Shown in pieces: positions 1 through 64,000 of a stretch of DNA of 64,000 nt. Made by a program: the position numbers and the translations under genes. Within the stretch, counting starts at the first letter, position 1, and each line of letters begins with the position of its first letter. The notes under the pieces were generated by a model. It was given only the letters and a program-made list of their open reading frames with translations. It ran no database searches and was not told where the DNA came from. The stretch comes from Candidatus Methanomethylicia archaeon (lineage in GTDB: Archaea > Thermoproteota > Methanomethylicia > Culexarchaeales > Culexarchaeaceae), in NCBI GenBank assembly GCA_038727515.1, contig JAVYVS010000002.1, forward strand, positions 96,001 through 160,000, read 5' to 3'.

Positions 1-632
1 AGAAGCTTATTGATTGGTCTATTAAAGAGTTTAAGATCGATTTAGATATAGATAAAGTATATAGATATATAACGTTTTCAGGTCTTAAGAAGAATTATCT
101 AGGGGTTTTTAATGATGGTTCTGTTGATGTTAAAGGTCTTGTTGGTAAGAAGAGGAATACTCCTGAATTCCTTAAGAAATTGTTTATGGATGTTGTAGAT
201 ATTTTAGGTGATGTTCAGACTTTAAAGGATTTTGATGATGCTAAATCTAAGATTAAATCTGTTGTTAGAGATTATTATGTTAAGTTGAAGAATAGGGAAT
301 TGAATCTTGATGATTTAGCCTTTAGAGTTAAATTGTCTAGAGATTTAGATCACTATGTTAAGACTACTCCACAACATGTTAAAGCAGCTAAACTTTTAGA
401 GAAGTTTCAATCTAGAAAACTTGGTGCTGGAGATATAATATCATATGTTAAAGTTAAAGGTGATATCGGGGTTAAACCTATTCAACTTGCTAGGATAGAT
501 GAAATAGATGTAGAGAAATATATTGGGCATATGGAAACTACTTTAAGACAGATTCTAGAAGCTATTGGGATAAATCTTGATGAAATTTTTGGTGTTAAGA
601 GTTTAGATAGATTTTTCTTTAGTAAGAGGTAG
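1..632 (+). CDS. polB: Family B DNA polymerase (crenarchaeal PolB1-like), C-terminal part, 5'-truncated by window edge
   Basis: Frame open from base 3: ..SGLKKNYLGV..DVKGLVGKKRNTPEF..TPQHVKAA..; KKNY and VKG motifs of family B polymerases. Confidence 0.93.
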   Translation, partial: KLIDWSIKEFKIDLDIDKVYRYITFSGLKKNYLGVFNDGSVDVKGLVGKKRNTPEFLKKLFMDVVDILGDVQTLKDFDDAKSKIKSVVRDYYVKLKNRELNLDDLAFRVKLSRDLDHYVKTTPQHVKAAKLLEKFQSRKLGAGDIISYVKVKGDIGVKPIQLARIDEIDVEKYIGHMETTLRQILEAIGINLDEIFGVKSLDRFFFSKR

Positions 633-1017
633 ATGGACTTCTTCTTTCTACTATATAAGCACCTAAAACTCCACCTAATATTTGCACACTAACAATTTCT
701 ATTAATAATTGCATTGGCATACCCCTTATTAATGATGTAAATAACATATTCACTAATATTGCTGATACGCCAACTGTTAGTCCAATGGTCATTCTATCTC
801 TATATGCAATTCTACATATCAAATAACTTGAAACTATCGTAGAAATCAAGTATGATACTACTATTAATGCTTCTGCAAATAATATCGTAGTTTCTATGTA
901 TTCTGCGATATACGATATCAATGCTATTACAAGCCATCCAGGGGCATTTGATAATAATGCTCCAGCAATGTATTCTTCCAATTTAGGCATTCTGTAAGTC
1001 ATGTTTTCACCTAACAC
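619..1017 (-). CDS. Small 4-TM membrane protein, unknown function
   Basis: Four hydrophobic segments; fills the space between neighbouring genes. Confidence 0.65.
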   Translation of the reverse strand: MLGENMTYRMPKLEEYIAGALLSNAPGWLVIALISYIAEYIETTILFAEALIVVSYLISTIVSSYLICRIAYRDRMTIGLTVGVSAILVNMLFTSLIRGMPMQLLIEIVSVQILGGVLGAYIVERRSPSTSY

Positions 1018-1064
1018 TTATTTACATGTTTGATAATATTTTATATGAGTGTTTTGGTGACTTT

Positions 1065-1955
1065 ATGAACGATATTTTGAGGTCTTTCCTTGAAGATAAA
1101 CGTATTCTTGATAGAGTTAAATTTGAAGATTTTCTCTCAGTTTACTTTGATATTAGACCTGCATCATTCTTTACGATGATTGCAGAACTTCCCAATGCTA
1201 AGGAGATTGGTGAAAAGATAGATTCTGAATGTAAAAGTGATTTAATGACGATAATGTCTGCTAGAGATATTCAATTGAGGGGTGAATTAATAATGGAGTT
1301 GAGAAGTAAAATTGATAAATTGTTTAAGAAGTATGTTTTGGATTCAGATGTTTTTAAAGCTCATGAATATTGGGCTAAGAAGCTTGGTTTAAGGATGGAG
1401 ATGGATAAAATTAGACCAAGTATATGTGAAGTTTATTTGTTTAAAGATAAGAATATAGGTAGAAAACTTAAAGATTTATTCTACATTAGAAGGGAGATTA
1501 GGAGAGCTATATATCAAATGCAAAATATAAGTTTACCACCATCATTATTGGCATATCCTGAAGAATTATCTTCAAAATTTGTTAGTGAACTTGGCTTAAT
1601 CCTTGGATATCCTGAATGCTGTGTTAAAAAGTATGCTGAAGAAAGAGCTTCTGGAGTATATGTTGAAGGTAGAATATCTAATCAAATTAAAGAATTAAAG
1701 AAGTCTGATGATAAACCAAATGTTTTCTCATTCTTCTCAAGTAATTTCATACCTCATGATCCAAAGTGTGAAAAGGCTGCTGAGATTGGATTAAAACTCT
1801 ATGAAACTTTAAGAGAGAGAATTCCAGGAGCTCATGAAATCTATTATAAGCTTTTATTGGAAAACGTTAATACTGCTGAAAACTTTCCAGAAATAATTAA
1901 ATCTTATAGGCAATATGCTGATTCTAGAATGAGAGATCTACTTATGCACCTATAA
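1065..1955 (+). CDS. DUF483-like conserved archaeal protein
   Basis: LGYPECCV and FIPHDPKC motifs; start moved to ATG 1065 after GGTGA SD. Confidence 0.65.
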   Translation: MNDILRSFLEDKRILDRVKFEDFLSVYFDIRPASFFTMIAELPNAKEIGEKIDSECKSDLMTIMSARDIQLRGELIMELRSKIDKLFKKYVLDSDVFKAHEYWAKKLGLRMEMDKIRPSICEVYLFKDKNIGRKLKDLFYIRREIRRAIYQMQNISLPPSLLAYPEELSSKFVSELGLILGYPECCVKKYAEERASGVYVEGRISNQIKELKKSDDKPNVFSFFSSNFIPHDPKCEKAAEIGLKLYETLRERIPGAHEIYYKLLLENVNTAENFPEIIKSYRQYADSRMRDLLMHL

Positions 1956-1993
1956 CAGAAAAATTTAATTACGTATCATTTCCAATTAAATAT

Positions 1994-2389
1994 TTGGTGT
2001 TTTATTTGGCTTATGTTAATTTGGATTTAACTCCTGAAAGGAGGAAGGAACTCATAGATAGAATTGCAACTGAAATTGTTAAAAGGGGTCTTGAAACCCC
2101 TGCTATAATGCTTCTTGAAACATTTAAACCATTAAGTTTTATTGGAGCTGAAATGGCTATATTCTACCTATTCCCATATATTAAAGCTATAACTACAAAT
2201 CCAGTTGTAGATGAGATTACAGCTATATTTCATGATAGATCTGCTGTTGAAGAATTGATTAAAAGGATTGAAGAACTTGTAGAGATTGAAAAGGAAAAGG
2301 AGAGAGCTGCTAAAGAAGCTAAAAAGAGAGCTAAACAATTAATGTCTGGAAATGAAAAGAAGAAGAGATTTTGGATTTTTGGAAGTTAA
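1994..2389 (+). CDS. Conserved hypothetical protein
   Basis: GLETPAIMLLETFKPLSFIG motif, charged C-terminal tail. Confidence 0.7.
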   Translation: MVFYLAYVNLDLTPERRKELIDRIATEIVKRGLETPAIMLLETFKPLSFIGAEMAIFYLFPYIKAITTNPVVDEITAIFHDRSAVEELIKRIEELVEIEKEKERAAKEAKKRAKQLMSGNEKKKRFWIFGS

Positions 2390-2814
2390 CCTTCCTCCTC
2401 ATCCTCTTTTACTGTTGTTAATGTTATCTCTCTGCTCCATTCCAGTAGCTCATTTTTTGCTTCTTCTCTTAATGGTGATCCTATTGTAACTATGAATACT
2501 CTATTGTCTTTATATCCATCATCAAACCATTCATTATCAAATGATATCACATAAACTGGTAATTCTATTATCACAGTCTTTTGAGCGGTTCTTTGCATAC
2601 TAAATTTAGAATATACATCGTATTCTTCACTTGTCAGTGGTAGTTTTAATTCCATTGGATAGTTGTCTCTTATTATTATGAAATCTGATTTACTTGCATT
2701 CCACAATTCCATGGCTTCTTTAGCAACTTCTTTAACTGCTTCTTCTAATTCAATATTCAATTCCTTATGTATTTTCGCATTTCCATTTTCAGATAATATC
2801 ACAATACTCTTCAA
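2386..2814 (-). CDS. DUF2286-like crenarchaeal conserved protein
   Basis: W..SDFII.. and LPVYVISFDNEW motifs; overlaps upstream gene 4 nt. Confidence 0.6.
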   Translation of the reverse strand: MKSIVILSENGNAKIHKELNIELEEAVKEVAKEAMELWNASKSDFIIIRDNYPMELKLPLTSEEYDVYSKFSMQRTAQKTVIIELPVYVISFDNEWFDDGYKDNRVFIVTIGSPLREEAKNELLEWSREITLTTVKEDEEEG

Positions 2815-3122
2815 TTTAATTCACCCATAGCTCTAAGAATTATTTCTTTTGCCTCCTTTATATTTGGCCCACCTTTATCATCTAATGGAACTCTAGACAT
2901 AACATACTTTATTTCATCCTTCTCATTTTGTATGAATACTTGAGGTATATCTATCCCTCCATACTCATTTTTTACTCCATACTTATCTAGGAAATCATAA
3001 TCTTCTTCTTTAAATTCAACTTCAAACCCTTTTTCCTTAGCCAACTCTGTTACCGCTTTTCTAACATATTTCGAAGCTTCCTCCCAAGATGCTAATACAA
3101 CAATGATCTTCTTAACAGTCAT
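2811..3122 (-). CDS. Thioredoxin/glutaredoxin-fold protein lacking cysteines
   Basis: EEDYDFL..YG..GGIDIPQVF cis-Pro motif; no CxxC. Confidence 0.6.
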   Translation of the reverse strand: MTVKKIIVVLASWEEASKYVRKAVTELAKEKGFEVEFKEEDYDFLDKYGVKNEYGGIDIPQVFIQNEKDEIKYVMSRVPLDDKGGPNIKEAKEIILRAMGELN

Positions 3123-3330
3123 TTAATATACACCTTACCTAAAGCTTAAACATCAAGACAAATATTTATCTTTTTGGTTTATTTACTATTAGAATTTATG
3201 AATATTTATTCATTATTGAAATTCTCTTAGGAGAAGATTTCTTCACTCCTTCGCTTATCCATTAAATTGATTATAATTTGAAATTTTATTTAATGCGAAA
3301 ATATTATTTATAGCTTTGTAATTTCATTTT

Positions 3331-3543
3331 ATGATTTTTATGAGTGAATCTGAAGTTGTGGATATTTCAAAGATACCTGAAGATTTGAAGCATAGGATAG
3401 TTTATGAATGGGTTCATTATAATTATACTTTTGATGAATTAGCAAGTAAATATGGTTTAACTTGGGATCAAATTTTTGAGATTATAAAGAATTCTCCAAC
3501 TATGTATGCTTGGATTAAGCCCAAGGAATTTACTCCAAAATAA
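3331..3543 (+). CDS. Small HTH-like protein
   Basis: TFDELASKYGLTWDQIFEII resembles a helix-turn-helix. Confidence 0.55.
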   Translation: MIFMSESEVVDISKIPEDLKHRIVYEWVHYNYTFDELASKYGLTWDQIFEIIKNSPTMYAWIKPKEFTPK

Positions 3544-3544
3544 T

Positions 3545-3612
3545 TGCGCAACTCATTTTAAGCGGCTTCATCACAATTACTCAGAGCTTTGACCCTATAT
3601 CATTGTTGCGCA
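3545..3612 (-). ncRNA. Box C/D guide sRNA (candidate tRNA-Gln(UUG) U34 2'-O-methylation guide)
   Basis: Minus strand: TGCGCAAC-A-ATGATA(C-like)-TAGGGTCAAAGCT-CTGA(D')-GTAATT-GTGATGA(C')-AGCCGCTTAAA-ATGA(D)-GTTGCGCA; perfect 8-bp terminal stem; GC-rich island in AT-rich DNA. Confidence 0.8.
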
Positions 3613-3667
3613 GGCTCCGACGGTCTAACGTCATCACATATCAGAACCCGAGTTCATCTTCACAGCC
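3613..3667 (-). ncRNA. Box C/D guide sRNA (guides complementary to tRNA T-arm- and D-loop-like sequences)
   Basis: Minus strand: GGCT-GTGAAGA(C)-TGAACTCGGGTT-CTGA(D')-TAT-GTGATGA(C')-CGTTAGACCGT-CGGA(D-like)-GCC; canonical 11-12 nt guide spacing, short terminal stem. Confidence 0.8.
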
Positions 3668-3714
3668 ATTTACTTATTTATTTAAGTTACAAATTAATTT
3701 TTGGTGTTCACTTT

Positions 3715-4194
3715 TTGCTTGAATCTCTTAAAAATCTTAATGGTGGAACATATACTCTTATAATTGCTTCTCCATATGATCGTAGGATTAAAATTGGATG
3801 TATTGGTTTAATAGACTTTCATAGTGGCATATACACTTATACTGGTTCAGCACTTAAGAAGAAGTTTGCATTGTATAATCGGATATCTAGGCATTTATCT
3901 CAAAATAAAAGGTTATGGTGGCATATAGATTACCTACTTAATACCTCTGGAATTGAAGTTAAAGCTATATGTGCATCACATAGTGATTTAAGATTTGAAT
4001 GCATCATTGCCAATGATATACTTAATACTCTCAATGGTTCTCCAGTAATTGGATTTGGAAGTTCTGATTGTAAATGTATAAGTCACTTACACTTTTTCGG
4101 TAATATTGACTACTTAAAAGTTTTAGATATGATTTACAACTTATATTTAAAATTCAATTTAAAACCAATAAAAATAATTTTTAACCATCAATAA
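3715..4194 (+). CDS. DUF123 / Uri (GIY-YIG superfamily) endonuclease
   Basis: GTYTL, YTYTGSA, RISRH, WHIDYL, FEC, GFGSSDCKCISHL motifs; true start likely TTG 3715 because the upstream part of the ORF overlaps the sRNAs. Confidence 0.85.
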   Translation: MLESLKNLNGGTYTLIIASPYDRRIKIGCIGLIDFHSGIYTYTGSALKKKFALYNRISRHLSQNKRLWWHIDYLLNTSGIEVKAICASHSDLRFECIIANDILNTLNGSPVIGFGSSDCKCISHLHFFGNIDYLKVLDMIYNLYLKFNLKPIKIIFNHQ

Positions 4195-4991
4195 CCCATC
4201 GATAACTTAACTATACACTTAAATATTATATCCCCATATGTTAACGTCAGTATTAATCCTATAAGCATGAAAACTATTAGTGGCATAGCCGGCGTAACCC
4301 ATATATATCCCTCTCCTATTAAACCTTCTTCATAAAGTTTAATTATGTTATTAAGCTTATCTTCACCAATGGATATTCCAACCCTTATATTCAATCTCCT
4401 TTTAATTGTATTCCCTTCAAAATTTAATTCCTCTATTGGATATACAAACTTTTTCTCCTTTAACTTTTTCAATTCAATTCTGTAACCAGTTGCCATGGCC
4501 AACAATTTTTTAAATATACTTTCTTCTTCTAAACCTTGAAATATATTTTCACCTATGATAATCCTATATACGTTTTTCATGAGTAAATATACTGCAGGCA
4601 TTATTGAGATTAACATGGAGTTATTGAATGTTGAAACTGGTATTATATTATGAGTTCCTAATTTTATTGCAATTTCTTCCGGCATTATTGGCATTAATAT
4701 GCTTAATGCTATTATAGCCTTTGAGTCGGCTCCTCCAAAGAAATCTAATTTGTAAGTTAATAATCCAATGGCTATTGAGAATAATATTGATATCACCATT
4801 AAGTTCATCCAGATAGTCATCCATTTGATTGCTGCTTCATATATGAGTAATGGTATTCCCATGGCGACCATTATTATCCATATCCAATCGCATATTTCTC
4901 TACTTTTTAAATCTTGTAATGAAGCTAATGAAAAACATATTATAGCCACTATATACCTTATATAGTAGACTTCATTTAACATTGATTTCAA
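4188..4991 (-). CDS. pibD: Archaeal prepilin/prearchaellin peptidase (A24, PibD/FlaK-like)
   Basis: ASLQDLKSREI and FGGADSK catalytic Asp motifs; C-terminal WVTPAMPLIVFM. Confidence 0.9.
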   Translation of the reverse strand: MKSMLNEVYYIRYIVAIICFSLASLQDLKSREICDWIWIIMVAMGIPLLIYEAAIKWMTIWMNLMVISILFSIAIGLLTYKLDFFGGADSKAIIALSILMPIMPEEIAIKLGTHNIIPVSTFNNSMLISIMPAVYLLMKNVYRIIIGENIFQGLEEESIFKKLLAMATGYRIELKKLKEKKFVYPIEELNFEGNTIKRRLNIRVGISIGEDKLNNIIKLYEEGLIGEGYIWVTPAMPLIVFMLIGLILTLTYGDIIFKCIVKLSMGY

Positions 4992-5069
4992 CCCTAAATA
5001 CCTTAACCCACTTAAAGTATATTAATGATATCGTTTATATGAAAATCTTTATCTCTTTGTTTTAACGTC

Positions 5070-5258
5070 ATGTCTTATTGGTGTAAATACTTGAAGTTTA
5101 AGTCTGGTGGCTCCAAGATACTTATTTGCCCAAAATGTGGATATAGATTTGATTTAACATATTCAAGGACTTTCTCATGTGGTGGATGTCAATACTCTGT
5201 TTTTGGATCCTGTGGTTATGCTAAGTGTCCGAAATGTGGGCATGAATTTCCACTTTAA
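5070..5258 (+). CDS. Small Zn-ribbon protein (CPKCG x2, CGGC)
   Basis: Three CxxC motifs in about 55 aa; likely start TTG near 5092 after GGTG. Confidence 0.75.
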   Translation: MSYWCKYLKFKSGGSKILICPKCGYRFDLTYSRTFSCGGCQYSVFGSCGYAKCPKCGHEFPL

Positions 5259-5327
5259 ATCATTTAAATACATTCTTATCTAGTTTAAATAGTGGTTTAA
5301 ATTAAGAGTGTTGAATACTCTTTAAAC

Positions 5328-5732
5328 TTGCTTTTATCAGTAATCTTTTCATTAACTTTAGTTTTAACCTTTGGATTTGTAACTTATGGTAGTATTAATC
5401 AAATTTCATTTGATGAAAATCGCTTTATATGTACTTACATATTTTCCGTAATCAATGAAGCTTTAAGCTTAAGGGATTTTAATGGTTTAGAACATGTCAC
5501 TATTAAACTTAGTTTTCCATATAGGCTTTCTACTTTACCATACGTTATAAAGTTTATAAATATCGATGGATCTGGGAAGATTATTGTTGGTGAAGGTGAT
5601 TCTGCCTATTCTATTACACTTCCACATGGGGTTATTACTTCAGAATATTCACTGAAATTTTATGGGGGTTTCATAATTATTAACATGTTTTTTCATGAAT
5701 CATTTATTGAAATAAGTATTTCAAGTGGTTAA
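5328..5732 (+). CDS. Pilin-like protein (N-terminal hydrophobic helix)
   Basis: Hydrophobic N-terminus preceded in frame by IKSVEY; first of four overlapping ORFs next to the prepilin peptidase. Confidence 0.55.
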   Translation: MLLSVIFSLTLVLTFGFVTYGSINQISFDENRFICTYIFSVINEALSLRDFNGLEHVTIKLSFPYRLSTLPYVIKFINIDGSGKIIVGEGDSAYSITLPHGVITSEYSLKFYGGFIIINMFFHESFIEISISSG

Positions 5733-6114
5733 TATGTCTATTTCCATTGAGTTTTCTCTCTCTATCTTTATAATAACATTAACGATCATTTTCCTATTTC
5801 ACAATATCTCTATCATCGGGTCCTTTGTATGTTCTAATTTAGAAGATTCAAGTAGGATTATTATGGCTAAAAGTATCGCTATAGGAATGTTTACATCTAA
5901 ATATAAGAGCAATGATTTCTTTCATATATTCAATGAGTGTCGAAATCAATGTGATATTGATATTCAAAATTTAAATTGTAAGCTTAAGTGTATAATTTTA
6001 GAGTTTAATACAACTAATTTTGAAAATCCTCCTAACCTCTATTTTAGTTTCTTTATTGAATTTAATGGTAAACTATATGTTGTTAGAGTTTTGAGGTGTG
6101 AAGCTAGTGGTTAG
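5725..6114 (+). CDS. Pilin-like protein
   Basis: SISIEF then hydrophobic stretch; overlaps neighbours. Confidence 0.55.
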   Translation: MVNMSISIEFSLSIFIITLTIIFLFHNISIIGSFVCSNLEDSSRIIMAKSIAIGMFTSKYKSNDFFHIFNECRNQCDIDIQNLNCKLKCIILEFNTTNFENPPNLYFSFFIEFNGKLYVVRVLRCEASG

Positions 6115-6499
6115 AGGTATATATTCTATTGAAGCTGTACTATTTATGTTGATACTTACATCATCCATGGTTTTCATATATAGTATGCTCCCAAAATTTT
6201 ATTTCTTCAATTTTTTTAGAGACTCAGATGAATATGTTAAGTTTATTTCTCTCTTAATTTCTATAGATGAAATTGGACTTCTTGATGAAATTTGTATTTC
6301 TAGAGATTATATGAAGCTTTACTCACTTTTAAAATCATGTTTTAATGGTGATCTTAAGATTATAATTTTTGATGCATTTAGTGGGTTTACAATATACCAA
6401 TACCCTGAAGACATTAATTTCCCCATTAAATTATGCTATTACTTTTATTCCTCTATTAGTAATAGGCTTTTTATAATTGTTTTAGGGTGGAAGTATTGA
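6098..6499 (+). CDS. Class III signal peptide (minor pilin-like) protein
   Basis: RG|IYSIEAVLFMLIL with Glu at +5. Confidence 0.65.
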   Translation: MKLVVRGIYSIEAVLFMLILTSSMVFIYSMLPKFYFFNFFRDSDEYVKFISLLISIDEIGLLDEICISRDYMKLYSLLKSCFNGDLKIIIFDAFSGFTIYQYPEDINFPIKLCYYFYSSISNRLFIIVLGWKY

Positions 6500-7152
6500 G
6501 GGGGGAGACTTTCCTATTCTCTTCATTAATAATTGCATTGATTATACTCTTTTTTGGAATTAATGTTTTCATGATGTCTCCAATATCATTGAAATCTTTT
6601 GATGCTGAAGTTTTGTATTGTAGGTCTTTAAACATACTTATTGATAAATACTTTTATATGGTTTTAAGGCATTATCCATTGAGCCGTGATTACATTGATA
6701 AATCTATGAACAACTTTGTTTATCATATCTTAAGGTATAAGTCTCTTGGTGGTCTTAATGTCAATCATATTAGTGTTTCCACATTATTTTCATGTAGATA
6801 TAATCATACCTTTTCATATATTTATTGTTCTTCCACTTTTAATATTTCTATAGGTGATCTTTCTTTTAAGCGTAGTTTAAAGTATAATTTATCTCTTTCA
6901 ATTTTAAATTATAATCTTAATGGTTCAATTCTCTCCTTAAATTACTCTTTCATTGAGAATGAATTACCAATTCATCCAGTTAATGCTACTATTTGGTTTT
7001 ATTATAATGGGTCTTGGGTTAAGATTAAACATGGTTTTAAAGTTTTCGATAACCATATTGTAATATGTTTAGATAGAGTTTCCCCATCAAAATTATTTTT
7101 AGATTTTATTGGATTTATAGGTGTTAGAATTACTGCAATTGTGGATTTCTAA
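6487..7152 (+). CDS. Class III signal peptide-like exported protein
   Basis: RG|ETFLFSSLIIALIILFFG; several N-x-S/T sequons. Confidence 0.55.
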   Translation: MEVLRGETFLFSSLIIALIILFFGINVFMMSPISLKSFDAEVLYCRSLNILIDKYFYMVLRHYPLSRDYIDKSMNNFVYHILRYKSLGGLNVNHISVSTLFSCRYNHTFSYIYCSSTFNISIGDLSFKRSLKYNLSLSILNYNLNGSILSLNYSFIENELPIHPVNATIWFYYNGSWVKIKHGFKVFDNHIVICLDRVSPSKLFLDFIGFIGVRITAIVDF

Positions 7153-7153
7153 T

Positions 7154-8752
7154 TTATTCTAATAGCTTCAATCTTTTCACTATGAATTCTTCATTTAAAC
7201 TTAAAATGAAGGGTGCTAATCTAGGTCCGCTATCCCTCCCCAATATTACCTTATAGAGTATTTGAAATGCTCTTTTAATATCAATACCCATTCTCCTAGC
7301 GTTTTCCACTATTTCTGCTTCAAATTCTTTTGGTGTTGGTTTTCTATTTTCAATCTTTTCTGCTAAGGTTTTTAAGAACTCCCTTTCACTCATACTTATT
7401 GAACTTATTACTTCTACTGGCACTTTATCAACTATCTTTATCTTCATGTTTTCTGGAGCATAATTTTCTATGTAATATTCCGCTCTATCCATTATCATCT
7501 TTATCTTTTCAATTTCCTCTTCACAGGGTTTAGATTTTAGATGTCCAGTTTTCATTAATCTTAATACAACTTCATCCATCCATCTCTCCCCCTTTGGAAC
7601 TATTTGTACTAGTACCATGGCAAATGTATATGGTATTTGTAATGGCATTTCTTTACTTGGATTTTCATTATGTGTTAATTCATAACTTCTTTTAATCATC
7701 ATTTCAATCTTCTTATCCTTTATTGATTCCACACCATAATATATTCTTTCGGCTTTTTCATATTCTTCACATATTTGCGGTATTTTCTCCACTGAAAACT
7801 CTAGGTGCGTCATTGGTTTTGATATATAATACCAGTATTTTAATGCATATGGATCTGCAACTTTATCCCATTCTGCAAAATCAAATGATATACCTCCTGA
7901 ACTTGACATAGCTTCTCCATTTAGGTATACCCATTCATATGGAAATCCTTCTGGAGGTTCTATTCCTAATATCTCCTTTGCAAGTGCAGTACATGTTTCT
8001 CTACTTCCACCTGCAGCCGCATGATCCTTTCCATAGGGTTCAAAGGTTACTTTAAGTACTTTCCATAAAGCTGCCCACTCCAATCTCCATTCCAATTTTC
8101 CCTCATTCATTTTTACAATACCCTTACTCCCACATTTTGGACATTCATATTCAACTTCTTCTCTATCTAAGTCTACTGAAATCGCTTTTGTTGTAGATAT
8201 GTTTTTACATTTTGGGCATAAGGGTTTAAATGGTATCCAATCTTTACCATATTTTTGCCCTCTATACCTATTTAGTATTTCTCTAACTTCATCTCTTTTC
8301 CTTATATACGTTTTTATTGTTTCAATCATATCCCTTGTTTCATATAATTTTGAGGTTTCAATGAATTCAATATCTCCCAATCCATATTTTCCATAGGATT
8401 TATAGAATGGAGTCATCCAATGTTCAACCCAATTCTTACAACATCCTTCTGGGCATGGTACATCCAGTATTCTAGTACCTTTCCATATTTCTTCGAATTC
8501 CTTTGTTATTAATGGTGGTTTTGCTTTTAATGGATCTTGCGTGTATACTACTAGTAGATGTTTAACATTTTCACCCATTTTCCTAAGTCTATTGGCTACT
8601 GCTGCTTGTAGGAATATTTCTCCACGGGTTTTTCCTATATGTATCCTCCCAGAGGCTGCCATTCCACCATTTATCACATGTTCTTCAAGTTTTTTGGATG
8701 CCAATTTTTCCGCTAATACATCTATCCAATGTTTTACCTCAACTTCATGCAT
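7154..8752 (-). CDS. lysS: Lysine--tRNA ligase, class I
   Basis: HWID, SGRIHIG (HIGH), EPYGKDH, AMSSSGG (KMSKS-like), GPRLAPF; start ATG 8752. Confidence 0.96.
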   Translation of the reverse strand: MHEVEVKHWIDVLAEKLASKKLEEHVINGGMAASGRIHIGKTRGEIFLQAAVANRLRKMGENVKHLLVVYTQDPLKAKPPLITKEFEEIWKGTRILDVPCPEGCCKNWVEHWMTPFYKSYGKYGLGDIEFIETSKLYETRDMIETIKTYIRKRDEVREILNRYRGQKYGKDWIPFKPLCPKCKNISTTKAISVDLDREEVEYECPKCGSKGIVKMNEGKLEWRLEWAALWKVLKVTFEPYGKDHAAAGGSRETCTALAKEILGIEPPEGFPYEWVYLNGEAMSSSGGISFDFAEWDKVADPYALKYWYYISKPMTHLEFSVEKIPQICEEYEKAERIYYGVESIKDKKIEMMIKRSYELTHNENPSKEMPLQIPYTFAMVLVQIVPKGERWMDEVVLRLMKTGHLKSKPCEEEIEKIKMIMDRAEYYIENYAPENMKIKIVDKVPVEVISSISMSEREFLKTLAEKIENRKPTPKEFEAEIVENARRMGIDIKRAFQILYKVILGRDSGPRLAPFILSLNEEFIVKRLKLLE

Positions 8753-8842
8753 TTCTACACACCATTTCATCCTTTTGCCTTATATATTATATATTGGGTT
8801 TCTTATATTTTGTATTGTTATTGGTATTGGTGTGTAAAGTTG

Positions 8843-9403
8843 ATGGATAAATTGAGAAAGTGGGTTGAAGGTCTTCTTAATCCTATAGCTATTTTCCTCC
8901 TTAAGATTAGAATTTCTCCAAATATCCTCACAATTATGGGTTTCTTCTTTGCTTTCCTCTCATCCATCTACATATATTTTGGAAATACATTTTTAGGTGG
9001 TATATTAATTTTGGTTTCAGGTTTCTTTGATGTTATGGATGGATTTTTGGCTAGGGTTGGTGGTTTATCTTCAAAATTGGGTGGATTTCTAGATTCAGTT
9101 TTCGATCGTTTTTCTGATGCATTAATCTTTTCTTCAATAATTTATTCTGGTATGTGTGATTTATTGATTGGTTTATATGTTCTTGTAGGTAGTTTTTTGA
9201 TTAGTTATATTAGGTGTAAAGGTGAATGTCTTAATGTTTATTTGGCTGGAGTTGGTTTAGCTGAACGTTCTGAGAGGCTTTTAATTGTTTCCATTGGATT
9301 ACTATTGAATGAAGTTCAAATATCACTTTATATATTATCTATACTTGTGACTTTTACTATCATTGAGAGGTTTTATAGGGTTGTTAAATCTATTGGTGAT
9401 TGA
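8843..9403 (+). CDS. pgsA: CDP-alcohol phosphatidyltransferase (archaetidylinositol phosphate synthase-like)
   Basis: PNILT and DVMDGFLAR...GGFLDSVFDRFSD motif. Confidence 0.9.
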   Translation: MDKLRKWVEGLLNPIAIFLLKIRISPNILTIMGFFFAFLSSIYIYFGNTFLGGILILVSGFFDVMDGFLARVGGLSSKLGGFLDSVFDRFSDALIFSSIIYSGMCDLLIGLYVLVGSFLISYIRCKGECLNVYLAGVGLAERSERLLIVSIGLLLNEVQISLYILSILVTFTIIERFYRVVKSIGD

Positions 9404-9996
9404 TTTTGAGGAGGATTTTCCTAGTTAAATCCTCCACTGCTTTTACAGCTCCAAAATTTAATCTTAGGTGTATTGCTGGATCTAGTGGTAGACTTGATGT
9501 TATTTGTAGATGTATTTTAAATGCATTTTTCATTGATGAATCTAATTTTAGACGTAATGTTGTTTTCTATGGTGTTCTTGAAGGTCCTCCAGACCCTCCT
9601 AAAACTTTGTGTATTGATGGATTTGAAGTTGAACATATGGTTTTGGATGAAGTTTGGATTGCAAATATGATTTTAGATTTGTTTTCTGGGAAGATTTTTA
9701 AAGGATTTAAAATTTCTAAGATGAGTTTTAGAAGTGTTGTTGAATTTCTTAGAAATTCTGGTGTTAATATTGTTTATATGCATGAAGATGGTATTCCCAT
9801 TGAAAATTATAGTTTTAAATCTGATTTTGATTATTGTTTTATTATTGGTGATCAAATAGGTTTAGATCATCATTCTGAGAAATTTTTAGATTCCATTGGT
9901 GTTATTAGGATTAGTCTTGGAAAAATTCCCTATTTATCAAGTCAATGTATATGGTTGATAAATGCTTTTCTTGATGGATTAAATTTAAATGATTAA
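9400..9996 (+). CDS. trmY: tRNA (pseudouridine-54-N1)-methyltransferase
   Basis: SGRLDVICRC, IGDQIGL, ISLG..YLSSQCI SPOUT motifs. Confidence 0.88.
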   Translation: MILRRIFLVKSSTAFTAPKFNLRCIAGSSGRLDVICRCILNAFFIDESNFRRNVVFYGVLEGPPDPPKTLCIDGFEVEHMVLDEVWIANMILDLFSGKIFKGFKISKMSFRSVVEFLRNSGVNIVYMHEDGIPIENYSFKSDFDYCFIIGDQIGLDHHSEKFLDSIGVIRISLGKIPYLSSQCIWLINAFLDGLNLND

Positions 9997-10286
9997 GTTT
10001 TTCCTTTAGCTTTTGTAAGTTTTCTTTCTTCTTCTGCTCTTACCTTTACTAAACCTCTATATACTGCACATGATATGCAATATGTCTTTGTAACTGGGTA
10101 TTTTGCTATTATCGTACCCTTTTTCTCTAATTCTTTAGCTAATTGTGGATCTACTGGTGAAACATATGTGGTTATTCTTTTTGCTTTACTTCTCGGTACC
10201 CATGCTCCACAGGAATCGCATTGAACTCTTGATTCTTTACCCTTTTGCCCTTTACCTCTCCCCCTAGACTTCCTCTTCTTAGGCAA
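9993..10286 (-). CDS. rps26e: 30S ribosomal protein S26e
   Basis: MPKKRKSRGR, CDSCG..VPRSKA, YCISCAV. Confidence 0.97.
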   Translation of the reverse strand: MPKKRKSRGRGKGQKGKESRVQCDSCGAWVPRSKAKRITTYVSPVDPQLAKELEKKGTIIAKYPVTKTYCISCAVYRGLVKVRAEEERKLTKAKGKT

Positions 10287-10428
10287 ATTTCACACCGTCC
10301 CTTTCCGTCCATACATATGGTTTTACATCTTAATATGTTTTTGCTAATTTATTAATTAATAATTTCTTGTATTTTGAATAAACCTTAAAACTTATAAATT
10401 ATTACAATTATATGCGTTTATTGAGTGT

Positions 10429-10770
10429 GTGGTGGCTCTTTTGTGGTCTGAACTATTATATTCTCCAGTAATAGTTTTCATATTGATACTGATTTTAATG
10501 TATATTTCCTTTATATATTTGAAGAGGATTGGTATTAAGCCTAGGGGTAGTGAATTAAGTTTAGAACCTTATGCATGTGGTGAAGGTACTGATAGATTCC
10601 CCCCTGAAAAAGTTCAACTTAATGTTCAGTTATATAGATATGCTCTGTATTTTACAATATTTGATGTTGCAGCTTTCATTTTGCTATTATCTTTCAATGC
10701 AAATATTGTTTATGTTTTAGTTTATGTAGGGATCATATTATCTGCAATATTTTTCCTCCCTAAGAGGTGA
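10429..10770 (+). CDS. nuoA: NuoA-like membrane subunit
   Basis: PYACGE, YALYFTIFDV; 3 TM. Confidence 0.85.
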   Translation: MVALLWSELLYSPVIVFILILILMYISFIYLKRIGIKPRGSELSLEPYACGEGTDRFPPEKVQLNVQLYRYALYFTIFDVAAFILLLSFNANIVYVLVYVGIILSAIFFLPKR

Positions 10771-10774
10771 TTTT

Positions 10775-11200
10775 ATGGTTTCAATTGTAACTTGGTCTAG
10801 GGTTAGGAGTCCATGGATATTGTATATGTGTACTGGTGCATGTAATGCATGTGATATTGAAGTTTTAGCTGCTTTAGCTCCTAAGTATGATGTTGAACGT
10901 TTTGGAATTCTACTTAAGGGTAGTCCTAGACATGCTGATGTTCTAGTGGTTACTGGTGCAGTTACTAGGCAAGTTGCCCCTAGACTTAAAAGGATATATG
11001 AGCAAATGCCTGATCCAAAATTTGTTATTGCTGCTGGTACATGTGCAACTTCAGGTGGAGTTTATTGGGGTTGTTATAATGTTCTTGGTGGTGTTGATAA
11101 GGTTATTCCTGTGAGTATGTATATTCCAGGTTGTCCCGTCAGACCTGAAGCTGTTATTGATGGTGTTGCAAAACTCATATCTAAACTTTTATCTGGTTAA
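10775..11200 (+). CDS. nuoB: Group 4 [NiFe]-hydrogenase small subunit (NuoB-like)
   Basis: CNACDIE (CxxC, hydrogenase type), SPRHADVL, GTCA, IPGCPVRP. Confidence 0.92.
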   Translation: MVSIVTWSRVRSPWILYMCTGACNACDIEVLAALAPKYDVERFGILLKGSPRHADVLVVTGAVTRQVAPRLKRIYEQMPDPKFVIAAGTCATSGGVYWGCYNVLGGVDKVIPVSMYIPGCPVRPEAVIDGVAKLISKLLSG

Positions 11201-11215
11201 TGGAGGTTAAGTATC

Positions 11216-11677
11216 ATGTCGAGTTTTGATGTAAATTTTATTCTTAAAGATATTTCAAATGCATTTCCAAATAGGATTTTAGATTATAGATTTGATGGTC
11301 CTAGGAGTGTATTTATGAGTGTTGATCCAAGTGCTTTACATGATGTTATTAAGTATTTAAAGGATAAATATGATTTAAGGCATATTGTAACTATAACTGG
11401 GACTGATCTTGGTGATTCCATTGAATTAATCTATCATCTATCTCCTTTAAATCGTAGAATTCTTGTTAATATTAAAGTTAAGATTCCTAGGGATAATCCA
11501 CATTTCCCATCTATCGTTTCAATACTTCCTGGAGCCATTTTATATGAGAGAGAGGTTCATGATCTTTTGGGGGTTGTTTTTGATGGCCATCCATCTCTTG
11601 AAAGACTTATCCTACCTGATGATTGGCCTGATGGTGTTTATCCCCTTAGGAAAGATTGGAAGGTGGAGGTGAAGTAG
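11216..11677 (+). CDS. nuoC: NuoC-like subunit
   Basis: YEREVHDLLGVVFDGHP..PLRKD. Confidence 0.92.
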   Translation: MSSFDVNFILKDISNAFPNRILDYRFDGPRSVFMSVDPSALHDVIKYLKDKYDLRHIVTITGTDLGDSIELIYHLSPLNRRILVNIKVKIPRDNPHFPSIVSILPGAILYEREVHDLLGVVFDGHPSLERLILPDDWPDGVYPLRKDWKVEVK

Positions 11678-11678
11678 T

Positions 11679-12854
11679 TTGAGTTATTATACTATTCCAA
11701 TAGGACCTCAGCATCCAGCTATTAAAGAAGCTTTTCAATTCAACTTTGTTTTAGATGGTGAAGTTATTGTTGATGTTAAACCTAGATTTGGATTTGTTCA
11801 TAGAGGTATTGAGAAGGCTATGGAGCTTAGAACTTGGGTTCAAGGTATATTCTTGGCTGAACGTATATGTGGTATATGTAATGTTCCACATACAACATGC
11901 TATTGTCTTGCTGTGGAAAAGGTTTATGGTATAGATGTTCCTGAACGTGCTAAGTATCTTAGGATCATAATTAATGAGTTAAATAGGATTCATAGCCATC
12001 TATTGTGGATTGGGGTTTTAGGTATGGAGTTAGGTTTCCATACTGTGTTTATGTATGTTTGGAGGGATAGGGAGAGAGTTATGGATCTCGTTGAAATGAT
12101 TAGTGGTAATAGAGTTACTCCATCTATGAATTGTATTGGTGGAGTTGTTTATGATATTACCCCTGAAATGGAGCCAATTATTAAGAGGAATCTAGATTAT
12201 CTTGAGGAGAGAACTAAGTATTATAAGAAGGTGCTCATGGAAGATCCTAGTTTAAAGGCTAGAACTGAAGGTGTAGGTGTTTTAAGTAAGGATAAAGCTT
12301 TAGATCTATGTGCAGTAGGTCCTACTGCTAGAGCTTCTGATGTTAAGAGTGATGTTAGATTTGATGATCCATATACATTGTATGATGAAATAGATTTCAA
12401 TATGGTGACTTATTCAACATGTGATGTTTGGGGTAGAGCTATGGTTAGGGTTGATGAAACTATTGAATCTATAAAAGCTATTAGGCATGCACTTGAGAAG
12501 ATGCGTCCAGGGCCAATAAATGTTAAGGTTAAACGTATTCCACCTATTGGTGAAGCTACTGCTAGAGTTGAAGCTCCTAGAGGTGAACTTCTACACTATG
12601 TTAAATCTGATGGCAAAGAGGTTCCATATAGAGCTAAAATGAGGACTCCAACATTAGCCAATATACCAGCATTATGTGAAATGTTAAAGGGGCATTATAT
12701 TGCTGATATACCTGCTATTGTTGCTAGTATTGATCCATGTTATTGTTGTACTGAGAGGTTAATGTTCACAGATATTGGGAATGGTAAAAGTTGGATCTGG
12801 AGTTATGATGAACTTAGAAGGTATAGTCTTAAATATTATGGTTTGGGGGTGTAA
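11679..12854 (+). CDS. Group 4 [NiFe]-hydrogenase large subunit (NuoD-like, Ni-binding motifs intact)
   Basis: GPQHP, HRGIEK, L1 ERICGICN, L2 DPCYCCTER followed by an approx. 31-aa C-terminal extension. Confidence 0.93.
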   Translation: MSYYTIPIGPQHPAIKEAFQFNFVLDGEVIVDVKPRFGFVHRGIEKAMELRTWVQGIFLAERICGICNVPHTTCYCLAVEKVYGIDVPERAKYLRIIINELNRIHSHLLWIGVLGMELGFHTVFMYVWRDRERVMDLVEMISGNRVTPSMNCIGGVVYDITPEMEPIIKRNLDYLEERTKYYKKVLMEDPSLKARTEGVGVLSKDKALDLCAVGPTARASDVKSDVRFDDPYTLYDEIDFNMVTYSTCDVWGRAMVRVDETIESIKAIRHALEKMRPGPINVKVKRIPPIGEATARVEAPRGELLHYVKSDGKEVPYRAKMRTPTLANIPALCEMLKGHYIADIPAIVASIDPCYCCTERLMFTDIGNGKSWIWSYDELRRYSLKYYGLGV

Positions 12855-13816
12855 TGATGGATCCATTAATATTTATTCTTAGAATCTTAATATTTCCTGG
12901 TATACTCTTCCTACTATTTCTAGCATTTATATTTGAGTGGGTTGATAGAAAGGCTTATGCTAGATTTCAAAATAGGATTGGCCCCCTATATGCTGGCCCT
13001 AGTGGAATCCTTCAACCATTAGCTGATTTCATTAAGCTTATGGCTAAAGAGGATATAACCCCAAAATATGTTGATTCCATCTTCTTCAATAACATTCCAA
13101 TACTTGCAGTTGTTATACCATTATTTGCATCTCTATATATACCATTAGATGGTTCTCCAATTTTAATTCCCTTTGAAGGTGATATCGTCCTACTACTAAC
13201 TTTAATGACTATTTACACTATTTTTGTATTCATTGCTGGTTGGGCATCAACCAATAGGTTTAGTATTGTTGGTGCCACTAGAGCTATTCTACAATTTTTA
13301 GCTTATGAAATTCCAATGTTTATTTCAGCAGCTTCCGTTGTTATGTATGTTGGATCTACTTCTGTAACAATTATATCTCAAAATCAATTGATACCTTTAG
13401 CTTTACTTCAACCAATAGGATTCATAGTCTTTATTACAGCTCTTCAAGCAGAACTTGAACGTATACCCTTCGATATCCCTGAAGCTGAAAGTGAAATTGT
13501 TGCTGGATGGCTTACTGAGTATTGTGGTCCAAAACTTGCTTTCCTAAGACTTGCTGAAGATTTAAAGCTAGTCTTTGGATCTGCTTTAGCTACCGCATTA
13601 TTTCTAGGTGGTGGAAGCGGCCCTATACTTCCACCTATCGTCTGGTTTATTTTAAAGATGCTCTTCATAGTATTACTAAGCTCTTATATTAGATCTTTAT
13701 TTGCTAGGTTGAGGATTGATCAAATGGTTTCAGGTTGTTGGAGGATTTTAATTCCATTATCAATTCTACAATTTGTTTTAAGTAGGTTTTTGGGGGTTGG
13801 TTTTAGATGGCTATGA
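12854..13816 (+). CDS. nuoH: NuoH-like membrane subunit
   Basis: DRK..AR.QNRIGP, QPLADFIKL..KE, PFDIPEAESE. Confidence 0.93.
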   Translation: MMDPLIFILRILIFPGILFLLFLAFIFEWVDRKAYARFQNRIGPLYAGPSGILQPLADFIKLMAKEDITPKYVDSIFFNNIPILAVVIPLFASLYIPLDGSPILIPFEGDIVLLLTLMTIYTIFVFIAGWASTNRFSIVGATRAILQFLAYEIPMFISAASVVMYVGSTSVTIISQNQLIPLALLQPIGFIVFITALQAELERIPFDIPEAESEIVAGWLTEYCGPKLAFLRLAEDLKLVFGSALATALFLGGGSGPILPPIVWFILKMLFIVLLSSYIRSLFARLRIDQMVSGCWRILIPLSILQFVLSRFLGVGFRWL

Positions 13817-14163
13817 TACGTGAAGTATTTAAACACCTATTTAAACGACCAGTTACAGTTAAATATCCATTTGAGAGAACTCCTACTGCTGAGAGGTATA
13901 GGGGGAAGCATATATTCTATATTGATAGATGTGTTGGTTGTGGATTATGCGCCCGTGAATGTCCAGCTATGGCTATTGAACTAATTTCCTCAGATAAGAC
14001 CATTAATGGTAGAAGACCAATATTCTATTTGGATAGATGTATATTTTGTATGCAGTGTGAAAGGATATGTCCCAGGGCAGCTATACATTTAACACAATTC
14101 TATGAATTGGCTTCCCATGATCGTAAGTTGCTTGTACATAGTGAAGAAAAGGTTAGTTCTTGA
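13807..14163 (+). CDS. nuoI: NuoI-like 2x[4Fe-4S] subunit
   Basis: CVGCGLCARECP and CIFCMQCERICP. Confidence 0.92.
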   Translation: MAMIREVFKHLFKRPVTVKYPFERTPTAERYRGKHIFYIDRCVGCGLCARECPAMAIELISSDKTINGRRPIFYLDRCIFCMQCERICPRAAIHLTQFYELASHDRKLLVHSEEKVSS

Positions 14164-14258
14164 AAATCAACGTTTTTTATCTTCCAATTATTTGTGTTTT
14201 AATAATTTGAGGCAATAAATTTAAGCTTCTAAGAATAGATGATAGTTAGCTGAGTAAA

Positions 14259-15521
14259 ATGAAGGTTTATGCAGATTTACATTTACATTCAAAGTATAGT
14301 GGTGGTTCTAGTGTTCAAATGAATATTCCAACATTGGTTTCATATGCTTTAATTAAAGGTTTAAATCTTCTTGGTACTGGTGATTGTCTACATCCAAGTT
14401 GGCTTAGAGAATTGAAAAACGATCTTGTACATGCTGGTGGAGGATTCTATCATTATAGGCTTAATTCCAACGTTTTCTTTATTGTTAATTGTGAAGTTGG
14501 TACGGTTTTCGAATTTGGAGGTAAATCTAGAAGGGTTCATCATGTTATTTTAATGCCTAGTTTAGAGGTTGCTGAACAACTTTCCGATGTTTTATCACGT
14601 TATGGTGATGTAATTTCCAATGGGCGTCCAATATTTAATATGCATCCATCAGAACTTGTCGATATAGTTTTTAGTATTGAATCCTCTTGTTTCATATTTC
14701 CAGCTCATATATGGACTCCTTGGTGGAGTATGTTTGGATCTTTTAGTGGTGTTGATAATGTTAAGGATTGTTATGGTGATAGAATTGATAAGATTTATGC
14801 TATTGAAACTGGTTTGAGTAGTGATCCAGAGATGAATTGGCGTGTAAGTCAATTGGATAGATTTTCAATTCTTAGCTTCTCAGATTCTCATTCACCATAT
14901 CCATTTAGACTTGGTAGAGAAGCTTGTTTATTCGATCTTAATGATATGAATTATAGAGAACTTATAGAAGCTATTAAATTTAGGGAGAAGGGTAAGTTCT
15001 TAATGACTATAGAAGTTGATCCAGCTTATGGTAAATATCATTGGTCTGGTCATAGGAATTGTAATGTTGGGCCTATCCCTCCTGAAGAAGCTAGAAAAAT
15101 GAATTATAAATGCCCAGTTTGTGGGAAAAAACTTACTAAGGGTGTTGATGATAGAGTTGAAGAACTTGCTGATAGAAGTAGAGGATTTAGACCTAAAAGT
15201 TATATACCCTTCATAAAGGTTTTACCATTACAAACTATAATAGCTTTCAGTATGGGTGTTAGTGAAGATGATTTTTCTAAATTTAATAGTGGTAGAATTT
15301 GGGATATATATTCCAATCTAGTTTCTAAATTTGGTTCTGAATTTAATGTTTTATTGAATGCTCCAATAAATGAGATTGCAAAAATATCTTCTCAAACAAT
15401 TGCATCTTACATTAAATGTATGAGGGAAGGTAAATATTCAATTACACCTGGTTTTGATGGTGTTTATGGCAAGATAAGTACATTTGGTTTGAAAATGGAT
15501 TTAAGAAACTTTATAACCTAA
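14259..15521 (+). CDS. endoQ: Endonuclease Q family (PHP domain plus Zn finger)
   Basis: ADLHLHSKYS, GTGD, PAHIWTPW, ETGLSSD, SDSHS, GKYH..HRNC, CPVCG, PGFDGVYG. Confidence 0.88.
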   Translation: MKVYADLHLHSKYSGGSSVQMNIPTLVSYALIKGLNLLGTGDCLHPSWLRELKNDLVHAGGGFYHYRLNSNVFFIVNCEVGTVFEFGGKSRRVHHVILMPSLEVAEQLSDVLSRYGDVISNGRPIFNMHPSELVDIVFSIESSCFIFPAHIWTPWWSMFGSFSGVDNVKDCYGDRIDKIYAIETGLSSDPEMNWRVSQLDRFSILSFSDSHSPYPFRLGREACLFDLNDMNYRELIEAIKFREKGKFLMTIEVDPAYGKYHWSGHRNCNVGPIPPEEARKMNYKCPVCGKKLTKGVDDRVEELADRSRGFRPKSYIPFIKVLPLQTIIAFSMGVSEDDFSKFNSGRIWDIYSNLVSKFGSEFNVLLNAPINEIAKISSQTIASYIKCMREGKYSITPGFDGVYGKISTFGLKMDLRNFIT

Positions 15522-15522
15522 A

Positions 15523-16197
15523 TCAACCTTTACCCTTCTCTATCAACAATTCCTTCCATCTACCTTTAATTATCATTATTATAAGCCCCCTCGGGCCTTC
15601 TCTATCAAGTATATCTGCAACCTTTATCCAATCTATTTTCAATATGCTTAATGTTGTTATTGTTAGTATTATCAATGAAATCAATATTCCATATATATTT
15701 TCTTCACCGAAAACTATGTTTAAGTATTCCGTAAAGTATTTTCCAGTTAATGCTACTACTGTACTTAATATGATCTTTCCTAGCGTTGTAGCTATGAAGA
15801 ATTTTATGAAGCTATATTTTATGAGTCCTAGTGGTATTATCACTACATCATCTGGTGATGGCGTTACTGTTACGAAGAATACTGCTATCGCTCCATACTT
15901 ACCCAATAATTCTTTAAATTTCTCTATTTGCTTTCTCTTTTCTTCACTTGTAATTAATTTACTTCCTTCAAATCCCAACATATATACTACGCTTTTTCCA
16001 ATTGCTCCACCAAAGCCACTCACAATTCCAAGTATTATTGGGTCTACTTGTAGGTATCCTGCCATATAATATATTGCCAATAAGTAGGGTATTGGTAGAA
16101 ATGGTATAAAATTTCCAAGTATAGATACAATTAAAGCTCCAATATATCCATAGTTTAAGGCTATCTTCATCATTAAGTCAGAGATCCATTCAAACAA
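15523..16197 (-). CDS. DedA/VTT (YqaA-like) membrane protein
   Basis: PFLPIP, TPSPDD..IPLG..F..F motifs. Confidence 0.85.
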   Translation of the reverse strand: MFEWISDLMMKIALNYGYIGALIVSILGNFIPFLPIPYLLAIYYMAGYLQVDPIILGIVSGFGGAIGKSVVYMLGFEGSKLITSEEKRKQIEKFKELLGKYGAIAVFFVTVTPSPDDVVIIPLGLIKYSFIKFFIATTLGKIILSTVVALTGKYFTEYLNIVFGEENIYGILISLIILTITTLSILKIDWIKVADILDREGPRGLIIMIIKGRWKELLIEKGKG

Positions 16198-16300
16198 TCC
16201 TCTTCACTTACCTTTTATTTCTACATGTTAATAATGTTTGTTTTTTGGAAAGCTTTAAAACTTATTAATTATAAATTGCATAATAGTTTGTTGTTGTGAG

Positions 16301-16558
16301 GTGAAGTTGTTGAGCTTTAATTTTGTTAGTTTGATTTTAGGTGTTTCCATAGTGGCTTTAGCAGTTTTAAGTTTGGAATTTAAGAAGATTATGCATTCAA
16401 TCATAACTTTATGTGGTTTTAGTATTGTTTTGGCTATTGCATTCTTCTATTTATCTGCACCATTGGTTGGAGTATTTCAATTGGCTGTTTTAGCTGGTGC
16501 AGTTACAGTATTGTTTCTAGTTGCTTTAATGTTGACTGGTAAAGTGGAGGTGGATTAA
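16301..16558 (+). CDS. NuoJ N-terminal half / MbhD-like subunit
   Basis: APLVGVFQLAVLAGAVTVLF (Q...YAGA-like motif); 3 TM. Confidence 0.8.
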   Translation: MKLLSFNFVSLILGVSIVALAVLSLEFKKIMHSIITLCGFSIVLAIAFFYLSAPLVGVFQLAVLAGAVTVLFLVALMLTGKVEVD

Positions 16559-16559
16559 C

Positions 16560-16838
16560 TTGAAGTTTAGTGAATTGATTGGAACTATGTTGGGTTTAGC
16601 TTTAGCCTTTATACTCACGCAACTCTTAGTTTATGGTGTTTCTAATGTTGGTTTATTTGCTTATGATAATGCTCCATTAACTATTCTAAAGCCTGATTAC
16701 TCCTTCCATAATCTGGGTGTTTATATAAGTGAACTTTTATGGGTTGATTGCAGTTTTGATGTAATAGCTCAAGCCATACTCATATTTGCTTCAGCCATAG
16801 GTGTTATTGCACTTTTACGTGAGGAGGTGAAGCATTAA
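16560..16838 (+). CDS. NuoJ C-terminal half / MbhE-like subunit
   Basis: LW...FDVIAQAILIFASAIGVIALLR. Confidence 0.7.
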   Translation: MKFSELIGTMLGLALAFILTQLLVYGVSNVGLFAYDNAPLTILKPDYSFHNLGVYISELLWVDCSFDVIAQAILIFASAIGVIALLREEVKH

Positions 16839-17155
16839 TGTCCACTGAACCATACACATTCATAGCTGTTTCAGGAGTTTTATTTTGTATTGGCATGTAC
16901 GGCCTTATGACTAAACGTAATATGATTAAAATGGTTATTTCACTTGAGATAATGTTTAGTTCAGCTATATTGAATTTAGTGAATTTTTCATATTTTAGAA
17001 TTTTTGGATTTATAGACCCAATGGCTCACGTTGTAGCTATAATTGCTATTTCTGTTGAAGCCTGTTTAATAGGTGTTGCTTTAGCATTTGTTATAAATGC
17101 TTATAAACATTATAAGACATTGGACATTAGAGAGTTGAGGAGGTTGAGGTGGTAG
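16838..17155 (+). CDS. nuoK: NuoK-like subunit
   Basis: IGMYG..KRNMIKMVISLEIM. Confidence 0.88.
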   Translation: MSTEPYTFIAVSGVLFCIGMYGLMTKRNMIKMVISLEIMFSSAILNLVNFSYFRIFGFIDPMAHVVAIIAISVEACLIGVALAFVINAYKHYKTLDIRELRRLRW

Positions 17156-18657
17156 GTTTTATGGAAATATTATATCCAATGCTAATATTAGCATTCTTCG
17201 GTGTAACAACGCCAATTATTGGTTGGATTTGTGAGAGGTATGGTTTACGTAATCTTGTTAGCGGTTGGGCTTTATTTGGTTTTCTAACTTCCCTAATGGC
17301 TTGCCTTAAACTAGTAGGTTTACTCTATGAAAAGCCAATTATAAGGTATAGTATATACCAAGCTGTTGATGGTTTTAAAATTGGCTTTACAGTTTTAGAT
17401 TGGCTTAGCTTCACATTTACCCTTGGCTTCATCCTTTTAGGTTTAATATCCACTTTGCATTCAATTGATTACATGTCTCATGACACAGGTTTACCAGCTT
17501 ACTACTCCCTACTATTGCTAATGGTTTGCGGTATGATTGGAGTTATTATGGCAGGTGACTTCCTAACGCTATATGTATTCTGGGAGTTGATGAGCATATC
17601 CTCATATTGTTTGGTTGGATTTAGAAAGCATCTCTGGGAGCCTGTGGAAGCAGGCTTCAAATATCTATTGATGAGCGCTGTAGGTTCAGCCTTCATATTA
17701 TTCTCAATGTCATATCTATATGGTTTAACTGGATCCTTAAGCTTCGCTCAAATAACTCTCTCCCTAATGAATGCTAAATCTTCTCCACTACTATACCTAC
17801 TATTCATATTATTGATCGTAGGCTTCGGCGTTAAAGCTGCTATTGTACCATTTCATTCATGGCTTCCAGATGCACATCCAGCTGCCCCCAGCCCTATAAG
17901 TGCTATGCTTTCAGGTGTAGTAATAAAAACTGGCGTTTATGCAATAATAAGAACTTCATATCTAATCTTTGATGTTTCAATTGTGGATTATAGATTGATG
18001 TTAGCTTTCCTATCAGTATTGACCATGAGTGTTGGAAACATTCTAGCTTTAGTTCAAAAGGATATTAAACGTTTACTTGCATATTCAAGTATAGCTCAAA
18101 TTGGATATTTACTATTGGCTTTATCCTTAGGAACGGAATTTGGTTTAATGGCTGGTATTGTACACTTCTTTAATCATGCCTTAATGAAGGGACTTGCATT
18201 TCTCTGCGCTGGATCAATCATACATGAACTTAATACGAGGAATCTTGATGAAATTATTGGTGTTGGTAGAAGAATGCCTATAACTGGTGTGTCACTATCT
18301 ATAGCACTTCTCTCACTAGCTGGAATGCCATTTCTCAATGGTTTTATAAGTAAGTATTTAATATTTGCAGCAGCCATAGATGCTCAAGCATATTTATTGA
18401 CAGCCATAGGATTACTAAATAGTGCTATTGGAGTAGTATACTATATCCGTGTAATACAGACAATATTTAGGAAGCCTATTGAAAGTGTTATGAAGGCAAG
18501 TGAATCTTCACCATTTATACTGTCTTCCTTAATAATCCTATCAGTACTTTGCATAGTCTTAGGCGTATGGCCTCAACCATTATCTTCAATGGCTGAAACA
18601 GCAGCACACTTCACAATGCAAAAACTCCTTTACATAAGGTCGATAATACCATTATAA
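17149..18657 (+). CDS. Antiporter-like ion-translocating subunit (NuoN/MrpD/MbhH-like)
   Basis: FWELMS, EAGFKY, KAAIVPFHSWLPDAH, KRLLAYSSIAQIGY; follows nuoK. Confidence 0.9.
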   Translation: MVGFMEILYPMLILAFFGVTTPIIGWICERYGLRNLVSGWALFGFLTSLMACLKLVGLLYEKPIIRYSIYQAVDGFKIGFTVLDWLSFTFTLGFILLGLISTLHSIDYMSHDTGLPAYYSLLLLMVCGMIGVIMAGDFLTLYVFWELMSISSYCLVGFRKHLWEPVEAGFKYLLMSAVGSAFILFSMSYLYGLTGSLSFAQITLSLMNAKSSPLLYLLFILLIVGFGVKAAIVPFHSWLPDAHPAAPSPISAMLSGVVIKTGVYAIIRTSYLIFDVSIVDYRLMLAFLSVLTMSVGNILALVQKDIKRLLAYSSIAQIGYLLLALSLGTEFGLMAGIVHFFNHALMKGLAFLCAGSIIHELNTRNLDEIIGVGRRMPITGVSLSIALLSLAGMPFLNGFISKYLIFAAAIDAQAYLLTAIGLLNSAIGVVYYIRVIQTIFRKPIESVMKASESSPFILSSLIILSVLCIVLGVWPQPLSSMAETAAHFTMQKLLYIRSIIPL

Positions 18658-18741
18658 ACGGTATACAATAAAAAATTTAATAATCACATATCTACATAAT
18701 CTTTATCGAAAATTTCCTCCTCTTCTGCGGAGTTGTGCGAT

Positions 18742-20346
18742 ATGTCAAGTATAATTAAGTCAGCTGAAATGTGCAAAGTTCAACTAGTGTTGCCAAAGCA
18801 CTATTACTATGATGTCAAATTGGCTTTAATCAATTTAAAGGTTTTTCATCCAGATGAATGGTGGGTTAATGAAGAATTTGTAGAGTTTATTAAAGAATTG
18901 AAAGCTGAAGAAAATATAGATTTAAAATCGTTAAGTAAACCTCATGAGGAAAGTGCTAAGTTTAAATCTTTATTGGATAAGGTGAATCGATTAATTAATA
19001 CCCTTGGGTTGGAAGCATCAACTATTACATTTAAGCTAAAGCATGTAGATAGGAGTTATTTAAATGATCTTGAGAATAAGCTAAACTTCATTGAATCAAA
19101 AATCAATGAGTTTTCACAATCCCCTGAAAACGTCGAACTTAAAGTTAAGTTAAATGAAGTATGCCAGAATTATGAAAATATTATTTTAGAAGCAAAACAA
19201 GTTTTTGAAAGTGTTTTAGATAGGGATGAAAATACCTTCCATAGTGATTACTTTTCATATATGTTTGGATGGGTTCCAAAGGATAGGGTTAACGAAATTA
19301 TTGAAACCATTGAGAAAACTACAAATAAATCAGTAGTAATCTCAGTTTCACAACCTGGCAAACATGATAATCCCCCATTTCTATCTAAATCTCCAAAACC
19401 TCTAAAACCATTTGAATCTCTAATAAAAACTTATGATATTCCATCAACCCATGAAATTAATCCAACATTAATCGTTAGTATAACCTTCCCATTACTATTT
19501 GGATTAGCTTTCGCGGATGTTGGCCATGGACTCTTACTAGCACTATTTGGAATTGCAACTTACATACTTAAACGTAAAGGGTTCTCTGGCGGTGAAATGA
19601 TCAATTTAGTTCTCTCTGGAGCTGAATTATATATTTTATGTGGTATTGCAGCTATATTTGGCGGTTTAATGTTCGGTGAATTCTTCGGTTTTCACATACA
19701 TCATCCACCTCTAGAATTCATACTTGAAGCTATACCGGGAATTGGTCATGCTTTTAGTCCATTGGAAGAACCTATGAAAATGTTTAAACTCTCACTAATG
19801 GTTGGAATTATGCATATAAGTTTAGGATTAACATTAAGTGTAATCAACGCTGTACTTGAGGGAGAATATAAAAAGGCTTTCTTTGGACATATATGCTGGT
19901 TATGGTTCTATTTAGGTGCAATGTACTTAGGTTTATTCGTATATAAATTTGATATTAGTAAATGGATGTCTGGCAGTTTAACCATACCATTAGTGGTAGC
20001 ACCATTAGTCTTAATGCTTGTAGGAATGATGTTAACTGAAAATCCAATAGATGGCTTCGCTCATACATTTGAAGCAGCAATAAGCTCACTTTCACATACA
20101 GTATCATATGGACGTATACTTGCATTATCACTTTCCCATGGAATGTTAAGTCAATTATTATCTTCAGCAATCCCAGCACTTGGAGCTGCAGGCTATATAG
20201 TCCTAGCTATAGGAACAATAACCCTAGTAATGGCTCTTGAAGGACTTGTATCATTCACACATGTACTAAGGCTTACATGGGTTGAATTTGGCTTTAAATA
20301 CTTCCGTGGTGGTGGAGAAGAATATAAACCTCTAGGTGTTAAATAA
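18742..20346 (+). CDS. atpI: A/V-type ATPase subunit I (a), with shortened N-terminal soluble domain
   Basis: GWVP, FADVGHG, SYGRILAL (essential Arg), HVLRLTWVEF, YKPL; about 534 aa. Confidence 0.9.
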   Translation: MSSIIKSAEMCKVQLVLPKHYYYDVKLALINLKVFHPDEWWVNEEFVEFIKELKAEENIDLKSLSKPHEESAKFKSLLDKVNRLINTLGLEASTITFKLKHVDRSYLNDLENKLNFIESKINEFSQSPENVELKVKLNEVCQNYENIILEAKQVFESVLDRDENTFHSDYFSYMFGWVPKDRVNEIIETIEKTTNKSVVISVSQPGKHDNPPFLSKSPKPLKPFESLIKTYDIPSTHEINPTLIVSITFPLLFGLAFADVGHGLLLALFGIATYILKRKGFSGGEMINLVLSGAELYILCGIAAIFGGLMFGEFFGFHIHHPPLEFILEAIPGIGHAFSPLEEPMKMFKLSLMVGIMHISLGLTLSVINAVLEGEYKKAFFGHICWLWFYLGAMYLGLFVYKFDISKWMSGSLTIPLVVAPLVLMLVGMMLTENPIDGFAHTFEAAISSLSHTVSYGRILALSLSHGMLSQLLSSAIPALGAAGYIVLAIGTITLVMALEGLVSFTHVLRLTWVEFGFKYFRGGGEEYKPLGVK

Positions 20347-20414
20347 ATGCATAAATCAATAACGTTTATAAATAAATCAACATTATTGTAGTAATAGTTG
20401 TTGGAGGAAGAAAT

Positions 20415-20864
20415 ATGGATGAAACGATAATCGGTCTTATAGGCGTTCTACTTTCAAGTTGCATACCAATATCAGGTGCAGCCTACGGAATTGTAACCGC
20501 AGGTATATCTATGGCTGGAGCTGGAACTGAACGCCCTGAAATAGTTACAAAGCTACTTTTAGCAGTTGTATTAGCTGAAGCTATAGGAATCTATGGATTA
20601 CTTACCTCAATAATGCTCATAGGAAAACTCTCCATAATCCTTGCTTCATATGAAGCAGCCATGAAAGCTTTATCAGCAGGTTTAGTAATGGCTGTATGTG
20701 GTTTATTAGCTTCAATAGCAATTGCATATACTGGATCAGCTATGGCTGGAGCTGGAGTTGAAAAACCTGAAATAGTTACAAAGACTCTTCTAGCAGTTGT
20801 ATTAGCTGAAGCTTTAGCAATCTATGGATTACTAATATCCATAATGTTAATAGGCACTATATAA
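20415..20864 (+). CDS. atpK: A/V-type ATPase proteolipid subunit K (c), two hairpins, both with Glu
   Basis: ERPE..LAEAIGIYGL and EKPE..LAEALAIYGL. Confidence 0.93.
   Translation: MDETIIGLIGVLLSSCIPISGAAYGIVTAGISMAGAGTERPEIVTKLLLAVVLAEAIGIYGLLTSIMLIGKLSIILASYEAAMKALSAGLVMAVCGLLASIAIAYTGSAMAGAGVEKPEIVTKTLLAVVLAEALAIYGLLISIMLIGTI
20511..20833 (+). repeat. Internal direct repeat in atpK (20511-20602 vs 20742-20833)
   Basis: 92-nt copies with 11 mismatches by hand count. Confidence 0.85.
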
Positions 20865-20877
20865 GTGGAGTGCCTAA

Positions 20878-21546
20878 ATGATGAATAGTAAAAGCAACGA
20901 ACTAGAGAAACTAAATGAACAATTAAAGTATACTAGGAGAAAGTATAAAAAGACCATTATAAATTCAAAGATAAAACTTTTGAAAACAAAAATTGCATCC
21001 AAAAATTGTATAACCAAAATTGAAGCTTATAAAGGGAATTGCATCAATAGAGTTGTAAATACTAAAGATATGACTATTAAACTTGTAGAAAATTCCATCA
21101 AAAATAATGTTAATATGATAAGCAGTGAGGGTTTCGTTCCTGATGAAAGTCTAGTTAAACTTTACTCTTTAATTGATAAAACAACATACATTCTAAAGTC
21201 CAAACCATCAAAGATACCAAGTTTTAGACAATACATTTCTAAAGTTTTTTCTGCGATTTCCAATAGCTTATCTACTCTACGTATATACTTTGCTAGAAAG
21301 CTTGCTTTTCCACCAATACTTTATTCTAAATCTTTCACTATGTCTATAATTGAAGTTAAATCATGGCATAGTAACTTATATTTAAGATTGACTACTGGAT
21401 TTAAAGATTTTAGAAAAACTTTATTGAATTATAAATCTAAGCTTGACAAATATGATTCAATTTTACTTTCATCAAAGGCTAGGTGTAATAATGCCATCCA
21501 AGTATCTATATCCAAGGGTAAAACTATTACTCGAAGATTTCTATAA
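20878..21546 (+). CDS. Basic hypothetical protein, possibly a highly diverged A-ATPase subunit D
   Basis: Co-oriented behind atpK; 222 aa; N-terminus NELEKLNEQLKYTRRKYK resembles the AtpD ELxxLKxxLxxAxRG pattern; weak similarity only. Confidence 0.4.
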   Translation: MMNSKSNELEKLNEQLKYTRRKYKKTIINSKIKLLKTKIASKNCITKIEAYKGNCINRVVNTKDMTIKLVENSIKNNVNMISSEGFVPDESLVKLYSLIDKTTYILKSKPSKIPSFRQYISKVFSAISNSLSTLRIYFARKLAFPPILYSKSFTMSIIEVKSWHSNLYLRLTTGFKDFRKTLLNYKSKLDKYDSILLSSKARCNNAIQVSISKGKTITRRFL

Positions 21547-21562
21547 TAAATATTATAAATAT

Positions 21563-22618
21563 TTAAATTATTATTTCCTCCATAATTTTTCGTTTTGGTA
21601 TTTCAAGTGATTTCCCATATATTATCACTTTTAAATTTCTTATTTCAGTCCATTTCTTAGTTAAGTATGCCAGTGTTGGTGATATATCGTATTGAAATCC
21701 CTTTTTCCAAACTTTTTGATAACCCTTATATATTTCTTTATTAAATAGTTTCTCTAATTCTTCTATTCCTCCCTTATTTATTGCTTCTATACTTTGCTTT
21801 AATAACGGTTTATATTCTTTTTCCATTAATTCGGTTAACACTTCCTTTTGATCTTCTTTTTCAAAAGCTCTTCTTATCTTTTGCATATTTATTTTGTATG
21901 TTGGGGTTATGATGTTTTCTTCTAGTTCATTCCAATCTATTTTAAGTTTCTTTGCTCTTAGGGTGTTTTTTATATTTGTTAAATCTATTTCTATTCCCAG
22001 CATTTCTCTAACACTTTTTGAGCTTTTACCATCAAGTCTTTTTGCTTCATTTATTATAGCTTCATATACTATTTTATCTATTTTTGCTTCAACAATTTTT
22101 GCATCTTCTTCTTTAAATTCTTTTTCAAATATTTTATGTATTGGTATCGGCACTCCTATTTCAACTAGTTTTTCCAATAATTCCCTTAGGTTTTTTGATT
22201 CTTCATATACTTTAACGTATTCTTCAATTTTGAGTCCTAGTGGGATGGGTGTTAAATGTTGTTTTAATCTTTCTACTGAAGCTCCTAATGTTTTTAATCT
22301 TATTGCAGCCTTTATGTTTTCAGCTTCATATTTCATCATATATAATGCTATTACTCTCATTGCTTGTTTCGGAAGCCATTTTAATACTTTTAGATATGAT
22401 CTCGTCAATGATTTTATCAATATTTTCTCCATTTCTATTGGTGTTGGTGTTTCTTGAAGACCTCTTACTTCTTCTCTATATGGAGTTTCCATTAATACCT
22501 TTACAATTTCTTTATAGGGTGCTTCTATGATTTTATTGTAATCCTCTTTTCTCAGGTATTCCCTTTTTAATCCCCTAATTTTTGTGTTTATGAATCCATA
22601 TCTAATTATTCCAAGCAA
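21563..22618 (-). CDS. atpC: A/V-type ATPase subunit C (d)
   Basis: YGFINTKIRG, ETPY, EIDLTNIK..LR, EIRNLKVI..GK; 351 aa. Confidence 0.9.
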   Translation of the reverse strand: MLGIIRYGFINTKIRGLKREYLRKEDYNKIIEAPYKEIVKVLMETPYREEVRGLQETPTPIEMEKILIKSLTRSYLKVLKWLPKQAMRVIALYMMKYEAENIKAAIRLKTLGASVERLKQHLTPIPLGLKIEEYVKVYEESKNLRELLEKLVEIGVPIPIHKIFEKEFKEEDAKIVEAKIDKIVYEAIINEAKRLDGKSSKSVREMLGIEIDLTNIKNTLRAKKLKIDWNELEENIITPTYKINMQKIRRAFEKEDQKEVLTELMEKEYKPLLKQSIEAINKGGIEELEKLFNKEIYKGYQKVWKKGFQYDISPTLAYLTKKWTEIRNLKVIIYGKSLEIPKRKIMEEIII

Positions 22619-22673
22619 AGTTATCAGCCTACACTTTATTCTTTAATACGCTAAATACCAATATTGTTATTCA

Positions 22674-23225
22674 CTATTTATACTTAATTGGTTTTAAGAT
22701 TATGTATGTTGTTATTATCAATAACCATATTACTACTCCAATAACTACTCCAATTCCAGCATAAAACTCACTTATCCTACTTCCAATAGTATATCCCATT
22801 AATATTAATGGTATCATTAAAGATAGTAATGCTATACTCCTACTTATCATGAATCTAAATAATCTCTTACCTTCATCTTCAATTCTTTCATCTACAACTT
22901 TCTCCTTCACCTCTTTGACTTTCTCTTTTACTTTAATACTTTCTTTCTCCTCTAATCCCCCTCTTCTTGAGATAACGGTTGCCTTTTCAATTACTTCAGA
23001 TAATGTATTGTATGGTTTATTATGCCTTAAGTTTATTCTACATGTTTCATATAATATTTTCATTGGTATCCATTCTTCTCCATTAATCCATTTTTCTAAT
23101 TCTTCTTCCTTTATCTTTAATCTTTTTAGATATTCATCTCTTCCTAATGTTTCAATAGCTGTTTTTAAAGCTTTCAAAACTTTTTCTGTAGGTTCAATAT
23201 ATATTTCTTCTGTCATTTCATCCAT
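22674..23225 (-). CDS. Hypothetical membrane-anchored protein with N-terminal HTH-like domain
   Basis: LKRLKIKEEELEKWINGE..IP (XRE-like); two C-terminal TM helices. Confidence 0.55.
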   Translation of the reverse strand: MDEMTEEIYIEPTEKVLKALKTAIETLGRDEYLKRLKIKEEELEKWINGEEWIPMKILYETCRINLRHNKPYNTLSEVIEKATVISRRGGLEEKESIKVKEKVKEVKEKVVDERIEDEGKRLFRFMISRSIALLSLMIPLILMGYTIGSRISEFYAGIGVVIGVVIWLLIITTYIILKPIKYK

Positions 23226-23332
23226 ACCATATCTTTATATGCGTATCAAAATTATTTAAATCGTTAGTTTTTTATATAGTTGTTATTTGAATTCTTTTTA
23301 GATTTTTAATTTTATTCGTATGGACTTTAGAG

Positions 23333-25507
23333 GTGGATGATTTGCTTAATTATTCACCTTGGCTTGTTTGGATTATTCCAATTATAGGTGCACTTTTAAC
23401 ACCTTTAATTGCACGTTTAGGTGATAGAATTCGAGATATCTCTGCTGTCTTCTTCTCTTTTCTAGCTGCTTTAATGGCTACAGTAAACTTTTCATATGTT
23501 ATGTCTGGAGGTATGTATATTCCAGGGGTTGGATATGTTAAGGTTCCCATTGATTGGCGTTTTAAATGGTTTATTGTTCCTGGGTTCCATTTAGATGTTG
23601 GAGTTTTACTGGATCCTCTTAGTGCTTTAATGGGTGTTATTGTTGCTTGGATTTCATTTTTAATTATGATTTATAGCTTGGGTTATATGCATGGTGAAGA
23701 AGGTTTAACTAGATACTGGTTTTTCATGAATTTCTTTATTGGGAATATGCTTCTACTCGTCATGTCCGATAATATTCTACAGATGTTATTTGGGTGGGAG
23801 GGTGTTGGACTATGTAGTTATCAATTGATTGGCTTCTATTATAGTGATGAAAGGAAGCGTTGGATTGGCAATGTTCCTCCATCACATGCTGGTATGAAAG
23901 CCTTCATAACCACTAAAATTGGAGATATATCCCTCATGATAGCTTCCTTCATAATATTCACTATATCTGGAACTTTTAATTTCCTAGATCTTCAAGCAAA
24001 TTATGAATGGATAATTGAACTTGCTAAGATGGGGTTGATAATTCCAGTTGTATTATTATTCTTTGGTGGACCTATTGGGAAATCTGCTCAATTTCCATTG
24101 CATGAATGGCTTCCAGAGGCTATGGCAGGCCCTACTTCAGTTTCAGCATTAATACATGCTGCTACTATGGTTAAAGCTGGAGTTTACCTTGTTGCTAGAA
24201 TGGTTCCAATATTTTATGGAAGTTTTACCCATGCGATTGCACATGTTCATGGATTAGCCATTGAAAACTTAATTTTACAAGCTAGAAACAGCTTCTTCTT
24301 AACTGTTGCATGGATTGGTGCATTTACAGCTTTTCTAGCTGCTACTCAAGCCATGGTTAGTAGAGAATTGAAGAAAGTTCTTGCGTATTCTACGATTTCT
24401 CAAATTGGTTATATGATGTTAGGTTTAGGTGCTGGAGGTTTAATGGAAAATGTAGCTATAGGTTTTGTTGCTGGAGTATTTCATTTAGCTAGTCATGCGA
24501 TCTTTAAAGCTTTGCTATTTATGGCTGCTGGTGCAGTTATTCATGCATGTGAGAGTACTGATATGTTTAATATGGGTGGTATTAGACGTGATATGCCTAT
24601 AACTTTTGTTTGTATGCTTATTGGAGCTTTATCTCTTTCAGGTATACCTCCACTTAGTGGTTTTTGGAGTAAAGAAGCTGTTTTCACAGCTTGTTTAGTT
24701 TCTGGTCAGTATATACTATTGGCTTTTGCAGCTGTAACTGCCGCTATAACATTCTTCTATAGTTTAAGAATGATTGCAATAACATTTCTTGGAGAGAAGA
24801 GTGAGCATTTAGAGGAATTGGAACATGAAGGTCATCATGTTCATGAAGTTTCAAAGGTTATGTGGATTCCATATGCAATATTAGCTATCTCAACTATTGC
24901 CATAGGTTTGATAGGTCCATTTTTCGAAGAGTACTTACATGAATTCCTAGAGCCTTCTATTCATATGATTCATCATGAAATTGCAATTTCAAGTGTTGTT
25001 TATGGTGCTGAAGTTGAAGTTTCTGGTTTTCCAACGAAATTAACAACTATGCTAATAACTTTATGCATGCTTATCTTAGGAGGTTATCCAGCATATTTAA
25101 TGTATATTTCACGTAAAGTTGATCCTGAATCCTTTGTCGAATCTCATGGGTTAAAGGGCATATACAACTTCTTATGGAATAGATGGTATATTAATCCAAC
25201 CTATTATGGTGTATTTGTATATCCTTTGATTCATGGTAGTGTTAAAGTCTTTAGAGGCTTTGAGAAAGCTGTTATTGATAGATTTAATTATGTTTTAGCG
25301 AATATAGTATTGAGCTTTAGCAATATTGTTTATAGATATTTTGAAAAGCCTATTTTAGATGGATTTAATTATTTTGTAGCTAATGTTTTCATGGTGTTTT
25401 CACAGATTTTCAGAAGAATTCAAACTGGTGTTTCTTCATTTAACATTATGGGTATTGGTTTAGGTATACTAATATTGATATTAATGATACTATTCGGTTT
25501 TATTTAA
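23333..25507 (+). CDS. nuoL: NuoL-like antiporter subunit with extended lateral helix
   Basis: GWEGVGLCSY, KSAQFPLHEWLPEAMAGPTSVSALIHAATMV, GFWSKE, QTG. Confidence 0.94.
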   Translation: MDDLLNYSPWLVWIIPIIGALLTPLIARLGDRIRDISAVFFSFLAALMATVNFSYVMSGGMYIPGVGYVKVPIDWRFKWFIVPGFHLDVGVLLDPLSALMGVIVAWISFLIMIYSLGYMHGEEGLTRYWFFMNFFIGNMLLLVMSDNILQMLFGWEGVGLCSYQLIGFYYSDERKRWIGNVPPSHAGMKAFITTKIGDISLMIASFIIFTISGTFNFLDLQANYEWIIELAKMGLIIPVVLLFFGGPIGKSAQFPLHEWLPEAMAGPTSVSALIHAATMVKAGVYLVARMVPIFYGSFTHAIAHVHGLAIENLILQARNSFFLTVAWIGAFTAFLAATQAMVSRELKKVLAYSTISQIGYMMLGLGAGGLMENVAIGFVAGVFHLASHAIFKALLFMAAGAVIHACESTDMFNMGGIRRDMPITFVCMLIGALSLSGIPPLSGFWSKEAVFTACLVSGQYILLAFAAVTAAITFFYSLRMIAITFLGEKSEHLEELEHEGHHVHEVSKVMWIPYAILAISTIAIGLIGPFFEEYLHEFLEPSIHMIHHEIAISSVVYGAEVEVSGFPTKLTTMLITLCMLILGGYPAYLMYISRKVDPESFVESHGLKGIYNFLWNRWYINPTYYGVFVYPLIHGSVKVFRGFEKAVIDRFNYVLANIVLSFSNIVYRYFEKPILDGFNYFVANVFMVFSQIFRRIQTGVSSFNIMGIGLGILILILMILFGFI
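25259..25420 (+). repeat. 2 x 81-nt (27-aa) tandem duplication in the NuoL amphipathic helix
   Basis: FEKAVIDRFNYVLANIVLSFSNIVYRY / FEKPILDGFNYFVANVFMVFSQIFRRI, also similar at DNA level. Confidence 0.85.
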
Positions 25508-25535
25508 TTTAAATTTTCTTTATATTAATTTTGGA

Positions 25536-26966
25536 GTGGTGAATTTGAAAGTTAGAGTTAGAGGTATATACTCTACAGCTCTATCTAAACTTTTAATTGA
25601 TGAAGGTTATAGTATTGTTCAACCGTCAAAGGTTATTAAGGATAGATTTAATATTGGCGATGAAATGGATTATATGTTTTATGATGTTGATATTCTTGAT
25701 CGTGATGATAAGCATGGAGTATACATTTTGACTTCCAATGAGAATTTAAGAACTATCATAGACATTATTCATAGAAATCTTTTTGATGCTATTATTAGAA
25801 TTGCACCGTATGATGTCAATGGAATTTATAAAGGTGTTGTAGAAGCTATTGATAAAGTTAGAAATTTAGCTTTTATATCCATTATGCCTAAGCTCTTAGG
25901 TGTATTACCGTTATCTAGAGATTCCCCTCTTAAAGTTGGTGATGAAATTCTTGTTCAAGTGGATAAGAGTAGTTTAGGTTTAAGGATTCCACGTTTAACT
26001 ACACGTATAGGTTTAGCTGGTAGGTATGTTGTATTATTTAAAGGTGATGGTTTAAAGTTTAGTAGGAAGCTTACTGGAAGTTTCATTGATTATATGAATA
26101 TATCTGAGACATTAAAAGGAGTTCTGCCTGAAACTTTTGGAGTTATCATTAGATCTTCTTTTAAAAGTGCTTCTAAAGATGATATTTTAAATGAAATTTC
26201 AAATTTATTGGATAACTACAATCGATTGATGGATTTATTTAGGGTTTCACCTTCAAGAAGGCTGATAGTTAATGGGTTAAAGGTATTGGATGTTGAGTTT
26301 CCATATAATTCTAAGAGGATTCTTGATTCAATTAGGAGTTTTGTTACTTCAACAATAAATTTTCATCATTACTTTAAGATTTTAGGTGAAAATTATTCTA
26401 AAATGGTTGATAATGTTGAATCCCTATTATCTAAAGGTTTGAATGTAGATGATACCTTACTTAATATAGATCTTCTTAGAGGGGAATTTGCTTCTAATTT
26501 GAGAGTTATTGAACATGTTAAATTGAATGGAAAAGTCATATTGTTTAGGAACATTGAATCCATTGATTTTAATGGTAAGTTTTTAACTATTTATAGGAGG
26601 GTTAAATCGCCTGGATTTTATGATGGTTTAAACATAGTTAAGATGGTTGGTGATAAAATTGTTACGAAGATTGGTTTTGGAGATTGGTATTATGTTTCTC
26701 GATATTATTCTTCTGATGGTCAATTTCTAGGTTCATATATTAACATAAATACTCCAATTGAAATTTATGGTGATAGATTGAGATATGTGGATTTAGAAGT
26801 TGATGTATGTGTTAAATCAAATGGTGAATTTAAAATTTTAGATATGGATCATTTATATAAAGCCTTTAAAATGGGTGTTGTATCTGAGAGTTTATTTAGA
26901 TTCATATCCAAACTTGTGGATAATATTAAATCTAAAATTATACATGGAGAATTTGATGATATTTGA
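25536..26966 (+). CDS. fau-1: FAU-1 / RNase E-G-like AU-binding ribonuclease (S1 + DUF402)
   Basis: VRVRGIYSTALSKLL; Y.NINTPIE..RYVDLEVDV. Confidence 0.88.
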   Translation: MVNLKVRVRGIYSTALSKLLIDEGYSIVQPSKVIKDRFNIGDEMDYMFYDVDILDRDDKHGVYILTSNENLRTIIDIIHRNLFDAIIRIAPYDVNGIYKGVVEAIDKVRNLAFISIMPKLLGVLPLSRDSPLKVGDEILVQVDKSSLGLRIPRLTTRIGLAGRYVVLFKGDGLKFSRKLTGSFIDYMNISETLKGVLPETFGVIIRSSFKSASKDDILNEISNLLDNYNRLMDLFRVSPSRRLIVNGLKVLDVEFPYNSKRILDSIRSFVTSTINFHHYFKILGENYSKMVDNVESLLSKGLNVDDTLLNIDLLRGEFASNLRVIEHVKLNGKVILFRNIESIDFNGKFLTIYRRVKSPGFYDGLNIVKMVGDKIVTKIGFGDWYYVSRYYSSDGQFLGSYININTPIEIYGDRLRYVDLEVDVCVKSNGEFKILDMDHLYKAFKMGVVSESLFRFISKLVDNIKSKIIHGEFDDI

Positions 26967-27019
26967 ATAATAAAGGTTTTATATTGACTTGAGATAAATT
27001 TTGTTGTATTTATTGGGGT

Positions 27020-28516
27020 GTGGTTTGCGTGTCGTTTGAAGGCTTAGTTTTATCATTAATTTTAGTTCCAATATGCTTTCTACCGGTAACGTATATAGCT
27101 GGTAGACGCCTTGGTAGTAAATGTGGTTGGGTCACCTTTGTCCCATTACTATACTCATTTTTAATATCATTAATACTTCTATCCGCTGTTTCTCTTAAGG
27201 GTTCCATCTACGTGGTATTTCCACTAGCTCCTTCTGTTGGTTTAAATTTTGGATTTCTAATTGATGGTTTAAGTTTACCCATAGTGTTTACAATAACATT
27301 GTTATGTATGGTTGTTTCAATATTCTCAATACCCTACATGGAGCATCATATTGGTGAAGATAAAGCTCAACATGCAGCATACTATGCCTTATATCTACTT
27401 TATGCATTGGGGATGGTTGGTACAGCTTTATCCACAAATTTAATTCAATTCTACTTCTTCTGGGAGCTTATGCTTCTTCCATCTTGGGCTTTAATAAATA
27501 TTTGGGGTTATGGTGAAAGGGAGAAGATTGCATTGAAATACTTTATATATACACATGTGGGTGCATTAGCTCTTTTAGCTGGTATATTAAGCTTATACTC
27601 CATATTTGGGACATTTGAACTTCCATTAATAATATCGTTAAGTAAGTTTATTCATGTTGGAGATATGATTAAGTGGATTACCATAGCCATGTTCTTTGGA
27701 TTTGCTGTTAAAATGGCTATAGTCCCATTACATACATGGCTTCCAGATGCACATGCTGAAGCTCCAACACCTATAAGTGCACTTTTATCTCCAGCTATGA
27801 TTGGACTTGGTGGATATGCAACTGTTAGGATAATATATTCTGCTTTTCCAGAGGTTTGGGATTCCCTCAGTTTCATATTGAGTCTTCTAGCTTTAATAAC
27901 AATGGTTTATTCTGGTGCTATGGCTTTAGCTCAAGATGATATTAAGAGGCTCTTAGCATATTCCAGTGCTTCACAGATGGGATATATTTTAATGGGTCTT
28001 GCAAGTGCAGATCCTATGGGTATTGGTGGAGCTATGTATCATTATGTCAGTCATGGAACTTGTAAAGCTATACTCTTCATGGTTGCAGGGGCAATAATTC
28101 TTGAAGCTCATGGTTTGAGAAGTATATCCAAACTTGGAGGTTTAGCTAAGAAAATGCCTTTAACAGCTACAATGGCGTTAATAGGATTTCTAGGTATTGC
28201 TGGTACACCTCCATTAAATGGTTTTCAAAGTGAATGGCTTATATTTACTGGTGCATTTCATGGAGCTATTGAAGCTCATGATACCTTAAGACTTATTGTA
28301 GTTGCACTTGGACTTATTGGAAGTGTATTAACAGCTGGTTATGCCCTTTGGACTATGAGGAGAGTATTCTTTGGAGAATTACGTGAAGGTTTAGAAGAAG
28401 TTCATGAACCATCAATATACGTTTTAGCTCCAATGATGGTCCTAGCAATATTCACAGTTATACTTGGCATATACCCAAGGCTTTTAATGGATTTATTAAC
28501 ATCCTTTCTAAGTTAA
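27020..28516 (+). CDS. nuoM: NuoM-like antiporter subunit
   Basis: DGLS, FFWELMLLP, KYFIYT, VKMAIVPLHTWLPDAHAEAPTPISALL. Confidence 0.92.
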   Translation: MVCVSFEGLVLSLILVPICFLPVTYIAGRRLGSKCGWVTFVPLLYSFLISLILLSAVSLKGSIYVVFPLAPSVGLNFGFLIDGLSLPIVFTITLLCMVVSIFSIPYMEHHIGEDKAQHAAYYALYLLYALGMVGTALSTNLIQFYFFWELMLLPSWALINIWGYGEREKIALKYFIYTHVGALALLAGILSLYSIFGTFELPLIISLSKFIHVGDMIKWITIAMFFGFAVKMAIVPLHTWLPDAHAEAPTPISALLSPAMIGLGGYATVRIIYSAFPEVWDSLSFILSLLALITMVYSGAMALAQDDIKRLLAYSSASQMGYILMGLASADPMGIGGAMYHYVSHGTCKAILFMVAGAIILEAHGLRSISKLGGLAKKMPLTATMALIGFLGIAGTPPLNGFQSEWLIFTGAFHGAIEAHDTLRLIVVALGLIGSVLTAGYALWTMRRVFFGELREGLEEVHEPSIYVLAPMMVLAIFTVILGIYPRLLMDLLTSFLS

Positions 28517-29014
28517 ATTAAGCTTTATACTTTCAATTTTAAGTTTATCTATTTCTATCCCAGCATCATATAAGTTTTTTAATGAATGAATTGTTATTAC
28601 CCCACTAATAATTCCCTCACTCTTATATATTGCCTTCCACTTTAGAGTTGTATGTTTACTTCTACTCCTATACGTTATTTGATGTATAACATCTGCTCTA
28701 ACAATATCAACAATTTCACCACTATGTATTTCAAAGCTACCTACAACCTCTTTTCTATTGGCATTCAACCATATTCTACCGGAAATCTCTGGGTACAAAT
28801 TTTTCTGATTGAAATGCTTCTCTATTATTGGCATATTATTTCTAGCTATAGATATCAATATGAACTTCTTAAATTCATTTAATTTAACTCTCCCCTCAAC
28901 TTTAAATAAAACTTCATTCTTAAGTCTCTCAGCATTTCTCTCAGATAAACATTTATCGCATATCCCACCCTTAGCTTGCCTACCACAGTATATACATTCT
29001 TCTTCAGATGACAT
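28508..29014 (-). CDS. Hypothetical protein with N-terminal Zn finger
   Basis: CIYCG...ICDKC. Confidence 0.6.
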   Translation of the reverse strand: MSSEEECIYCGRQAKGGICDKCLSERNAERLKNEVLFKVEGRVKLNEFKKFILISIARNNMPIIEKHFNQKNLYPEISGRIWLNANRKEVVGSFEIHSGEIVDIVRADVIHQITYRSRSKHTTLKWKAIYKSEGIISGVITIHSLKNLYDAGIEIDKLKIESIKLNLT

Positions 29015-29036
29015 TTAATACGCCTCAATACATCAT

Positions 29037-29396
29037 TTAAAGATCGTTTGATCTATCAACGTAATTCTTTATGTATTTCTTAGGCTTTAATGTTTCGATA
29101 ATGTAATTGAAGGCTGCTTCGGGATCTGTTTTCCCACATGTAAATACATCTACTGTAGCATATTTTAGGTATGGCCATGCATGTATCGATATATGTGATT
29201 CCAATACTATCCCTATAACTGCATTATACCCCTCAATACTATATACTTCTACATCAACCAATTTTGCTCTAGCAACTTCAACAGCCTTAATAACTACATT
29301 TCTAAGAAATGTGGGGTCAGCTAAAACATTCTCACTACATCCATATAAGTTTCCATATATATGTTTGCCGACAGCCTTTATCTCCCCCACTTCCAT
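29037..29396 (-). CDS. speD: Pyruvoyl-dependent S-adenosylmethionine decarboxylase proenzyme (arginine decarboxylase paralogue not excluded)
   Basis: GKH, LE|SHISIHAWP self-cleavage site, DVFTCG. Confidence 0.88.
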   Translation of the reverse strand: MEVGEIKAVGKHIYGNLYGCSENVLADPTFLRNVVIKAVEVARAKLVDVEVYSIEGYNAVIGIVLESHISIHAWPYLKYATVDVFTCGKTDPEAAFNYIIETLKPKKYIKNYVDRSNDL

Positions 29397-29691
29397 TTCA
29401 TTTCTTAAGAATAATTTAAACATAAATTTAAAGCTTTCTATTACTTTATTTCAATTTTTATTAGAAATTTTATTTCTAAAATCATTTTTAAGCATAGTTT
29501 CTACTGAAGTTTACATTTAAACATTAATTTTCAAATTAAATCAAATTTAAACATTTAATTTCCATTCTTTTCCAGAAAAAACATATATTTACCATTTTTT
29601 CCTATTAATCTCCTATATTTTTTCTTTTTGCATATCATTTTTTCATATTGTGCGTTTAATTCAAATATTTCAATTACAATTGATGTATTGT

Positions 29692-31065
29692 ATGGTTAAA
29701 TATAGGTTGTTTGGGACTTCTGGTGTTAGAGGTGAGATAAACTTATTTCTAACTCCAGAATTAGCTGTTAAACTTTCTATGGCTTTTTCAAGATTTTTAG
29801 GGGGATCCGGCGATATTGCTATAGGTTTTGATTCACGTCTCCCCTCTAGAGCTTTAGTTGAAGCATGTATTTCTGGAGCTATGTTTTCTGGTTTAAATGT
29901 TTTCTATCTTGGACTTATACCAACACCAGTACTTTTACATGTGGTTAAGGAATTTAAGCTGGATGGTGCCATTATGGTTTCTGCAAGTCATACTCCACCT
30001 AGATATTGTGGTTTAATCTTTTTTAAGGGTGATACTGGAGAGCTATCTCCAATGGAATCGAAAATTATTGAAGATTTAGTTTTTTCTGAATTTTCAACTT
30101 CTAATGTTTTTGGTTCTTTACATTTTTTGGGTGATGTTAGTGACATATATGTTGAATCTATATTGAGAAATTTTAATTTTGGAAGTTTCAATGATTTAAA
30201 TTTGAAGATTGTTTGTGACATTGGTAATAGTCCATATGCACTATACTTCAATAAGCTTTTTGAATATTTAGGTATTGATTTTATTTCTATTAATTGTCAT
30301 CCAGATGGATTTTTCCCAGGTAGAGGTGCTAATGTGGATGTAAATAGTTTAAGTTATGTTTCTAATATTGTGAAGGGTGGTTTAGCGAATTTCGGTTTTG
30401 GAGTTGATGGTGATGGTGATAGATGTTTATTTGTAGATGAAAATGGCGTAGTTTTGTCTGGTGATATTATTGGAGCATTATTTTCACGTGAAGCTTTACT
30501 TAGGGTTCATAGTGGAATTATTGTTTGCCCAATAAATACTTCAAATATAATACTTGATATTTCAAGTAAATTCAATGGTAAAGTATATTTCACTAGGGTT
30601 GGTCCTCCAGAGATAATTGAAGCTATTAGAAAGATCGATAATGTTGTATTTGCTTTTGAAGAATCTGGTAAATATATTTGGCCTAAAAACATATTGTATG
30701 GAGATCCTGGATATACCCTCATAAAAATGTTGGAAATTATCTTGAAGTATGGATCTATTCATGAAGCAATAAAAGATTTCCCAAGATACTTTCAATTTAA
30801 AACTTCTATTCCATGTCAAGATGATTATAAAAATAAGGTTTTATCCTATTTAAGGTGTAAGTTGGATGTTTTCAATCCTAAGGAGGTTATTGATTTAGAT
30901 GGGTTAAAAATTATTTTAGATGATGGTTGGATATTATTTAGACCTTCTGGAACTGAAGATGTATTTAGAGTTTTCGTTGAGGGATTTGATGAACATAAAA
31001 CTATAAAAATGTTGGATTTAAGTGTAAAACTCGTAAAAGATGCTATTAAAATGCTATCTAAATAG
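29692..31065 (+). CDS. Phosphoglucomutase/phosphomannomutase family
   Basis: FGTSGVRG, SASHTP, DGDGDR, FEESG, RPSGTE. Confidence 0.9.
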   Translation: MVKYRLFGTSGVRGEINLFLTPELAVKLSMAFSRFLGGSGDIAIGFDSRLPSRALVEACISGAMFSGLNVFYLGLIPTPVLLHVVKEFKLDGAIMVSASHTPPRYCGLIFFKGDTGELSPMESKIIEDLVFSEFSTSNVFGSLHFLGDVSDIYVESILRNFNFGSFNDLNLKIVCDIGNSPYALYFNKLFEYLGIDFISINCHPDGFFPGRGANVDVNSLSYVSNIVKGGLANFGFGVDGDGDRCLFVDENGVVLSGDIIGALFSREALLRVHSGIIVCPINTSNIILDISSKFNGKVYFTRVGPPEIIEAIRKIDNVVFAFEESGKYIWPKNILYGDPGYTLIKMLEIILKYGSIHEAIKDFPRYFQFKTSIPCQDDYKNKVLSYLRCKLDVFNPKEVIDLDGLKIILDDGWILFRPSGTEDVFRVFVEGFDEHKTIKMLDLSVKLVKDAIKMLSK

Positions 31066-31818
31066 GTCTTTCTCCTCTGGATATATTATATTCTTTATTG
31101 AATCTTCACCCTTTGGATAATCATATCCTCTAATTACAACCACCGGTATCCCTTTACTCTTACCCATTGCAAGTTCTGCTGCTGCAGCAAGTTCATCTAC
31201 AATTGCCATTTGCGTTACTCTTAAAGTGTAGCCATACATATCTTGAGTCCCCCTATAATCCTTTATAACATTTATTCCAGCTATACCTATAGCGAAGTTT
31301 ACATGTCCCCTCCTCCAAGCTCTACCAAATGTATCTGAAATTATTACTGCTACATCTACACCCTTCAACTCTCTTATACGATCTCTAATTCCTCTAGCAG
31401 ATCTATCAGGATCTTCTGGTAATAGTGAAACTATGTCTTCTCCACCTGCAACATTTGATTTATCTATACCAGCATTAGCACATACAAATCCATGTTTTGT
31501 TTCAACTATTAAATGTCCACCCCTCATTCTAACGATCTTATTGCTTTCCCTCAATATCAATTCTACAAGTTCAGGGGTTTTACCAGTTAATTCTGCAACT
31601 CTTTTCGCAAAGGGTGAGGGTTGTATATCACTAAGCTTAACTATTCTACCTTCAGCTTTTGCCACTATTTTACTTGCTACAACTATTATATCATTATCCC
31701 TTAATCCTCCAATTTGTTCTTCAGCTTTCTCACAAATCATCTTTGCAATATCATCTCCAGCCTTTATATCTGGAAAACCCTTTAATCCCACTATGGTTAT
31801 AACATCTTTATCATTCAA
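31054..31818 (-). CDS. cofE: Coenzyme F420-0:L-glutamate ligase
   Basis: SKIVAKAEG, ANAGIDKSN, SDTFGRAWR, DELAAAAEL, DLFR. Confidence 0.93.
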   Translation of the reverse strand: MNDKDVITIVGLKGFPDIKAGDDIAKMICEKAEEQIGGLRDNDIIVVASKIVAKAEGRIVKLSDIQPSPFAKRVAELTGKTPELVELILRESNKIVRMRGGHLIVETKHGFVCANAGIDKSNVAGGEDIVSLLPEDPDRSARGIRDRIRELKGVDVAVIISDTFGRAWRRGHVNFAIGIAGINVIKDYRGTQDMYGYTLRVTQMAIVDELAAAAELAMGKSKGIPVVVIRGYDYPKGEDSIKNIIYPEEKDLFR

Positions 31819-33382
31819 TTTTTATCACCTTTGAAATAATAATCACTATTATACCACCCCATAAGATAACAGTTAAACTTATTGCTAAGTATGATATAAA
31901 GATGCCTATTTCACCAATTATTATTGCCAACCAATCATATTCTGAAGTTAATAATCTTTGTGATAAATTCAACAGTATATTTGCAATCCATGCAAAGGGT
32001 TGTGCAAAATTCTTTCGCATCAATATGTATTTTGCTTCAATTATCTCCTTATATATCCATAATCCACCTGAAATCTTAAATCCCCATTCAATGAATTTTA
32101 TCGTTAAATCCTTTTGTGATGCTATGTTTAAATAGTTTATGAAGGTTTCTGTATCACTAATAGTTAATCCCTTAATTTCATTGAATAATTTCTGCAATAA
32201 GTTTAATCCACCATACCCCTCTAATATTGTTTTTATTATTGCATATGATGCAGCATAGTAATTGAGTATGTTTGATGGGGTTTCCACGGGATTCCACCAT
32301 TGTATAAATCCATAATTCTCCTTTAATTGTAATGATATTTCCTCCAATGTCTTCATTCTCGATAGAGCTCCTTCCCATCCCATATTCATCGTTAATTTTA
32401 TGCTTAGATATTCAGCTAAACCTTCATGTACCCATAATAGGTTTGGAGATATTCCTGCCTTCCAAGCAAAATGATGTATTAATTCATGTAAGGCTATTTG
32501 CTCCCAGAATCCTTGTGCAGTTCTAATGTATAATAGGTTTAGATATATATTTCCAAGATGAGTTCCATTAAATGGTATATATCCACCAGTTCCAAGATCT
32601 GCTATTCTAGGTGCAAAGAACATAACTTTTACAATCGTTAAATTTACACCAAATATCTTCGTTAGATTATTGTAGAATGTTTTATATGTTTTTATCAGAT
32701 TTTCCGCTACTTCTCTATATCTTTCTGGTGTTACCACTTGGAATATTCCATCACTATACACCCTCATATTTCCAGTTTGCATTGTAGTATATTCTATGGC
32801 TATTCTAGCACTATTTGACTGTAATCTTATAGTTATCTTCCATTTTCCCCCCTCTAATCCTATGTCTGTTGGCGATGGTTGTACTCCACTTCTTGATACC
32901 CTTGAGTTTCCTGGTAGATATATGTATACTATACCTGCATCCCTTTGACTAAAGTATATTTGTGGTGAATAGAAGAAGCAATTTGGTTCAACTATTAAAG
33001 CTCCATTATTCATTGTATAGTTTATTTCTAATTTAAATACTGGGCTTCCAATATATGTGAACGTATAATTATCATAAAATGTAAATTCTTCTCCAGTTGC
33101 TGTATATGCTCTCTTTAATTCACTACTCTTTATGCGTCCACTAATTTCCCTTATTGTGTATTTCGTAAAGTTTCTTGGAACTAGAAGCCATGATTCCCCT
33201 GAACTTCTTGAGGATTCATAGATTATCGTTATTTTAGTTATACCATCATCATCTACATCACATATATAACTGTATGTTCCACTATACTGTTGTGAAAGTA
33301 TTTGATCATTATATGAATACGATATGTTTACAATTAATGGTATTATTAACATTATTATTAGGGTGAATATTGTTTTCCTCAA
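31811..33382 (-). CDS. Secreted, membrane-anchored gluzincin metallopeptidase (M1/MA-like)
   Basis: Signal peptide, HELIH...WVHEGLAEY, C-terminal TM. Confidence 0.8.
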   Translation of the reverse strand: MRKTIFTLIIMLIIPLIVNISYSYNDQILSQQYSGTYSYICDVDDDGITKITIIYESSRSSGESWLLVPRNFTKYTIREISGRIKSSELKRAYTATGEEFTFYDNYTFTYIGSPVFKLEINYTMNNGALIVEPNCFFYSPQIYFSQRDAGIVYIYLPGNSRVSRSGVQPSPTDIGLEGGKWKITIRLQSNSARIAIEYTTMQTGNMRVYSDGIFQVVTPERYREVAENLIKTYKTFYNNLTKIFGVNLTIVKVMFFAPRIADLGTGGYIPFNGTHLGNIYLNLLYIRTAQGFWEQIALHELIHHFAWKAGISPNLLWVHEGLAEYLSIKLTMNMGWEGALSRMKTLEEISLQLKENYGFIQWWNPVETPSNILNYYAASYAIIKTILEGYGGLNLLQKLFNEIKGLTISDTETFINYLNIASQKDLTIKFIEWGFKISGGLWIYKEIIEAKYILMRKNFAQPFAWIANILLNLSQRLLTSEYDWLAIIIGEIGIFISYLAISLTVILWGGIIVIIISKVIKIE

Positions 33383-34161
33383 ACATCTTCACCTAAAATT
33401 TTTCTTGCAAAAACTATATATCCAGTATGTCCAATCATTATTGTTTCCGGTCTAGTTTCATTAACCTTCACTTTCCATCTCCTTTGAATATTTTCTATAC
33501 ATTCTATCCCTATGAAATTTGATTTCTCCAATGCTTCAACAGTCTTTATAACTTGTTCTATTGTTGGACTATAACTTACAAATACACCCCAATCTGCTAA
33601 TGCTTTATATGCATTATTTACCACTAGCCATGGTGTAGCTACATCCAACATTACAGCATCAACATCTTCTTCATCAAATCCTTGAGTTACATCTTTAAGT
33701 TTTAATTCTACGTATTCCATTAAACCAGCTCTCTCAAGATTCTTCTTCGCTATTTTAATATGTTCCTCTCTACTCTCATAACTATATACTTTTCCATCTG
33801 GTTTTACATAGTATGCCAATGCCATGGTTAAAGCTCCTGAACCAGTTCCAGCTTCTATAACTCTTGACCCTGGACCTATACCTGAATAATGTATTATTAC
33901 TGCTATATCCTTTGGATATATTATTTGAGTTTTCCTTAGTGATTTCATTATGTAATCTCTTATTGTTGGTTTAAGTACATAGAATTCAAATCCAATATTA
34001 CTTTTAACCTTTGATCCATATCTTTTCCCAATTATATTATTAGTATCTAGATATCCCTTATGACTATGGAATTTTTGATCTCTCTTTAAATTCACCATAT
34101 AACTCCTCTTTTGATCGATATATAATATGACATTTTCATTTTCCCTTACTACCTTCTCCAA
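33379..34161 (-). CDS. trmI: tRNA (adenine-57/58-N1)-methyltransferase
   Basis: TQIIYPKD, EAGTGSGALT, HTGY. Confidence 0.94.
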   Translation of the reverse strand: MEKVVRENENVILYIDQKRSYMVNLKRDQKFHSHKGYLDTNNIIGKRYGSKVKSNIGFEFYVLKPTIRDYIMKSLRKTQIIYPKDIAVIIHYSGIGPGSRVIEAGTGSGALTMALAYYVKPDGKVYSYESREEHIKIAKKNLERAGLMEYVELKLKDVTQGFDEEDVDAVMLDVATPWLVVNNAYKALADWGVFVSYSPTIEQVIKTVEALEKSNFIGIECIENIQRRWKVKVNETRPETIMIGHTGYIVFARKILGEDV

Positions 34162-34201
34162 AAGTTTCCCTCCAATTCAGATATAAATTACCATCTTCTA
34201 T

Positions 34202-34417
34202 TTATTTTCTCGACATTAAAATAGTTCGTATTTCATCAATCTTCTTCTCCAATCTACTTATGTCTTCAATAATTTTCATCAATAATCTAACTACTTCATT
34301 GTGAACGTATAATTCTTGTAGTGGTCTATCTACACTTTCACCAATCAATCTATAAAATATCAATCTATCCCTCATTAATCTATCTAATTCCCTTTTCTTT
34401 TCCTCTTCTAAATTCAT
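34202..34417 (-). CDS. Small coiled-coil hypothetical protein
   Basis: Co-oriented ORF at the head of the trmI-peptidase-cofE run. Confidence 0.55.
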   Translation of the reverse strand: MNLEEEKKRELDRLMRDRLIFYRLIGESVDRPLQELYVHNEVVRLLMKIIEDISRLEKKIDEIRTILMSRK

Positions 34418-34518
34418 TTCAACTCAAATATATTCACGATTATTAATCTTGTAAATTTTTCTTTGAATTACAGCTAAACATTTTATATAAGTTTTTAATA
34501 TTTTTAATGGTGTTTTAA

Positions 34519-35283
34519 TTGAATTTTAGAGAGTTTATCTCTTCAGCTTCAAAGATGAATCATAGTAGAATTATTCTTGCTTTAGATCTATCTATGATGC
34601 CTAGGGATAGTGGATTTAATCTTTTAAAGAATACTGCTATGAAAATACTTTCATCTGTAGCCAATTATATATGTGCTGTTAAAATTAATATGCAATTACT
34701 CTTGCCATTGGGCCTTTATGATGGTGTTAGTGATATTATACGTTTAGCACATGATTTTAATATTCCTACAATTATGGATTGTAAGTTAAGTGATGTTGGT
34801 CATACAAATCTATGGGCTTCAAAACATTATTTTGAAGCTGGTTTTGATGCTATTATTGTTAATCCAATGGTTGGTTGGAGTGAAGGGGTTGAACCAGTAT
34901 TTAATGTAGCTAGGGATTATGGTGGTAGGGGAGTTATATTGTTAACGTATATGAGCCATAAAGCTTCCCCTGAAAGTTATGAATTGCCAATTTTAATTGA
35001 AGGTTCTCCTAAACCCCTCTATAAGATTTTTGCTGAAAGGGCTTTGAAATGGGGTGCTGATGGAGTAATCGTTGGTGGAACATATCCAGAGAAGATAAGG
35101 GAGATTAAGAGTATTCTATTGGGGAAAATCCCAATATACACTCCAGGCATTGGTTTACAGGGTGGTGAAATTAAAGCTTGTATTGATGCTGGATCTGAAT
35201 ATTTCATTGTTGGTAGATCAATATTTCAAGCTGAAGATCCTGTTGAAGCTGCTAGAAGATTTAGAGATTTAAGCTGGTTTTAA
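34519..35283 (+). CDS. pyrF: Orotidine 5'-phosphate decarboxylase
   Basis: ILALD, DCKLSDVGHT, TPGIGLQGG, IVGRSI. Confidence 0.94.
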   Translation: MNFREFISSASKMNHSRIILALDLSMMPRDSGFNLLKNTAMKILSSVANYICAVKINMQLLLPLGLYDGVSDIIRLAHDFNIPTIMDCKLSDVGHTNLWASKHYFEAGFDAIIVNPMVGWSEGVEPVFNVARDYGGRGVILLTYMSHKASPESYELPILIEGSPKPLYKIFAERALKWGADGVIVGGTYPEKIREIKSILLGKIPIYTPGIGLQGGEIKACIDAGSEYFIVGRSIFQAEDPVEAARRFRDLSWF

Positions 35284-35744
35284 CCCGTGTATTCATAGAT
35301 CCTCCATAATTCAATAACCTTTGTTAGAAAGTTTTCTATTAAATATCCTTGTCCTACACCTGGACATAATGCATCTACATACAAGTATAACTTCCCCTCA
35401 TTTACTTCTACTTCTGCTCTTTTCTCATCTAATCCTTCAATGGGCCTTCTTGAGACATGAAATGGATATAATTTACAGCATAATGGTCTCTCAAGATAAT
35501 TCATACAATAAGCTATATTGTTAATCTTTGTTAGGAATATACATGTTCCATCAGCCTTCTTTGATAGATAATATCTCCCATTATAATATACCAATATTGG
35601 ACCATATTTCCTCATTAATGATATTGCCTCATGATTTTTTAATGGTACAATATATGTTGTACAACATCTTCCACATCTAATACATCTCCATGATTTTGCA
35701 TCTTTCCACGGTATATATCTCTCAGCCTTCTGCATATTACTCAT
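35280..35744 (-). CDS. YkgJ family (CxxCxxCC) cysteine cluster protein
   Basis: CIRCGRCC, CIFL, RPLCCKLYPF. Confidence 0.88.
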   Translation of the reverse strand: MSNMQKAERYIPWKDAKSWRCIRCGRCCTTYIVPLKNHEAISLMRKYGPILVYYNGRYYLSKKADGTCIFLTKINNIAYCMNYLERPLCCKLYPFHVSRRPIEGLDEKRAEVEVNEGKLYLYVDALCPGVGQGYLIENFLTKVIELWRIYEYTG

Positions 35745-35801
35745 ACCATCAATGAAAGTTAATTATTTATAATTTATAATTAAATTTTATGTGGTATATT
35801 T

Positions 35802-36233
35802 ATGTGCTCCATATTCCTGGGCGATATAAGATCTCTAAATTTTAATGATTTAATTAATCGTTTAAAATCTACGTCTCCCAATGTTGGTTGTGTATTGTTG
35901 TTTATTGGGTTTGTTAGGTCTGAAGGTGTAGATGGTGGTAATGTTAGGAATCTTGTTTATGAAGCTTATAAAGATCTCGCGGAGAGGGAGTTGAAATCAA
36001 TTGTGGATGATTCTATGAAGGTTGATGGTGTTTACTCCATTGAGATTATGCATATGATTGGTTCAGCGGTTCCTGGGGAGCATACATTTATTGTTGGGGT
36101 TGCATCTAAACATAGAAATGAAGGATTTAGAGTTTTAAGAGATGTAGTTGAAAGAGTTAAAAGAGAAGTTCACATATGGAAGAAGGAGATTACGGATAAA
36201 GGTGAAAATTGGATTATTGGTGGGGATAGTTAA
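35802..36233 (+). CDS. moaE: Molybdopterin synthase catalytic subunit
   Basis: FIGFVR, YEAY, HR..GF, K..VHIWKKE. Confidence 0.9.
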   Translation: MCSIFLGDIRSLNFNDLINRLKSTSPNVGCVLLFIGFVRSEGVDGGNVRNLVYEAYKDLAERELKSIVDDSMKVDGVYSIEIMHMIGSAVPGEHTFIVGVASKHRNEGFRVLRDVVERVKREVHIWKKEITDKGENWIIGGDS

Positions 36234-36279
36234 TAGTTATGCTTTTTAAGTTTAATTAAACAGTATTATTGGTGTTTAT

Positions 36280-37185
36280 ATGGCTATGGATTTAGCTTCG
36301 AAAATTGAAGATGCAACTGTAATGCTTATTAAAGCTGCATCAATATATCTACCATTGGATGTTAAAAATGCATTAATTAAAGCTAGAGATTTAGAGGTTA
36401 ATACATTGGCTAAAGCTCAACTTGAAGCTATAATCAAGAATTGTGAACTTGCAGAAGCTGAAGGTAAACCTATATGTCAAGATACTGGTCTCATATCATT
36501 CTATGTATCCATAGGTGATGATTTTCCAATTAAAAGTAAACTTATCGATATTCTGAATAAAGCTACTATAAGAGCTACAAAGGAGATTCCACTAAGACCT
36601 AATGCTGTTGATGTTTTAAGTGGTAAGAATAGTGGTGATAATACTGGTAGATATATTCCAAGTATTGATTGGGAACTTATATCGAATAGCGGTGAAGTTA
36701 AAATAACAGTTTTTCCAAAGGGTGGTGGAAGTGAAGGACCTTGTATAGCTAAAGTTATACTTCCAACTGAAGGTTTAAAATATGCTAAAAAGCTTGTTTT
36801 AGATGCTGTTGCTGATGCTGGGGCAAAACCTTGCCCACCTACAGTTGTAGGTGTTGGTTTAGGTGGAACAATAGATTTAGCTGTTAAACTTGCTAAGAAA
36901 TCTCTACTAAGACCTATAGGTGTTAGAAGTGAAATTGAGGAAATTGCTAAACTTGAAGAAGAATTAATTGAACTTGTAAATAGTTTGGGTATTGGCCCCC
37001 ATGGTGTTGGTGGAAAAACAACTGTACTAGATGTACATGTTGATTGTGCTCATAGACATCCTGCATCTTATGCTGTAGCTGTATTATTTAATTGCTGGGC
37101 TGTTAGGAGATCCACTATGACTATAGATTCAAAGGGTAATGTTAATTTCATAACACATGAATTTATGAATAAATTTTGGAGGTGA
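36280..37185 (+). CDS. Fe-S hydro-lyase (fumarate hydratase/tartrate dehydratase) alpha subunit
   Basis: PICQDTG, LRPNAV, KGGGSE, PCPP, CWA. Confidence 0.92.
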   Translation: MAMDLASKIEDATVMLIKAASIYLPLDVKNALIKARDLEVNTLAKAQLEAIIKNCELAEAEGKPICQDTGLISFYVSIGDDFPIKSKLIDILNKATIRATKEIPLRPNAVDVLSGKNSGDNTGRYIPSIDWELISNSGEVKITVFPKGGGSEGPCIAKVILPTEGLKYAKKLVLDAVADAGAKPCPPTVVGVGLGGTIDLAVKLAKKSLLRPIGVRSEIEEIAKLEEELIELVNSLGIGPHGVGGKTTVLDVHVDCAHRHPASYAVAVLFNCWAVRRSTMTIDSKGNVNFITHEFMNKFWR

Positions 37186-37796
37186 ATATTTTGGAGTATT
37201 ATCTCAATACCCCCATAAGTGATGAAGATATTAGGAAACTTAAGGTTGGAGACATAGTTTATTTAAGTGGTATTATAGTTACAGCTAGAGATGCAGCTCA
37301 TAATAGAGCTTTATCCATATTGAATTCCGGTAAACAATTACCAATAGATTTAAGGGGTTTAGCTGTTTACCATTGTGGTCCAGTTGTTGATAAGAGGAAT
37401 GGAGAATGGGTTATTGTAGTTGCAGGACCCACCACTAGTACTAGGATGGATGCATTAGAATATGATTTCATTGAGAAAACTGGTGTAAAGATGGTTATTG
37501 GTAAAGGTGGTATGGGTAATAGAACTGTTGAAGCTTGTAAGAAGTTTGGTGCAGTCTATACAATATTTACTGGTGGTGCAGCAGTTTTAGCTGCTAAAGG
37601 TATGAAGAGAGTTTTAGATGTACATTGGCTTGATTTAGGTGTTCCAGAAGCTCTATGGGTTATTGAAGTTGATAAATTTGGGCCATTAATGGTTACCATT
37701 GATTCTCATGGAAATAACTTCTATGATTCCATTAATAAAGAGGTTTATAGAAGGCTTAGGGAAGAGATTTATCCAAAGATTGGAGTTAAAGCTTAA
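37176..37796 (+). CDS. Fe-S hydro-lyase (fumarate hydratase) beta subunit
   Basis: TARDAAH, HCGP, GPTTSTRM, GKGGM. Confidence 0.92.
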   Translation: MEVNILEYYLNTPISDEDIRKLKVGDIVYLSGIIVTARDAAHNRALSILNSGKQLPIDLRGLAVYHCGPVVDKRNGEWVIVVAGPTTSTRMDALEYDFIEKTGVKMVIGKGGMGNRTVEACKKFGAVYTIFTGGAAVLAAKGMKRVLDVHWLDLGVPEALWVIEVDKFGPLMVTIDSHGNNFYDSINKEVYRRLREEIYPKIGVKA

Positions 37797-37797
37797 T

Positions 37798-38295
37798 TTA
37801 AACAATATTTTCTTTTTGATATATTCCTTCATATATTTTATGTGGTTCTCCACTTAATTTAATGAATATTAATTGTACTATCCTTGCATTTTTATATAGG
37901 TATATTCCCTTTTCATTGAATACATGTAGTAGACTTTCACTTCTACCAATATATCCTGGATCCCATATAGCTGTATATATTGTTGCTCCACATCTTATTA
38001 ATGATGATCTTGGATATCCAATTGCTATAACATCCTTTGGCATCTTTATTATTTCATTATACTTTACTCTATATACTCCTGCTTCTAAGAATATTTTTCC
38101 ATCTTCTCCAAAGGATAATGGTTCTGTTTTCGGTATCTTCCTAAATTTATTTGTTAAATCTATAACTCCTGCTTCCAAAATTCTTTCAATACTATTCAAT
38201 GTTAATTCTATACCAGCTGGTTGAACTTGTAATTCTGGATTTACCAAATTTTCCACAATACCCATTTTATATGCTTCTAATCCAGTTATAATCAT
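37798..38295 (-). CDS. dUTPase / dCTP deaminase family (archaeal deoxyuridine triphosphatase-like)
   Basis: QPAGIEL, PRSSLIRCG, WDPGYIG, YEGIYQ. Confidence 0.88.
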   Translation of the reverse strand: MIITGLEAYKMGIVENLVNPELQVQPAGIELTLNSIERILEAGVIDLTNKFRKIPKTEPLSFGEDGKIFLEAGVYRVKYNEIIKMPKDVIAIGYPRSSLIRCGATIYTAIWDPGYIGRSESLLHVFNEKGIYLYKNARIVQLIFIKLSGEPHKIYEGIYQKENIV

Positions 38296-38297
38296 GT

Positions 38298-41093
38298 TTA
38301 CTCACCCCAAAACATTCTAGTCCTTAAATATTCCTTTTCTGCTTCTAATATTTCAAGGTAAAATTCTTCTTCAGTTTTTTGAGGTCCTCTAAGTATTCTT
38401 GAAGCTGTTGTAGGTCCAATTCCTCTTGCAGCTAATGCTATTAATGCTCTTTTACCATAACTCATTATTAGACTTATACTTTTCTGGAAGTTTTCTAAAT
38501 CCTTCTTTTCATCTTCACTTAGCTTTCTACCTTTAAATTTTTTATCAATTATTTTTAGGATGTCTTCTCTATATGTTGTTCCTATAGCTTTAGCTCCACA
38601 TTTTGGGCATGTTATTTCATCTGGAATATATTTCAATCTATATTTACCCATCCATTTTCTACAATGTATACATGCCAATATAATCTCTCTATTTTGAATT
38701 CTCTCTTTAACTATTTCCACTAGATTTAATGGGGCTTCTGAACTTGGAATTAAACCTTGTGGTAATGTTTGCATTAATATTTGCTTTGTTAATGGTGAAA
38801 TTTCTTCATTTAAATTCCTCCTTACAACTATTATCTCCACTTTTCCACTATTAATATCATTTAGATACTTTTTTACCGATTCTACTTCAAAATAATCTTG
38901 TAATGCTTCTCTAATAGCTTCCCCTTCAACGATGCTTCCTTCTAAATATGGAATTATTGATTCTATCCTACTAATTTTTGCTTCTTTCTCTATTACCCCC
39001 ATCCTTCTAGCAACATGGAAAATCTTCCATTTATATTCTGATGTATTCTTTAAAGCTTTCACTAAATCTTCCATTTCCATATTTATTTCATGTATTATTT
39101 GAATTATTGATTCTGGATTTAATGGTCTTGAGGTTATTAATGCTATCCTATATGGATCGCTTGCTATTCTCACATTAATTCTAAGTTTTTCATGTATTTT
39201 CAATGCTATTAATGATGCTATAGTCCTATTACCATTAGTTCCAAGTGGTATATGTATCACTATTATCTTACCCAATCCTTCCACTATAACCCTCTTTGAT
39301 GTTGGTATCTTAATTCCAAGTTTAACATGTTCATTTAATGCCCCCCTAATTTTACCTAAAATCTCCCCTCTTAATGGGTATCCACTCAATCTTTCACCTT
39401 TAAATATTTTCTCCCTTAAATCTGCAGCTTCCATGGCTACATCTACTGGTACTGGTATTAATTCTCCAATCCATGCTGGTATTGCAGCTAAATCTTCCCC
39501 CATATATTCCACGTAAATTTTCAATTCATTTTCATCTATGTTTATAATGTTCCATGTTCTTCCAGCTAATATAAATGGTTCCTTTCCATGTATTACTACA
39601 AATTCTTCATCTAAATTTCCAATGGGTCTTCTATCTTCTACTGATATTACAGTAAACTTTCTAGTGTCTGGTATTACTGATAAATTTTCATAGTAGTATT
39701 TCCAAGTTCTATTTTTCCTCACCTTTAAATTTCCATCTTCCCCATAATATTTTATTACGCCTATTTCCGATAGGAATGATGCAACTTCAATTACATCTTC
39801 TTCTTTTAAATCTCTATATGGGTATGCTTTGCTAAATATCCTTTTTACATCCTTTACATTTATGGATCCTAAATCCAATATTAATCCAACCATTTGATGT
39901 GCTAATACATCTAAAGCTTTTTCATGCATCTTTAAATCCTCTATCCTCTTCTCCATAACTCTCTTTGCCAATACTGCAGATTCAATTATATCATCTATTG
40001 TAGATGCTATTATTGTTCCACATGATGTTTCCCAAATTTTATGTCCAGATCTTCCGACTCTTTGCATTAAGTTTGTTGCTTGTCTTGGTGATGTATATTG
40101 TATAACATGGTCTATCGATCCAATATCTATCCCAAGTTCTAGTGATGATGTACAGATCAAAAGTTTTATTATTCCATTTCTAAATTCTTCTTCAATTCTT
40201 ATCCTCTCCTCTTTTGATATTGAGCCATGATGTACTCCAATTTTAAATGGTGGATTTAACTTCTTAATCATAGTTGATAATGCTTCAGCAGTTTCTCTAG
40301 TGTTTGTGAATAATAGTATAGAATTACCTTTTGAAGCTAATTCTATTATCCTCCTAAGTCTCTTTACCATGTGTACTGGTATACCTTCTACTTCTGAATA
40401 ATTTTCTTCATCATCAAATACTGCTTCAACATTTATTTCGAAATTCTTCTTTTCTGTTGAATCTATTATCTTTACTTTCCTATCTGTTCCAGCTAGGAAT
40501 TTCGCTGCTAAATCCCTATTCCCTATAGTTGCAGATAATCCTATTCTCTGAATCTCCTCCTCACATACTTCTTCAAGTCTCTCTAAAGCTAATGCTAGTT
40601 GAGCCCCCCTCTTATCGGATACTAGCTCATGTAGCTCATCTATGACTACATATCTTACTTTTGATAGATGTTTACGTATAGTTTTACCTGGTAATATTGC
40701 TTGTAGTGTTTCTGGTGTTGTTATCAATATTTTTGGCGGTTTTAAAGCTTGTCTCCTCCTAATTGATTCAGGTGTATCTCCATGTCTAACTTCTATTGAT
40801 ATTCCAGCTTTCTCAGCTATTTCCACCATCCTCTTCAATATATCCCTATTTAAAGCTCTTAATGGTGTTACGTATATTGCCCTTATCCCTCTAATATCTT
40901 CATTCATCATCATACTTATTATTGGGAATAATGCTGCCTCAGTTTTACCCGATCCCGTTGGTGCTATTAATAATATATTTTCTCCATTCAATATTTCTGG
41001 TATTGCCTTCTCCTGTGGTTCTGTAGGCTCTATATATCCATAATCCAATATTATCCTTCTAAGTTTTTCATTTAATTTTTGAAATGCGTTCAT
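38298..41093 (-). CDS. lhr: Lhr-family DEAD/DEAH helicase
   Basis: APTGSGKT, DELH, SAT, QRVGRSGH, C-terminal Zn finger. Confidence 0.93.
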   Translation of the reverse strand: MNAFQKLNEKLRRIILDYGYIEPTEPQEKAIPEILNGENILLIAPTGSGKTEAALFPIISMMMNEDIRGIRAIYVTPLRALNRDILKRMVEIAEKAGISIEVRHGDTPESIRRRQALKPPKILITTPETLQAILPGKTIRKHLSKVRYVVIDELHELVSDKRGAQLALALERLEEVCEEEIQRIGLSATIGNRDLAAKFLAGTDRKVKIIDSTEKKNFEINVEAVFDDEENYSEVEGIPVHMVKRLRRIIELASKGNSILLFTNTRETAEALSTMIKKLNPPFKIGVHHGSISKEERIRIEEEFRNGIIKLLICTSSLELGIDIGSIDHVIQYTSPRQATNLMQRVGRSGHKIWETSCGTIIASTIDDIIESAVLAKRVMEKRIEDLKMHEKALDVLAHQMVGLILDLGSINVKDVKRIFSKAYPYRDLKEEDVIEVASFLSEIGVIKYYGEDGNLKVRKNRTWKYYYENLSVIPDTRKFTVISVEDRRPIGNLDEEFVVIHGKEPFILAGRTWNIINIDENELKIYVEYMGEDLAAIPAWIGELIPVPVDVAMEAADLREKIFKGERLSGYPLRGEILGKIRGALNEHVKLGIKIPTSKRVIVEGLGKIIVIHIPLGTNGNRTIASLIALKIHEKLRINVRIASDPYRIALITSRPLNPESIIQIIHEINMEMEDLVKALKNTSEYKWKIFHVARRMGVIEKEAKISRIESIIPYLEGSIVEGEAIREALQDYFEVESVKKYLNDINSGKVEIIVVRRNLNEEISPLTKQILMQTLPQGLIPSSEAPLNLVEIVKERIQNREIILACIHCRKWMGKYRLKYIPDEITCPKCGAKAIGTTYREDILKIIDKKFKGRKLSEDEKKDLENFQKSISLIMSYGKRALIALAARGIGPTTASRILRGPQKTEEEFYLEILEAEKEYLRTRMFWGE

Positions 41094-41100
41094 GGTTAAT

Positions 41101-41274
41101 TTAAATCTCCCTAATTATCTTCTTGAATTCTGAACTTGCTTCTAATTCCTTTTTCAAGTGATCTCTTATAGCTGCTCTAATGAATTCACTTCTACTTGGA
41201 TATGTTCCTATCCTTATCAATTCATCCATTGCCTTCACATATTGTTCTGGAAGCCTTATACATATAACCTTCAT
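41101..41274 (-). CDS. Ribbon-helix-helix (CopG/Arc/MetJ) regulator, 57 aa, absent from the ORF track
   Basis: MKVICIRLPEQYVKAMDELIRIGTYPSRSEFIRAAIRDHL..; stop codon 7 nt before the lhr start. Confidence 0.88.
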   Translation of the reverse strand: MKVICIRLPEQYVKAMDELIRIGTYPSRSEFIRAAIRDHLKKELEASSEFKKIIREI

Positions 41275-41367
41275 ATACTTCCCAAAACCTAAATTTGTGT
41301 TTGTTCAATATAAATTATTGCAAAAAGTATATTTAATTTATAGTACAAGATTTTTTGGTGGATTTCT

Positions 41368-42126
41368 TTGTCTATTATTGTTGAAAGGTTTAAAACTGGA
41401 ATTGCTGCTTTAGATGAAGTTCTACCCAATGGTATCCCTAGGAATAATATGATTTTAATTTTAGGTGAAGGTGGAACTGGTAAATCTGTATTTATGGTTC
41501 AACTAATGAATTATAGACTTAACCTGGGTGAACCATGTATATTCATTTGTTTTGATGATATTCCATTGGCAATATTTCAATCAGCTGCATCCTTTGGATG
41601 GAATTTTATGGATTATGCTAATAAGGGGTTGCTTAAATTCGTAGATTGTTTTTCATTTAGAATGAGTCCCGATAAAACTTCAATACCTGAATATATAATA
41701 TACGTTGAAAATCCAAGGGAACTCTACAATTTAATAGATGTTGTAACTACTTTAATGGATAAATTGGAGATGAAGAATAGAGGTGCAATATTCATAGATT
41801 CTGTAACAGAATTATTTAGTTTAAGTGAAACTGCTATTGCACTTGAAGCTGTAAAAATTCTTAGAGCTGAATGCTCTAAGGAGCGTAACGTCCCAATATT
41901 TGGAACCTTCCATTTTGGCATTAAACCATTTGATGATATTGAACAAATATTGGAGTATGTTGTTGATGGACTCATAGATTTAAGATATGATCCACAGTAT
42001 ATGCAACAAGGATTTCTAATTAAACAATTTAGAGTTAGGAAGATGAAGGGTGTCCCCCACCATACAAATTGGGTTAACTTTAACATTGATTCCTCTGGAA
42101 TATTTAAGATTGATACTAAGAGTTAA
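41368..42126 (+). CDS. KaiC-like/RAD55 RecA-superfamily ATPase
   Basis: TGIAALD, GEGGTGKS, IFIDS, VRKMKG. Confidence 0.88.
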   Translation: MSIIVERFKTGIAALDEVLPNGIPRNNMILILGEGGTGKSVFMVQLMNYRLNLGEPCIFICFDDIPLAIFQSAASFGWNFMDYANKGLLKFVDCFSFRMSPDKTSIPEYIIYVENPRELYNLIDVVTTLMDKLEMKNRGAIFIDSVTELFSLSETAIALEAVKILRAECSKERNVPIFGTFHFGIKPFDDIEQILEYVVDGLIDLRYDPQYMQQGFLIKQFRVRKMKGVPHHTNWVNFNIDSSGIFKIDTKS

Positions 42127-42850
42127 AATTCCATAAATACTCAAAATATATTTTTGCTATTTTAGTTAGATCTTTATTGTTGGACCATATTGCTATTAGA
42201 TTCTTATTTCCTCCACTTAATAGTATTATTGTTTCTTCATCATCAATTATTAATCCTCCACCAAACATCTCCTTTCTTACATTGATTTCAAATCCATAAT
42301 TACTTATCAAATCAATTTTATTCAATGTTTTTTCATCTAATAGTATCCTCACCTTCACTCTCTTCTTCAAATTCATTAATGCATCTAAAATTTTCCCATG
42401 GATTTCAAGAATTCCCCCTGAAATTGCTATATCCAAATTTCTACGAACATTTTTCAAAGAATTTAAAGCTTTTTCAATTATGATGTTTTCACCTTTAAGT
42501 ATTATTATTTCAGATTTCTCTTCAAAACCAATTTTATCATATATTGGCTGAAGTTCTTCAATAATCTTATTACCTTGCAATTTTAATTTTTCCATTTCAT
42601 TCTTCATTAATTCTTCAACCACTTGTATTGGTGGTTTAGCTCTATACCTTTTGGGTTTTCCTTCTTCTATTGTTATCCAACCTTTATCTCTTAAATTTAA
42701 TAGTACATTATGTATTTTTGCATATGGGATACCTGCTTTTTCACTTATTTCTTTTGCATTTAATTCCCCTTCTCTAATCATGATTACATATGCCTTTGCT
42801 TGATATAATGTTAATCCAAACCTTCTTAGGACATTTACTATACTCTCCAA
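42116..42850 (-). CDS. TrmB family transcriptional regulator
   Basis: FGLTLYQAKAY..EISEKAGIPYAKIH.VL..L..KGWI...GKPKRYRA. Confidence 0.88.
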   Translation of the reverse strand: MESIVNVLRRFGLTLYQAKAYVIMIREGELNAKEISEKAGIPYAKIHNVLLNLRDKGWITIEEGKPKRYRAKPPIQVVEELMKNEMEKLKLQGNKIIEELQPIYDKIGFEEKSEIIILKGENIIIEKALNSLKNVRRNLDIAISGGILEIHGKILDALMNLKKRVKVRILLDEKTLNKIDLISNYGFEINVRKEMFGGGLIIDDEETIILLSGGNKNLIAIWSNNKDLTKIAKIYFEYLWNFNS

Positions 42851-42941
42851 TTTAACCTACCATTCAACATTTGAATTGTTTGATTAACTTAATATATATT
42901 CTATTAAATCACATATTTATTGAATTTGTTGAGGTGTATCT

Positions 42942-44417
42942 ATGAAGATTTTAAGGAGGACTCAAAGTCTATGTCCAGAGTGTTTAAAGGTTTTAGATGC
43001 TGAAGTCTATGTTGATGAAGATAATATAGTTAAGATTCGTAGAACATGTTCTGAACATGGATTTTTCAATGAAGTTTACACATTTTCAGATCCTGAACTT
43101 TATGAATGGGCTGAGAAATATGCTCATAACCCCAGTGGAATTACAAAATCATTTACACAAACCGTTAATGGATGCCCCTTTGATTGTGGTTTATGCCCAA
43201 ATCATAAATCTGCAACTGTTCTAGCAATAATTGATGTTACAAATAGATGTAATATGCGTTGCCCAATATGTTTTGCTAATGCTGCTGCTTCAGGTATGGT
43301 TTATGAACCAACCCTTGAACAAATTAGGGATATGCTTATTAGGCTTAGGTCCATTGGACCTGTTCCTCCACCAGCATTACAATTGAGTGGTGGTGAACCT
43401 ACTGTTAGAAGTGATCTTATTGATATTGTAAGGATGGCTAAAGAAATGGGTTTTAGACATGTGGAAGTAAATACCAATGGTATTGCACTTGCAAATGATA
43501 TTGATTATTATAAGCGTTTATTAGACGCTGGTGTTAGTACAATATACCTACAATTTGATGGTTTTAATGATGATCTATACATTAAGTTGAGGGGTATTCC
43601 AATGAGGAATATAAAGTTAAAGGTTATTGAAAATGCTAGGAAGATCGGTCATGAAAGTATAGTTTTAGTGGTTACATTGGCTAAGGGTGTTAATGATGAT
43701 CAAATTGGAGATATAATTAGATTTGCACTTGAAAATCATGATGTAATTAGATGTGTAAATGTTCAACCAATATCATTTAGTGGTAGAGCTAATAAACTTG
43801 AGAGGGATTCACTTAGGATTAATACATCTGATTTTATGAAGCTTGTAGAATATCAAACTAAAGGTTTAATTTCTAGATATGATTTTAGACCTGTACCATG
43901 TGTAGTTCCAATTTCAAGAGCTGTGGGTGCACTTAAGGGTAAACGTTATACTGAATTTACCACTAGTCCATTTTGTGGTGTAGCTACATTTATGGTTAAA
44001 ACTGATGAAGGTTGGAAGCCTATAACTAGACTTGCAGATGTTGATAAATTCTTCTCCTCTATGGAGAAGGTTTATGAAGATGCTTCTAAGGGGAGTAAGA
44101 GCAAAGCATATTTAAGAGCTATTTCAAGTTTGAGGTATGTTAAATTTGGGCTTCTAAAGGATTTAATTATACCAGTTTTAAGAGAGGGTAGTTATGAAGC
44201 TCTGGGGAAATTTATGCGAAAGGTTGTTATGATTGGATGTATGCATTTCATGGATCTATGGAATTTCGATCTTCAGAGGGTTAATCAATGCGTTATACAT
44301 TACGCTCTTCCAGATGGAACTGTAAGACCATTCTGTACACATAATAGCATTCATAGGAGTATTGTGGAAGGGAAATTCAGTATTCCATTAGATGAATGGA
44401 AGGGTATAAAGGTTTAA
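42942..44417 (+). CDS. tes: Tetraether lipid synthase (radical SAM)
   Basis: SLCPEC..CSEHG, GCPFDCGLCPNH, DVTNRCNMRCPICFA, MHFMD.WNFD..RV..C.IHY..PDG..PFC. Confidence 0.88.
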   Translation: MKILRRTQSLCPECLKVLDAEVYVDEDNIVKIRRTCSEHGFFNEVYTFSDPELYEWAEKYAHNPSGITKSFTQTVNGCPFDCGLCPNHKSATVLAIIDVTNRCNMRCPICFANAAASGMVYEPTLEQIRDMLIRLRSIGPVPPPALQLSGGEPTVRSDLIDIVRMAKEMGFRHVEVNTNGIALANDIDYYKRLLDAGVSTIYLQFDGFNDDLYIKLRGIPMRNIKLKVIENARKIGHESIVLVVTLAKGVNDDQIGDIIRFALENHDVIRCVNVQPISFSGRANKLERDSLRINTSDFMKLVEYQTKGLISRYDFRPVPCVVPISRAVGALKGKRYTEFTTSPFCGVATFMVKTDEGWKPITRLADVDKFFSSMEKVYEDASKGSKSKAYLRAISSLRYVKFGLLKDLIIPVLREGSYEALGKFMRKVVMIGCMHFMDLWNFDLQRVNQCVIHYALPDGTVRPFCTHNSIHRSIVEGKFSIPLDEWKGIKV

Positions 44418-44438
44418 TCTTTAAAAATCAATATTTAT

Positions 44439-45095
44439 TTGATGTTTATGGGTTCACCTGAATCTCCGAGATGTGCATATTGTGGCGTTTTTGCATGTTA
44501 TTCTGCTGATTTAGATCGATTACCTCAAAATTGCCCTATGAGGATTCTTAAGAGCACCATTGAAGAAGCTAGAAATGAAATTCTAAGCAACGATTATTCT
44601 AGGAGACTTGCAGTTGAAGCATCAATAATTGAAGCATCTGGATATATGCAATGGCCTAGGTTAAGGGAGATTATAGAGTATTGTAGGAGGCTTGGTATTT
44701 CAAAGGTTGGTTTAGCTTTTTGTATTGGTTTAAGGCGTGAAGCAAATTATACTTCTCAAGCTCTTGAAAATAATGGTTTAAAGGTTTACTCAGTTTGTTG
44801 TAAAGTTGGTGGGATTGATAAAGCTATTGTTGGCGTTCCAGATCAGTATAGACTTAGTAAGAGACCTGTGGAAGCCATATGTAACCCAATAGGTCAAGCA
44901 TATATTTTGAATTCCATTGGTACAGAATTGAATATAGCTTTAGGTTTATGTGTTGGACATGATTCACTGTTCTATAGGTATTCAAAGGCTCCTGTTGTAA
45001 CATTTATAGCTAAAGATAGAGTTACAGGTCATAATCCTGCTGCAGTCATATACAGTGGCTATTACCATAGGATTCTAGGTATAAGAGCTGTTTAA
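44439..45095 (+). CDS. DUF1847 metal-binding protein
   Basis: GLAFCIGL, CCKVG, CNPIGQA, GLCVGHD, KDRVTGHNP. Confidence 0.88.
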   Translation: MMFMGSPESPRCAYCGVFACYSADLDRLPQNCPMRILKSTIEEARNEILSNDYSRRLAVEASIIEASGYMQWPRLREIIEYCRRLGISKVGLAFCIGLRREANYTSQALENNGLKVYSVCCKVGGIDKAIVGVPDQYRLSKRPVEAICNPIGQAYILNSIGTELNIALGLCVGHDSLFYRYSKAPVVTFIAKDRVTGHNPAAVIYSGYYHRILGIRAV

Positions 45096-45409
45096 AACTC
45101 CCATTTCTTAATCTTTTTCAAAACTTTTTCATGCACTCCAAAATCTTCCTTTTCCGCTTCCTCCTCTATATCTCTAATCTTTACTGGTTTCTTCCTTAAT
45201 TCTAATTCGCATGTTCCATCTGGTAATAGTGCTCTTGCTTCACAGTATGAGAATGTACAATTGAATCCACTACAATATTCATTTACCCATGTACATATTG
45301 CTTGTGGCATAGCTCCACCACTTGCTTTTGATTGTTTTGGATTGCTCTTTATTAACGCCTTTTTTGCGCATCTAAAGTATTGACATGTAGGTTTACATTT
45401 CATGGACAA
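45092..45409 (-). CDS. Cys-rich small conserved hypothetical protein
   Basis: Eight Cys: CKPTC..FRC..C...C...C....C...LLPDGTC. Confidence 0.7.
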   Translation of the reverse strand: MSMKCKPTCQYFRCAKKALIKSNPKQSKASGGAMPQAICTWVNEYCSGFNCTFSYCEARALLPDGTCELELRKKPVKIRDIEEEAEKEDFGVHEKVLKKIKKWEF

Positions 45410-45506
45410 GAATTATCCTCCACACCTAATATCCATGATCTAAAATTTTCTCTTATGTTCATTTACTTATTTTTTTCGTTTCACATCTTTAATTAAATTT
45501 AGCATT

Positions 45507-46430
45507 TCATCTATTTAATCTCCAGTAATATATGTCTTCTATGTCCAATCCTGAAACTTGAAATTTAACTATGTTCTTCATATCCATTAGAAGTTTCCTG
45601 ATAAGTTCTTCAATTTCAACTTCACTTTTTAAATTGAATCTAACAGTGTTTCCCATAACCTTATATTGATATCCCATACTCCTTAATTTATCATTGTCTA
45701 TATTACCTTTCCATGTAACTTCTATATCATACTTATATGGGTAGTCTGCAAGTATTCTTTTGATATTCCCCACATCTATTACTTCTCCATTACTTAATAG
45801 AATTATTCTTTCACATAGATTGTTTAAAACGTCAACATTTTTATCTACGATCATCATTGTTAATCCATTTATTGATCTCAGTATTTCCAATGTTTCTTCA
45901 AGTATTTTATATTCTAGGTCTCCAAGTATATTATCCATTAATAGTATCTTTGGCTTCTTTATTAATCCTAGGATTAATTTTAATATGGTTATTTGTGTTT
46001 CAGATAAAACTTCTATCCTCTTCCCATAATCTTCTCTGTATATTCCAACGGTTTCAAGCATTCTTATACATTCTTTACCCATTTTATTTCCAAATATTTC
46101 TTGGAAATATGATATTTCCTCTTTTATTGTGAGTTTCTTATTTAATTGCATACTTTGTGATACATAGTATGTATTCTTCCTAATCCAATTTAAATCTCTT
46201 CTAATACTTCTACCATATACTATTATATCTCCTTCATCTGGTCTATATATTCCTGCAGTAAGTTTTAGTAGTGTTGTTTTCCCTGAGGGGCTTGGTCCCA
46301 TTATTGCTATTGCTTCTCCATCTTCAACTTGAAATGATACATTTTTTAAGGCAACCGTCTTCTTACCCATTGCTCCACTCTTAAAAGTTTTTGTTACATT
46401 TATGAATTCTACAGCTTTCATTGAATTCAC
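45507..46430 (-). CDS. ABC-2 type ATP-binding protein with degenerate catalytic motifs
   Basis: GPSPSGKTT, LSETQ, LLMDNI, no H-loop His. Confidence 0.8.
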   Translation of the reverse strand: MNSMKAVEFINVTKTFKSGAMGKKTVALKNVSFQVEDGEAIAIMGPSPSGKTTLLKLTAGIYRPDEGDIIVYGRSIRRDLNWIRKNTYYVSQSMQLNKKLTIKEEISYFQEIFGNKMGKECIRMLETVGIYREDYGKRIEVLSETQITILKLILGLIKKPKILLMDNILGDLEYKILEETLEILRSINGLTMMIVDKNVDVLNNLCERIILLSNGEVIDVGNIKRILADYPYKYDIEVTWKGNIDNDKLRSMGYQYKVMGNTVRFNLKSEVEIEELIRKLLMDMKNIVKFQVSGLDIEDIYYWRLNR

Positions 46431-47267
46431 CTAATATTGTTCTATTGTCCCCCAGAGCTCCGCTTTCTCCACTGTATACTTTAATATTATTATAGTTAAT
46501 GTAATGAATATTGTTGATGATATGATCATTTTAATTAGTCCCATGCTTAAACTGCTATATACTGCATTTACCATTTCCCTTGGGTATCCAAGTATCATTA
46601 TATCTCTAAATATCTGCATTCCAATGGTGAATGGAATTACTCCAGTTATCGGCCATAGCTGTTTTGGGAATAATTCTACTGGGAAGTAGAATCCTATTGC
46701 CATCATTGTTATCTCCATTACTGATACTGTTATCATTCCAATTCTTTTGAATATCAATGTCATTGACACTAAGATTATGGATAATCCAATTACGAATATC
46801 CATGAGCATATAATACTTAACATTAAGATTGGTATTTTCTCTAAATTTACATTTAATGCTCCAATATACTTTAATGTTGGTAATCCAAATATTGATGTTA
46901 TTAATGAATACTTAAGTGTGGAAGCTAATGCTCTTCCAAATATCATTTGAGTGATGGTTATATTGCTTTCAAGCATTAATATCATGGTCCCCCTACTTGC
47001 TTCCTCCAATAATAGCCTTATACAATCATCATATGTTCTAGCAAGCATAGTCCATAGATATGTTCCCGTCAACATGAATTTCTCAAATGTATATCCCTCT
47101 GGCAATACATTCCCTCTCGCTTCGAGAAATAAGCCTATTATTCCAAAGCCAATGAAATTTCCAGCTATAACCAATGAATCCATTAACAATTGAAACTTAT
47201 ATTTTAAATCTAAATTTATATATCTCTTTGCAATACTAATAGTTTTAAAATGCAAATTAACCTCCAA
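46431..47267 (-). CDS. ABC-2 type permease
   Basis: EEASRGT, GFYFPVELFP, PFT; 6 TM. Confidence 0.82.
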   Translation of the reverse strand: MEVNLHFKTISIAKRYINLDLKYKFQLLMDSLVIAGNFIGFGIIGLFLEARGNVLPEGYTFEKFMLTGTYLWTMLARTYDDCIRLLLEEASRGTMILMLESNITITQMIFGRALASTLKYSLITSIFGLPTLKYIGALNVNLEKIPILMLSIICSWIFVIGLSIILVSMTLIFKRIGMITVSVMEITMMAIGFYFPVELFPKQLWPITGVIPFTIGMQIFRDIMILGYPREMVNAVYSSLSMGLIKMIISSTIFITLTIIILKYTVEKAELWGTIEQY

Positions 47268-47323
47268 ATTAAACTATACTTTTAACATCTATAAAATTAT
47301 TAAGGAGTTTATCGAAGATTATT

Positions 47324-48271
47324 TTGAGGATTAAAATGCTTAATACATTACTTTTTAATCAAATAATTCCAGTGGGTTTAGGAACAATAATAATGCTACT
47401 TATAATTGTTTTAATTTTAGTCTTCATAATTTCCAGTGCAATTAGAGTTGTTAGGGAATATGAACGTGCAGTGATTTTTAGACTTGGAAGATGTATTGGA
47501 GCTAAAGGTCCTGGAGTAGTATTCTTAATACCATTCATAGATAGACCTGTAATTGTTGATCTACGTGAGAGATATCTTGAAGTTTCTAGGCAGACTTGTA
47601 TAACTAAGGATAATGCACCAGTAGACATAGACTTCCTAATATACTATAAGGTTATAGATCCATTGATGTCAACATTGCAAGTTAGGAATTTTGAGGGTGC
47701 AGCTGTTGGTATGGCTACAACAATCCTTAGAGCAGTTGTTGGAGATATATTGCTTGATGACGTCTTAGCTAGGAGGGAAGAGATAAATAGTATTCTACGT
47801 TTAAAACTTGATGAGGTTACTGAACGTTGGGGTATAAAGGTTAGTAGTGTTGAAATTAGAGAGATACTTCCACCAAAGGATGTTCAAGAGGCTATGATAA
47901 AACAGATGGCTGCTGAACGTAATAAGAGGGCTATGATACTTGAAGCTGAAGGTAGAAGGGAAGCTGCAATAAAAGTTGCTGAAGGTGAAAGGCAATCAAG
48001 TATTTTAAAGGCTGAAGGTGAAAGACAAGCGAGTATATTGAGAGCTGAAGGTTATGCTCAAGCATTGGAAACAATATTTAGAGCTGCTAGTAGATTAGAT
48101 TATAAGACTATGGCACTACAATACCTAGAAACTTTAAAGAGTTTAGGTCAATCTCCAGCTACAAAATTCATTTTCCCAATGGAATTCTCAGAATTAATAG
48201 CTCCAATAAGGAGATTTCTAGGTGAAGTTGAAGGTTCAAGTGAATCAAAAACTCAAGGTGAAAACAAATAG
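47324..48271 (+). CDS. SPFH/band 7 (stomatin/slipin-like) protein
   Basis: VREYERAVIFRLG, ITKDN, WGIKV..VEI, AERNKRA, AEG repeats. Confidence 0.92.
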   Translation: MRIKMLNTLLFNQIIPVGLGTIIMLLIIVLILVFIISSAIRVVREYERAVIFRLGRCIGAKGPGVVFLIPFIDRPVIVDLRERYLEVSRQTCITKDNAPVDIDFLIYYKVIDPLMSTLQVRNFEGAAVGMATTILRAVVGDILLDDVLARREEINSILRLKLDEVTERWGIKVSSVEIREILPPKDVQEAMIKQMAAERNKRAMILEAEGRREAAIKVAEGERQSSILKAEGERQASILRAEGYAQALETIFRAASRLDYKTMALQYLETLKSLGQSPATKFIFPMEFSELIAPIRRFLGEVEGSSESKTQGENK

Positions 48272-48278
48272 ATTAAAC

Positions 48279-48704
48279 TTAAAACTTTATAATCAATTTT
48301 TTGGGTACATCATCAATTATAACCACTTGACAATTTATCCTAGCTGATAAATCTATGTTTAAAAGCTCTAAAGCTCTCCTAACCTTATATAACCCTGCAA
48401 GTCTCTCATTCAATCTCTTTAAAATCTCATTTAAAATTTCAATTTCCCTTTCAGGTTGTGGATTTAATGATATCTCAATACCATGAAATTCAATTTCCTG
48501 CCTTCTACCAATATCGCTTGAATCCCCACTTGAAACCATTGGTCCAGCAATTCTCTTGTAGACTTCAATCCTCCTATTAACATCTTCAAGCATCTTCTGG
48601 TGTTCTATAATTAAATTTTGAACTTCTTTCAACTTCTCATCTACATAATCTGCTAATTCTTTAAGTGTTTGGAAGGTTTTTAACGCGCTAACCATTTTAC
48701 ACAA
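48279..48704 (-). CDS. Coiled-coil hypothetical protein at the pilus locus
   Basis: Two amphipathic helices, NP motif, C-terminal DDVPKKLIIKF. Confidence 0.6.
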   Translation of the reverse strand: MCKMVSALKTFQTLKELADYVDEKLKEVQNLIIEHQKMLEDVNRRIEVYKRIAGPMVSSGDSSDIGRRQEIEFHGIEISLNPQPEREIEILNEILKRLNERLAGLYKVRRALELLNIDLSARINCQVVIIDDVPKKLIIKF

Positions 48705-48783
48705 ATAAAAGTTATATTTCCATATATTTTATTGTTTTCTTCGAAAACCTAATATTCCACTTATCTTAAAAGGTTCTTTTGAT

Positions 48784-50559
48784 GTGGCTTTGACGTTAAT
48801 TGACATTATCCATAGATATTTTGGTTGGGCTGGGAGAATCTTACTTAGATTCTATCCTAATATTTATTACGATATTAAAACTTCTGGTATTGGTATTCAT
48901 CCAGAGGTTTATGCTTCTATTGGCGGCTTCACATACATAATATCAATAATTATAAGTGTTGCCATTTTTATATATTCAATATTCCAATTACCGTTAACAT
49001 ATTTATTCTTCACAACCTTATTCATAATATTATTTCCTGTGGGTGTATTCATAATTTTGGGTTTAATTTTGCCGAAGGCTTTAAGTTTAAATAATGCTGC
49101 TGGATATGATCAGGAAGCTCCATATGCATTTGCATATTTAAGTATTATGGTTACTGGAGGCGTATCCCCATACGCTTCCTTTGAGCGTCTTGAAGCTGCT
49201 GAATCACTGTTTAAGAGGTTTTCAAAAACTGCTAAGAGGTTTAAGATTATGGTTAGAGCTATGGGTTGGGATCCATTATCAGCTTTTGAAGACATAGTTA
49301 GTAGAGTTAGAAGTTTCATGTTATCGGATGTTTTGCTTGGTTATGTTGCTACTGTGGGTGCTGGTGGTGATGTTGTTGATTATTTGATTAAGAGATCTAG
49401 GGATGTCTTTAGTGGACTCATAACTAAGATTAAATCTGCTGGTGAGAAAATGTCAACTTTATTAGAATCTTATCTTGCAGTATCATTCATCTTGTTGATG
49501 ACGATAAACGTCATGTACCTGATAAGTTTATCCATTGCTAGAATCTATATTCCAGGAGTAAACCTTTACACCCTATTCTTTTTCACATATATTTTAATGC
49601 CCTTCATCTCCCTTGTAATTCTCTATTTATCTGATATATTACAATATAGAGAGCCTGGTGTAATATGGGATCCATACATAATATTCCTATTAACCGCCAT
49701 ACCCATATTCATCTTCTTCACATATGTATTGATTGCACCCTTCTTTTATCCGGTGGAAATACCCATGATAGGCGATTTATCTATAAGATTAACATCAATG
49801 ATAATTTCAATTCTGAATTTTTTCAATGTCGATATTGTTTATGCACCTTCAATATCCACATCAATAGCTTTAGCCATATCTCTAATTCCATCAACACTAT
49901 ATGAAGCCTTTATATTTAGGAAATATAGTATGATTGCTAGTGGTGTTGTTAAATTCCTTAGGGATATTGTGGAAGTTAGGAAGACTGGTTTATCCCCTGA
50001 GAAATGCATTATAACTTTGGCTGATAGAGAGTATGGTGCTTTCTCAAAATATTTGAGGGAAGCTGCAAATAAACTTGCTCTAGGTTTGCCCATAGCTAAG
50101 GTATATGAAGATCTTATGAGAAAAATTAAGGTTTGGAGGGCTAACGTTTTTTTATATATGCTTATAGATGCTATTGAAGTTGGTGGTGGAACGCCTGAAA
50201 CCCTTGAAAACATTGCTTATTTCGCTGAAATGAGTGAAGCTGTAGAGAGGGAGAGAGCTGCATCAGTTAAAATACTACTAATAATACCATACTTATCAGC
50301 AATAATACTCGTAACTTCAATGATGTTTATAGCTGTATTTATGTCAACGGTGGCTGCTGGAATTGTAGAATATAGGGCTGCGATTAGAATTATTATGCCA
50401 TCAATAGTCTTCAACACCTTGTTCATGGGTTTAATTGCTGGGAAAGTTTCCACAGGTATTACTGCATCTGGATTTAAACATGCGCTAATGTTATCCATAA
50501 TTTCAACAATAACAATACTCTTAACACCTAGAATAGCTTCAATATTTGGGCTTGTTTAA
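48784..50559 (+). CDS. Type IV pilus/T2SS-F membrane platform protein (AapF/TadC-like)
   Basis: Two T2SSF repeats, GVSP, GLSPE, AIEVGGG, GLIAGK..G.KH. Confidence 0.9.
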   Translation: MALTLIDIIHRYFGWAGRILLRFYPNIYYDIKTSGIGIHPEVYASIGGFTYIISIIISVAIFIYSIFQLPLTYLFFTTLFIILFPVGVFIILGLILPKALSLNNAAGYDQEAPYAFAYLSIMVTGGVSPYASFERLEAAESLFKRFSKTAKRFKIMVRAMGWDPLSAFEDIVSRVRSFMLSDVLLGYVATVGAGGDVVDYLIKRSRDVFSGLITKIKSAGEKMSTLLESYLAVSFILLMTINVMYLISLSIARIYIPGVNLYTLFFFTYILMPFISLVILYLSDILQYREPGVIWDPYIIFLLTAIPIFIFFTYVLIAPFFYPVEIPMIGDLSIRLTSMIISILNFFNVDIVYAPSISTSIALAISLIPSTLYEAFIFRKYSMIASGVVKFLRDIVEVRKTGLSPEKCIITLADREYGAFSKYLREAANKLALGLPIAKVYEDLMRKIKVWRANVFLYMLIDAIEVGGGTPETLENIAYFAEMSEAVERERAASVKILLIIPYLSAIILVTSMMFIAVFMSTVAAGIVEYRAAIRIIMPSIVFNTLFMGLIAGKVSTGITASGFKHALMLSIISTITILLTPRIASIFGLV

Positions 50560-50577
50560 ATATTAAATCAATTAAAT

Positions 50578-51705
50578 TTAGCTTATATTAACTTTTATTG
50601 GAGCATTATACCCTATGCTTTTCATAACCCATTGAGCATCATCAACAAGTTTACCTTCAACATCAGAAAGTTTAACTCTTTTAAGTGAGAAACCCTTCTT
50701 TCTAACTTTAACTTGAAATGTTACAGTACCATCAATTAAATCAACCTTTAAATCTTCCATTATATACCCAAAGCCTTCTAAACTACTCTTAAAATACTCC
50801 AACGCTCTATCCCTAACCTTTTCCAAATCTATCTTAACTGGTTCCACCGTTACAATCTTCCTAGGTTTCCTCCTTTCCTCCTCAGCTTTTGAAATGATTT
50901 TTGGAAATGAAATTTTATCCATGGTCTTCTTCAATTCAGCTTCATCTTTATTTAGCAATTCAAGATCTTCCTCTTTTAATTCGTATAGAAAGACAATGTA
51001 TTTCCCCTCAGCTTTATTTAACTTCATTATCTCGTTCAATGCATTTTTACCAGTCAACACTTTATTAACTCCACTAATCATTGTTGAAATAACTTCTCCA
51101 TTTTTTAGTAAAATATCAAAACTCTTCCAATTACTCTCTCCAAGGAAGCTTACAAACATATACAAGATTTTACCTTTACTCTCAGCAATAATCCTTTCAA
51201 CAACTTTATTAATATCCTCCATACTCTCTAGAACATCCATTTCCTCCTTCAACTCTTCTTTATCCTTCAACATCAAATTTCTAATTAGTGGCATATTCAA
51301 CATCTTCCTACTATAATCATTTATGTTTACATGCGTTTTTACACCCTTAATTTCTCCACTACTAATAATGGCATTTGGATTTTCTTCCTCAAATTTTGAT
51401 AATTCCTCTTCACTAACTTCATATACTTCAACAATTCCAGCAACTTTATCTTTAATCTCAGAAATTTTCTCCCAACATTCATTTCCACAAATAACTTTTT
51501 CATTACTCTTCATCATGGCTAATGAAGGTTTTCCACCCTTAAAATCAATATGTAAATCGTATCCAGCATGATGATAAATAATTAACCCTTTAATCCTCCT
51601 ATTCCCTTTACTTTTCTCTATATCCTTTATCAAATCCCTCAATTTCTCTTCAGCTAAATTCACTATATCTAAAAGCTTTACATCTTTCCCCTCATTAGCA
51701 AACAT
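50578..51705 (-). CDS. Hypothetical protein with two DUF2226-like repeats
   Basis: Repeated G(N/K)(E/N)..(E/K)I....G...VYE pattern; downstream of pilus ATPase. Confidence 0.5.
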   Translation of the reverse strand: MFANEGKDVKLLDIVNLAEEKLRDLIKDIEKSKGNRRIKGLIIYHHAGYDLHIDFKGGKPSLAMMKSNEKVICGNECWEKISEIKDKVAGIVEVYEVSEEELSKFEEENPNAIISSGEIKGVKTHVNINDYSRKMLNMPLIRNLMLKDKEELKEEMDVLESMEDINKVVERIIAESKGKILYMFVSFLGESNWKSFDILLKNGEVISTMISGVNKVLTGKNALNEIMKLNKAEGKYIVFLYELKEEDLELLNKDEAELKKTMDKISFPKIISKAEEERRKPRKIVTVEPVKIDLEKVRDRALEYFKSSLEGFGYIMEDLKVDLIDGTVTFQVKVRKKGFSLKRVKLSDVEGKLVDDAQWVMKSIGYNAPIKVNIS

Positions 51706-51795
51706 TTAATTACACCCAAATAACCAAATTAATTACTTTCTACTTTAATAGTATATGTAACATCTTTCATTTTAAATTTTTCTAAATTCTATAGT

Positions 51796-53367
51796 CTATA
51801 CCTTTCCCATAGATTCCATTTCTTTAACTGCTTCTTCATATACCTCCTTTGGATTGTAATGGTATCTAAATATCCATTTACTAACTTCCATAAAATCATA
51901 TACACCCTTCATCACAAGCCATCTTAAAACTGTACTCCTCCTATAAATCTCTTCCCTCAACTCATCTACACTTCTACCACTCATTTCACTAATTTTTCCA
52001 ATTAACCAAGAGTTTTCCAATGTAAATTTATGTTGATCTAAAGATGGATCCCATATGGACACAGTCCTATACTTCCCATAATCTTCTACTTCTTGCATAA
52101 TCCTAACCCTCCTCTCAGTTCTACCAATCTCCCCAATTGCAACTCTATCAATATGTAGAAATATATTCATTAATTTAACGTAGGTTTCAGGTATATTCAT
52201 GGGTGGAGATGTAATCCTCTTTATGGCATAATCCAGAGATTCAGCGTGTATTGTTGATATTCCACCATGACCTGTAGCCATAGCTTGAAATAGTACGAAA
52301 GCTTCTTCACCTCTAATCTCACCAACAATTAAATAGTCAGGTCTATATCTCAAAGACAATTTAATAAGATCAAAAAGTTTAATTTCAGTTATAGTTATAC
52401 CAACAGCATATGTAGGTCTAACAGTCAATTGAATCCAATTCTCATGTGGAAGATTAAGTTCAGGGGTATCTTCAACAGTCACAATCTTGAGACCAGGTCT
52501 AATAAATAGGCTTAAAGCATTTAGAAGCGTAGTTTTACCAGCACCAGTCCCACCGGAAATCATAATAGTCCTACCATAATCAAGCATAAGCCAAATATAT
52601 CCAGCCATAAACTCATCAATCACGTTGTCAGCTATAAGCTCAGTGGGAGAAAAAGGTTTAGCCCTAAACTTCCTAATGGTAAAAGTCGACCCAGCAGTAC
52701 TAACCTCAGAACCAAATGTTGCTGCAACCCTATGTTTCTCTGGAAGCATAGTATCAAGAGTTGGATATGCAAGACTAATATGTTTACCAGCCCTATGAGC
52801 AAGCTTCAAAATAAACTCATTTAAAACCTTAACATCCCTAAAAACAATATTAGTAGGTATACTCTCATAACGCCTATGCCAAACATAAATAGGCCTATTA
52901 ACACCAACACAACTAATATCCTCAACATTAGGATCAAGCATCAAAACATGAATAGGACCATAACCAAGCAAATCCCTCTCAACATAATACAGAACCCTAT
53001 CCCTCATAGCACCACTAAGCCTCAAACTACCACGATACCTATCAGCAATACGCCTAATCTCACTAAAAACATAACCCCTCAAATCCTCAGCAACACTATA
53101 AACCTTCAACTCCTCAGTAACAAAATCAACAAGCTTATCATAAACATCCCTCTCCTCATAACTAAGCCTATACTCATCAACATAATACGCAACAGCACCA
53201 CCCATCCAAGGAATCCTAACAATATAAACCCTAGCGAAAGGCTCAAAAACAGGATAACTCTCCAAAACCTCAAACCTCTCATCCAATGGAAGAAACTCCA
53301 CAGCCTTCTCAACAACCACCCTCCTAACAACACGAACCTTAGGACTAACAAAAGGAAGCCTAACCAT
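51796..53367 (-). CDS. Type IV pilus assembly ATPase (AapE/VirB11-like)
   Basis: EDISC, FTIRKF, GGTGAGKTT, EDTPEL, LRYRPD..VGEIRG.EA, TGHGG.STIHA. Confidence 0.94.
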   Translation of the reverse strand: MVRLPFVSPKVRVVRRVVVEKAVEFLPLDERFEVLESYPVFEPFARVYIVRIPWMGGAVAYYVDEYRLSYEERDVYDKLVDFVTEELKVYSVAEDLRGYVFSEIRRIADRYRGSLRLSGAMRDRVLYYVERDLLGYGPIHVLMLDPNVEDISCVGVNRPIYVWHRRYESIPTNIVFRDVKVLNEFILKLAHRAGKHISLAYPTLDTMLPEKHRVAATFGSEVSTAGSTFTIRKFRAKPFSPTELIADNVIDEFMAGYIWLMLDYGRTIMISGGTGAGKTTLLNALSLFIRPGLKIVTVEDTPELNLPHENWIQLTVRPTYAVGITITEIKLFDLIKLSLRYRPDYLIVGEIRGEEAFVLFQAMATGHGGISTIHAESLDYAIKRITSPPMNIPETYVKLMNIFLHIDRVAIGEIGRTERRVRIMQEVEDYGKYRTVSIWDPSLDQHKFTLENSWLIGKISEMSGRSVDELREEIYRRSTVLRWLVMKGVYDFMEVSKWIFRYHYNPKEVYEEAVKEMESMGKV

Positions 53368-53503
53368 ACAAACCCAAAAAAACTAAACACAACCAAAATA
53401 TAAACATATCACCAAAAATACAAAAAGAATACAAAACATATATAAAAGAAAAACTTTAAATATTCCACACAATTCAATAGTATAAACAAAATGGTGAATA
53501 TAT

Positions 53504-53923
53504 ATGGAGAATAAAAAGAGTAAAGGTATATCACCAGTAATAGCAACAATAATAATGGTGGCAGTAGCAATAGTAATAAGCATTGCAGCAGCATTCTGGC
53601 TAACAGGACTAATGGGAGCATTCACAACATACGAAAACATAAGGATAATGGCTTACGCCAGCAGAAGTGGAAATAATTACTATATAAATGTAACTATACA
53701 AAATATTGGAAGCTTAAATGTAACTATAACACAATTTAATGTCGGAGGAATGAACGCAACAAATGTAATTCCAGATAAAACTAAATGGGTTATAGAACCT
53801 GGTGCGTTTAAAATCTTTCAAATTAGTGGCTTTACAACGGATAATTTCCGTCCCGGTAGTACCGTTAGAATAATTGTAGTGACTACAAGAGCATCTTATG
53901 AAGGTCAAGTAACCCTTCCATAA
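53504..53923 (+). CDS. Archaeal type IV major pilin
   Basis: Class III signal KSKG|ISPVIATIIMVAVAI; W at the end of the helix; N-x-T sequons. Confidence 0.92.
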   Translation: MENKKSKGISPVIATIIMVAVAIVISIAAAFWLTGLMGAFTTYENIRIMAYASRSGNNYYINVTIQNIGSLNVTITQFNVGGMNATNVIPDKTKWVIEPGAFKIFQISGFTTDNFRPGSTVRIIVVTTRASYEGQVTLP

Positions 53924-54469
53924 ATCTCTTCATATTTTTACGATATTGAATTTACATAAGTGAAGAGTTACACTTTAAATTAACACAGTCAAATTTTTGT
54001 CAACAAGAAAGTTAAAAATCAAGTTATTAATTGAAATTTTCCAGTTAGAAGATAAAACTTTAGATGCCTCACCGAATGTGAGTCCTGAACTATGTAGTCT
54101 TTGATGTATATATGTAATCATAGTAGCAATTTCAAAATAAGATAAGTTTAAATATTTATTTAAGTTTGTAGGGGGTTGGAACTTTTGATGAAAGTTCATA
54201 TAATTTGAATTTTGTTCCTTCAGTTTGGCTTGTGGAATGAATTTAATATATAGTTGTTCCAAATATTTCAAGTGGATTTAAACATATTTTTATCTTTCAT
54301 TGGACTATTGTATAGGAATATGTAGATATAGTAGTTTAGTTGAAGAGATTTTTCGTTACGAGAAAGAAGGATAAAATTATGATATTGTGCTTTATATGTG
54401 TAGTATTGATTGTTTTTATGACATTTATTGTTCCATTGATCATCATTGGTACATCTTTAAATGATTACA

Positions 54470-54558
54470 TAATGATTTTATATTGTGAAACTATATGTAT
54501 TGTAAACATTATTCTACCTATAAATAGCATATGATTTCTTTACAATATAAAATCATTA
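54470..54558. repeat. Perfect 17-bp inverted repeat, 55-bp spacer
   Basis: TAATGATTTTATATTGT (54470-54486) / ACAATATAAAATCATTA (54542-54558). Confidence 0.85.
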
Positions 54559-54739
54559 ATAATTATAGTAATATGAAGGAAACATCAATAAATTAAGATG
54601 ATTATCCCAACATTTATGTCAATTAAATATTTAATAAGGAGCAACATGACCTAATGACCTATATTTATTTACTACTTCTTTTTCTTTAATATTTCTAGAG
54701 CTCTAATGATGATTTCTTATAAATAAATAAAGGGGTTAT

Positions 54740-55816
54740 TTAAATTTTTATTTTTGTTAATATATCGTTTATAAGAGTTTTCCTGTCTATTTGCCATCTT
54801 CCCTCTTTAAATGGTTCACCATAGAAGTAGTATCTCATGCTTGTTTTGTAATCTGCCCACATGAACTCCATTTCTTCCACTTTCCCCTGTATTATTCTGC
54901 CGAATTCCGATATGAAGGTGGGTGGTAGGAATATTTGTAGTATAAAGCCTTCTTTTAATGGTACAAATGTTGATTGAAATGGGAGTTCTTTTATTGCTGT
55001 AGCTATTTTTGCTGTTGTTGTTATTGGACATTTACATTTGAATATGAATTGATCAAATATCCTTGATGCATGTGTATAAACTACTACTCTAAAACCTTCT
55101 ATAACTCCATTATCAATGTAGAATGATATTCTCCTACTTAAATGGTATTCAGGTATCCCCGTCTTCTTACTAATGTCCTTTAATCTTTCCCTAGCATTTA
55201 TTGTAAGCTCCCTTAAAATAATCATATCCTTTTCATTCATCTGATGTAGTATTGATGGTGGGTAGGGATTTAATTCAGCTTTCTCTATACTTTCAATCTT
55301 CCTCTCCCAAACATTCCAATCTAAATTCCATGAATCTTCTCTAACATTATAACTTGAGAAATCGTTTTCATTATAAATCCATTTTGCTATAGTTGTATAA
55401 TAATTGTATCCTCTTATATAACCTAATTTTTCAAGTTCATCTAAAAGATTTATTAATAGTGGTTGTGAACCTCTAGGCATATTAAATACCATTAATAAAC
55501 CATTTACTGAGCCTAGAACCCTAATTCTATAACGTGTATATGGATGTAGATCACATACTTTTTCAATTATGGGTATATCCTTAAACTTAACATTTGAAAA
55601 AACAACTATTGAATCCATATCTAATGAGGGAGCACATATTTGTGCTGCAACATAATACAATACTTTACTTTCAATTAAATCTTTAAGCCTCTTAGATACA
55701 GTTTTAACATTTAAACCAGTGAGTTTACTTATTTCCACTACCTTTGAGAGAGGGTTTTTCCCCAACGCTGTAAGTATTTTGTAGTCTTCCTCATCTAAGA
55801 TACGCAACTTCATCAC
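54740..55816 (-). CDS. Tandem (double) Lrp/AsnC-like wHTH regulator
   Basis: Two HTH-plus-alpha/beta modules: LDEEDYKIL..EISKLTGL...VSKRL and MNEKDMIIL..DISKKTGI...LSRRI. Confidence 0.82.
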   Translation of the reverse strand: MMKLRILDEEDYKILTALGKNPLSKVVEISKLTGLNVKTVSKRLKDLIESKVLYYVAAQICAPSLDMDSIVVFSNVKFKDIPIIEKVCDLHPYTRYRIRVLGSVNGLLMVFNMPRGSQPLLINLLDELEKLGYIRGYNYYTTIAKWIYNENDFSSYNVREDSWNLDWNVWERKIESIEKAELNPYPPSILHQMNEKDMIILRELTINARERLKDISKKTGIPEYHLSRRISFYIDNGVIEGFRVVVYTHASRIFDQFIFKCKCPITTTAKIATAIKELPFQSTFVPLKEGFILQIFLPPTFISEFGRIIQGKVEEMEFMWADYKTSMRYYFYGEPFKEGRWQIDRKTLINDILTKIKI

Positions 55817-55817
55817 C

Positions 55818-55859
55818 TCCAGCAGATATCGCTCTATTAGCTTTATGGCAATTGCTGAA
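55818..55859 (-). promoter_or_regulatory. Intercistronic RNA hairpin overlapping the regulator's Shine-Dalgarno
   Basis: Minus strand TTCAGCA/TGCTGGA and ATTGC/GCGAT stems; 3' arm includes GGA of GGAGGTG. Confidence 0.5.
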
Positions 55860-55873
55860 ATTCAATTTACCAC

Positions 55874-56119
55874 TTATTCTAGTGGTCCAGGGGCTCCACC
55901 TGGTGGATCAAAGGTTACGGTTTTTATTAATACTCCATCTTTAAATATTCCTATTGTTACCCAAGTTTTCCCATCTATTACTTCCACTGATATTACTTTT
56001 ACTTCCACCTTCTTTTCATCACAATCCTTTTTTGCTAGTGTTGGTGTTGCGTATAATACTGTTGCTAGGAGGGTTATTATTACTAAACTTAGTAGTAATA
56101 TTGTTTTTGTTTTTTGCAT
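55874..56119 (-). CDS. Small secreted protein/propeptide with Pro/Gly-rich C-terminus
   Basis: Sec signal (MQKTK + hydrophobic + TLA|), C-terminus DPPGGAPGPLE; GGTGA SD. Confidence 0.72.
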   Translation of the reverse strand: MQKTKTILLLSLVIITLLATVLYATPTLAKKDCDEKKVEVKVISVEVIDGKTWVTIGIFKDGVLIKTVTFDPPGGAPGPLE

Positions 56120-56315
56120 ATATTCACCACATTAAATTTTTGTTTTCTTTATATTTAAATTTTTCCTTTTTATTGTTTTTTCATGCAATTTTTATCCATA
56201 TTTATAATTTTATCATAACCATTTTTTGCATTTTAAATTTCTCTCGAATTTTTAATAAATTAGTTAGCAATTTTGTGGTAAGATTTATATATGTATTTAC
56301 CATATATTTGCAATC

Positions 56316-56813
56316 GTGGGAAATAATTTTTCCATTCCATATTCAATATTTACTCTTTTTTTGGTTTCTTTATCTACTGTTCTCCCCATAATGGCTTGGG
56401 TTGATTCTCTTGTTCATGGTATTTATGGTGGAGGTGAATTACGCATAGACCTTTTAAATTATAATTATGATTCTAACATTGGATTTTATGTTTTTGATTT
56501 TAAGGTTTTTAATGGTTATGTGGAGTTTATAAATTTAATTGATGTTTCAATTAATGGTTTATCTTTTAAGGGGTTTGGTGAAAATGCGTATTTCTCTCAG
56601 CTTTCCCAATTAGAGTATGATTTTGGCATGATTTCTAGTAGGAATTATGCCAATAAGTTTTATATTACTATACTTGGGAAATCCACAATTTACTTAAAAC
56701 TTTATCTTCCAAAAACCATTTTTAACAATAATTGTATGAATTTCACTTTTAGGTTTATTAAGGGTTATGATAGTAGTAAGGTATTGTCTGTTGAAGTTGC
56801 TATGGTTAGATAG
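56316..56813 (+). CDS. Diverged pilin-like protein
   Basis: Hydrophobic N-terminus ending AW, ELRI, KVFN, IDVSING mirror the major pilin layout; no clear K/R-G cleavage site. Confidence 0.5.
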   Translation: MGNNFSIPYSIFTLFLVSLSTVLPIMAWVDSLVHGIYGGGELRIDLLNYNYDSNIGFYVFDFKVFNGYVEFINLIDVSINGLSFKGFGENAYFSQLSQLEYDFGMISSRNYANKFYITILGKSTIYLKLYLPKTIFNNNCMNFTFRFIKGYDSSKVLSVEVAMVR

Positions 56814-56861
56814 CTATTTGTGATTTGGTAAGGTATTTATATTTAACATTACCTATTTACT

Positions 56862-58073
56862 TTGATATTTATGTTGAAGTTTTATTTGGAGTGTAGTGGT
56901 TGTGGAGAAGTTTATGATGTTGATAAACCTATTAATGTATGTTTAAAGTGTGGTGGTGCACTACTATACAAATATGATTTTTCTAATTTAAAGTTTGATA
57001 AAAGTGTTTTTAGTTTTAGATTTGATAGTTTTTGGAAGTATATAGACTTTCTACCTTTAAGGGGTGTTCAAGACGTAATTTCTTTAGGTGAAATTTTCAC
57101 TCCAATTATACGTTTAGATGGAGATTTATCTTATGGTTGTAGAAATCTTTTTGTTAAAGATGATGGTCATTTGCCCACTGGAACTTTTAAGGCTAGGGGT
57201 ATGGCTTTAGCAGTATCCATCCTTAAGGGTTTGGGTGTTTCTAGAGTTGCAATTCCAAGTGCTGGTAATGCTGCTGCAGCTTTATCTGCTTATGGTGCTA
57301 GAGCTGGATTGGAGGTTTATGCCTTTATGCCTAAAGATGCTCCAATAAGTACTTTGAAGGAATGTGTTTATATGGGTGCTAAGGTCTATTTGGTTGATGG
57401 TTTAATTAATGATTGTGCCAGTATTGTTTCTAGGCTTAGGGATTTTTATGGATGGTTTGATGTTTCCACTAATAAGCAGCCATATAGGTTTGAAGGTTAT
57501 AAGCTTATGGCATATGAGATTTCAGAGCAATTTGATTGGGATCCTCCTGATTACATAATATTTCCTACTGGTGGTGGTGAGGGTGTTATTGGTCTTTGGA
57601 AGGGGTTTAATGAGCTTATGGAGATTGGCTGGGTTGATAATATGCCGAAGCTTATAATTGTTCAATCCACTGGTTGTATGCCTTTGGTTAAGGCTTTCAA
57701 TGAAAATATGAAGGAAGTTTCTGATGTTTGGGTTAATGCTCAAACTATTGCTGCTGGTTTAAGGGTTCCAAAGCCTTATGCAAGTTATTTGATTCTTAAG
57801 GCTGTTAGGGATAGTGGTGGTTATGCTATTGCTGTGGGTGATGATGAGATTATGGATGCCATGAAGATTCTATCTAGAAATGGGTTTTTCACATGTCCAG
57901 AGGCTGCTTCAACTTATGCTGCTCTTAAACATCTACTTGATGATGGTATTGTGGATTCATCTGATAAAATCCTATTATACTTTACTGGTTCTGGTTTAAA
58001 ATATCTTGATGTTTACGCATTGAATGTGGATAATCTTCCAATATTACCTAAGGATGCTACTTCTCTTCCATAA
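56862..58073 (+). CDS. thrC: Threonine synthase (PLP)
   Basis: N-terminal Zn ribbon, PTGTFKARG, SAGNA, PTGGG, TGSGLK. Confidence 0.88.
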   Translation: MIFMLKFYLECSGCGEVYDVDKPINVCLKCGGALLYKYDFSNLKFDKSVFSFRFDSFWKYIDFLPLRGVQDVISLGEIFTPIIRLDGDLSYGCRNLFVKDDGHLPTGTFKARGMALAVSILKGLGVSRVAIPSAGNAAAALSAYGARAGLEVYAFMPKDAPISTLKECVYMGAKVYLVDGLINDCASIVSRLRDFYGWFDVSTNKQPYRFEGYKLMAYEISEQFDWDPPDYIIFPTGGGEGVIGLWKGFNELMEIGWVDNMPKLIIVQSTGCMPLVKAFNENMKEVSDVWVNAQTIAAGLRVPKPYASYLILKAVRDSGGYAIAVGDDEIMDAMKILSRNGFFTCPEAASTYAALKHLLDDGIVDSSDKILLYFTGSGLKYLDVYALNVDNLPILPKDATSLP

Positions 58074-58842
58074 ATATTTCTCCATTAATATTTATTGCTG
58101 TTATTTCTATTAGGTCTCTTAATCCAGATGTGGATATCTTCTTCATTAATACATTTTGTATTTGGAATATTCCAGCTGGATTCTCCATAACCACTTTTAC
58201 CCTTAATGGTTTTATATTTCCCTCTTCTATTTCAACTCTTTTTATTGCTAATGCTGATAATGAGTGTATATCCTTTTTACCTAGATCGTATGGTATTCTA
58301 GCTCTCCCCTCAGCCATGTCTAGTCCATCTGCAACTTTTACTATTCCTGCTTCTAAGCTTAAGCATTGTATTTCATCGTCACTTGAATATATGCAGTGTA
58401 GAACTTCACATTTAATCTTTACTCTATCTTCTAATATATCATATATGTTTCTCAGTATTTTGTTTAATGGTTTTTCAATTATGTAGCATCCATTTTGTGG
58501 ATGTTGAATTCTATGTATACAATTTCCAATATCGTGGAGGTATGCTCCAAGTAATATTGTTAATTGTGCATCTTCCATATTCATTCCATGATCTAAAATT
58601 ACATTTGGAGTTCTATGTTTACTTATTATCTTCAATATTTCTAATGCTGCTCCTGAAGTTATTCTTGAGTGTACTGGTCCATGATCATTATACTTCAATC
58701 TTTTCACAGCCATTATATTTGACATTTTGAGTAGGGTTTGTATTTCAATGCTTCTTTCAAGCATATTCCATGCTTTTAAAATCTTTCCATTGTTTAAATA
58801 TCTTTTAATTAATGTTTGTGATACTTCCACCATACTATTCAC
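58057..58842 (-). CDS. HD-domain phosphohydrolase
   Basis: YNDHGPVH, LHDIGN.IHR, VADGLDM..GRAR. Confidence 0.88.
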   Translation of the reverse strand: MNSMVEVSQTLIKRYLNNGKILKAWNMLERSIEIQTLLKMSNIMAVKRLKYNDHGPVHSRITSGAALEILKIISKHRTPNVILDHGMNMEDAQLTILLGAYLHDIGNCIHRIQHPQNGCYIIEKPLNKILRNIYDILEDRVKIKCEVLHCIYSSDDEIQCLSLEAGIVKVADGLDMAEGRARIPYDLGKKDIHSLSALAIKRVEIEEGNIKPLRVKVVMENPAGIFQIQNVLMKKISTSGLRDLIEITAININGEIFMEEK

Positions 58843-58888
58843 GAAATCATTATATTCATTTAAGCATTTATCTTAATCGGGTGTCTAT

Positions 58889-59362
58889 TTGAAGGTTTTA
58901 TGGGCTCCTTGGAGGGTTGAATATATTTCTGCTCCCAAGGATGTTGAATGCTTTTTCTGTGTTTATCCAAAGCTTAATCGTGATGATGAATTATTCATTC
59001 TAAAGCGTGGCTTACATTCATATATTGTTTTGAATGCATATCCATATAATAATGGTCATTTAATGATTGCTCCATATAGGCATGTTATATATCCCAATGA
59101 GCTTTCACGTGAAGAGGTTTTGGAGATTATGGATTTCATATCTCTATCCATTGATGTTTTGAAGAGGGCTTTTTCACCTGATGGTTTTAATATTGGTGTT
59201 AATATTGGTAGAGCTGCTGGTGCAGGTGTTGGACATTTACATTTCCATGTTGTTCCAAGATGGTTTGGTGATACTAATTTTATGCCTATACTGGCTGATG
59301 CAAAAGTTATTCCACAACATTTAAAAAGTACATTTGAAGTTTTAAAGAAATTTATTGATTGA
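58889..59362 (+). CDS. HIT family nucleotide hydrolase
   Basis: WAPWR, CFFC, YPYNNGH, HLHFHVVPRW. Confidence 0.92.
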   Translation: MKVLWAPWRVEYISAPKDVECFFCVYPKLNRDDELFILKRGLHSYIVLNAYPYNNGHLMIAPYRHVIYPNELSREEVLEIMDFISLSIDVLKRAFSPDGFNIGVNIGRAAGAGVGHLHFHVVPRWFGDTNFMPILADAKVIPQHLKSTFEVLKKFID

Positions 59363-59851
59363 TTACCTTTTATATCCAATGCTCCTTAGAAATCTCTTCC
59401 TCTCCTCTATCCCCTTTTCATCTTCAACTCCTAGACTTTTCCCTCCATCTACAATTCCAAGTATAGCTCTACCTTGATCTGTTTCTCCAATTATAACTTG
59501 TACTGGATTTGCAGTTGCACAATATATGTTTACTACTTCCGGTACTGCTTTAACTCTATCTAATACATTTATTGGGTATGCATTCCTCATAACTATTATG
59601 AAGCAGTGTCCAGCTGATAATTTAAGTGCATTTTCAATAGCAATTTTCCTAAGTTCTTCATCATTTCCATCATGTCTTATTAAACGTGGTCCTGAAGATT
59701 CACAGAATGCAATTCCAAATTTAACATTTGGCGTTGAATTCATCATAGCTTCATATAAATCTTCAACTGTTTTTATGAAGTGGCTTTGACCAAGTATTAT
59801 ATTGCATCCCTCTGGAACATTTAAATTTACAATTTCCAATTTAATACTCAT
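59363..59851 (-). CDS. Adenosine-specific kinase family (DUF355)
   Basis: [30 protein letters not shown]. Confidence 0.88.
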
Positions 59852-59891
59852 ATCCCCTAAAACCTCAATAAATAATTTATTTAAAGTTGTT

Positions 59892-60296
59892 TTATAGGTA
59901 TTTCTCCACTATACTTATCAATTCTTCTTCAGTTACTACTCCCACTATTTCCTCCACCTTCCTTCCATTTAAGAATATTAGTGTTGTTGGAACTGCATAT
60001 ATCCTATACTCCTCTGCTAATTCTGGATTTCTATCTACATTAACCCTTCCAAACAACGCTTTACCCACAAGTTTTTCAGCTGCAGATTTAAATATTCTAC
60101 TATATATTTGGCATGGTCCACACCATTGAGCCCAGAAATCCACTACAACAAGTCTATTCTTTGATAATGCTTCTCTAAATTCATCTCTATCCAATTCCAC
60201 TTCAACACTAGCCTCCTTATTCTTCCTAGTTAATTCTTTAATTTTCTTCTCCACAATCTTTTTAAGTTCTTCATCTTCACCCATTTCAATCCCCAT
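59892..60296 (-). CDS. trxA: Thioredoxin
   Basis: [14 protein letters not shown]. Confidence 0.92.
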
Positions 60297-60403
60297 AATT
60301 AACTGTAAACATATTATTCTAGTCTCATTTATTCTTTATTGTTGAATTTCTATTTATGGAAAGATTTAAACACATGTTTATTAATAGTTTATCGGTGTAT
60401 TTC

Positions 60404-61783
60404 ATGGGTGAAGTGGATGTTAAGAAGCTTTTGGAGAGAGCTCAAAAACCATCTCTAATAGCTCCACAATTACACAAGTTTTATGAAGGTAAACTTCAAG
60501 TTATGCCAAAAGTTCCAGTTAGAACTTTAGATGATTTCTCAATATGGTATACGCCTGGTGTTGCTGCTGCATGTAGGAAGGTTCAGGAAAATCCAGATCT
60601 AAATAGCTTTGAGTATACCAATAGATGGAATTATGTAGCTGTTGTTAGTGATGGAACTAGAGTTTTAGGTTTAGGCGATATTGGACCTGAAGCTGCTATG
60701 CCAGTTATGGAGGGTAAAGCAGTTTTATTTAAGTATCTTGGTGGTGTAGATGCATTTCCATTATGTGTTAAAACTAAGGATCCAGATAAACTCATAGAAT
60801 TCCTAGAACTTATTGAACCAAGTTTTGGTGGAATAAATTTAGAAGATATTGAAAAACCTAAATGCTTCTATGTACTTGAAAAAGCTAGAGAGAAACTTCA
60901 AATACCAGTTTGGCATGATGATCAACAGGGAACTGCCACTGTAATTCTTGCTGCAGTTATTAATGCATTGAAGGTTGTTGGAAAGAAGCTTAATGAAGCT
61001 AAAATAGTTCTTGTTGGTGCTGGTGCAGCTAATATTAAGACTGCAGATGTTCTTGAAATTGCAGGTGCTAAACCTGGAAACATAGTAATGGTTGATAGTA
61101 AGGGTATATTGAATCCTGATAGACGTGATATAATTGAGAAGGAGAAGGATCCTTGGAAGTGGAAGTGGGCTTTGAAGAGTAATAGTGAAGGATTACGTGG
61201 AGGTATACCTGAAGCTTTAAAGGGTGCTGATGTATGTGTAGCTGCAAGCCGCCCCGGTCCAGGGGTTATAAAGAAGGAGTGGATTAAGGGTATGGCTGAT
61301 AACGCCATAGTTTTAGCATGTGCAAATCCAATACCTGAAATTTGGCCTTGGGAAGCTAAGGAGGGTGGTGCAAGAATTGTTGGTACTGGTAGATCTGATT
61401 TTCCAAATCAAGTAAACAATTCTCTTGGTTTTCCAGCAATATTTAGAGGTGTACTTGATGTTAAAGCTAGAACTGTTACTGATGAAATGTGTGTTGCTGC
61501 AGCTGAAGCTTTAGCTAAATTTGCTGAGAGGAAGGGGATTCATGAAGAGTATATTCTACCAACAATGGATGAATGGGAGGTTTATATTGAAGAAGCTGTG
61601 GCATGTGCATTGAAATCTATTGAGCAAGGTGTTGCTAGAGTTAAACTTAGTAGGAATGAGCTTTGGGAGAGAGCTTCAAAGATTATTAGTGATGCTAGAA
61701 GATCTCTTGAAGCTATTTGGAAGGCTGGAATTATTAGACCTCCTCCAAGTGAAGAAGAACTTTTAAGTTTTAAACCATCTTAA
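60404..61783 (+). CDS. NAD(P)-dependent malic enzyme
   Basis: YTPGVA, GLGDIG, MEGK, NLEDI, HDDQQGTA, GAGAA, ANPIPEI, NQVNN. Confidence 0.94.
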   Translation: MGEVDVKKLLERAQKPSLIAPQLHKFYEGKLQVMPKVPVRTLDDFSIWYTPGVAAACRKVQENPDLNSFEYTNRWNYVAVVSDGTRVLGLGDIGPEAAMPVMEGKAVLFKYLGGVDAFPLCVKTKDPDKLIEFLELIEPSFGGINLEDIEKPKCFYVLEKAREKLQIPVWHDDQQGTATVILAAVINALKVVGKKLNEAKIVLVGAGAANIKTADVLEIAGAKPGNIVMVDSKGILNPDRRDIIEKEKDPWKWKWALKSNSEGLRGGIPEALKGADVCVAASRPGPGVIKKEWIKGMADNAIVLACANPIPEIWPWEAKEGGARIVGTGRSDFPNQVNNSLGFPAIFRGVLDVKARTVTDEMCVAAAEALAKFAERKGIHEEYILPTMDEWEVYIEEAVACALKSIEQGVARVKLSRNELWERASKIISDARRSLEAIWKAGIIRPPPSEEELLSFKPS

Positions 61784-61813
61784 TAAATTTAAAAATTTGG
61801 GTAAATTTATCCC

Positions 61814-63208
61814 TTATATTCTTCCATTTTTTATATCTTTATGTATTGTTGTTGAAGCTATTCTACCAGTACCCATAGCTTCTATTACCGTTGCTTCTCC
61901 AAGTATTATATCTCCAGCTGCATATACACCCTTCATACTACTTCTACACTCTTCATCCACTATTATACATCCTTCTTCATTCACCTTTATTTCTGGGGTT
62001 GTTTTTGCTATTAATGGATTTGGATGACATCCAATTGCTATTATTGCTGAATCCACTTCAAATATGAATTCAGATCCCTTTATTGGGATAGGCCTCCTCC
62101 TACCACTTGCATCCGGTTCTCCAAGTTGCATTCTTAAACATTCAATTCCAATCAATTTATTTTCTTTATCACCGACAAATCTTATTGGTTGAGTTAGTAA
62201 TTGGAATTTTACACCCTCCTCTTTTGCATTTATAACTTCATCTCTTCTTGCAGGCATTTCCTCTTCAGTTCTCCTATATACAATGTATACTTCTTCAGCT
62301 TTTAATCTAATGGCTGTTCTAGCTGCATCCATAGCCACATTCCCACCACCTATAACTGCAACTTTCCTTCCAACTTTTATTGGTGTATCATATTTTGGGA
62401 ATAAATATGCCTTCATGAGGTTTACTCTAGTGAGGAATTCATTGGCTGTATATATGTTGACTAAAGTTTCTCCTGGTATACCTAGGAATTTTGGCATTCC
62501 AGCTCCAGTACCAATAAATACTGCTCTAAAACCACTTTGGAATAACTCCTTTATAGTATATGTTCTACCAATAACAGTATTCGTCTTTATATCAACTCCC
62601 AAATCCTTTAGATAGTTTATTTCATATTCAACTATCCTCTTTGGCAATCTAAATTCTGGAATTCCATAAACCAATACTCCCCCAGGTTTATGTAATGCTT
62701 CAAACATTGTTACTTCATATCCAAGTTTAGCTAGATCAGCTGCTACAGTTATACCTGCTGGTCCAGATCCAACTACAGCTATCTTTATACCATTAGATGG
62801 TGCTCTAGTTACTTCTTCCTTTATCACTCCCTCCTTTATAGCCCAATCAGCTATAAACCTCTCTAATGCACCTATAGCTATAGGCTCTTTAATTCTCTGT
62901 AGTGTACATTTAGCTTCACATTGAACTTCTTGTGGACATACTCTACCAGTTATTGCTGGTATAGCATCCTTCTCCTTTATAATCCTATATGCTCCCAAAA
63001 AGTCTTTTTCCACTATCTTCTTTATGAATTTAGGTATATCAACGTTTACTGGACATCCACTTACACATGGATAATTTGGGCATTGTAAACATCTCTTAGC
63101 TTCTTCTATTGCTTGTTCTTCAGTTAAACCTAAAGCAACTTCATTAAAACTATTCTTTCTATCTTCAATGGGAAGCTTATTCATTTCAACCCTCTTCTTT
63201 ATCGGCAT
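61814..63208 (-). CDS. nfnB: NfnB/SudA (GltD-like) large subunit of NADH-dependent ferredoxin:NADP+ oxidoreductase
   Basis: EAKRCLQC..C..GCP, GRVCPQE.QCE, GSGPAG, YGIPEFRL, GGGNVAMD. Confidence 0.9.
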   Translation of the reverse strand: MPIKKRVEMNKLPIEDRKNSFNEVALGLTEEQAIEEAKRCLQCPNYPCVSGCPVNVDIPKFIKKIVEKDFLGAYRIIKEKDAIPAITGRVCPQEVQCEAKCTLQRIKEPIAIGALERFIADWAIKEGVIKEEVTRAPSNGIKIAVVGSGPAGITVAADLAKLGYEVTMFEALHKPGGVLVYGIPEFRLPKRIVEYEINYLKDLGVDIKTNTVIGRTYTIKELFQSGFRAVFIGTGAGMPKFLGIPGETLVNIYTANEFLTRVNLMKAYLFPKYDTPIKVGRKVAVIGGGNVAMDAARTAIRLKAEEVYIVYRRTEEEMPARRDEVINAKEEGVKFQLLTQPIRFVGDKENKLIGIECLRMQLGEPDASGRRRPIPIKGSEFIFEVDSAIIAIGCHPNPLIAKTTPEIKVNEEGCIIVDEECRSSMKGVYAAGDIILGEATVIEAMGTGRIASTTIHKDIKNGRI

Positions 63209-63209
63209 T

Positions 63210-64000
63210 TCACTCACCCCTCCCCTCAAGATAAATCTTTAATGCCATTTGCTCCTCACTTCTATATGCATTTAACCTCATTAATAGTATATCAAAGTTT
63301 ACTTTGTGTGCATCGAATTCAGGTCCTTCAAAACATACAAATCTTGTTTCACCATTTACTTCAACTCTACATGCAGCACACATACCCATTCCACATACCA
63401 TTATTGGATTTAAACTTGCAATAGTCTTTATATTATATGGTTTTGTAACTTCTGCACAAACCTTCATCATTATTGCAGGCCCAACAGTTACAACTCTATC
63501 AACCTTCAATCCACTTTTTAATAGATCTCTTAATTCATCTGATACAAACCCCTTTCTCCCCTTTGATCCATCATCTGTAGTTATTCTAAGTTCATCACTT
63601 ACACTCATCATCTTATCTTCATATATAAGTAGATTTTTACTTCTAGCTCCTATTATCGATATAATCTTGTTTCCAGCATTCTTTAATTCTCTTGCTATTG
63701 GGTATATTGCTGGTATCCCCACTCCACCTCCTATGCATACCACTGTTCCAAATCTATCTATTTCTGATGGATTCCCCAATGGCCCTACAACATCCATAAT
63801 TGTTTCTCCCACATTAAGTTTACCAAGTTTATATGTTGAAACCCCAACTTCTTGGAATACTATGGTTATAATTCCATCCTTAGCATTCCAATCAGCTATT
63901 GTTAATGGTATTCTCTCACATTCTTCTCCAACTCTAATCACTATGAATTGTCCAGCTTTCACTTTTGATGCTATATCTGGATTATAAACTTCTATTTCTA
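63210..64000 (-). CDS. nfnA: NfnA/SudB small subunit, 5'-truncated by window edge
   Basis: GQF..R..ERIPLTI, GPLG, GGGVG, MVCGMGMCAAC, CFEGPEF; frame open to base 64000. Confidence 0.9.
   Translation of the reverse strand, partial: EIEVYNPDIASKVKAGQFIVIRVGEECERIPLTIADWNAKDGIITIVFQEVGVSTYKLGKLNVGETIMDVVGPLGNPSEIDRFGTVVCIGGGVGIPAIYPIARELKNAGNKIISIIGARSKNLLIYEDKMMSVSDELRITTDDGSKGRKGFVSDELRDLLKSGLKVDRVVTVGPAIMMKVCAEVTKPYNIKTIASLNPIMVCGMGMCAACRVEVNGETRFVCFEGPEFDAHKVNFDILLMRLNAYRSEEQMALKIYLEGRGE

Follow-up and report, generated by a model that had tools for sequence, protein, structure and literature searches.

The length of the NuoL lateral helix is used to recognize, from sequence, complex I relatives with additional pumps and a raised ion-per-electron ratio. 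In the "2M" complex I (Chadwick et al. 2018, ISME J 12:2668), this helix is lengthened by about 26 residues, or one antiporter width, as described in the parts of PMC6606698 and PMC9040806 that deal with it. A mismatch between helix and gene number is already known in bacteria and was noted by Yu et al. (2022, PMC9040806), who describe a helix insertion in the NuoL of Complex_I_1 and Complex_I_2 of 'Ca. Manganitrophaceae', both with the standard three pumps. Hfo is an Fpo-like 11-subunit [NiFe] hydrogenase of Bathyarchaeia, and Hfo-like clusters are reported from Ca. Methanomethylicus and Pyrodictium (Loh et al. 2021, PMC7886697). The passages on Hfo in that paper state that none of the group 4g enzymes has been characterized, and they make no mention of the L subunit or of antiporter modules.

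The window analyzed here is a stretch of 64,000 nucleotides from a hot-spring-type, Methanomethylicia/Culexarchaeia-like archaeon. The host genome (G000) is 93.6% complete, and no mcrA was found in it. The window encodes a predicted Hfo-type (Fpo/Nuo-like) 11-subunit group 4g [NiFe] hydrogenase, and homologs of NuoA, B, C, D, H, I, J, K, L, M, and N (11 of 11) are recognized by Pfam matches inside it:

10429..14163, plus strand: nuoA-B-C-D-H-I homologs, with D as the [NiFe]-hydrogenase large subunit (Pfam matches; both ligand motifs)
16301..17155, plus strand: nuoJ in two ORFs (16301-16558 and 16560-16838), followed by nuoK (16838-17155) (Pfam PF00499/PF13244 and PF00420)
17149..18657, plus strand: nuoN-type antiporter-like subunit, 502 aa, directly 3′ of nuoK (PF00361, 5e-82; N-type clade in the subunit tree)
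23333..25507, plus strand: nuoL/hfoL, NuoL-type antiporter-like subunit, 724 aa, with the lateral helix HL and TM16 (PF00361, 7.5e-66; PF00662, 6.7e-17)
25536..26966, plus strand: fau-1-like gene between nuoL and nuoM, outside the complex (DUF402 plus RNase_E_G)
27020..28516, plus strand: nuoM-type antiporter-like subunit, 498 aa, with a PF00662 N-terminal domain (PF00361, 9.3e-75; archaeal M-type clade in the subunit tree)

The intact Ni-Fe site proposed in the original prediction is supported by both ligand motifs of the D subunit, which are conserved across the order. CGICNVPH at residue 64 fits the L1 consensus C[GS][ILV]C[AGNS]xxH. DPCYCCTER at residue 352 contains all ligand cysteines of L2 ([DE][PL]Cx[AGST]Cx[DE][RL]) and carries a Cys at the [AGST] position. 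The genome also harbors HypD (two copies) and HycI. The split of nuoJ is conserved in relatives, and the fau-1-like gene, which is separated from nuoM by 53 bp, takes an identical position in all relatives, long-helix or short-helix. No NuoEFG or FpoFO input module lies within the cluster. By an estimate from textbook potentials, ferredoxin-to-H2 chemistry would cover no more than roughly one to three ions for each electron pair, and three or four pumps would therefore be better suited to reverse running or to ion exchange.

The C terminus of NuoL is arranged as WY (residues 618-619), a first segment, two tandem 27-residue units, QTG, and the last TM helix:

25028..25108, plus strand: TM15 (residues 566-592), the anchor where the lateral helix starts (helix in the AF2 model)
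25181..25258, plus strand: opening segment of the lateral helix (residues 617-642, about 25 residues, WYINPTYY motif; start of the continuous AF2 helix 617-696 and last portion to match solved NuoL chains at low rmsd)
25259..25339, plus strand: unit 1, FEKAVIDRFNYVLANIVLSFSNIVYRY, residues 643-669, the block missing from canonical-length relatives (alignment)
25340..25420, plus strand: unit 2, FEKPILDGFNYFVANVFMVFSQIFRRI, residues 670-696, the counterpart of the only unit in canonical NuoL (alignment with the one-unit NuoL of G006-G010)
25421..25501, plus strand: QTG motif and TM16 (residues 697-723), where the strap is anchored at its far end (AF2 helix 701-723; QTG conserved in relatives)

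The two units share 13 of 27 residues and 51 of 81 bases. None of 200,000 shuffles reached 13 identities, and the best other 27-residue window of NuoL scores 6. At the DNA level, Tandem Repeats Finder detects no repeat at 25259-25420, so the duplication is visible in the protein only and must be old. WY and QTG stand 79 residues apart, compared with 51-53 in canonical one-unit homologs. Both the tandem units and a lengthening by exactly one module had thus been called correctly from the DNA. In the alignment, the block of unit 1 is the only indel that separates the long-helix from the short-helix NuoL group. Its mean pairwise identity in the family (70.7%) is similar to that of the remaining helix (75.0% and 78.5%), and it retains the E..(I/L)D..NY motif of unit 2. 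Among homologs, helix lengths fall into groups spaced about 26 residues apart.

An AF2 monomer model of NuoL (mean pLDDT 91.8) takes on one unbroken 80-residue helix from 617 to 696, followed by TM16, with pLDDT values of 68-83 in the helix region. A loop-out of the extra 27 residues was considered and rejected on the basis of this model. The model matches E. coli NuoL with a Z score of 47.5 and an rmsd of 1.8 Å over model residues 6-638. Solved NuoL chains superpose at 1.8 Å up to residue 638 only, and the rmsd rises to about 14 Å when TM16 is included.

The window contains three antiporter-family genes (starting at 17149, 23333, and 27020), as originally counted. The suggestion that a fourth lies elsewhere found no support, because a genome-wide search with Pfam PF00361 recovered in G000, besides L, M, and N, no more than two genes, both of which belong to distinct HdrBC-linked, Ehd/Ehe-like hydrogenase operons. 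G003, which is 99% complete, has L, M, N, and one gene in an Ehd/Ehe-like operon, and G011 has exactly L, M, and N. The same pattern, with no fourth pump gene for the complex, is repeated in 7 of 7 long-helix genomes. The bacterial-type M clade, which is the source of the fourth gene in other lineages, is missing here in the subunit tree. The sister clade (G006-G010) has identical genes in identical order and a canonical helix. In the subunit tree, all short-helix members of the order group as one clade, which either lost the unit or never had it. nuoM is located behind fau-1 in this clade as well; its position, read in the original prediction as a hint of double use, is therefore uninformative.

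Helix units were compared with local pump genes at 80 species-representative loci. The motif-based measure of helix length failed for 59 of 145 representatives and returned a few false values (such as 106, 133, and 160); only clear cases were tallied, and genes were counted where a locus had 5 kb or more of sequence on each side. Three genes accompany a one-unit helix at 19 of 22 loci, and four genes at none of the 22. Two-unit helices occur with three genes at six loci and with four genes at three. Every locus with four pump genes has a two-unit helix, and a zero-unit NuoL is found beside a single partner gene. The helix length is therefore never below the gene number and often above it. Because a two-unit helix is seen beside three genes more frequently than beside four, the helix is a permissive ruler and not a pump count. 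Helix length alone is an unsafe signature: every four-gene locus had the longer helix, but most of the longer helices had no fourth gene beside them.

The outgroups G026, G013, and Bathy54 combine a single unit with three genes, which makes it more likely that the duplication took place where three genes were present. Descent from a four-gene ancestor was also considered, since a FastTree phylogeny places the NuoL of the order close to a bathyarchaeal NuoL with two units and a four-gene locus. It is disfavored because the two units are far more alike here than those of the bathyarchaeal protein, and because outgroups with a shared N-type subunit have one unit and three genes.

Our tentative preference, held at somewhat less than even confidence, is that the extra module is a conserved but tolerated surplus on an enzyme that, by gene content, has three pumps (L, M, and N). 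The 27-residue docking module was duplicated in tandem and in frame long ago, which lengthened the NuoL strap by about 40 Å, the width of one antiporter. The strap would then run past NuoN along the membrane arm or otherwise rest on the cytoplasmic membrane surface; the location of the extra module and TM16 in the assembled complex is inferred. Strap length would cap the number of pump positions that can be spanned and would not fix the number present. Several points count against a surplus. The conservation of unit 1 and its kept motif suggest a specific protein contact rather than slack. We know of no solved structure that contains such a surplus strap, and the helix that would form it is predicted at only modest pLDDT in a monomer. 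In the long-helix genome G011, TM16 resembles its counterpart in the short-helix kin to roughly the degree seen for NuoL as a whole (alignment count), which gives no apparent sign of adaptation to a new docking site.

The same conservation of unit 1 and its docking motif also speaks for a four-pump enzyme encoded by three genes, which we consider unlikely but still a serious candidate. NuoM or NuoN would fill two adjacent positions (L-M-M-N), and gain or loss of one 81-nt repeat would toggle between three and four pumps and shift the ion-per-electron ratio. The added length of one module fits this scheme, as do the stepwise helix lengths and the origin of the duplication in a three-gene background. 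An equal step in length also accompanies a fourth gene in other lineages (G022, L032, L049, L050, and L057). Other observations count against it. M and N have equal lengths in long-helix and short-helix genomes, with no indel, and nuoM is placed alike in both. There is no apparent burst of change on the branch of unit loss either: residues specific to the long-helix or short-helix group number 8 in M, 12 in L, 2 in N, and 1 in K, compared with 3 in the fau-1 control, all of them conservative, from one branch, and too few to carry weight. A paired prediction with two NuoM copies gave no answer (score 0.00) and weighs neither way on self-association. To our knowledge, no relative of complex I places one gene product in two positions. 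The four-module inference of the original prediction is supported by its one-module length step, but the condition it named as refuting holds at gene level, where close relatives with only three antiporter genes share the helix length. We regard as rather unlikely the specific form in which one NuoM-type product occupies two neighboring positions of an L-M-M-N [NiFe] hydrogenase, the copy number of the 27-residue repeat acts as a one-mutation switch of pump stoichiometry, and the long-helix and short-helix sister clades represent its two states.

The extra module could alternatively dock a subunit that is not an antiporter, for which a small neighboring gene is the candidate:

22674..23225, minus strand: orf183, transcribed divergently from nuoL and encoding a small protein whose C-terminal part holds two TM helices (present wherever the duplication is)

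A homolog of orf183 adjoins or lies near nuoL in 7 of 7 duplication-bearing genomes of the order and was not detected in any of 34 relatives without it, made up of 5 short-helix members of the order and 29 additional genomes. Because the short-helix genomes form one clade, a single branch accounts for the loss of both orf183 and the unit. Two TM helices are also far narrower than 40 Å, and the two-unit lineages G014 and G022 do without orf183. The protein matches no Pfam family even at E = 5, its soluble part weakly resembles HTH regulators (atlas score 0.8, a lead only), and the gene points the same way as atpC and could be one of the ATPase genes. Docking of a non-antiporter subunit is judged improbable. 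A fourth antiporter gene that is unassembled, or borrowed from an Ehd/Ehe-like operon, is highly improbable: although G000 is incomplete and has two further antiporter genes, both sit inside complete operons of their own, G003 has one such gene and G011 none, and the pattern holds in all seven long-helix genomes.

The two sister clades offer a clean natural comparison, as all eleven subunit genes and their order are shared and one 27-residue block is what sets their NuoL proteins apart. Whether the strap is a ruler that recruits a second subunit copy or a tolerated surplus bears on the evolution of four- and five-pump enzymes.

Compared with canonical NuoL/Nqo12/ND5 (E. coli 3RKO, T. thermophilus 4HE8), the protein shares the core fold, TM15, the start of the lateral helix, QTG, and TM16. 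The difference lies in the stretch from the last superposable residue to TM16, which spans about 32 helix residues in the solved structures and 58 here. The complex resembles Hfo, as far as the Hfo passages of Loh et al. (PMC7886697) describe it, in its 11 Nuo/Fpo-type subunits, in a cluster without NuoEFG or FpoFO, and in a D subunit with L1 and L2 motifs, but the cluster is interrupted here by EndoQ-like, VTT, ATPase, and fau-1 genes. The label "2M-like" of the original prediction fits in part. The lengthening of NuoL by about one module (the 27-residue block) agrees with 2M complex I as covered in the cited parts of the literature, whereas the second nuoM gene of 2M is absent from the cluster and from the genome-wide count, and the catalytic subunit here keeps its [NiFe] ligands. 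A parallel in helix and pump number is found in Complex_I_1 and Complex_I_2 of 'Ca. Manganitrophaceae' (PMC9040806), which also combine a long NuoL helix with three pumps. Those complexes are bacterial and quinone-type, whereas the present one is archaeal and hydrogenase-type and has a short-helix sister clade with an equal gene set.

The genes of the 11-subunit Nuo/Fpo-like complex, a group-4 [NiFe] hydrogenase, lie in a split set across the window:

10429-14163: nuoA-B-C-D-H-I
14259-16197: EndoQ-like PHP-domain gene and VTT-domain membrane gene, between nuoI and nuoJ
16301-18657: nuoJ (two ORFs), nuoK and the N-type antiporter gene
18733-22618: A-type ATPase genes I, c and C and a 222-aa ORF, between nuoN and nuoL
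22674-23225, minus strand: orf183, a small ORF
23333-25507: nuoL
Between nuoL and the M-type antiporter gene: fau-1-like gene
27020-28516: M-type antiporter gene

The interruption by the EndoQ-like and VTT genes is kept throughout the whole order; the former has no Pfam match and is named after its N-terminal HxH motif and a zinc-finger motif. In the sister clade with a one-unit NuoL helix (short-helix clade), the nuoN-nuoL position holds another set of ATPase genes that is more divergent, and Nuo-like membrane genes are again linked with atpI/c/C in three distant archaeal loci (L032, L045, and L046).

Both [NiFe] ligand motifs, CGICNVPH and DPCYCCTER, are retained in the D subunit (11679-12854), in line with the intact Ni-Fe site of the original prediction. 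The second motif carries its third cysteine where A, G, S, or T is usual, a feature kept across the order. Some 30 residues lie beyond this motif, as in processed large subunits, a tail that would fit C-terminal processing by HycI; the genome encodes HycI and two copies of HypD. The complex corresponds to the Hfo type described by Loh et al. 2021 (PMC7886697). Among named sequences, its M subunit is closest to 'Candidatus Methanomethylicia archaeon' (87% identity), and mcrA was not found in the 93.6%-complete genome.

The C terminus of NuoL runs from TM15 through a first helix segment that starts with WYINPTYY, two 27-residue units, and QTG into TM16. The units are:

NuoL residues 643-669: unit 1, the extra block
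NuoL residues 670-696: unit 2, the canonical one

They are identical at 13/27 residues and 51/81 bases; none of 200,000 shuffles reaches the residue match, and other NuoL windows score at most 6. With a WY-QTG distance of 79 residues, the tandem units and helix length of the original prediction are borne out. Among the best 150 representatives from a search of 1.8 billion proteins, WY-QTG distances fall into classes of ~25, 52, 78, and 104, a few values being artefacts of motif picking. The AlphaFold2 model of NuoL (mean pLDDT 91.8) has an unbroken helix at 617-696, followed by TM16 at 701-723. Escherichia coli NuoL superimposes on it at 1.8 Å up to model residue 638 (chain residue 558) and at ~14 Å once TM16 is forced in, which places TM16 one module further out in the model. 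The structural point, an additional module as wide as one pump, was thus right.

The step from this module to four pumps is unsupported by gene content. PF00361 finds five genes in the window's genome, namely L, M, N, and one in each of two Ehd/Ehe-like operons; L, M, N, and one Ehd/Ehe-type gene in a 99%-complete relative (G003); and exactly L, M, and N in G011, a further relative with both units, so the PF00361 matches in these genomes do not support a fourth antiporter gene lying elsewhere. In the antiporter-subunit tree, four-gene archaeal complexes comprise archaeal M, L, and N plus a bacterial-type M, and the latter is missing from the window's complex. The two operons are:

G000:C2:290000-307698: L007, group-4 hydrogenase-like operon
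G000:C1:173000-192000: L008, group-4 hydrogenase-like operon

Each is HdrBC-linked and holds Fer4, an HdrB-like CCG protein, NuoB/C/D/H/I homologues, and one antiporter subunit; one has gcvH ahead.

Helix length and nearby antiporter genes were tallied over 80 species-representative loci.

Helix units and antiporter gene number at loci flanked by at least 5 kb on each side
One-unit helix, 22 loci: 3 genes, 19; 4 genes, 0; 2 genes, 2; 1 gene, 1
Two-unit helix, 9 loci: 3 genes, 6; 4 genes, 3; other, none

Among relatives and metagenome contigs, two units accompany four antiporter genes in G022 and L032, and three in G014 and L031. L031 is an Hfo-like cluster adjoining hypD, hypE, hypC, hypF, and hycI; its N gene is apparently divided into pieces of 133 and 283 aa, perhaps through a frameshift. 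The J1-J2-K-L-M cluster of contig L138 (9161-13253) has two antiporter genes, NuoL and a single partner, and the lateral helix of its NuoL lacks the repeat unit altogether (WY-QTG of 25 residues); from its sequence, it is a predicted minimal two-pump relative. Taken over the tally, relatives, and contigs, helix length is never below gene number and often one unit over. The same mismatch was noted in 'Ca. Manganitrophaceae' by Yu et al. 2022 (PMC9040806) and left open there.

Both units are present in all five other genomes of the family and in G011 (one genus, sister family), whereas one unit is found in five further genomes in the order and in the class-level relatives whose C termini were read (L021-L028). 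The class-level genomes G014, G017, and G022 carry their own pair of units. NuoL measures 722-724 aa in long-helix and 694-697 aa in short-helix genomes; the 27-residue block is the only NuoL indel separating the groups, and both share one gene order from nuoA through speH. In the tree built on M, N, K, and the core of L, G011 groups with the short-helix clade and family f1 branches outside both, at 92-100% support, and the simplest history would be one gain on the order's stem and one loss. Counted on the NuoL alignment, G011 unit 1 matches G003 unit 1 at 14/27 positions and its own unit 2 at 10/27; being closer to the family's unit 1, it would fit a single origin.

One of two explanations would be that the complex holds M or N twice, giving four pumps: unit 1 equals the remaining helix in conservation and retains the docking motif, and TM16 of G011 is without sign of adaptation to a new site. 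No case of a single subunit taking up two positions is known to us. Because of this, and because the mismatch is widespread and the rest of the complex is unchanged with it, a conserved surplus strap that would sit on a three-pump enzyme is slightly more likely.

Upstream of nuoL and divergent from it, orf183 encodes a protein that is soluble in its N-terminal part and has a pair of TM helices at the C-terminal end. No Pfam family covers it, and it is weakly suggestive of a membrane-anchored HTH regulator. Homologues occur in 7/7 long-helix genomes and 0/34 other relatives; since the short-helix genomes form one clade, this co-occurrence is a single evolutionary coincidence, and a link to the duplication is a lead, not evidence.

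For Culexarchaeia, ferredoxin oxidation with H2 release was proposed by Kohtz et al. (PMC9723716); for Hfo, Loh et al. (PMC7886697) proposed that H2 drives ferredoxin reduction, with the membrane potential supplying the power. The original suggestion, a higher ion-per-electron ratio to drive ferredoxin reduction uphill, would be reasonable only with a fourth pump present.

The two HdrBC-linked operons resemble the Ehd/Ehe complexes of Methanomethylicia and Culexarchaeia (PMC9723716). The window's nuoJ is split into ORFs of 85 and 92 aa (16301-16838), the first MbhD-like; the nuoJ-equivalent of Mbh is split likewise, as is nuoJ in the Hfo-like clusters L031, L137, and L138, whereas L032, whose D subunit has no NiFeSe_Hases match, carries a single nuoJ.

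Follow-up and report, generated by a model that had tools for sequence, protein, structure and literature searches.

In the genome of a hot-spring archaeon of the Methanomethylicia, A and C are almost gone from the bottom strand of ~1 kb of DNA beside an exchanged pilin gene. The best explanation is that this footprint is a locus-anchored mutational trace rather than a functional element. Our best reading of its cause, which we hold tentatively, is that repeated allele-replacement recombination has left its mark on a conserved homology arm. The switch in strand composition is not unique: switches of the same polarity occur across the genome, and this one is the extreme case. The locus lies in the window, the whole 64,000-nucleotide stretch of DNA that was analysed, and consists of the following parts (positions in the window).

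48784..50559, + strand: TadC/PilC-like membrane platform (T2SSF; profile match), at the end of the gradient tail
50578..51705, - strand: 375-aa gene of no known family, kept beside the ATPase, where the gradient fades (profile search, relatives' gene order)
51796..53367, - strand: type IV pilus assembly ATPase (T2SSE/FlaI-like, 523 aa; Pfam PF00437, NCBIfam)
52900..53640, no strand: footprint core, bottom strand nearly without A and C at synonymous sites (site counts)
53068..53367, - strand: first 300 nt of the ATPase gene, possible inter-genus recombinant tract (identities, informative sites)
53368..53503, no strand: divergent ATPase/pilin intergenic region, top strand 76% A+C (sequence, counts)
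53504..53640, + strand: conserved pilin signal peptide and N-terminal helix (TIGR02537)
53641..53923, + strand: variable pilin head (allele comparison)
53924..54739, no strand: variable gap 3' of the pilin gene (comparison with relatives, cover in hot-spring runs)
54740..55816, - strand: Lrp/AsnC-type regulator, where conserved genes resume right of the variable block (profile match)
56862..58073, + strand: threonine synthase (profile match)

The strand switch has one graded and one sharp end

The top strand at ~52.9-53.4 kb holds the most A+C-rich 500 bp of the whole 1.59 Mb genome and, with T at 0 of 45 four-fold sites, its strongest local anomaly. Indeed, an extreme local switch had been claimed from the letters alone (the sequence-only reading), and all four of its hand base counts of 60-nt lines are exact. 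The top-strand T/(T+A) ratio at four-fold sites, 0.65 in the background, is 0.58 at 48.3-50.5 kb, 0.43 at 50.5-52.2 kb, 0.20 at 52.2-52.9 kb and 0.04 at 52.9-53.65 kb, where 3 T are found with 77 A (binomial p ~2e-31). Leftward, the T/A bias half-recovers at ~1 kb; the fading is gradual, as had been proposed, and the reversal fades within 1-3 kb. At the other end, the bias stops at ~53.64 kb, which is pilin codon ~45, and does not flip back across ~53.7-54.7 kb as first read.

Both T and G are scarce on the top strand across all site classes, in two oppositely oriented genes and in intergenic DNA (81 A, 23 C, 26 T and 6 G between the ATPase and pilin genes). On the ATPase coding strand, the four-fold T:A ratio is 54:1 in codons 1-150 and ~1:1 beyond codon 375. 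The amino acids are shifted too; V/(V+I) is 0.69 in residues 25-150 but 0.42-0.45 later, which bears out the claim of a V-enriched N-terminus. The pilin gene, recognized as a type IV pilin by its class III signal peptide and N-terminal hydrophobic helix (TIGR02537, 31.9 bits with a cut-off of 20), has A/C-ending codons in the helix (T:A 19:267) and no codon bias in the head (234:316), both summed over the same 11 related alleles, which are not independent of one another.

The footprint is one-sided. Of the two-sided switch in the sequence-only reading, the left arm is extreme, while the right arm is only mildly above the contig's T-rich background: T/(T+A) is 0.62 at 54.7-55.8 kb and 0.80 at 55.8-59 kb, against a background of 0.65-0.68. 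A weak T-rich top strand covers the first 300 bp of the Lrp/AsnC-type gene, and threonine synthase (118:33) is moderately above the replichore background. Of the two lines cited for this side, the one with 40/60 G+T has a count that 6% of the contig's 60-nt lines reach, and the one with 35/60 T is poly-T between genes.

Judged by the archaeal consensus, a TATA-like TTTAAATA at 53455-53462, preceded by a purine-rich BRE-like run, is a candidate promoter; GGTGA stands at 53493-53497, ahead of the pilin gene. A sigma-70 promoter scan, a method unsuited to archaea, gave a chance-level result. A repeat search of 50-58.5 kb yielded nothing beyond low-complexity chance families, Rfam gave no family at threshold in the variable gap (three matches were sub-threshold), and an exact protein look-up gave no match.

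Conservation of the switch and exchange of the pilin head

The strand switch is real and no assembly artefact. The gradient, scored by ATPase codon bin, is kept in ten genomes of the order, and recurs together with the gene order ATPase-pilin-(variable)-Lrp in independent genomes of several genera, a recurrence that contradicts the mis-assembly or chimera at ~53.7 kb that had been named as a possible flaw. In addition, one independent contig covers 52253-53610 with 3 differences, and relative G001 has parts of the variable block in common. That the switch is an inversion, a foreign block or a mis-assembly is barely conceivable, even though cover from other runs falls at 53.6-54.7 kb and no contig among those listed spans the whole stretch: the gradient sits within one intact gene, and a flat skew with two sharp ends is absent.

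The pilin head is swapped between strains, with its left breakpoint at codon ~45, and the end of the bias coincides with this breakpoint (11 alleles). Directly past the helix, identity between alleles drops to about 40-55%. Five sequences like those of genus g4 are 90-98% identical up to the helix end and about 40-57% beyond, as at an allele-replacement hotspot. Near-identical strains bear unrelated pilin heads, and one MAG holds two. Contigs from other populations stop at 53608-53617, and cover is lost at 53.6-54.7 kb; the length and content of the variable gap differ in every relative, with little or no cover from other hot-spring runs. A metagenome scan returned four close loci only, none from this species. 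The start of the ATPase gene (53068..53367) is possibly an inter-genus recombinant tract, being 93% and 89% identical to g4 and 87% to the otherwise closer G001; informative sites divide 6 versus 1 in nt 1-150 and 15 versus 56 later (Fisher p=0.001, with few sites and a segment chosen post hoc).

The mutation spectrum suggests single-strand damage

Left of pilin codon ~45, the bottom strand is nearly saturated with G/T wherever a position is free to vary, contrary to the direction of the local fork. In the core, bottom-strand T is 0.92 at four-fold sites, G is 41/41 at purine two-fold sites and T is 0.97 at pyrimidine two-fold sites. The spectrum (A>G, C>T and purine>T) is that of the genome's replichore bias, a match suggestive of single-strand damage. 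The C>T plus A>G signature of single-stranded DNA in the sequence-only reading was thus right about a damage-like bottom strand but insufficient: two-fold sites fit pure deamination, while 92% T at four-fold sites requires purine>T transversions besides transitions. Loss of endonuclease V was rejected as a cause; the enzyme was not found in family f1, yet f2 and f3 keep it and show the gradient.

If selection on RNA or DNA were responsible, for a U/G-rich ATPase mRNA start or for a T-free top strand that avoids termination, we would expect conservation across an order, as we find, and the low synonymous divergence in codons 1-100 would fit. Codons ending in A/C are mildly favoured in highly expressed genes, a preference that could add to the bias in the pilin helix. 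We nevertheless consider selection very improbable, as the depletion of T and G ignores site class, coding status and gene orientation and extends to amino acids. Moreover, ATPase orthologues outside the order and a third ATPase paralogue lack the gradient, and in G011 it runs against an opposite background.

The footprint is not an ORB origin

The polarity is indeed origin-like, as had been claimed, since the leading strand of the lineage is G/T-rich. A cdc6-less replication start, however, is not supported. Two intact cdc6 genes are present, with matches on contigs C3 and C5 and none on the pilin contig, C2, and the neighbours of the footprint are pilus, Lrp and thrC genes, not an initiator as expected beside an ORB/Cdc6 origin. 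No ORB-like site lies within 2.5 kb of the ATPase start at 15 pilin loci, while the same pattern finds 3 sites at C3:181 kb in 11 of 11 genomes (0.05 expected). That ORB locus shows only a small skew step, arm skew being about zero there and ramping up over ~100 kb. At the pilin locus, there is no long-range change of replichore polarity, the top strand being T-rich for >100 kb on both sides, and the reversal fades inside this unchanged replichore.

A minor Cdc6-independent start, primed by an R-loop or D-loop and with a leftward fork that is short-lived or rarely used, would share the polarity and spectrum of replication; the ramp at the ORB origin could mean dispersed initiation, and origin-independent initiation exists in archaea, according to a 2026 survey (PMC12999951). 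We find such a start improbable: a full reversal that fades so fast demands that almost all leftward forks stop at once, the ORB triplet is conserved elsewhere, and the right arm is weak here and absent in G008.

Recombination and transcription as possible causes of the footprint

Under the recombination reading, the G/T-rich strand would be the one exposed as single-stranded DNA, where deamination would produce the A>G and C>T changes, and depurination or oxidation the purine>T changes, at high temperature. New pilin heads would arrive as linear DNA, integrate by ends-out homologous recombination and probably be favoured because pili are virus receptors; archaeal virus receptors include pili and S-layers (PMC10791045). 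In the conserved arm, the strand whose 5'-3' direction leads away from the swapped part would be single-stranded, as a resected 3' tail, a displaced D-loop strand or the new strand of short D-loop synthesis, the nascent strand of which is a known damage target (PMC9262586). Every selected swap would bring the conserved arm along, exposing it far oftener than ordinary DNA. The signal would accumulate on the left, where the arm is fixed (helix, promoter and ATPase start), and be weaker on the right, where the crossover is variable; with short tracts, no lasting fork is needed. Thus, of the pilin-replacement hotspot in the sequence-only reading, we retain the repeated replacement, but prefer short-tract exposure of homology arms to chromosome-replicating forks.

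In favour of recombination, we count the bias ending at the breakpoint, the unrelated heads in near-identical strains, the loss of cover, the possible mosaic in the ATPase start and the ends-out geometry, in which 3' tails point outward (PMC3367456). Switches of the same polarity also flank pilin 2, the S-layer gene (upstream, in most relatives) and 3 of 4 CRISPR arrays, and strong flanks are lacking at EF-1alpha, Alba, thermosome, proteasome and tRNA genes. Furthermore, the switch grows with gene divergence: the signed switch around a gene is 0.00 if it is at least 80% identical to G003, and 0.08-0.14 if <60% identical or absent (t=3.6 after gap length, 3.2 without the index loci, 2.2 in G003).

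Other observations count against it. Gap length outpredicts divergence (t ~5), and synteny-break gaps, although higher in mean than conserved gaps, are not significantly so within gap-size classes (p 0.3-0.7). At pilin 2, the arm is just as strong, yet the head is 62-69% conserved across genera; a 411-aa secreted gene has no identity breakpoint at the end of its bias; and a moderate signal lies upstream of the conserved ATP-synthase c gene (-0.5 to -0.6 in both genomes). Divergence may result from the bias instead of causing it, and the unbiased head could simply be a recent import. Plain break resection predicts the opposite polarity (PMC6786661), and Sulfolobus transformation with short DNA departed from ends-out models (PMC3367456).

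The main rival, possible but unlikely in our judgement, is transcription-linked exposure of the antisense strand upstream of CRISPR arrays and of membrane-targeted genes with very high expression (pilin, S-layer, archaellin, ATP-synthase c), through paused passing forks with loss of the nascent leading strand, negative supercoiling in the wake of tethered RNA polymerases, or divergent RNA that forms R-loops. The ATP-synthase c signal fits this rival, as do the strongest upstream signals of G003 (S-layer, a secreted 413-aa protein and pilin), the small same-polarity step carried by all gaps of at least 30 bp, and switch centres 45-100 codons into genes, close to the expected point of signal-peptide emergence. 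In E. coli, negative supercoils become trapped through transertion (PMC9352719). However, the signal-peptide term is weak (t=2.1, 1.2 without the index loci, 1.6 in G003) and no such effect is seen at multi-membrane genes, in an ORF-based gene set with some wrong starts and crude proxies for the expression and signal-peptide classes. The rRNA operon and tRNAs show little, CRISPR flanks are two-sided with a polarity independent of array orientation, and supercoiling alone picks no strand. Exposure of a neighbour gene's non-template strand was rejected as sole cause, the bias upstream of the S-layer gene being the same in either gene orientation, and so was an ATPase-specific cause, since non-ATPase flanks show the switch and the third ATPase does not.

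Implications and comparison with known systems

More broadly, loci exchanged between cells in this order (pilin heads, S-layer, CRISPR arrays) might leave a fixed-polarity single-strand footprint on their homology arms, recoding proteins, although we are rather doubtful of this generalization. If it holds, a single genome could suffice to locate recombination hotspots and estimate tract lengths (~1 kb), and GRINS might arise in the same way. With recombination as the cause, base composition would map allele swapping and tract length in uncultured archaea under virus pressure; with transcription or fork pausing, it would map fork barriers. Either way, the footprint warns against taking local skew minima in archaea for origins, and phylogenetic use of the ATPase N-terminus has to reckon with its compositional bias.

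The vertebrate mitochondrial heavy strand is likewise enriched in G/T by A>G and C>T, graded with single-stranded time. There, however, the gradient starts at defined origins and extends over an entire replicon; the footprint is local and inside a bidirectionally replicated chromosome. With archaeal ORB/Cdc6 origins and replication skew, it shares the keto/amino spectrum and origin polarity, in a genome with clear replichores, but it lacks ORBs and a nearby cdc6, is lopsided and fades quickly, and the step at the true ORB locus is much smaller. Strand-specific mutation is weak in archaea according to the 2026 survey (PMC12999951), unlike in this order, which has a strong replichore bias and sharp local switches of one polarity.

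Mutation clusters of break repair and BIR (PMC6786661, PMC9262586) are similar in their strand switch centred on a recombination site and their damaged single-stranded intermediates. They are, however, single events in yeast or tumours, while the composition of the footprint is close to equilibrium and has been kept throughout an order; here A>G dominates, and APOBEC is absent. Bidirectional resection also has the opposite polarity (top strand left, bottom strand right; PMC6786661): here the bottom strand is G/T-rich on the left, assuming that the G/T-rich strand is the damaged one.

Our literature search found no published description of such a pattern, GRINS being closest (2021, PMC8256042; mechanism unknown, archaea unmentioned in the paper). 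Both have a kb-scale G+T versus A+C bias, strongest at third positions, that recodes working proteins, and both have been tied to recombination, in GRINS as gene conversion. Over 52.3-53.65 kb, the skews of 0.37 and 0.30 pass the GRINS threshold, as does the window background (0.27, 0.16). GRINS, however, are duplicated within the genome (>500 bp, >80% identity) and often flip sign, whereas the pilin footprint is single-copy, with one graded arm of fixed polarity, and lies next to an allele that cells exchange; its best second copy is 70% identical over 827 nt, outside the most biased part, and that of the pilin helix is only 48 nt at 85%. Finally, the genes themselves are ordinary for archaeal type IV pilus loci with variable pilins (ATPase, TadC-like platform, class III pilin, variable head on a conserved helix), and the strand footprint in the flank is the undescribed part.

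A conserved strand switch ends at the pilin exchange breakpoint

The strand switch lies in a type IV pilus locus of the source genome, G000 (a MAG of 1.59 Mb in 12 contigs; the window is G000:C2:96001-160000); a genome of the same family, also Candidatus Methanomethylicia, originates from a hot spring. The genes at the switch are:

48784-50559, plus strand: TadC-like platform gene
between platform gene and assembly ATPase: unassigned 375-aa gene
51796-53367, minus strand: type IV pilus assembly ATPase
53504-53923, plus strand: pilin, divergent from the ATPase (conserved helix 53504-53640, variable head 53641-53923)
right of the pilin: variable gap, then Lrp-type regulator, then threonine synthase

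G003-G011 carry four or five pilin-like accessory genes after the platform gene and before the 375-aa gene; G000 and G002 have none of them (window 50559-50578). An 81-aa secreted-looking gene (55874-56119), which is kept across the family, and a 165-aa ORF (56316-56813) have no Pfam or NCBIfam match. Contigs of three DNA runs join window positions 50684 and 58225 with 6 letters between, but the likeness is 80%, and another organism's DNA matching briefly by chance may explain the join.

The four hand counts of base composition in the sequence-only reading were all exact on recount, and the top A+C content of any 500 bp in the genome is found at 52.9-53.4 kb. The strongest local four-fold anomaly in the genome is also here, with 0 T in 45 sites compared to 0.67 in the flanks. 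From 48 kb to 53.65 kb, four-fold top-strand T/(T+A) falls through 0.65, 0.58, 0.43, 0.20 and 0.04, and half-recovery, pooled over the family, occurs ~1.0-1.2 kb from the pilin breakpoint. The left arm of the proposed two-armed switch holds, but the right arm is weak: T/(T+A) there is 0.62-0.80 against a background of 0.65-0.68, a mild excess, so that the feature in G000 is one strong arm. The right arm is stronger in G007 and G009 and absent in G008.

Each of the ten genomes examined in the order has the ATPase gradient (first-bin T:A, for example, 27:0, 19:1 and 20:0), and G011 shows it although the 3′ end of its gene bears the opposite bias. It is missing in four genomes of other orders, in which the gene arrangement differs and skews are weaker overall. 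An independent contig covers 52253-53610 end to end with 3 differences. With the ten genomes, this contig argues against an assembly artefact, which is scarcely credible as the explanation.

The edge of the footprint coincides with the breakpoint of pilin exchange. Five closely related sequences are 90-98% identical through the helix but only 40-57% in the head, with the break at codon ~45, and two pilin alleles occur within one MAG. Contigs from other populations stop at 53608-53617, and cover stays collapsed up to ~54.7 kb. Among 11 related alleles, the codon bias ends at this same break (T:A of 19:267 in the helix, 234:316 in the head); since the coding strand of the average G000 gene start is T-rich, the A-rich helix runs counter to the trend. 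In its first 150-300 nt, the G000 ATPase groups with genus g4, not with the closer relative G001 (6 sites versus 1; P = 0.001, post hoc).

The mutational spectrum requires more than transitions

On the bottom strand of ATPase codons 1-150, four-fold sites are T 0.92, G 0.07, A 0.02 and C 0, purine two-fold sites are G in 41 of 41 (genome 0.22-0.35), and pyrimidine two-fold sites are 0.97 T. The deamination signature proposed earlier is therefore only part of the spectrum: both A>G and C>T have increased, but transitions cannot convert a purine to T, so an increase in A>T or G>T is also needed. Damage to single strands (deamination plus depurination or oxidation) fits this spectrum; biased polymerase errors on a newly made strand may be an alternative source. 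The replichore arms have a spectrum in the same direction as the switch, but weaker.

Endonuclease V was found in none of six family f1 genomes (four near-complete), but in 23 of the 25 other class members searched. Its absence may amplify A>G in f1; its loss as the cause of the switch is ruled out. EndoQ-like and NucS genes are present in a genome-wide search.

The switch is not a replication origin

The 1.08 Mb contig of a relative, G003, gives the order of most G000 contigs, and its skew runs from an A-rich arm, by a ramp through a tRNA/rRNA core, to a T-rich arm, and then drops sharply at the position orthologous to C1:306 kb. Mid-ramp, two inverted ORBs flank an AT-rich spacer of 160 bp and are accompanied by a third ORB (G000 C3:181.2-182.2 kb; L293:1315, 1475, 2298; L294-L303). 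A small HTH gene adjoins the triplet, the rRNA operon is near, and no cdc6 lies next to it. All 11 genomes keep the triplet, against an expected 0.05 matches per locus, and we infer from sequence that it is a candidate oriC for the class. If so, the leading strand would be G/T-rich and forks would move rightward through the window.

The pilin switch has the polarity of an origin, and a cdc6-less replication start had been proposed here. However, ORBs occur at 0 of 15 pilin loci, contig C2 carries no cdc6, the switch has no long-range effect on skew, and its step of -1.0 is far stronger than that at the ORB locus (~-0.2 to +0.2). On these four points the proposal finds no support, and a normal origin at the pilin is rejected. 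A short-lived secondary replication start is unlikely, and selection as the source of the switch is more improbable still. The switch is real, conserved and not an origin.

Other features of replication were noted. At the ORB locus, replichore skew is close to zero, rising over ~100 kb on each side (G003 C1 260-450 kb, L134-L142; G000 C3), whereas a usual origin gives a sharp step. Two abrupt terminus-like jumps of opposite polarity, 100 kb apart (G000 C1:204-226 kb, L288; C1:298-315 kb, L291), have very strong flanks: through the archaellum operon, four-fold skew reaches -0.8 for 20 kb. G003 shares the second jump. Fork traps, a rearrangement, or a late second origin lying between the jumps could account for them. 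A third homologue of cdc6 is broken into two reading frames (G000 C3:140.8-141.8 kb; L003/L005). tRNA calls indicate a strong core/accessory partition: contig C3 (216 kb) carries 29 of 47, and contig C1, at 679 kb, just one.

Steps of the same polarity occur throughout the genome

Among local strand footprints of fixed polarity, the pilin switch is the extreme. All classes of intergenic gap of at least 30 bp have a small step of the same polarity, independent of gene orientation, in G000 and again in G003; gaps <30 bp have none. Large steps are found inside pilin 2, where four genomes give ~30:2 per 300 bp in the downstream ATPase; upstream of the S-layer gene, clearly in G000, G001, G003, G006, G008 and G009 and weakly in G007; and on the flanks of three of the four CRISPR arrays, whichever way the array points. 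Flanking steps are weak or lacking at EF-1alpha, Alba, thermosome, proteasome and tRNA genes; at the rRNA operon, G003 gives a negative step and G000 an ambiguous one. One of two paralogous 410-aa secreted proteins with no Pfam family (L285:1957-3192 and L289:1810-3036) has a strong internal A/C bias and an upstream switch kept in G003.

What would need explaining is exposure of the strand running 5′-3′ outward from the switch centre. Simple break resection exposes the opposite polarity (PMC6786661); the outward geometry results from ends-out replacement by a linear donor (PMC3367456) and also from the nascent strand made during D-loop synthesis (PMC9262586). Archaeal viruses use pili and S-layers as receptors (PMC10791045), so that imported pilin or S-layer alleles would plausibly be selected, with their homology arms hitchhiking. 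We tentatively favor ends-out allele-replacement recombination as the mechanism, at somewhat less than even chances. Genes with ≥80% G000-G003 identity have a signed step across them of 0.00, and divergent or absent genes one of 0.08-0.14; the divergence term after gap length has t = 3.6 (2.2 in G003).

A more doubtful but real contender is pausing, or R-loop formation, behind membrane-targeted genes with very high expression; it better accounts for the gap effect in general, for pilin 2 and for ATP-synthase c. The last of these genes (20415-20864) has a weaker switch of the same polarity (window 18700-21500), present in G003 too; because this gene is conserved and non-variable, it favors transcription. 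The signal-peptide term has t = 2.1, or 1.2 without the index loci, and multi-membrane genes have no effect on the signed step. Recombination and transcription are confounded, since the top loci are both variable and putatively highly expressed.

Comparison with known systems

Our literature search turned up no description of kilobase-long switches anchored at surface genes or CRISPR arrays of archaea, and a 2026 survey (PMC12999951), which portrays strand-specific mutation in archaea as weak, does not mention this class of local switches. The nearest known system is GRINS: the pilin-flank region does not have the duplication that defines GRINS, but does share its skew.
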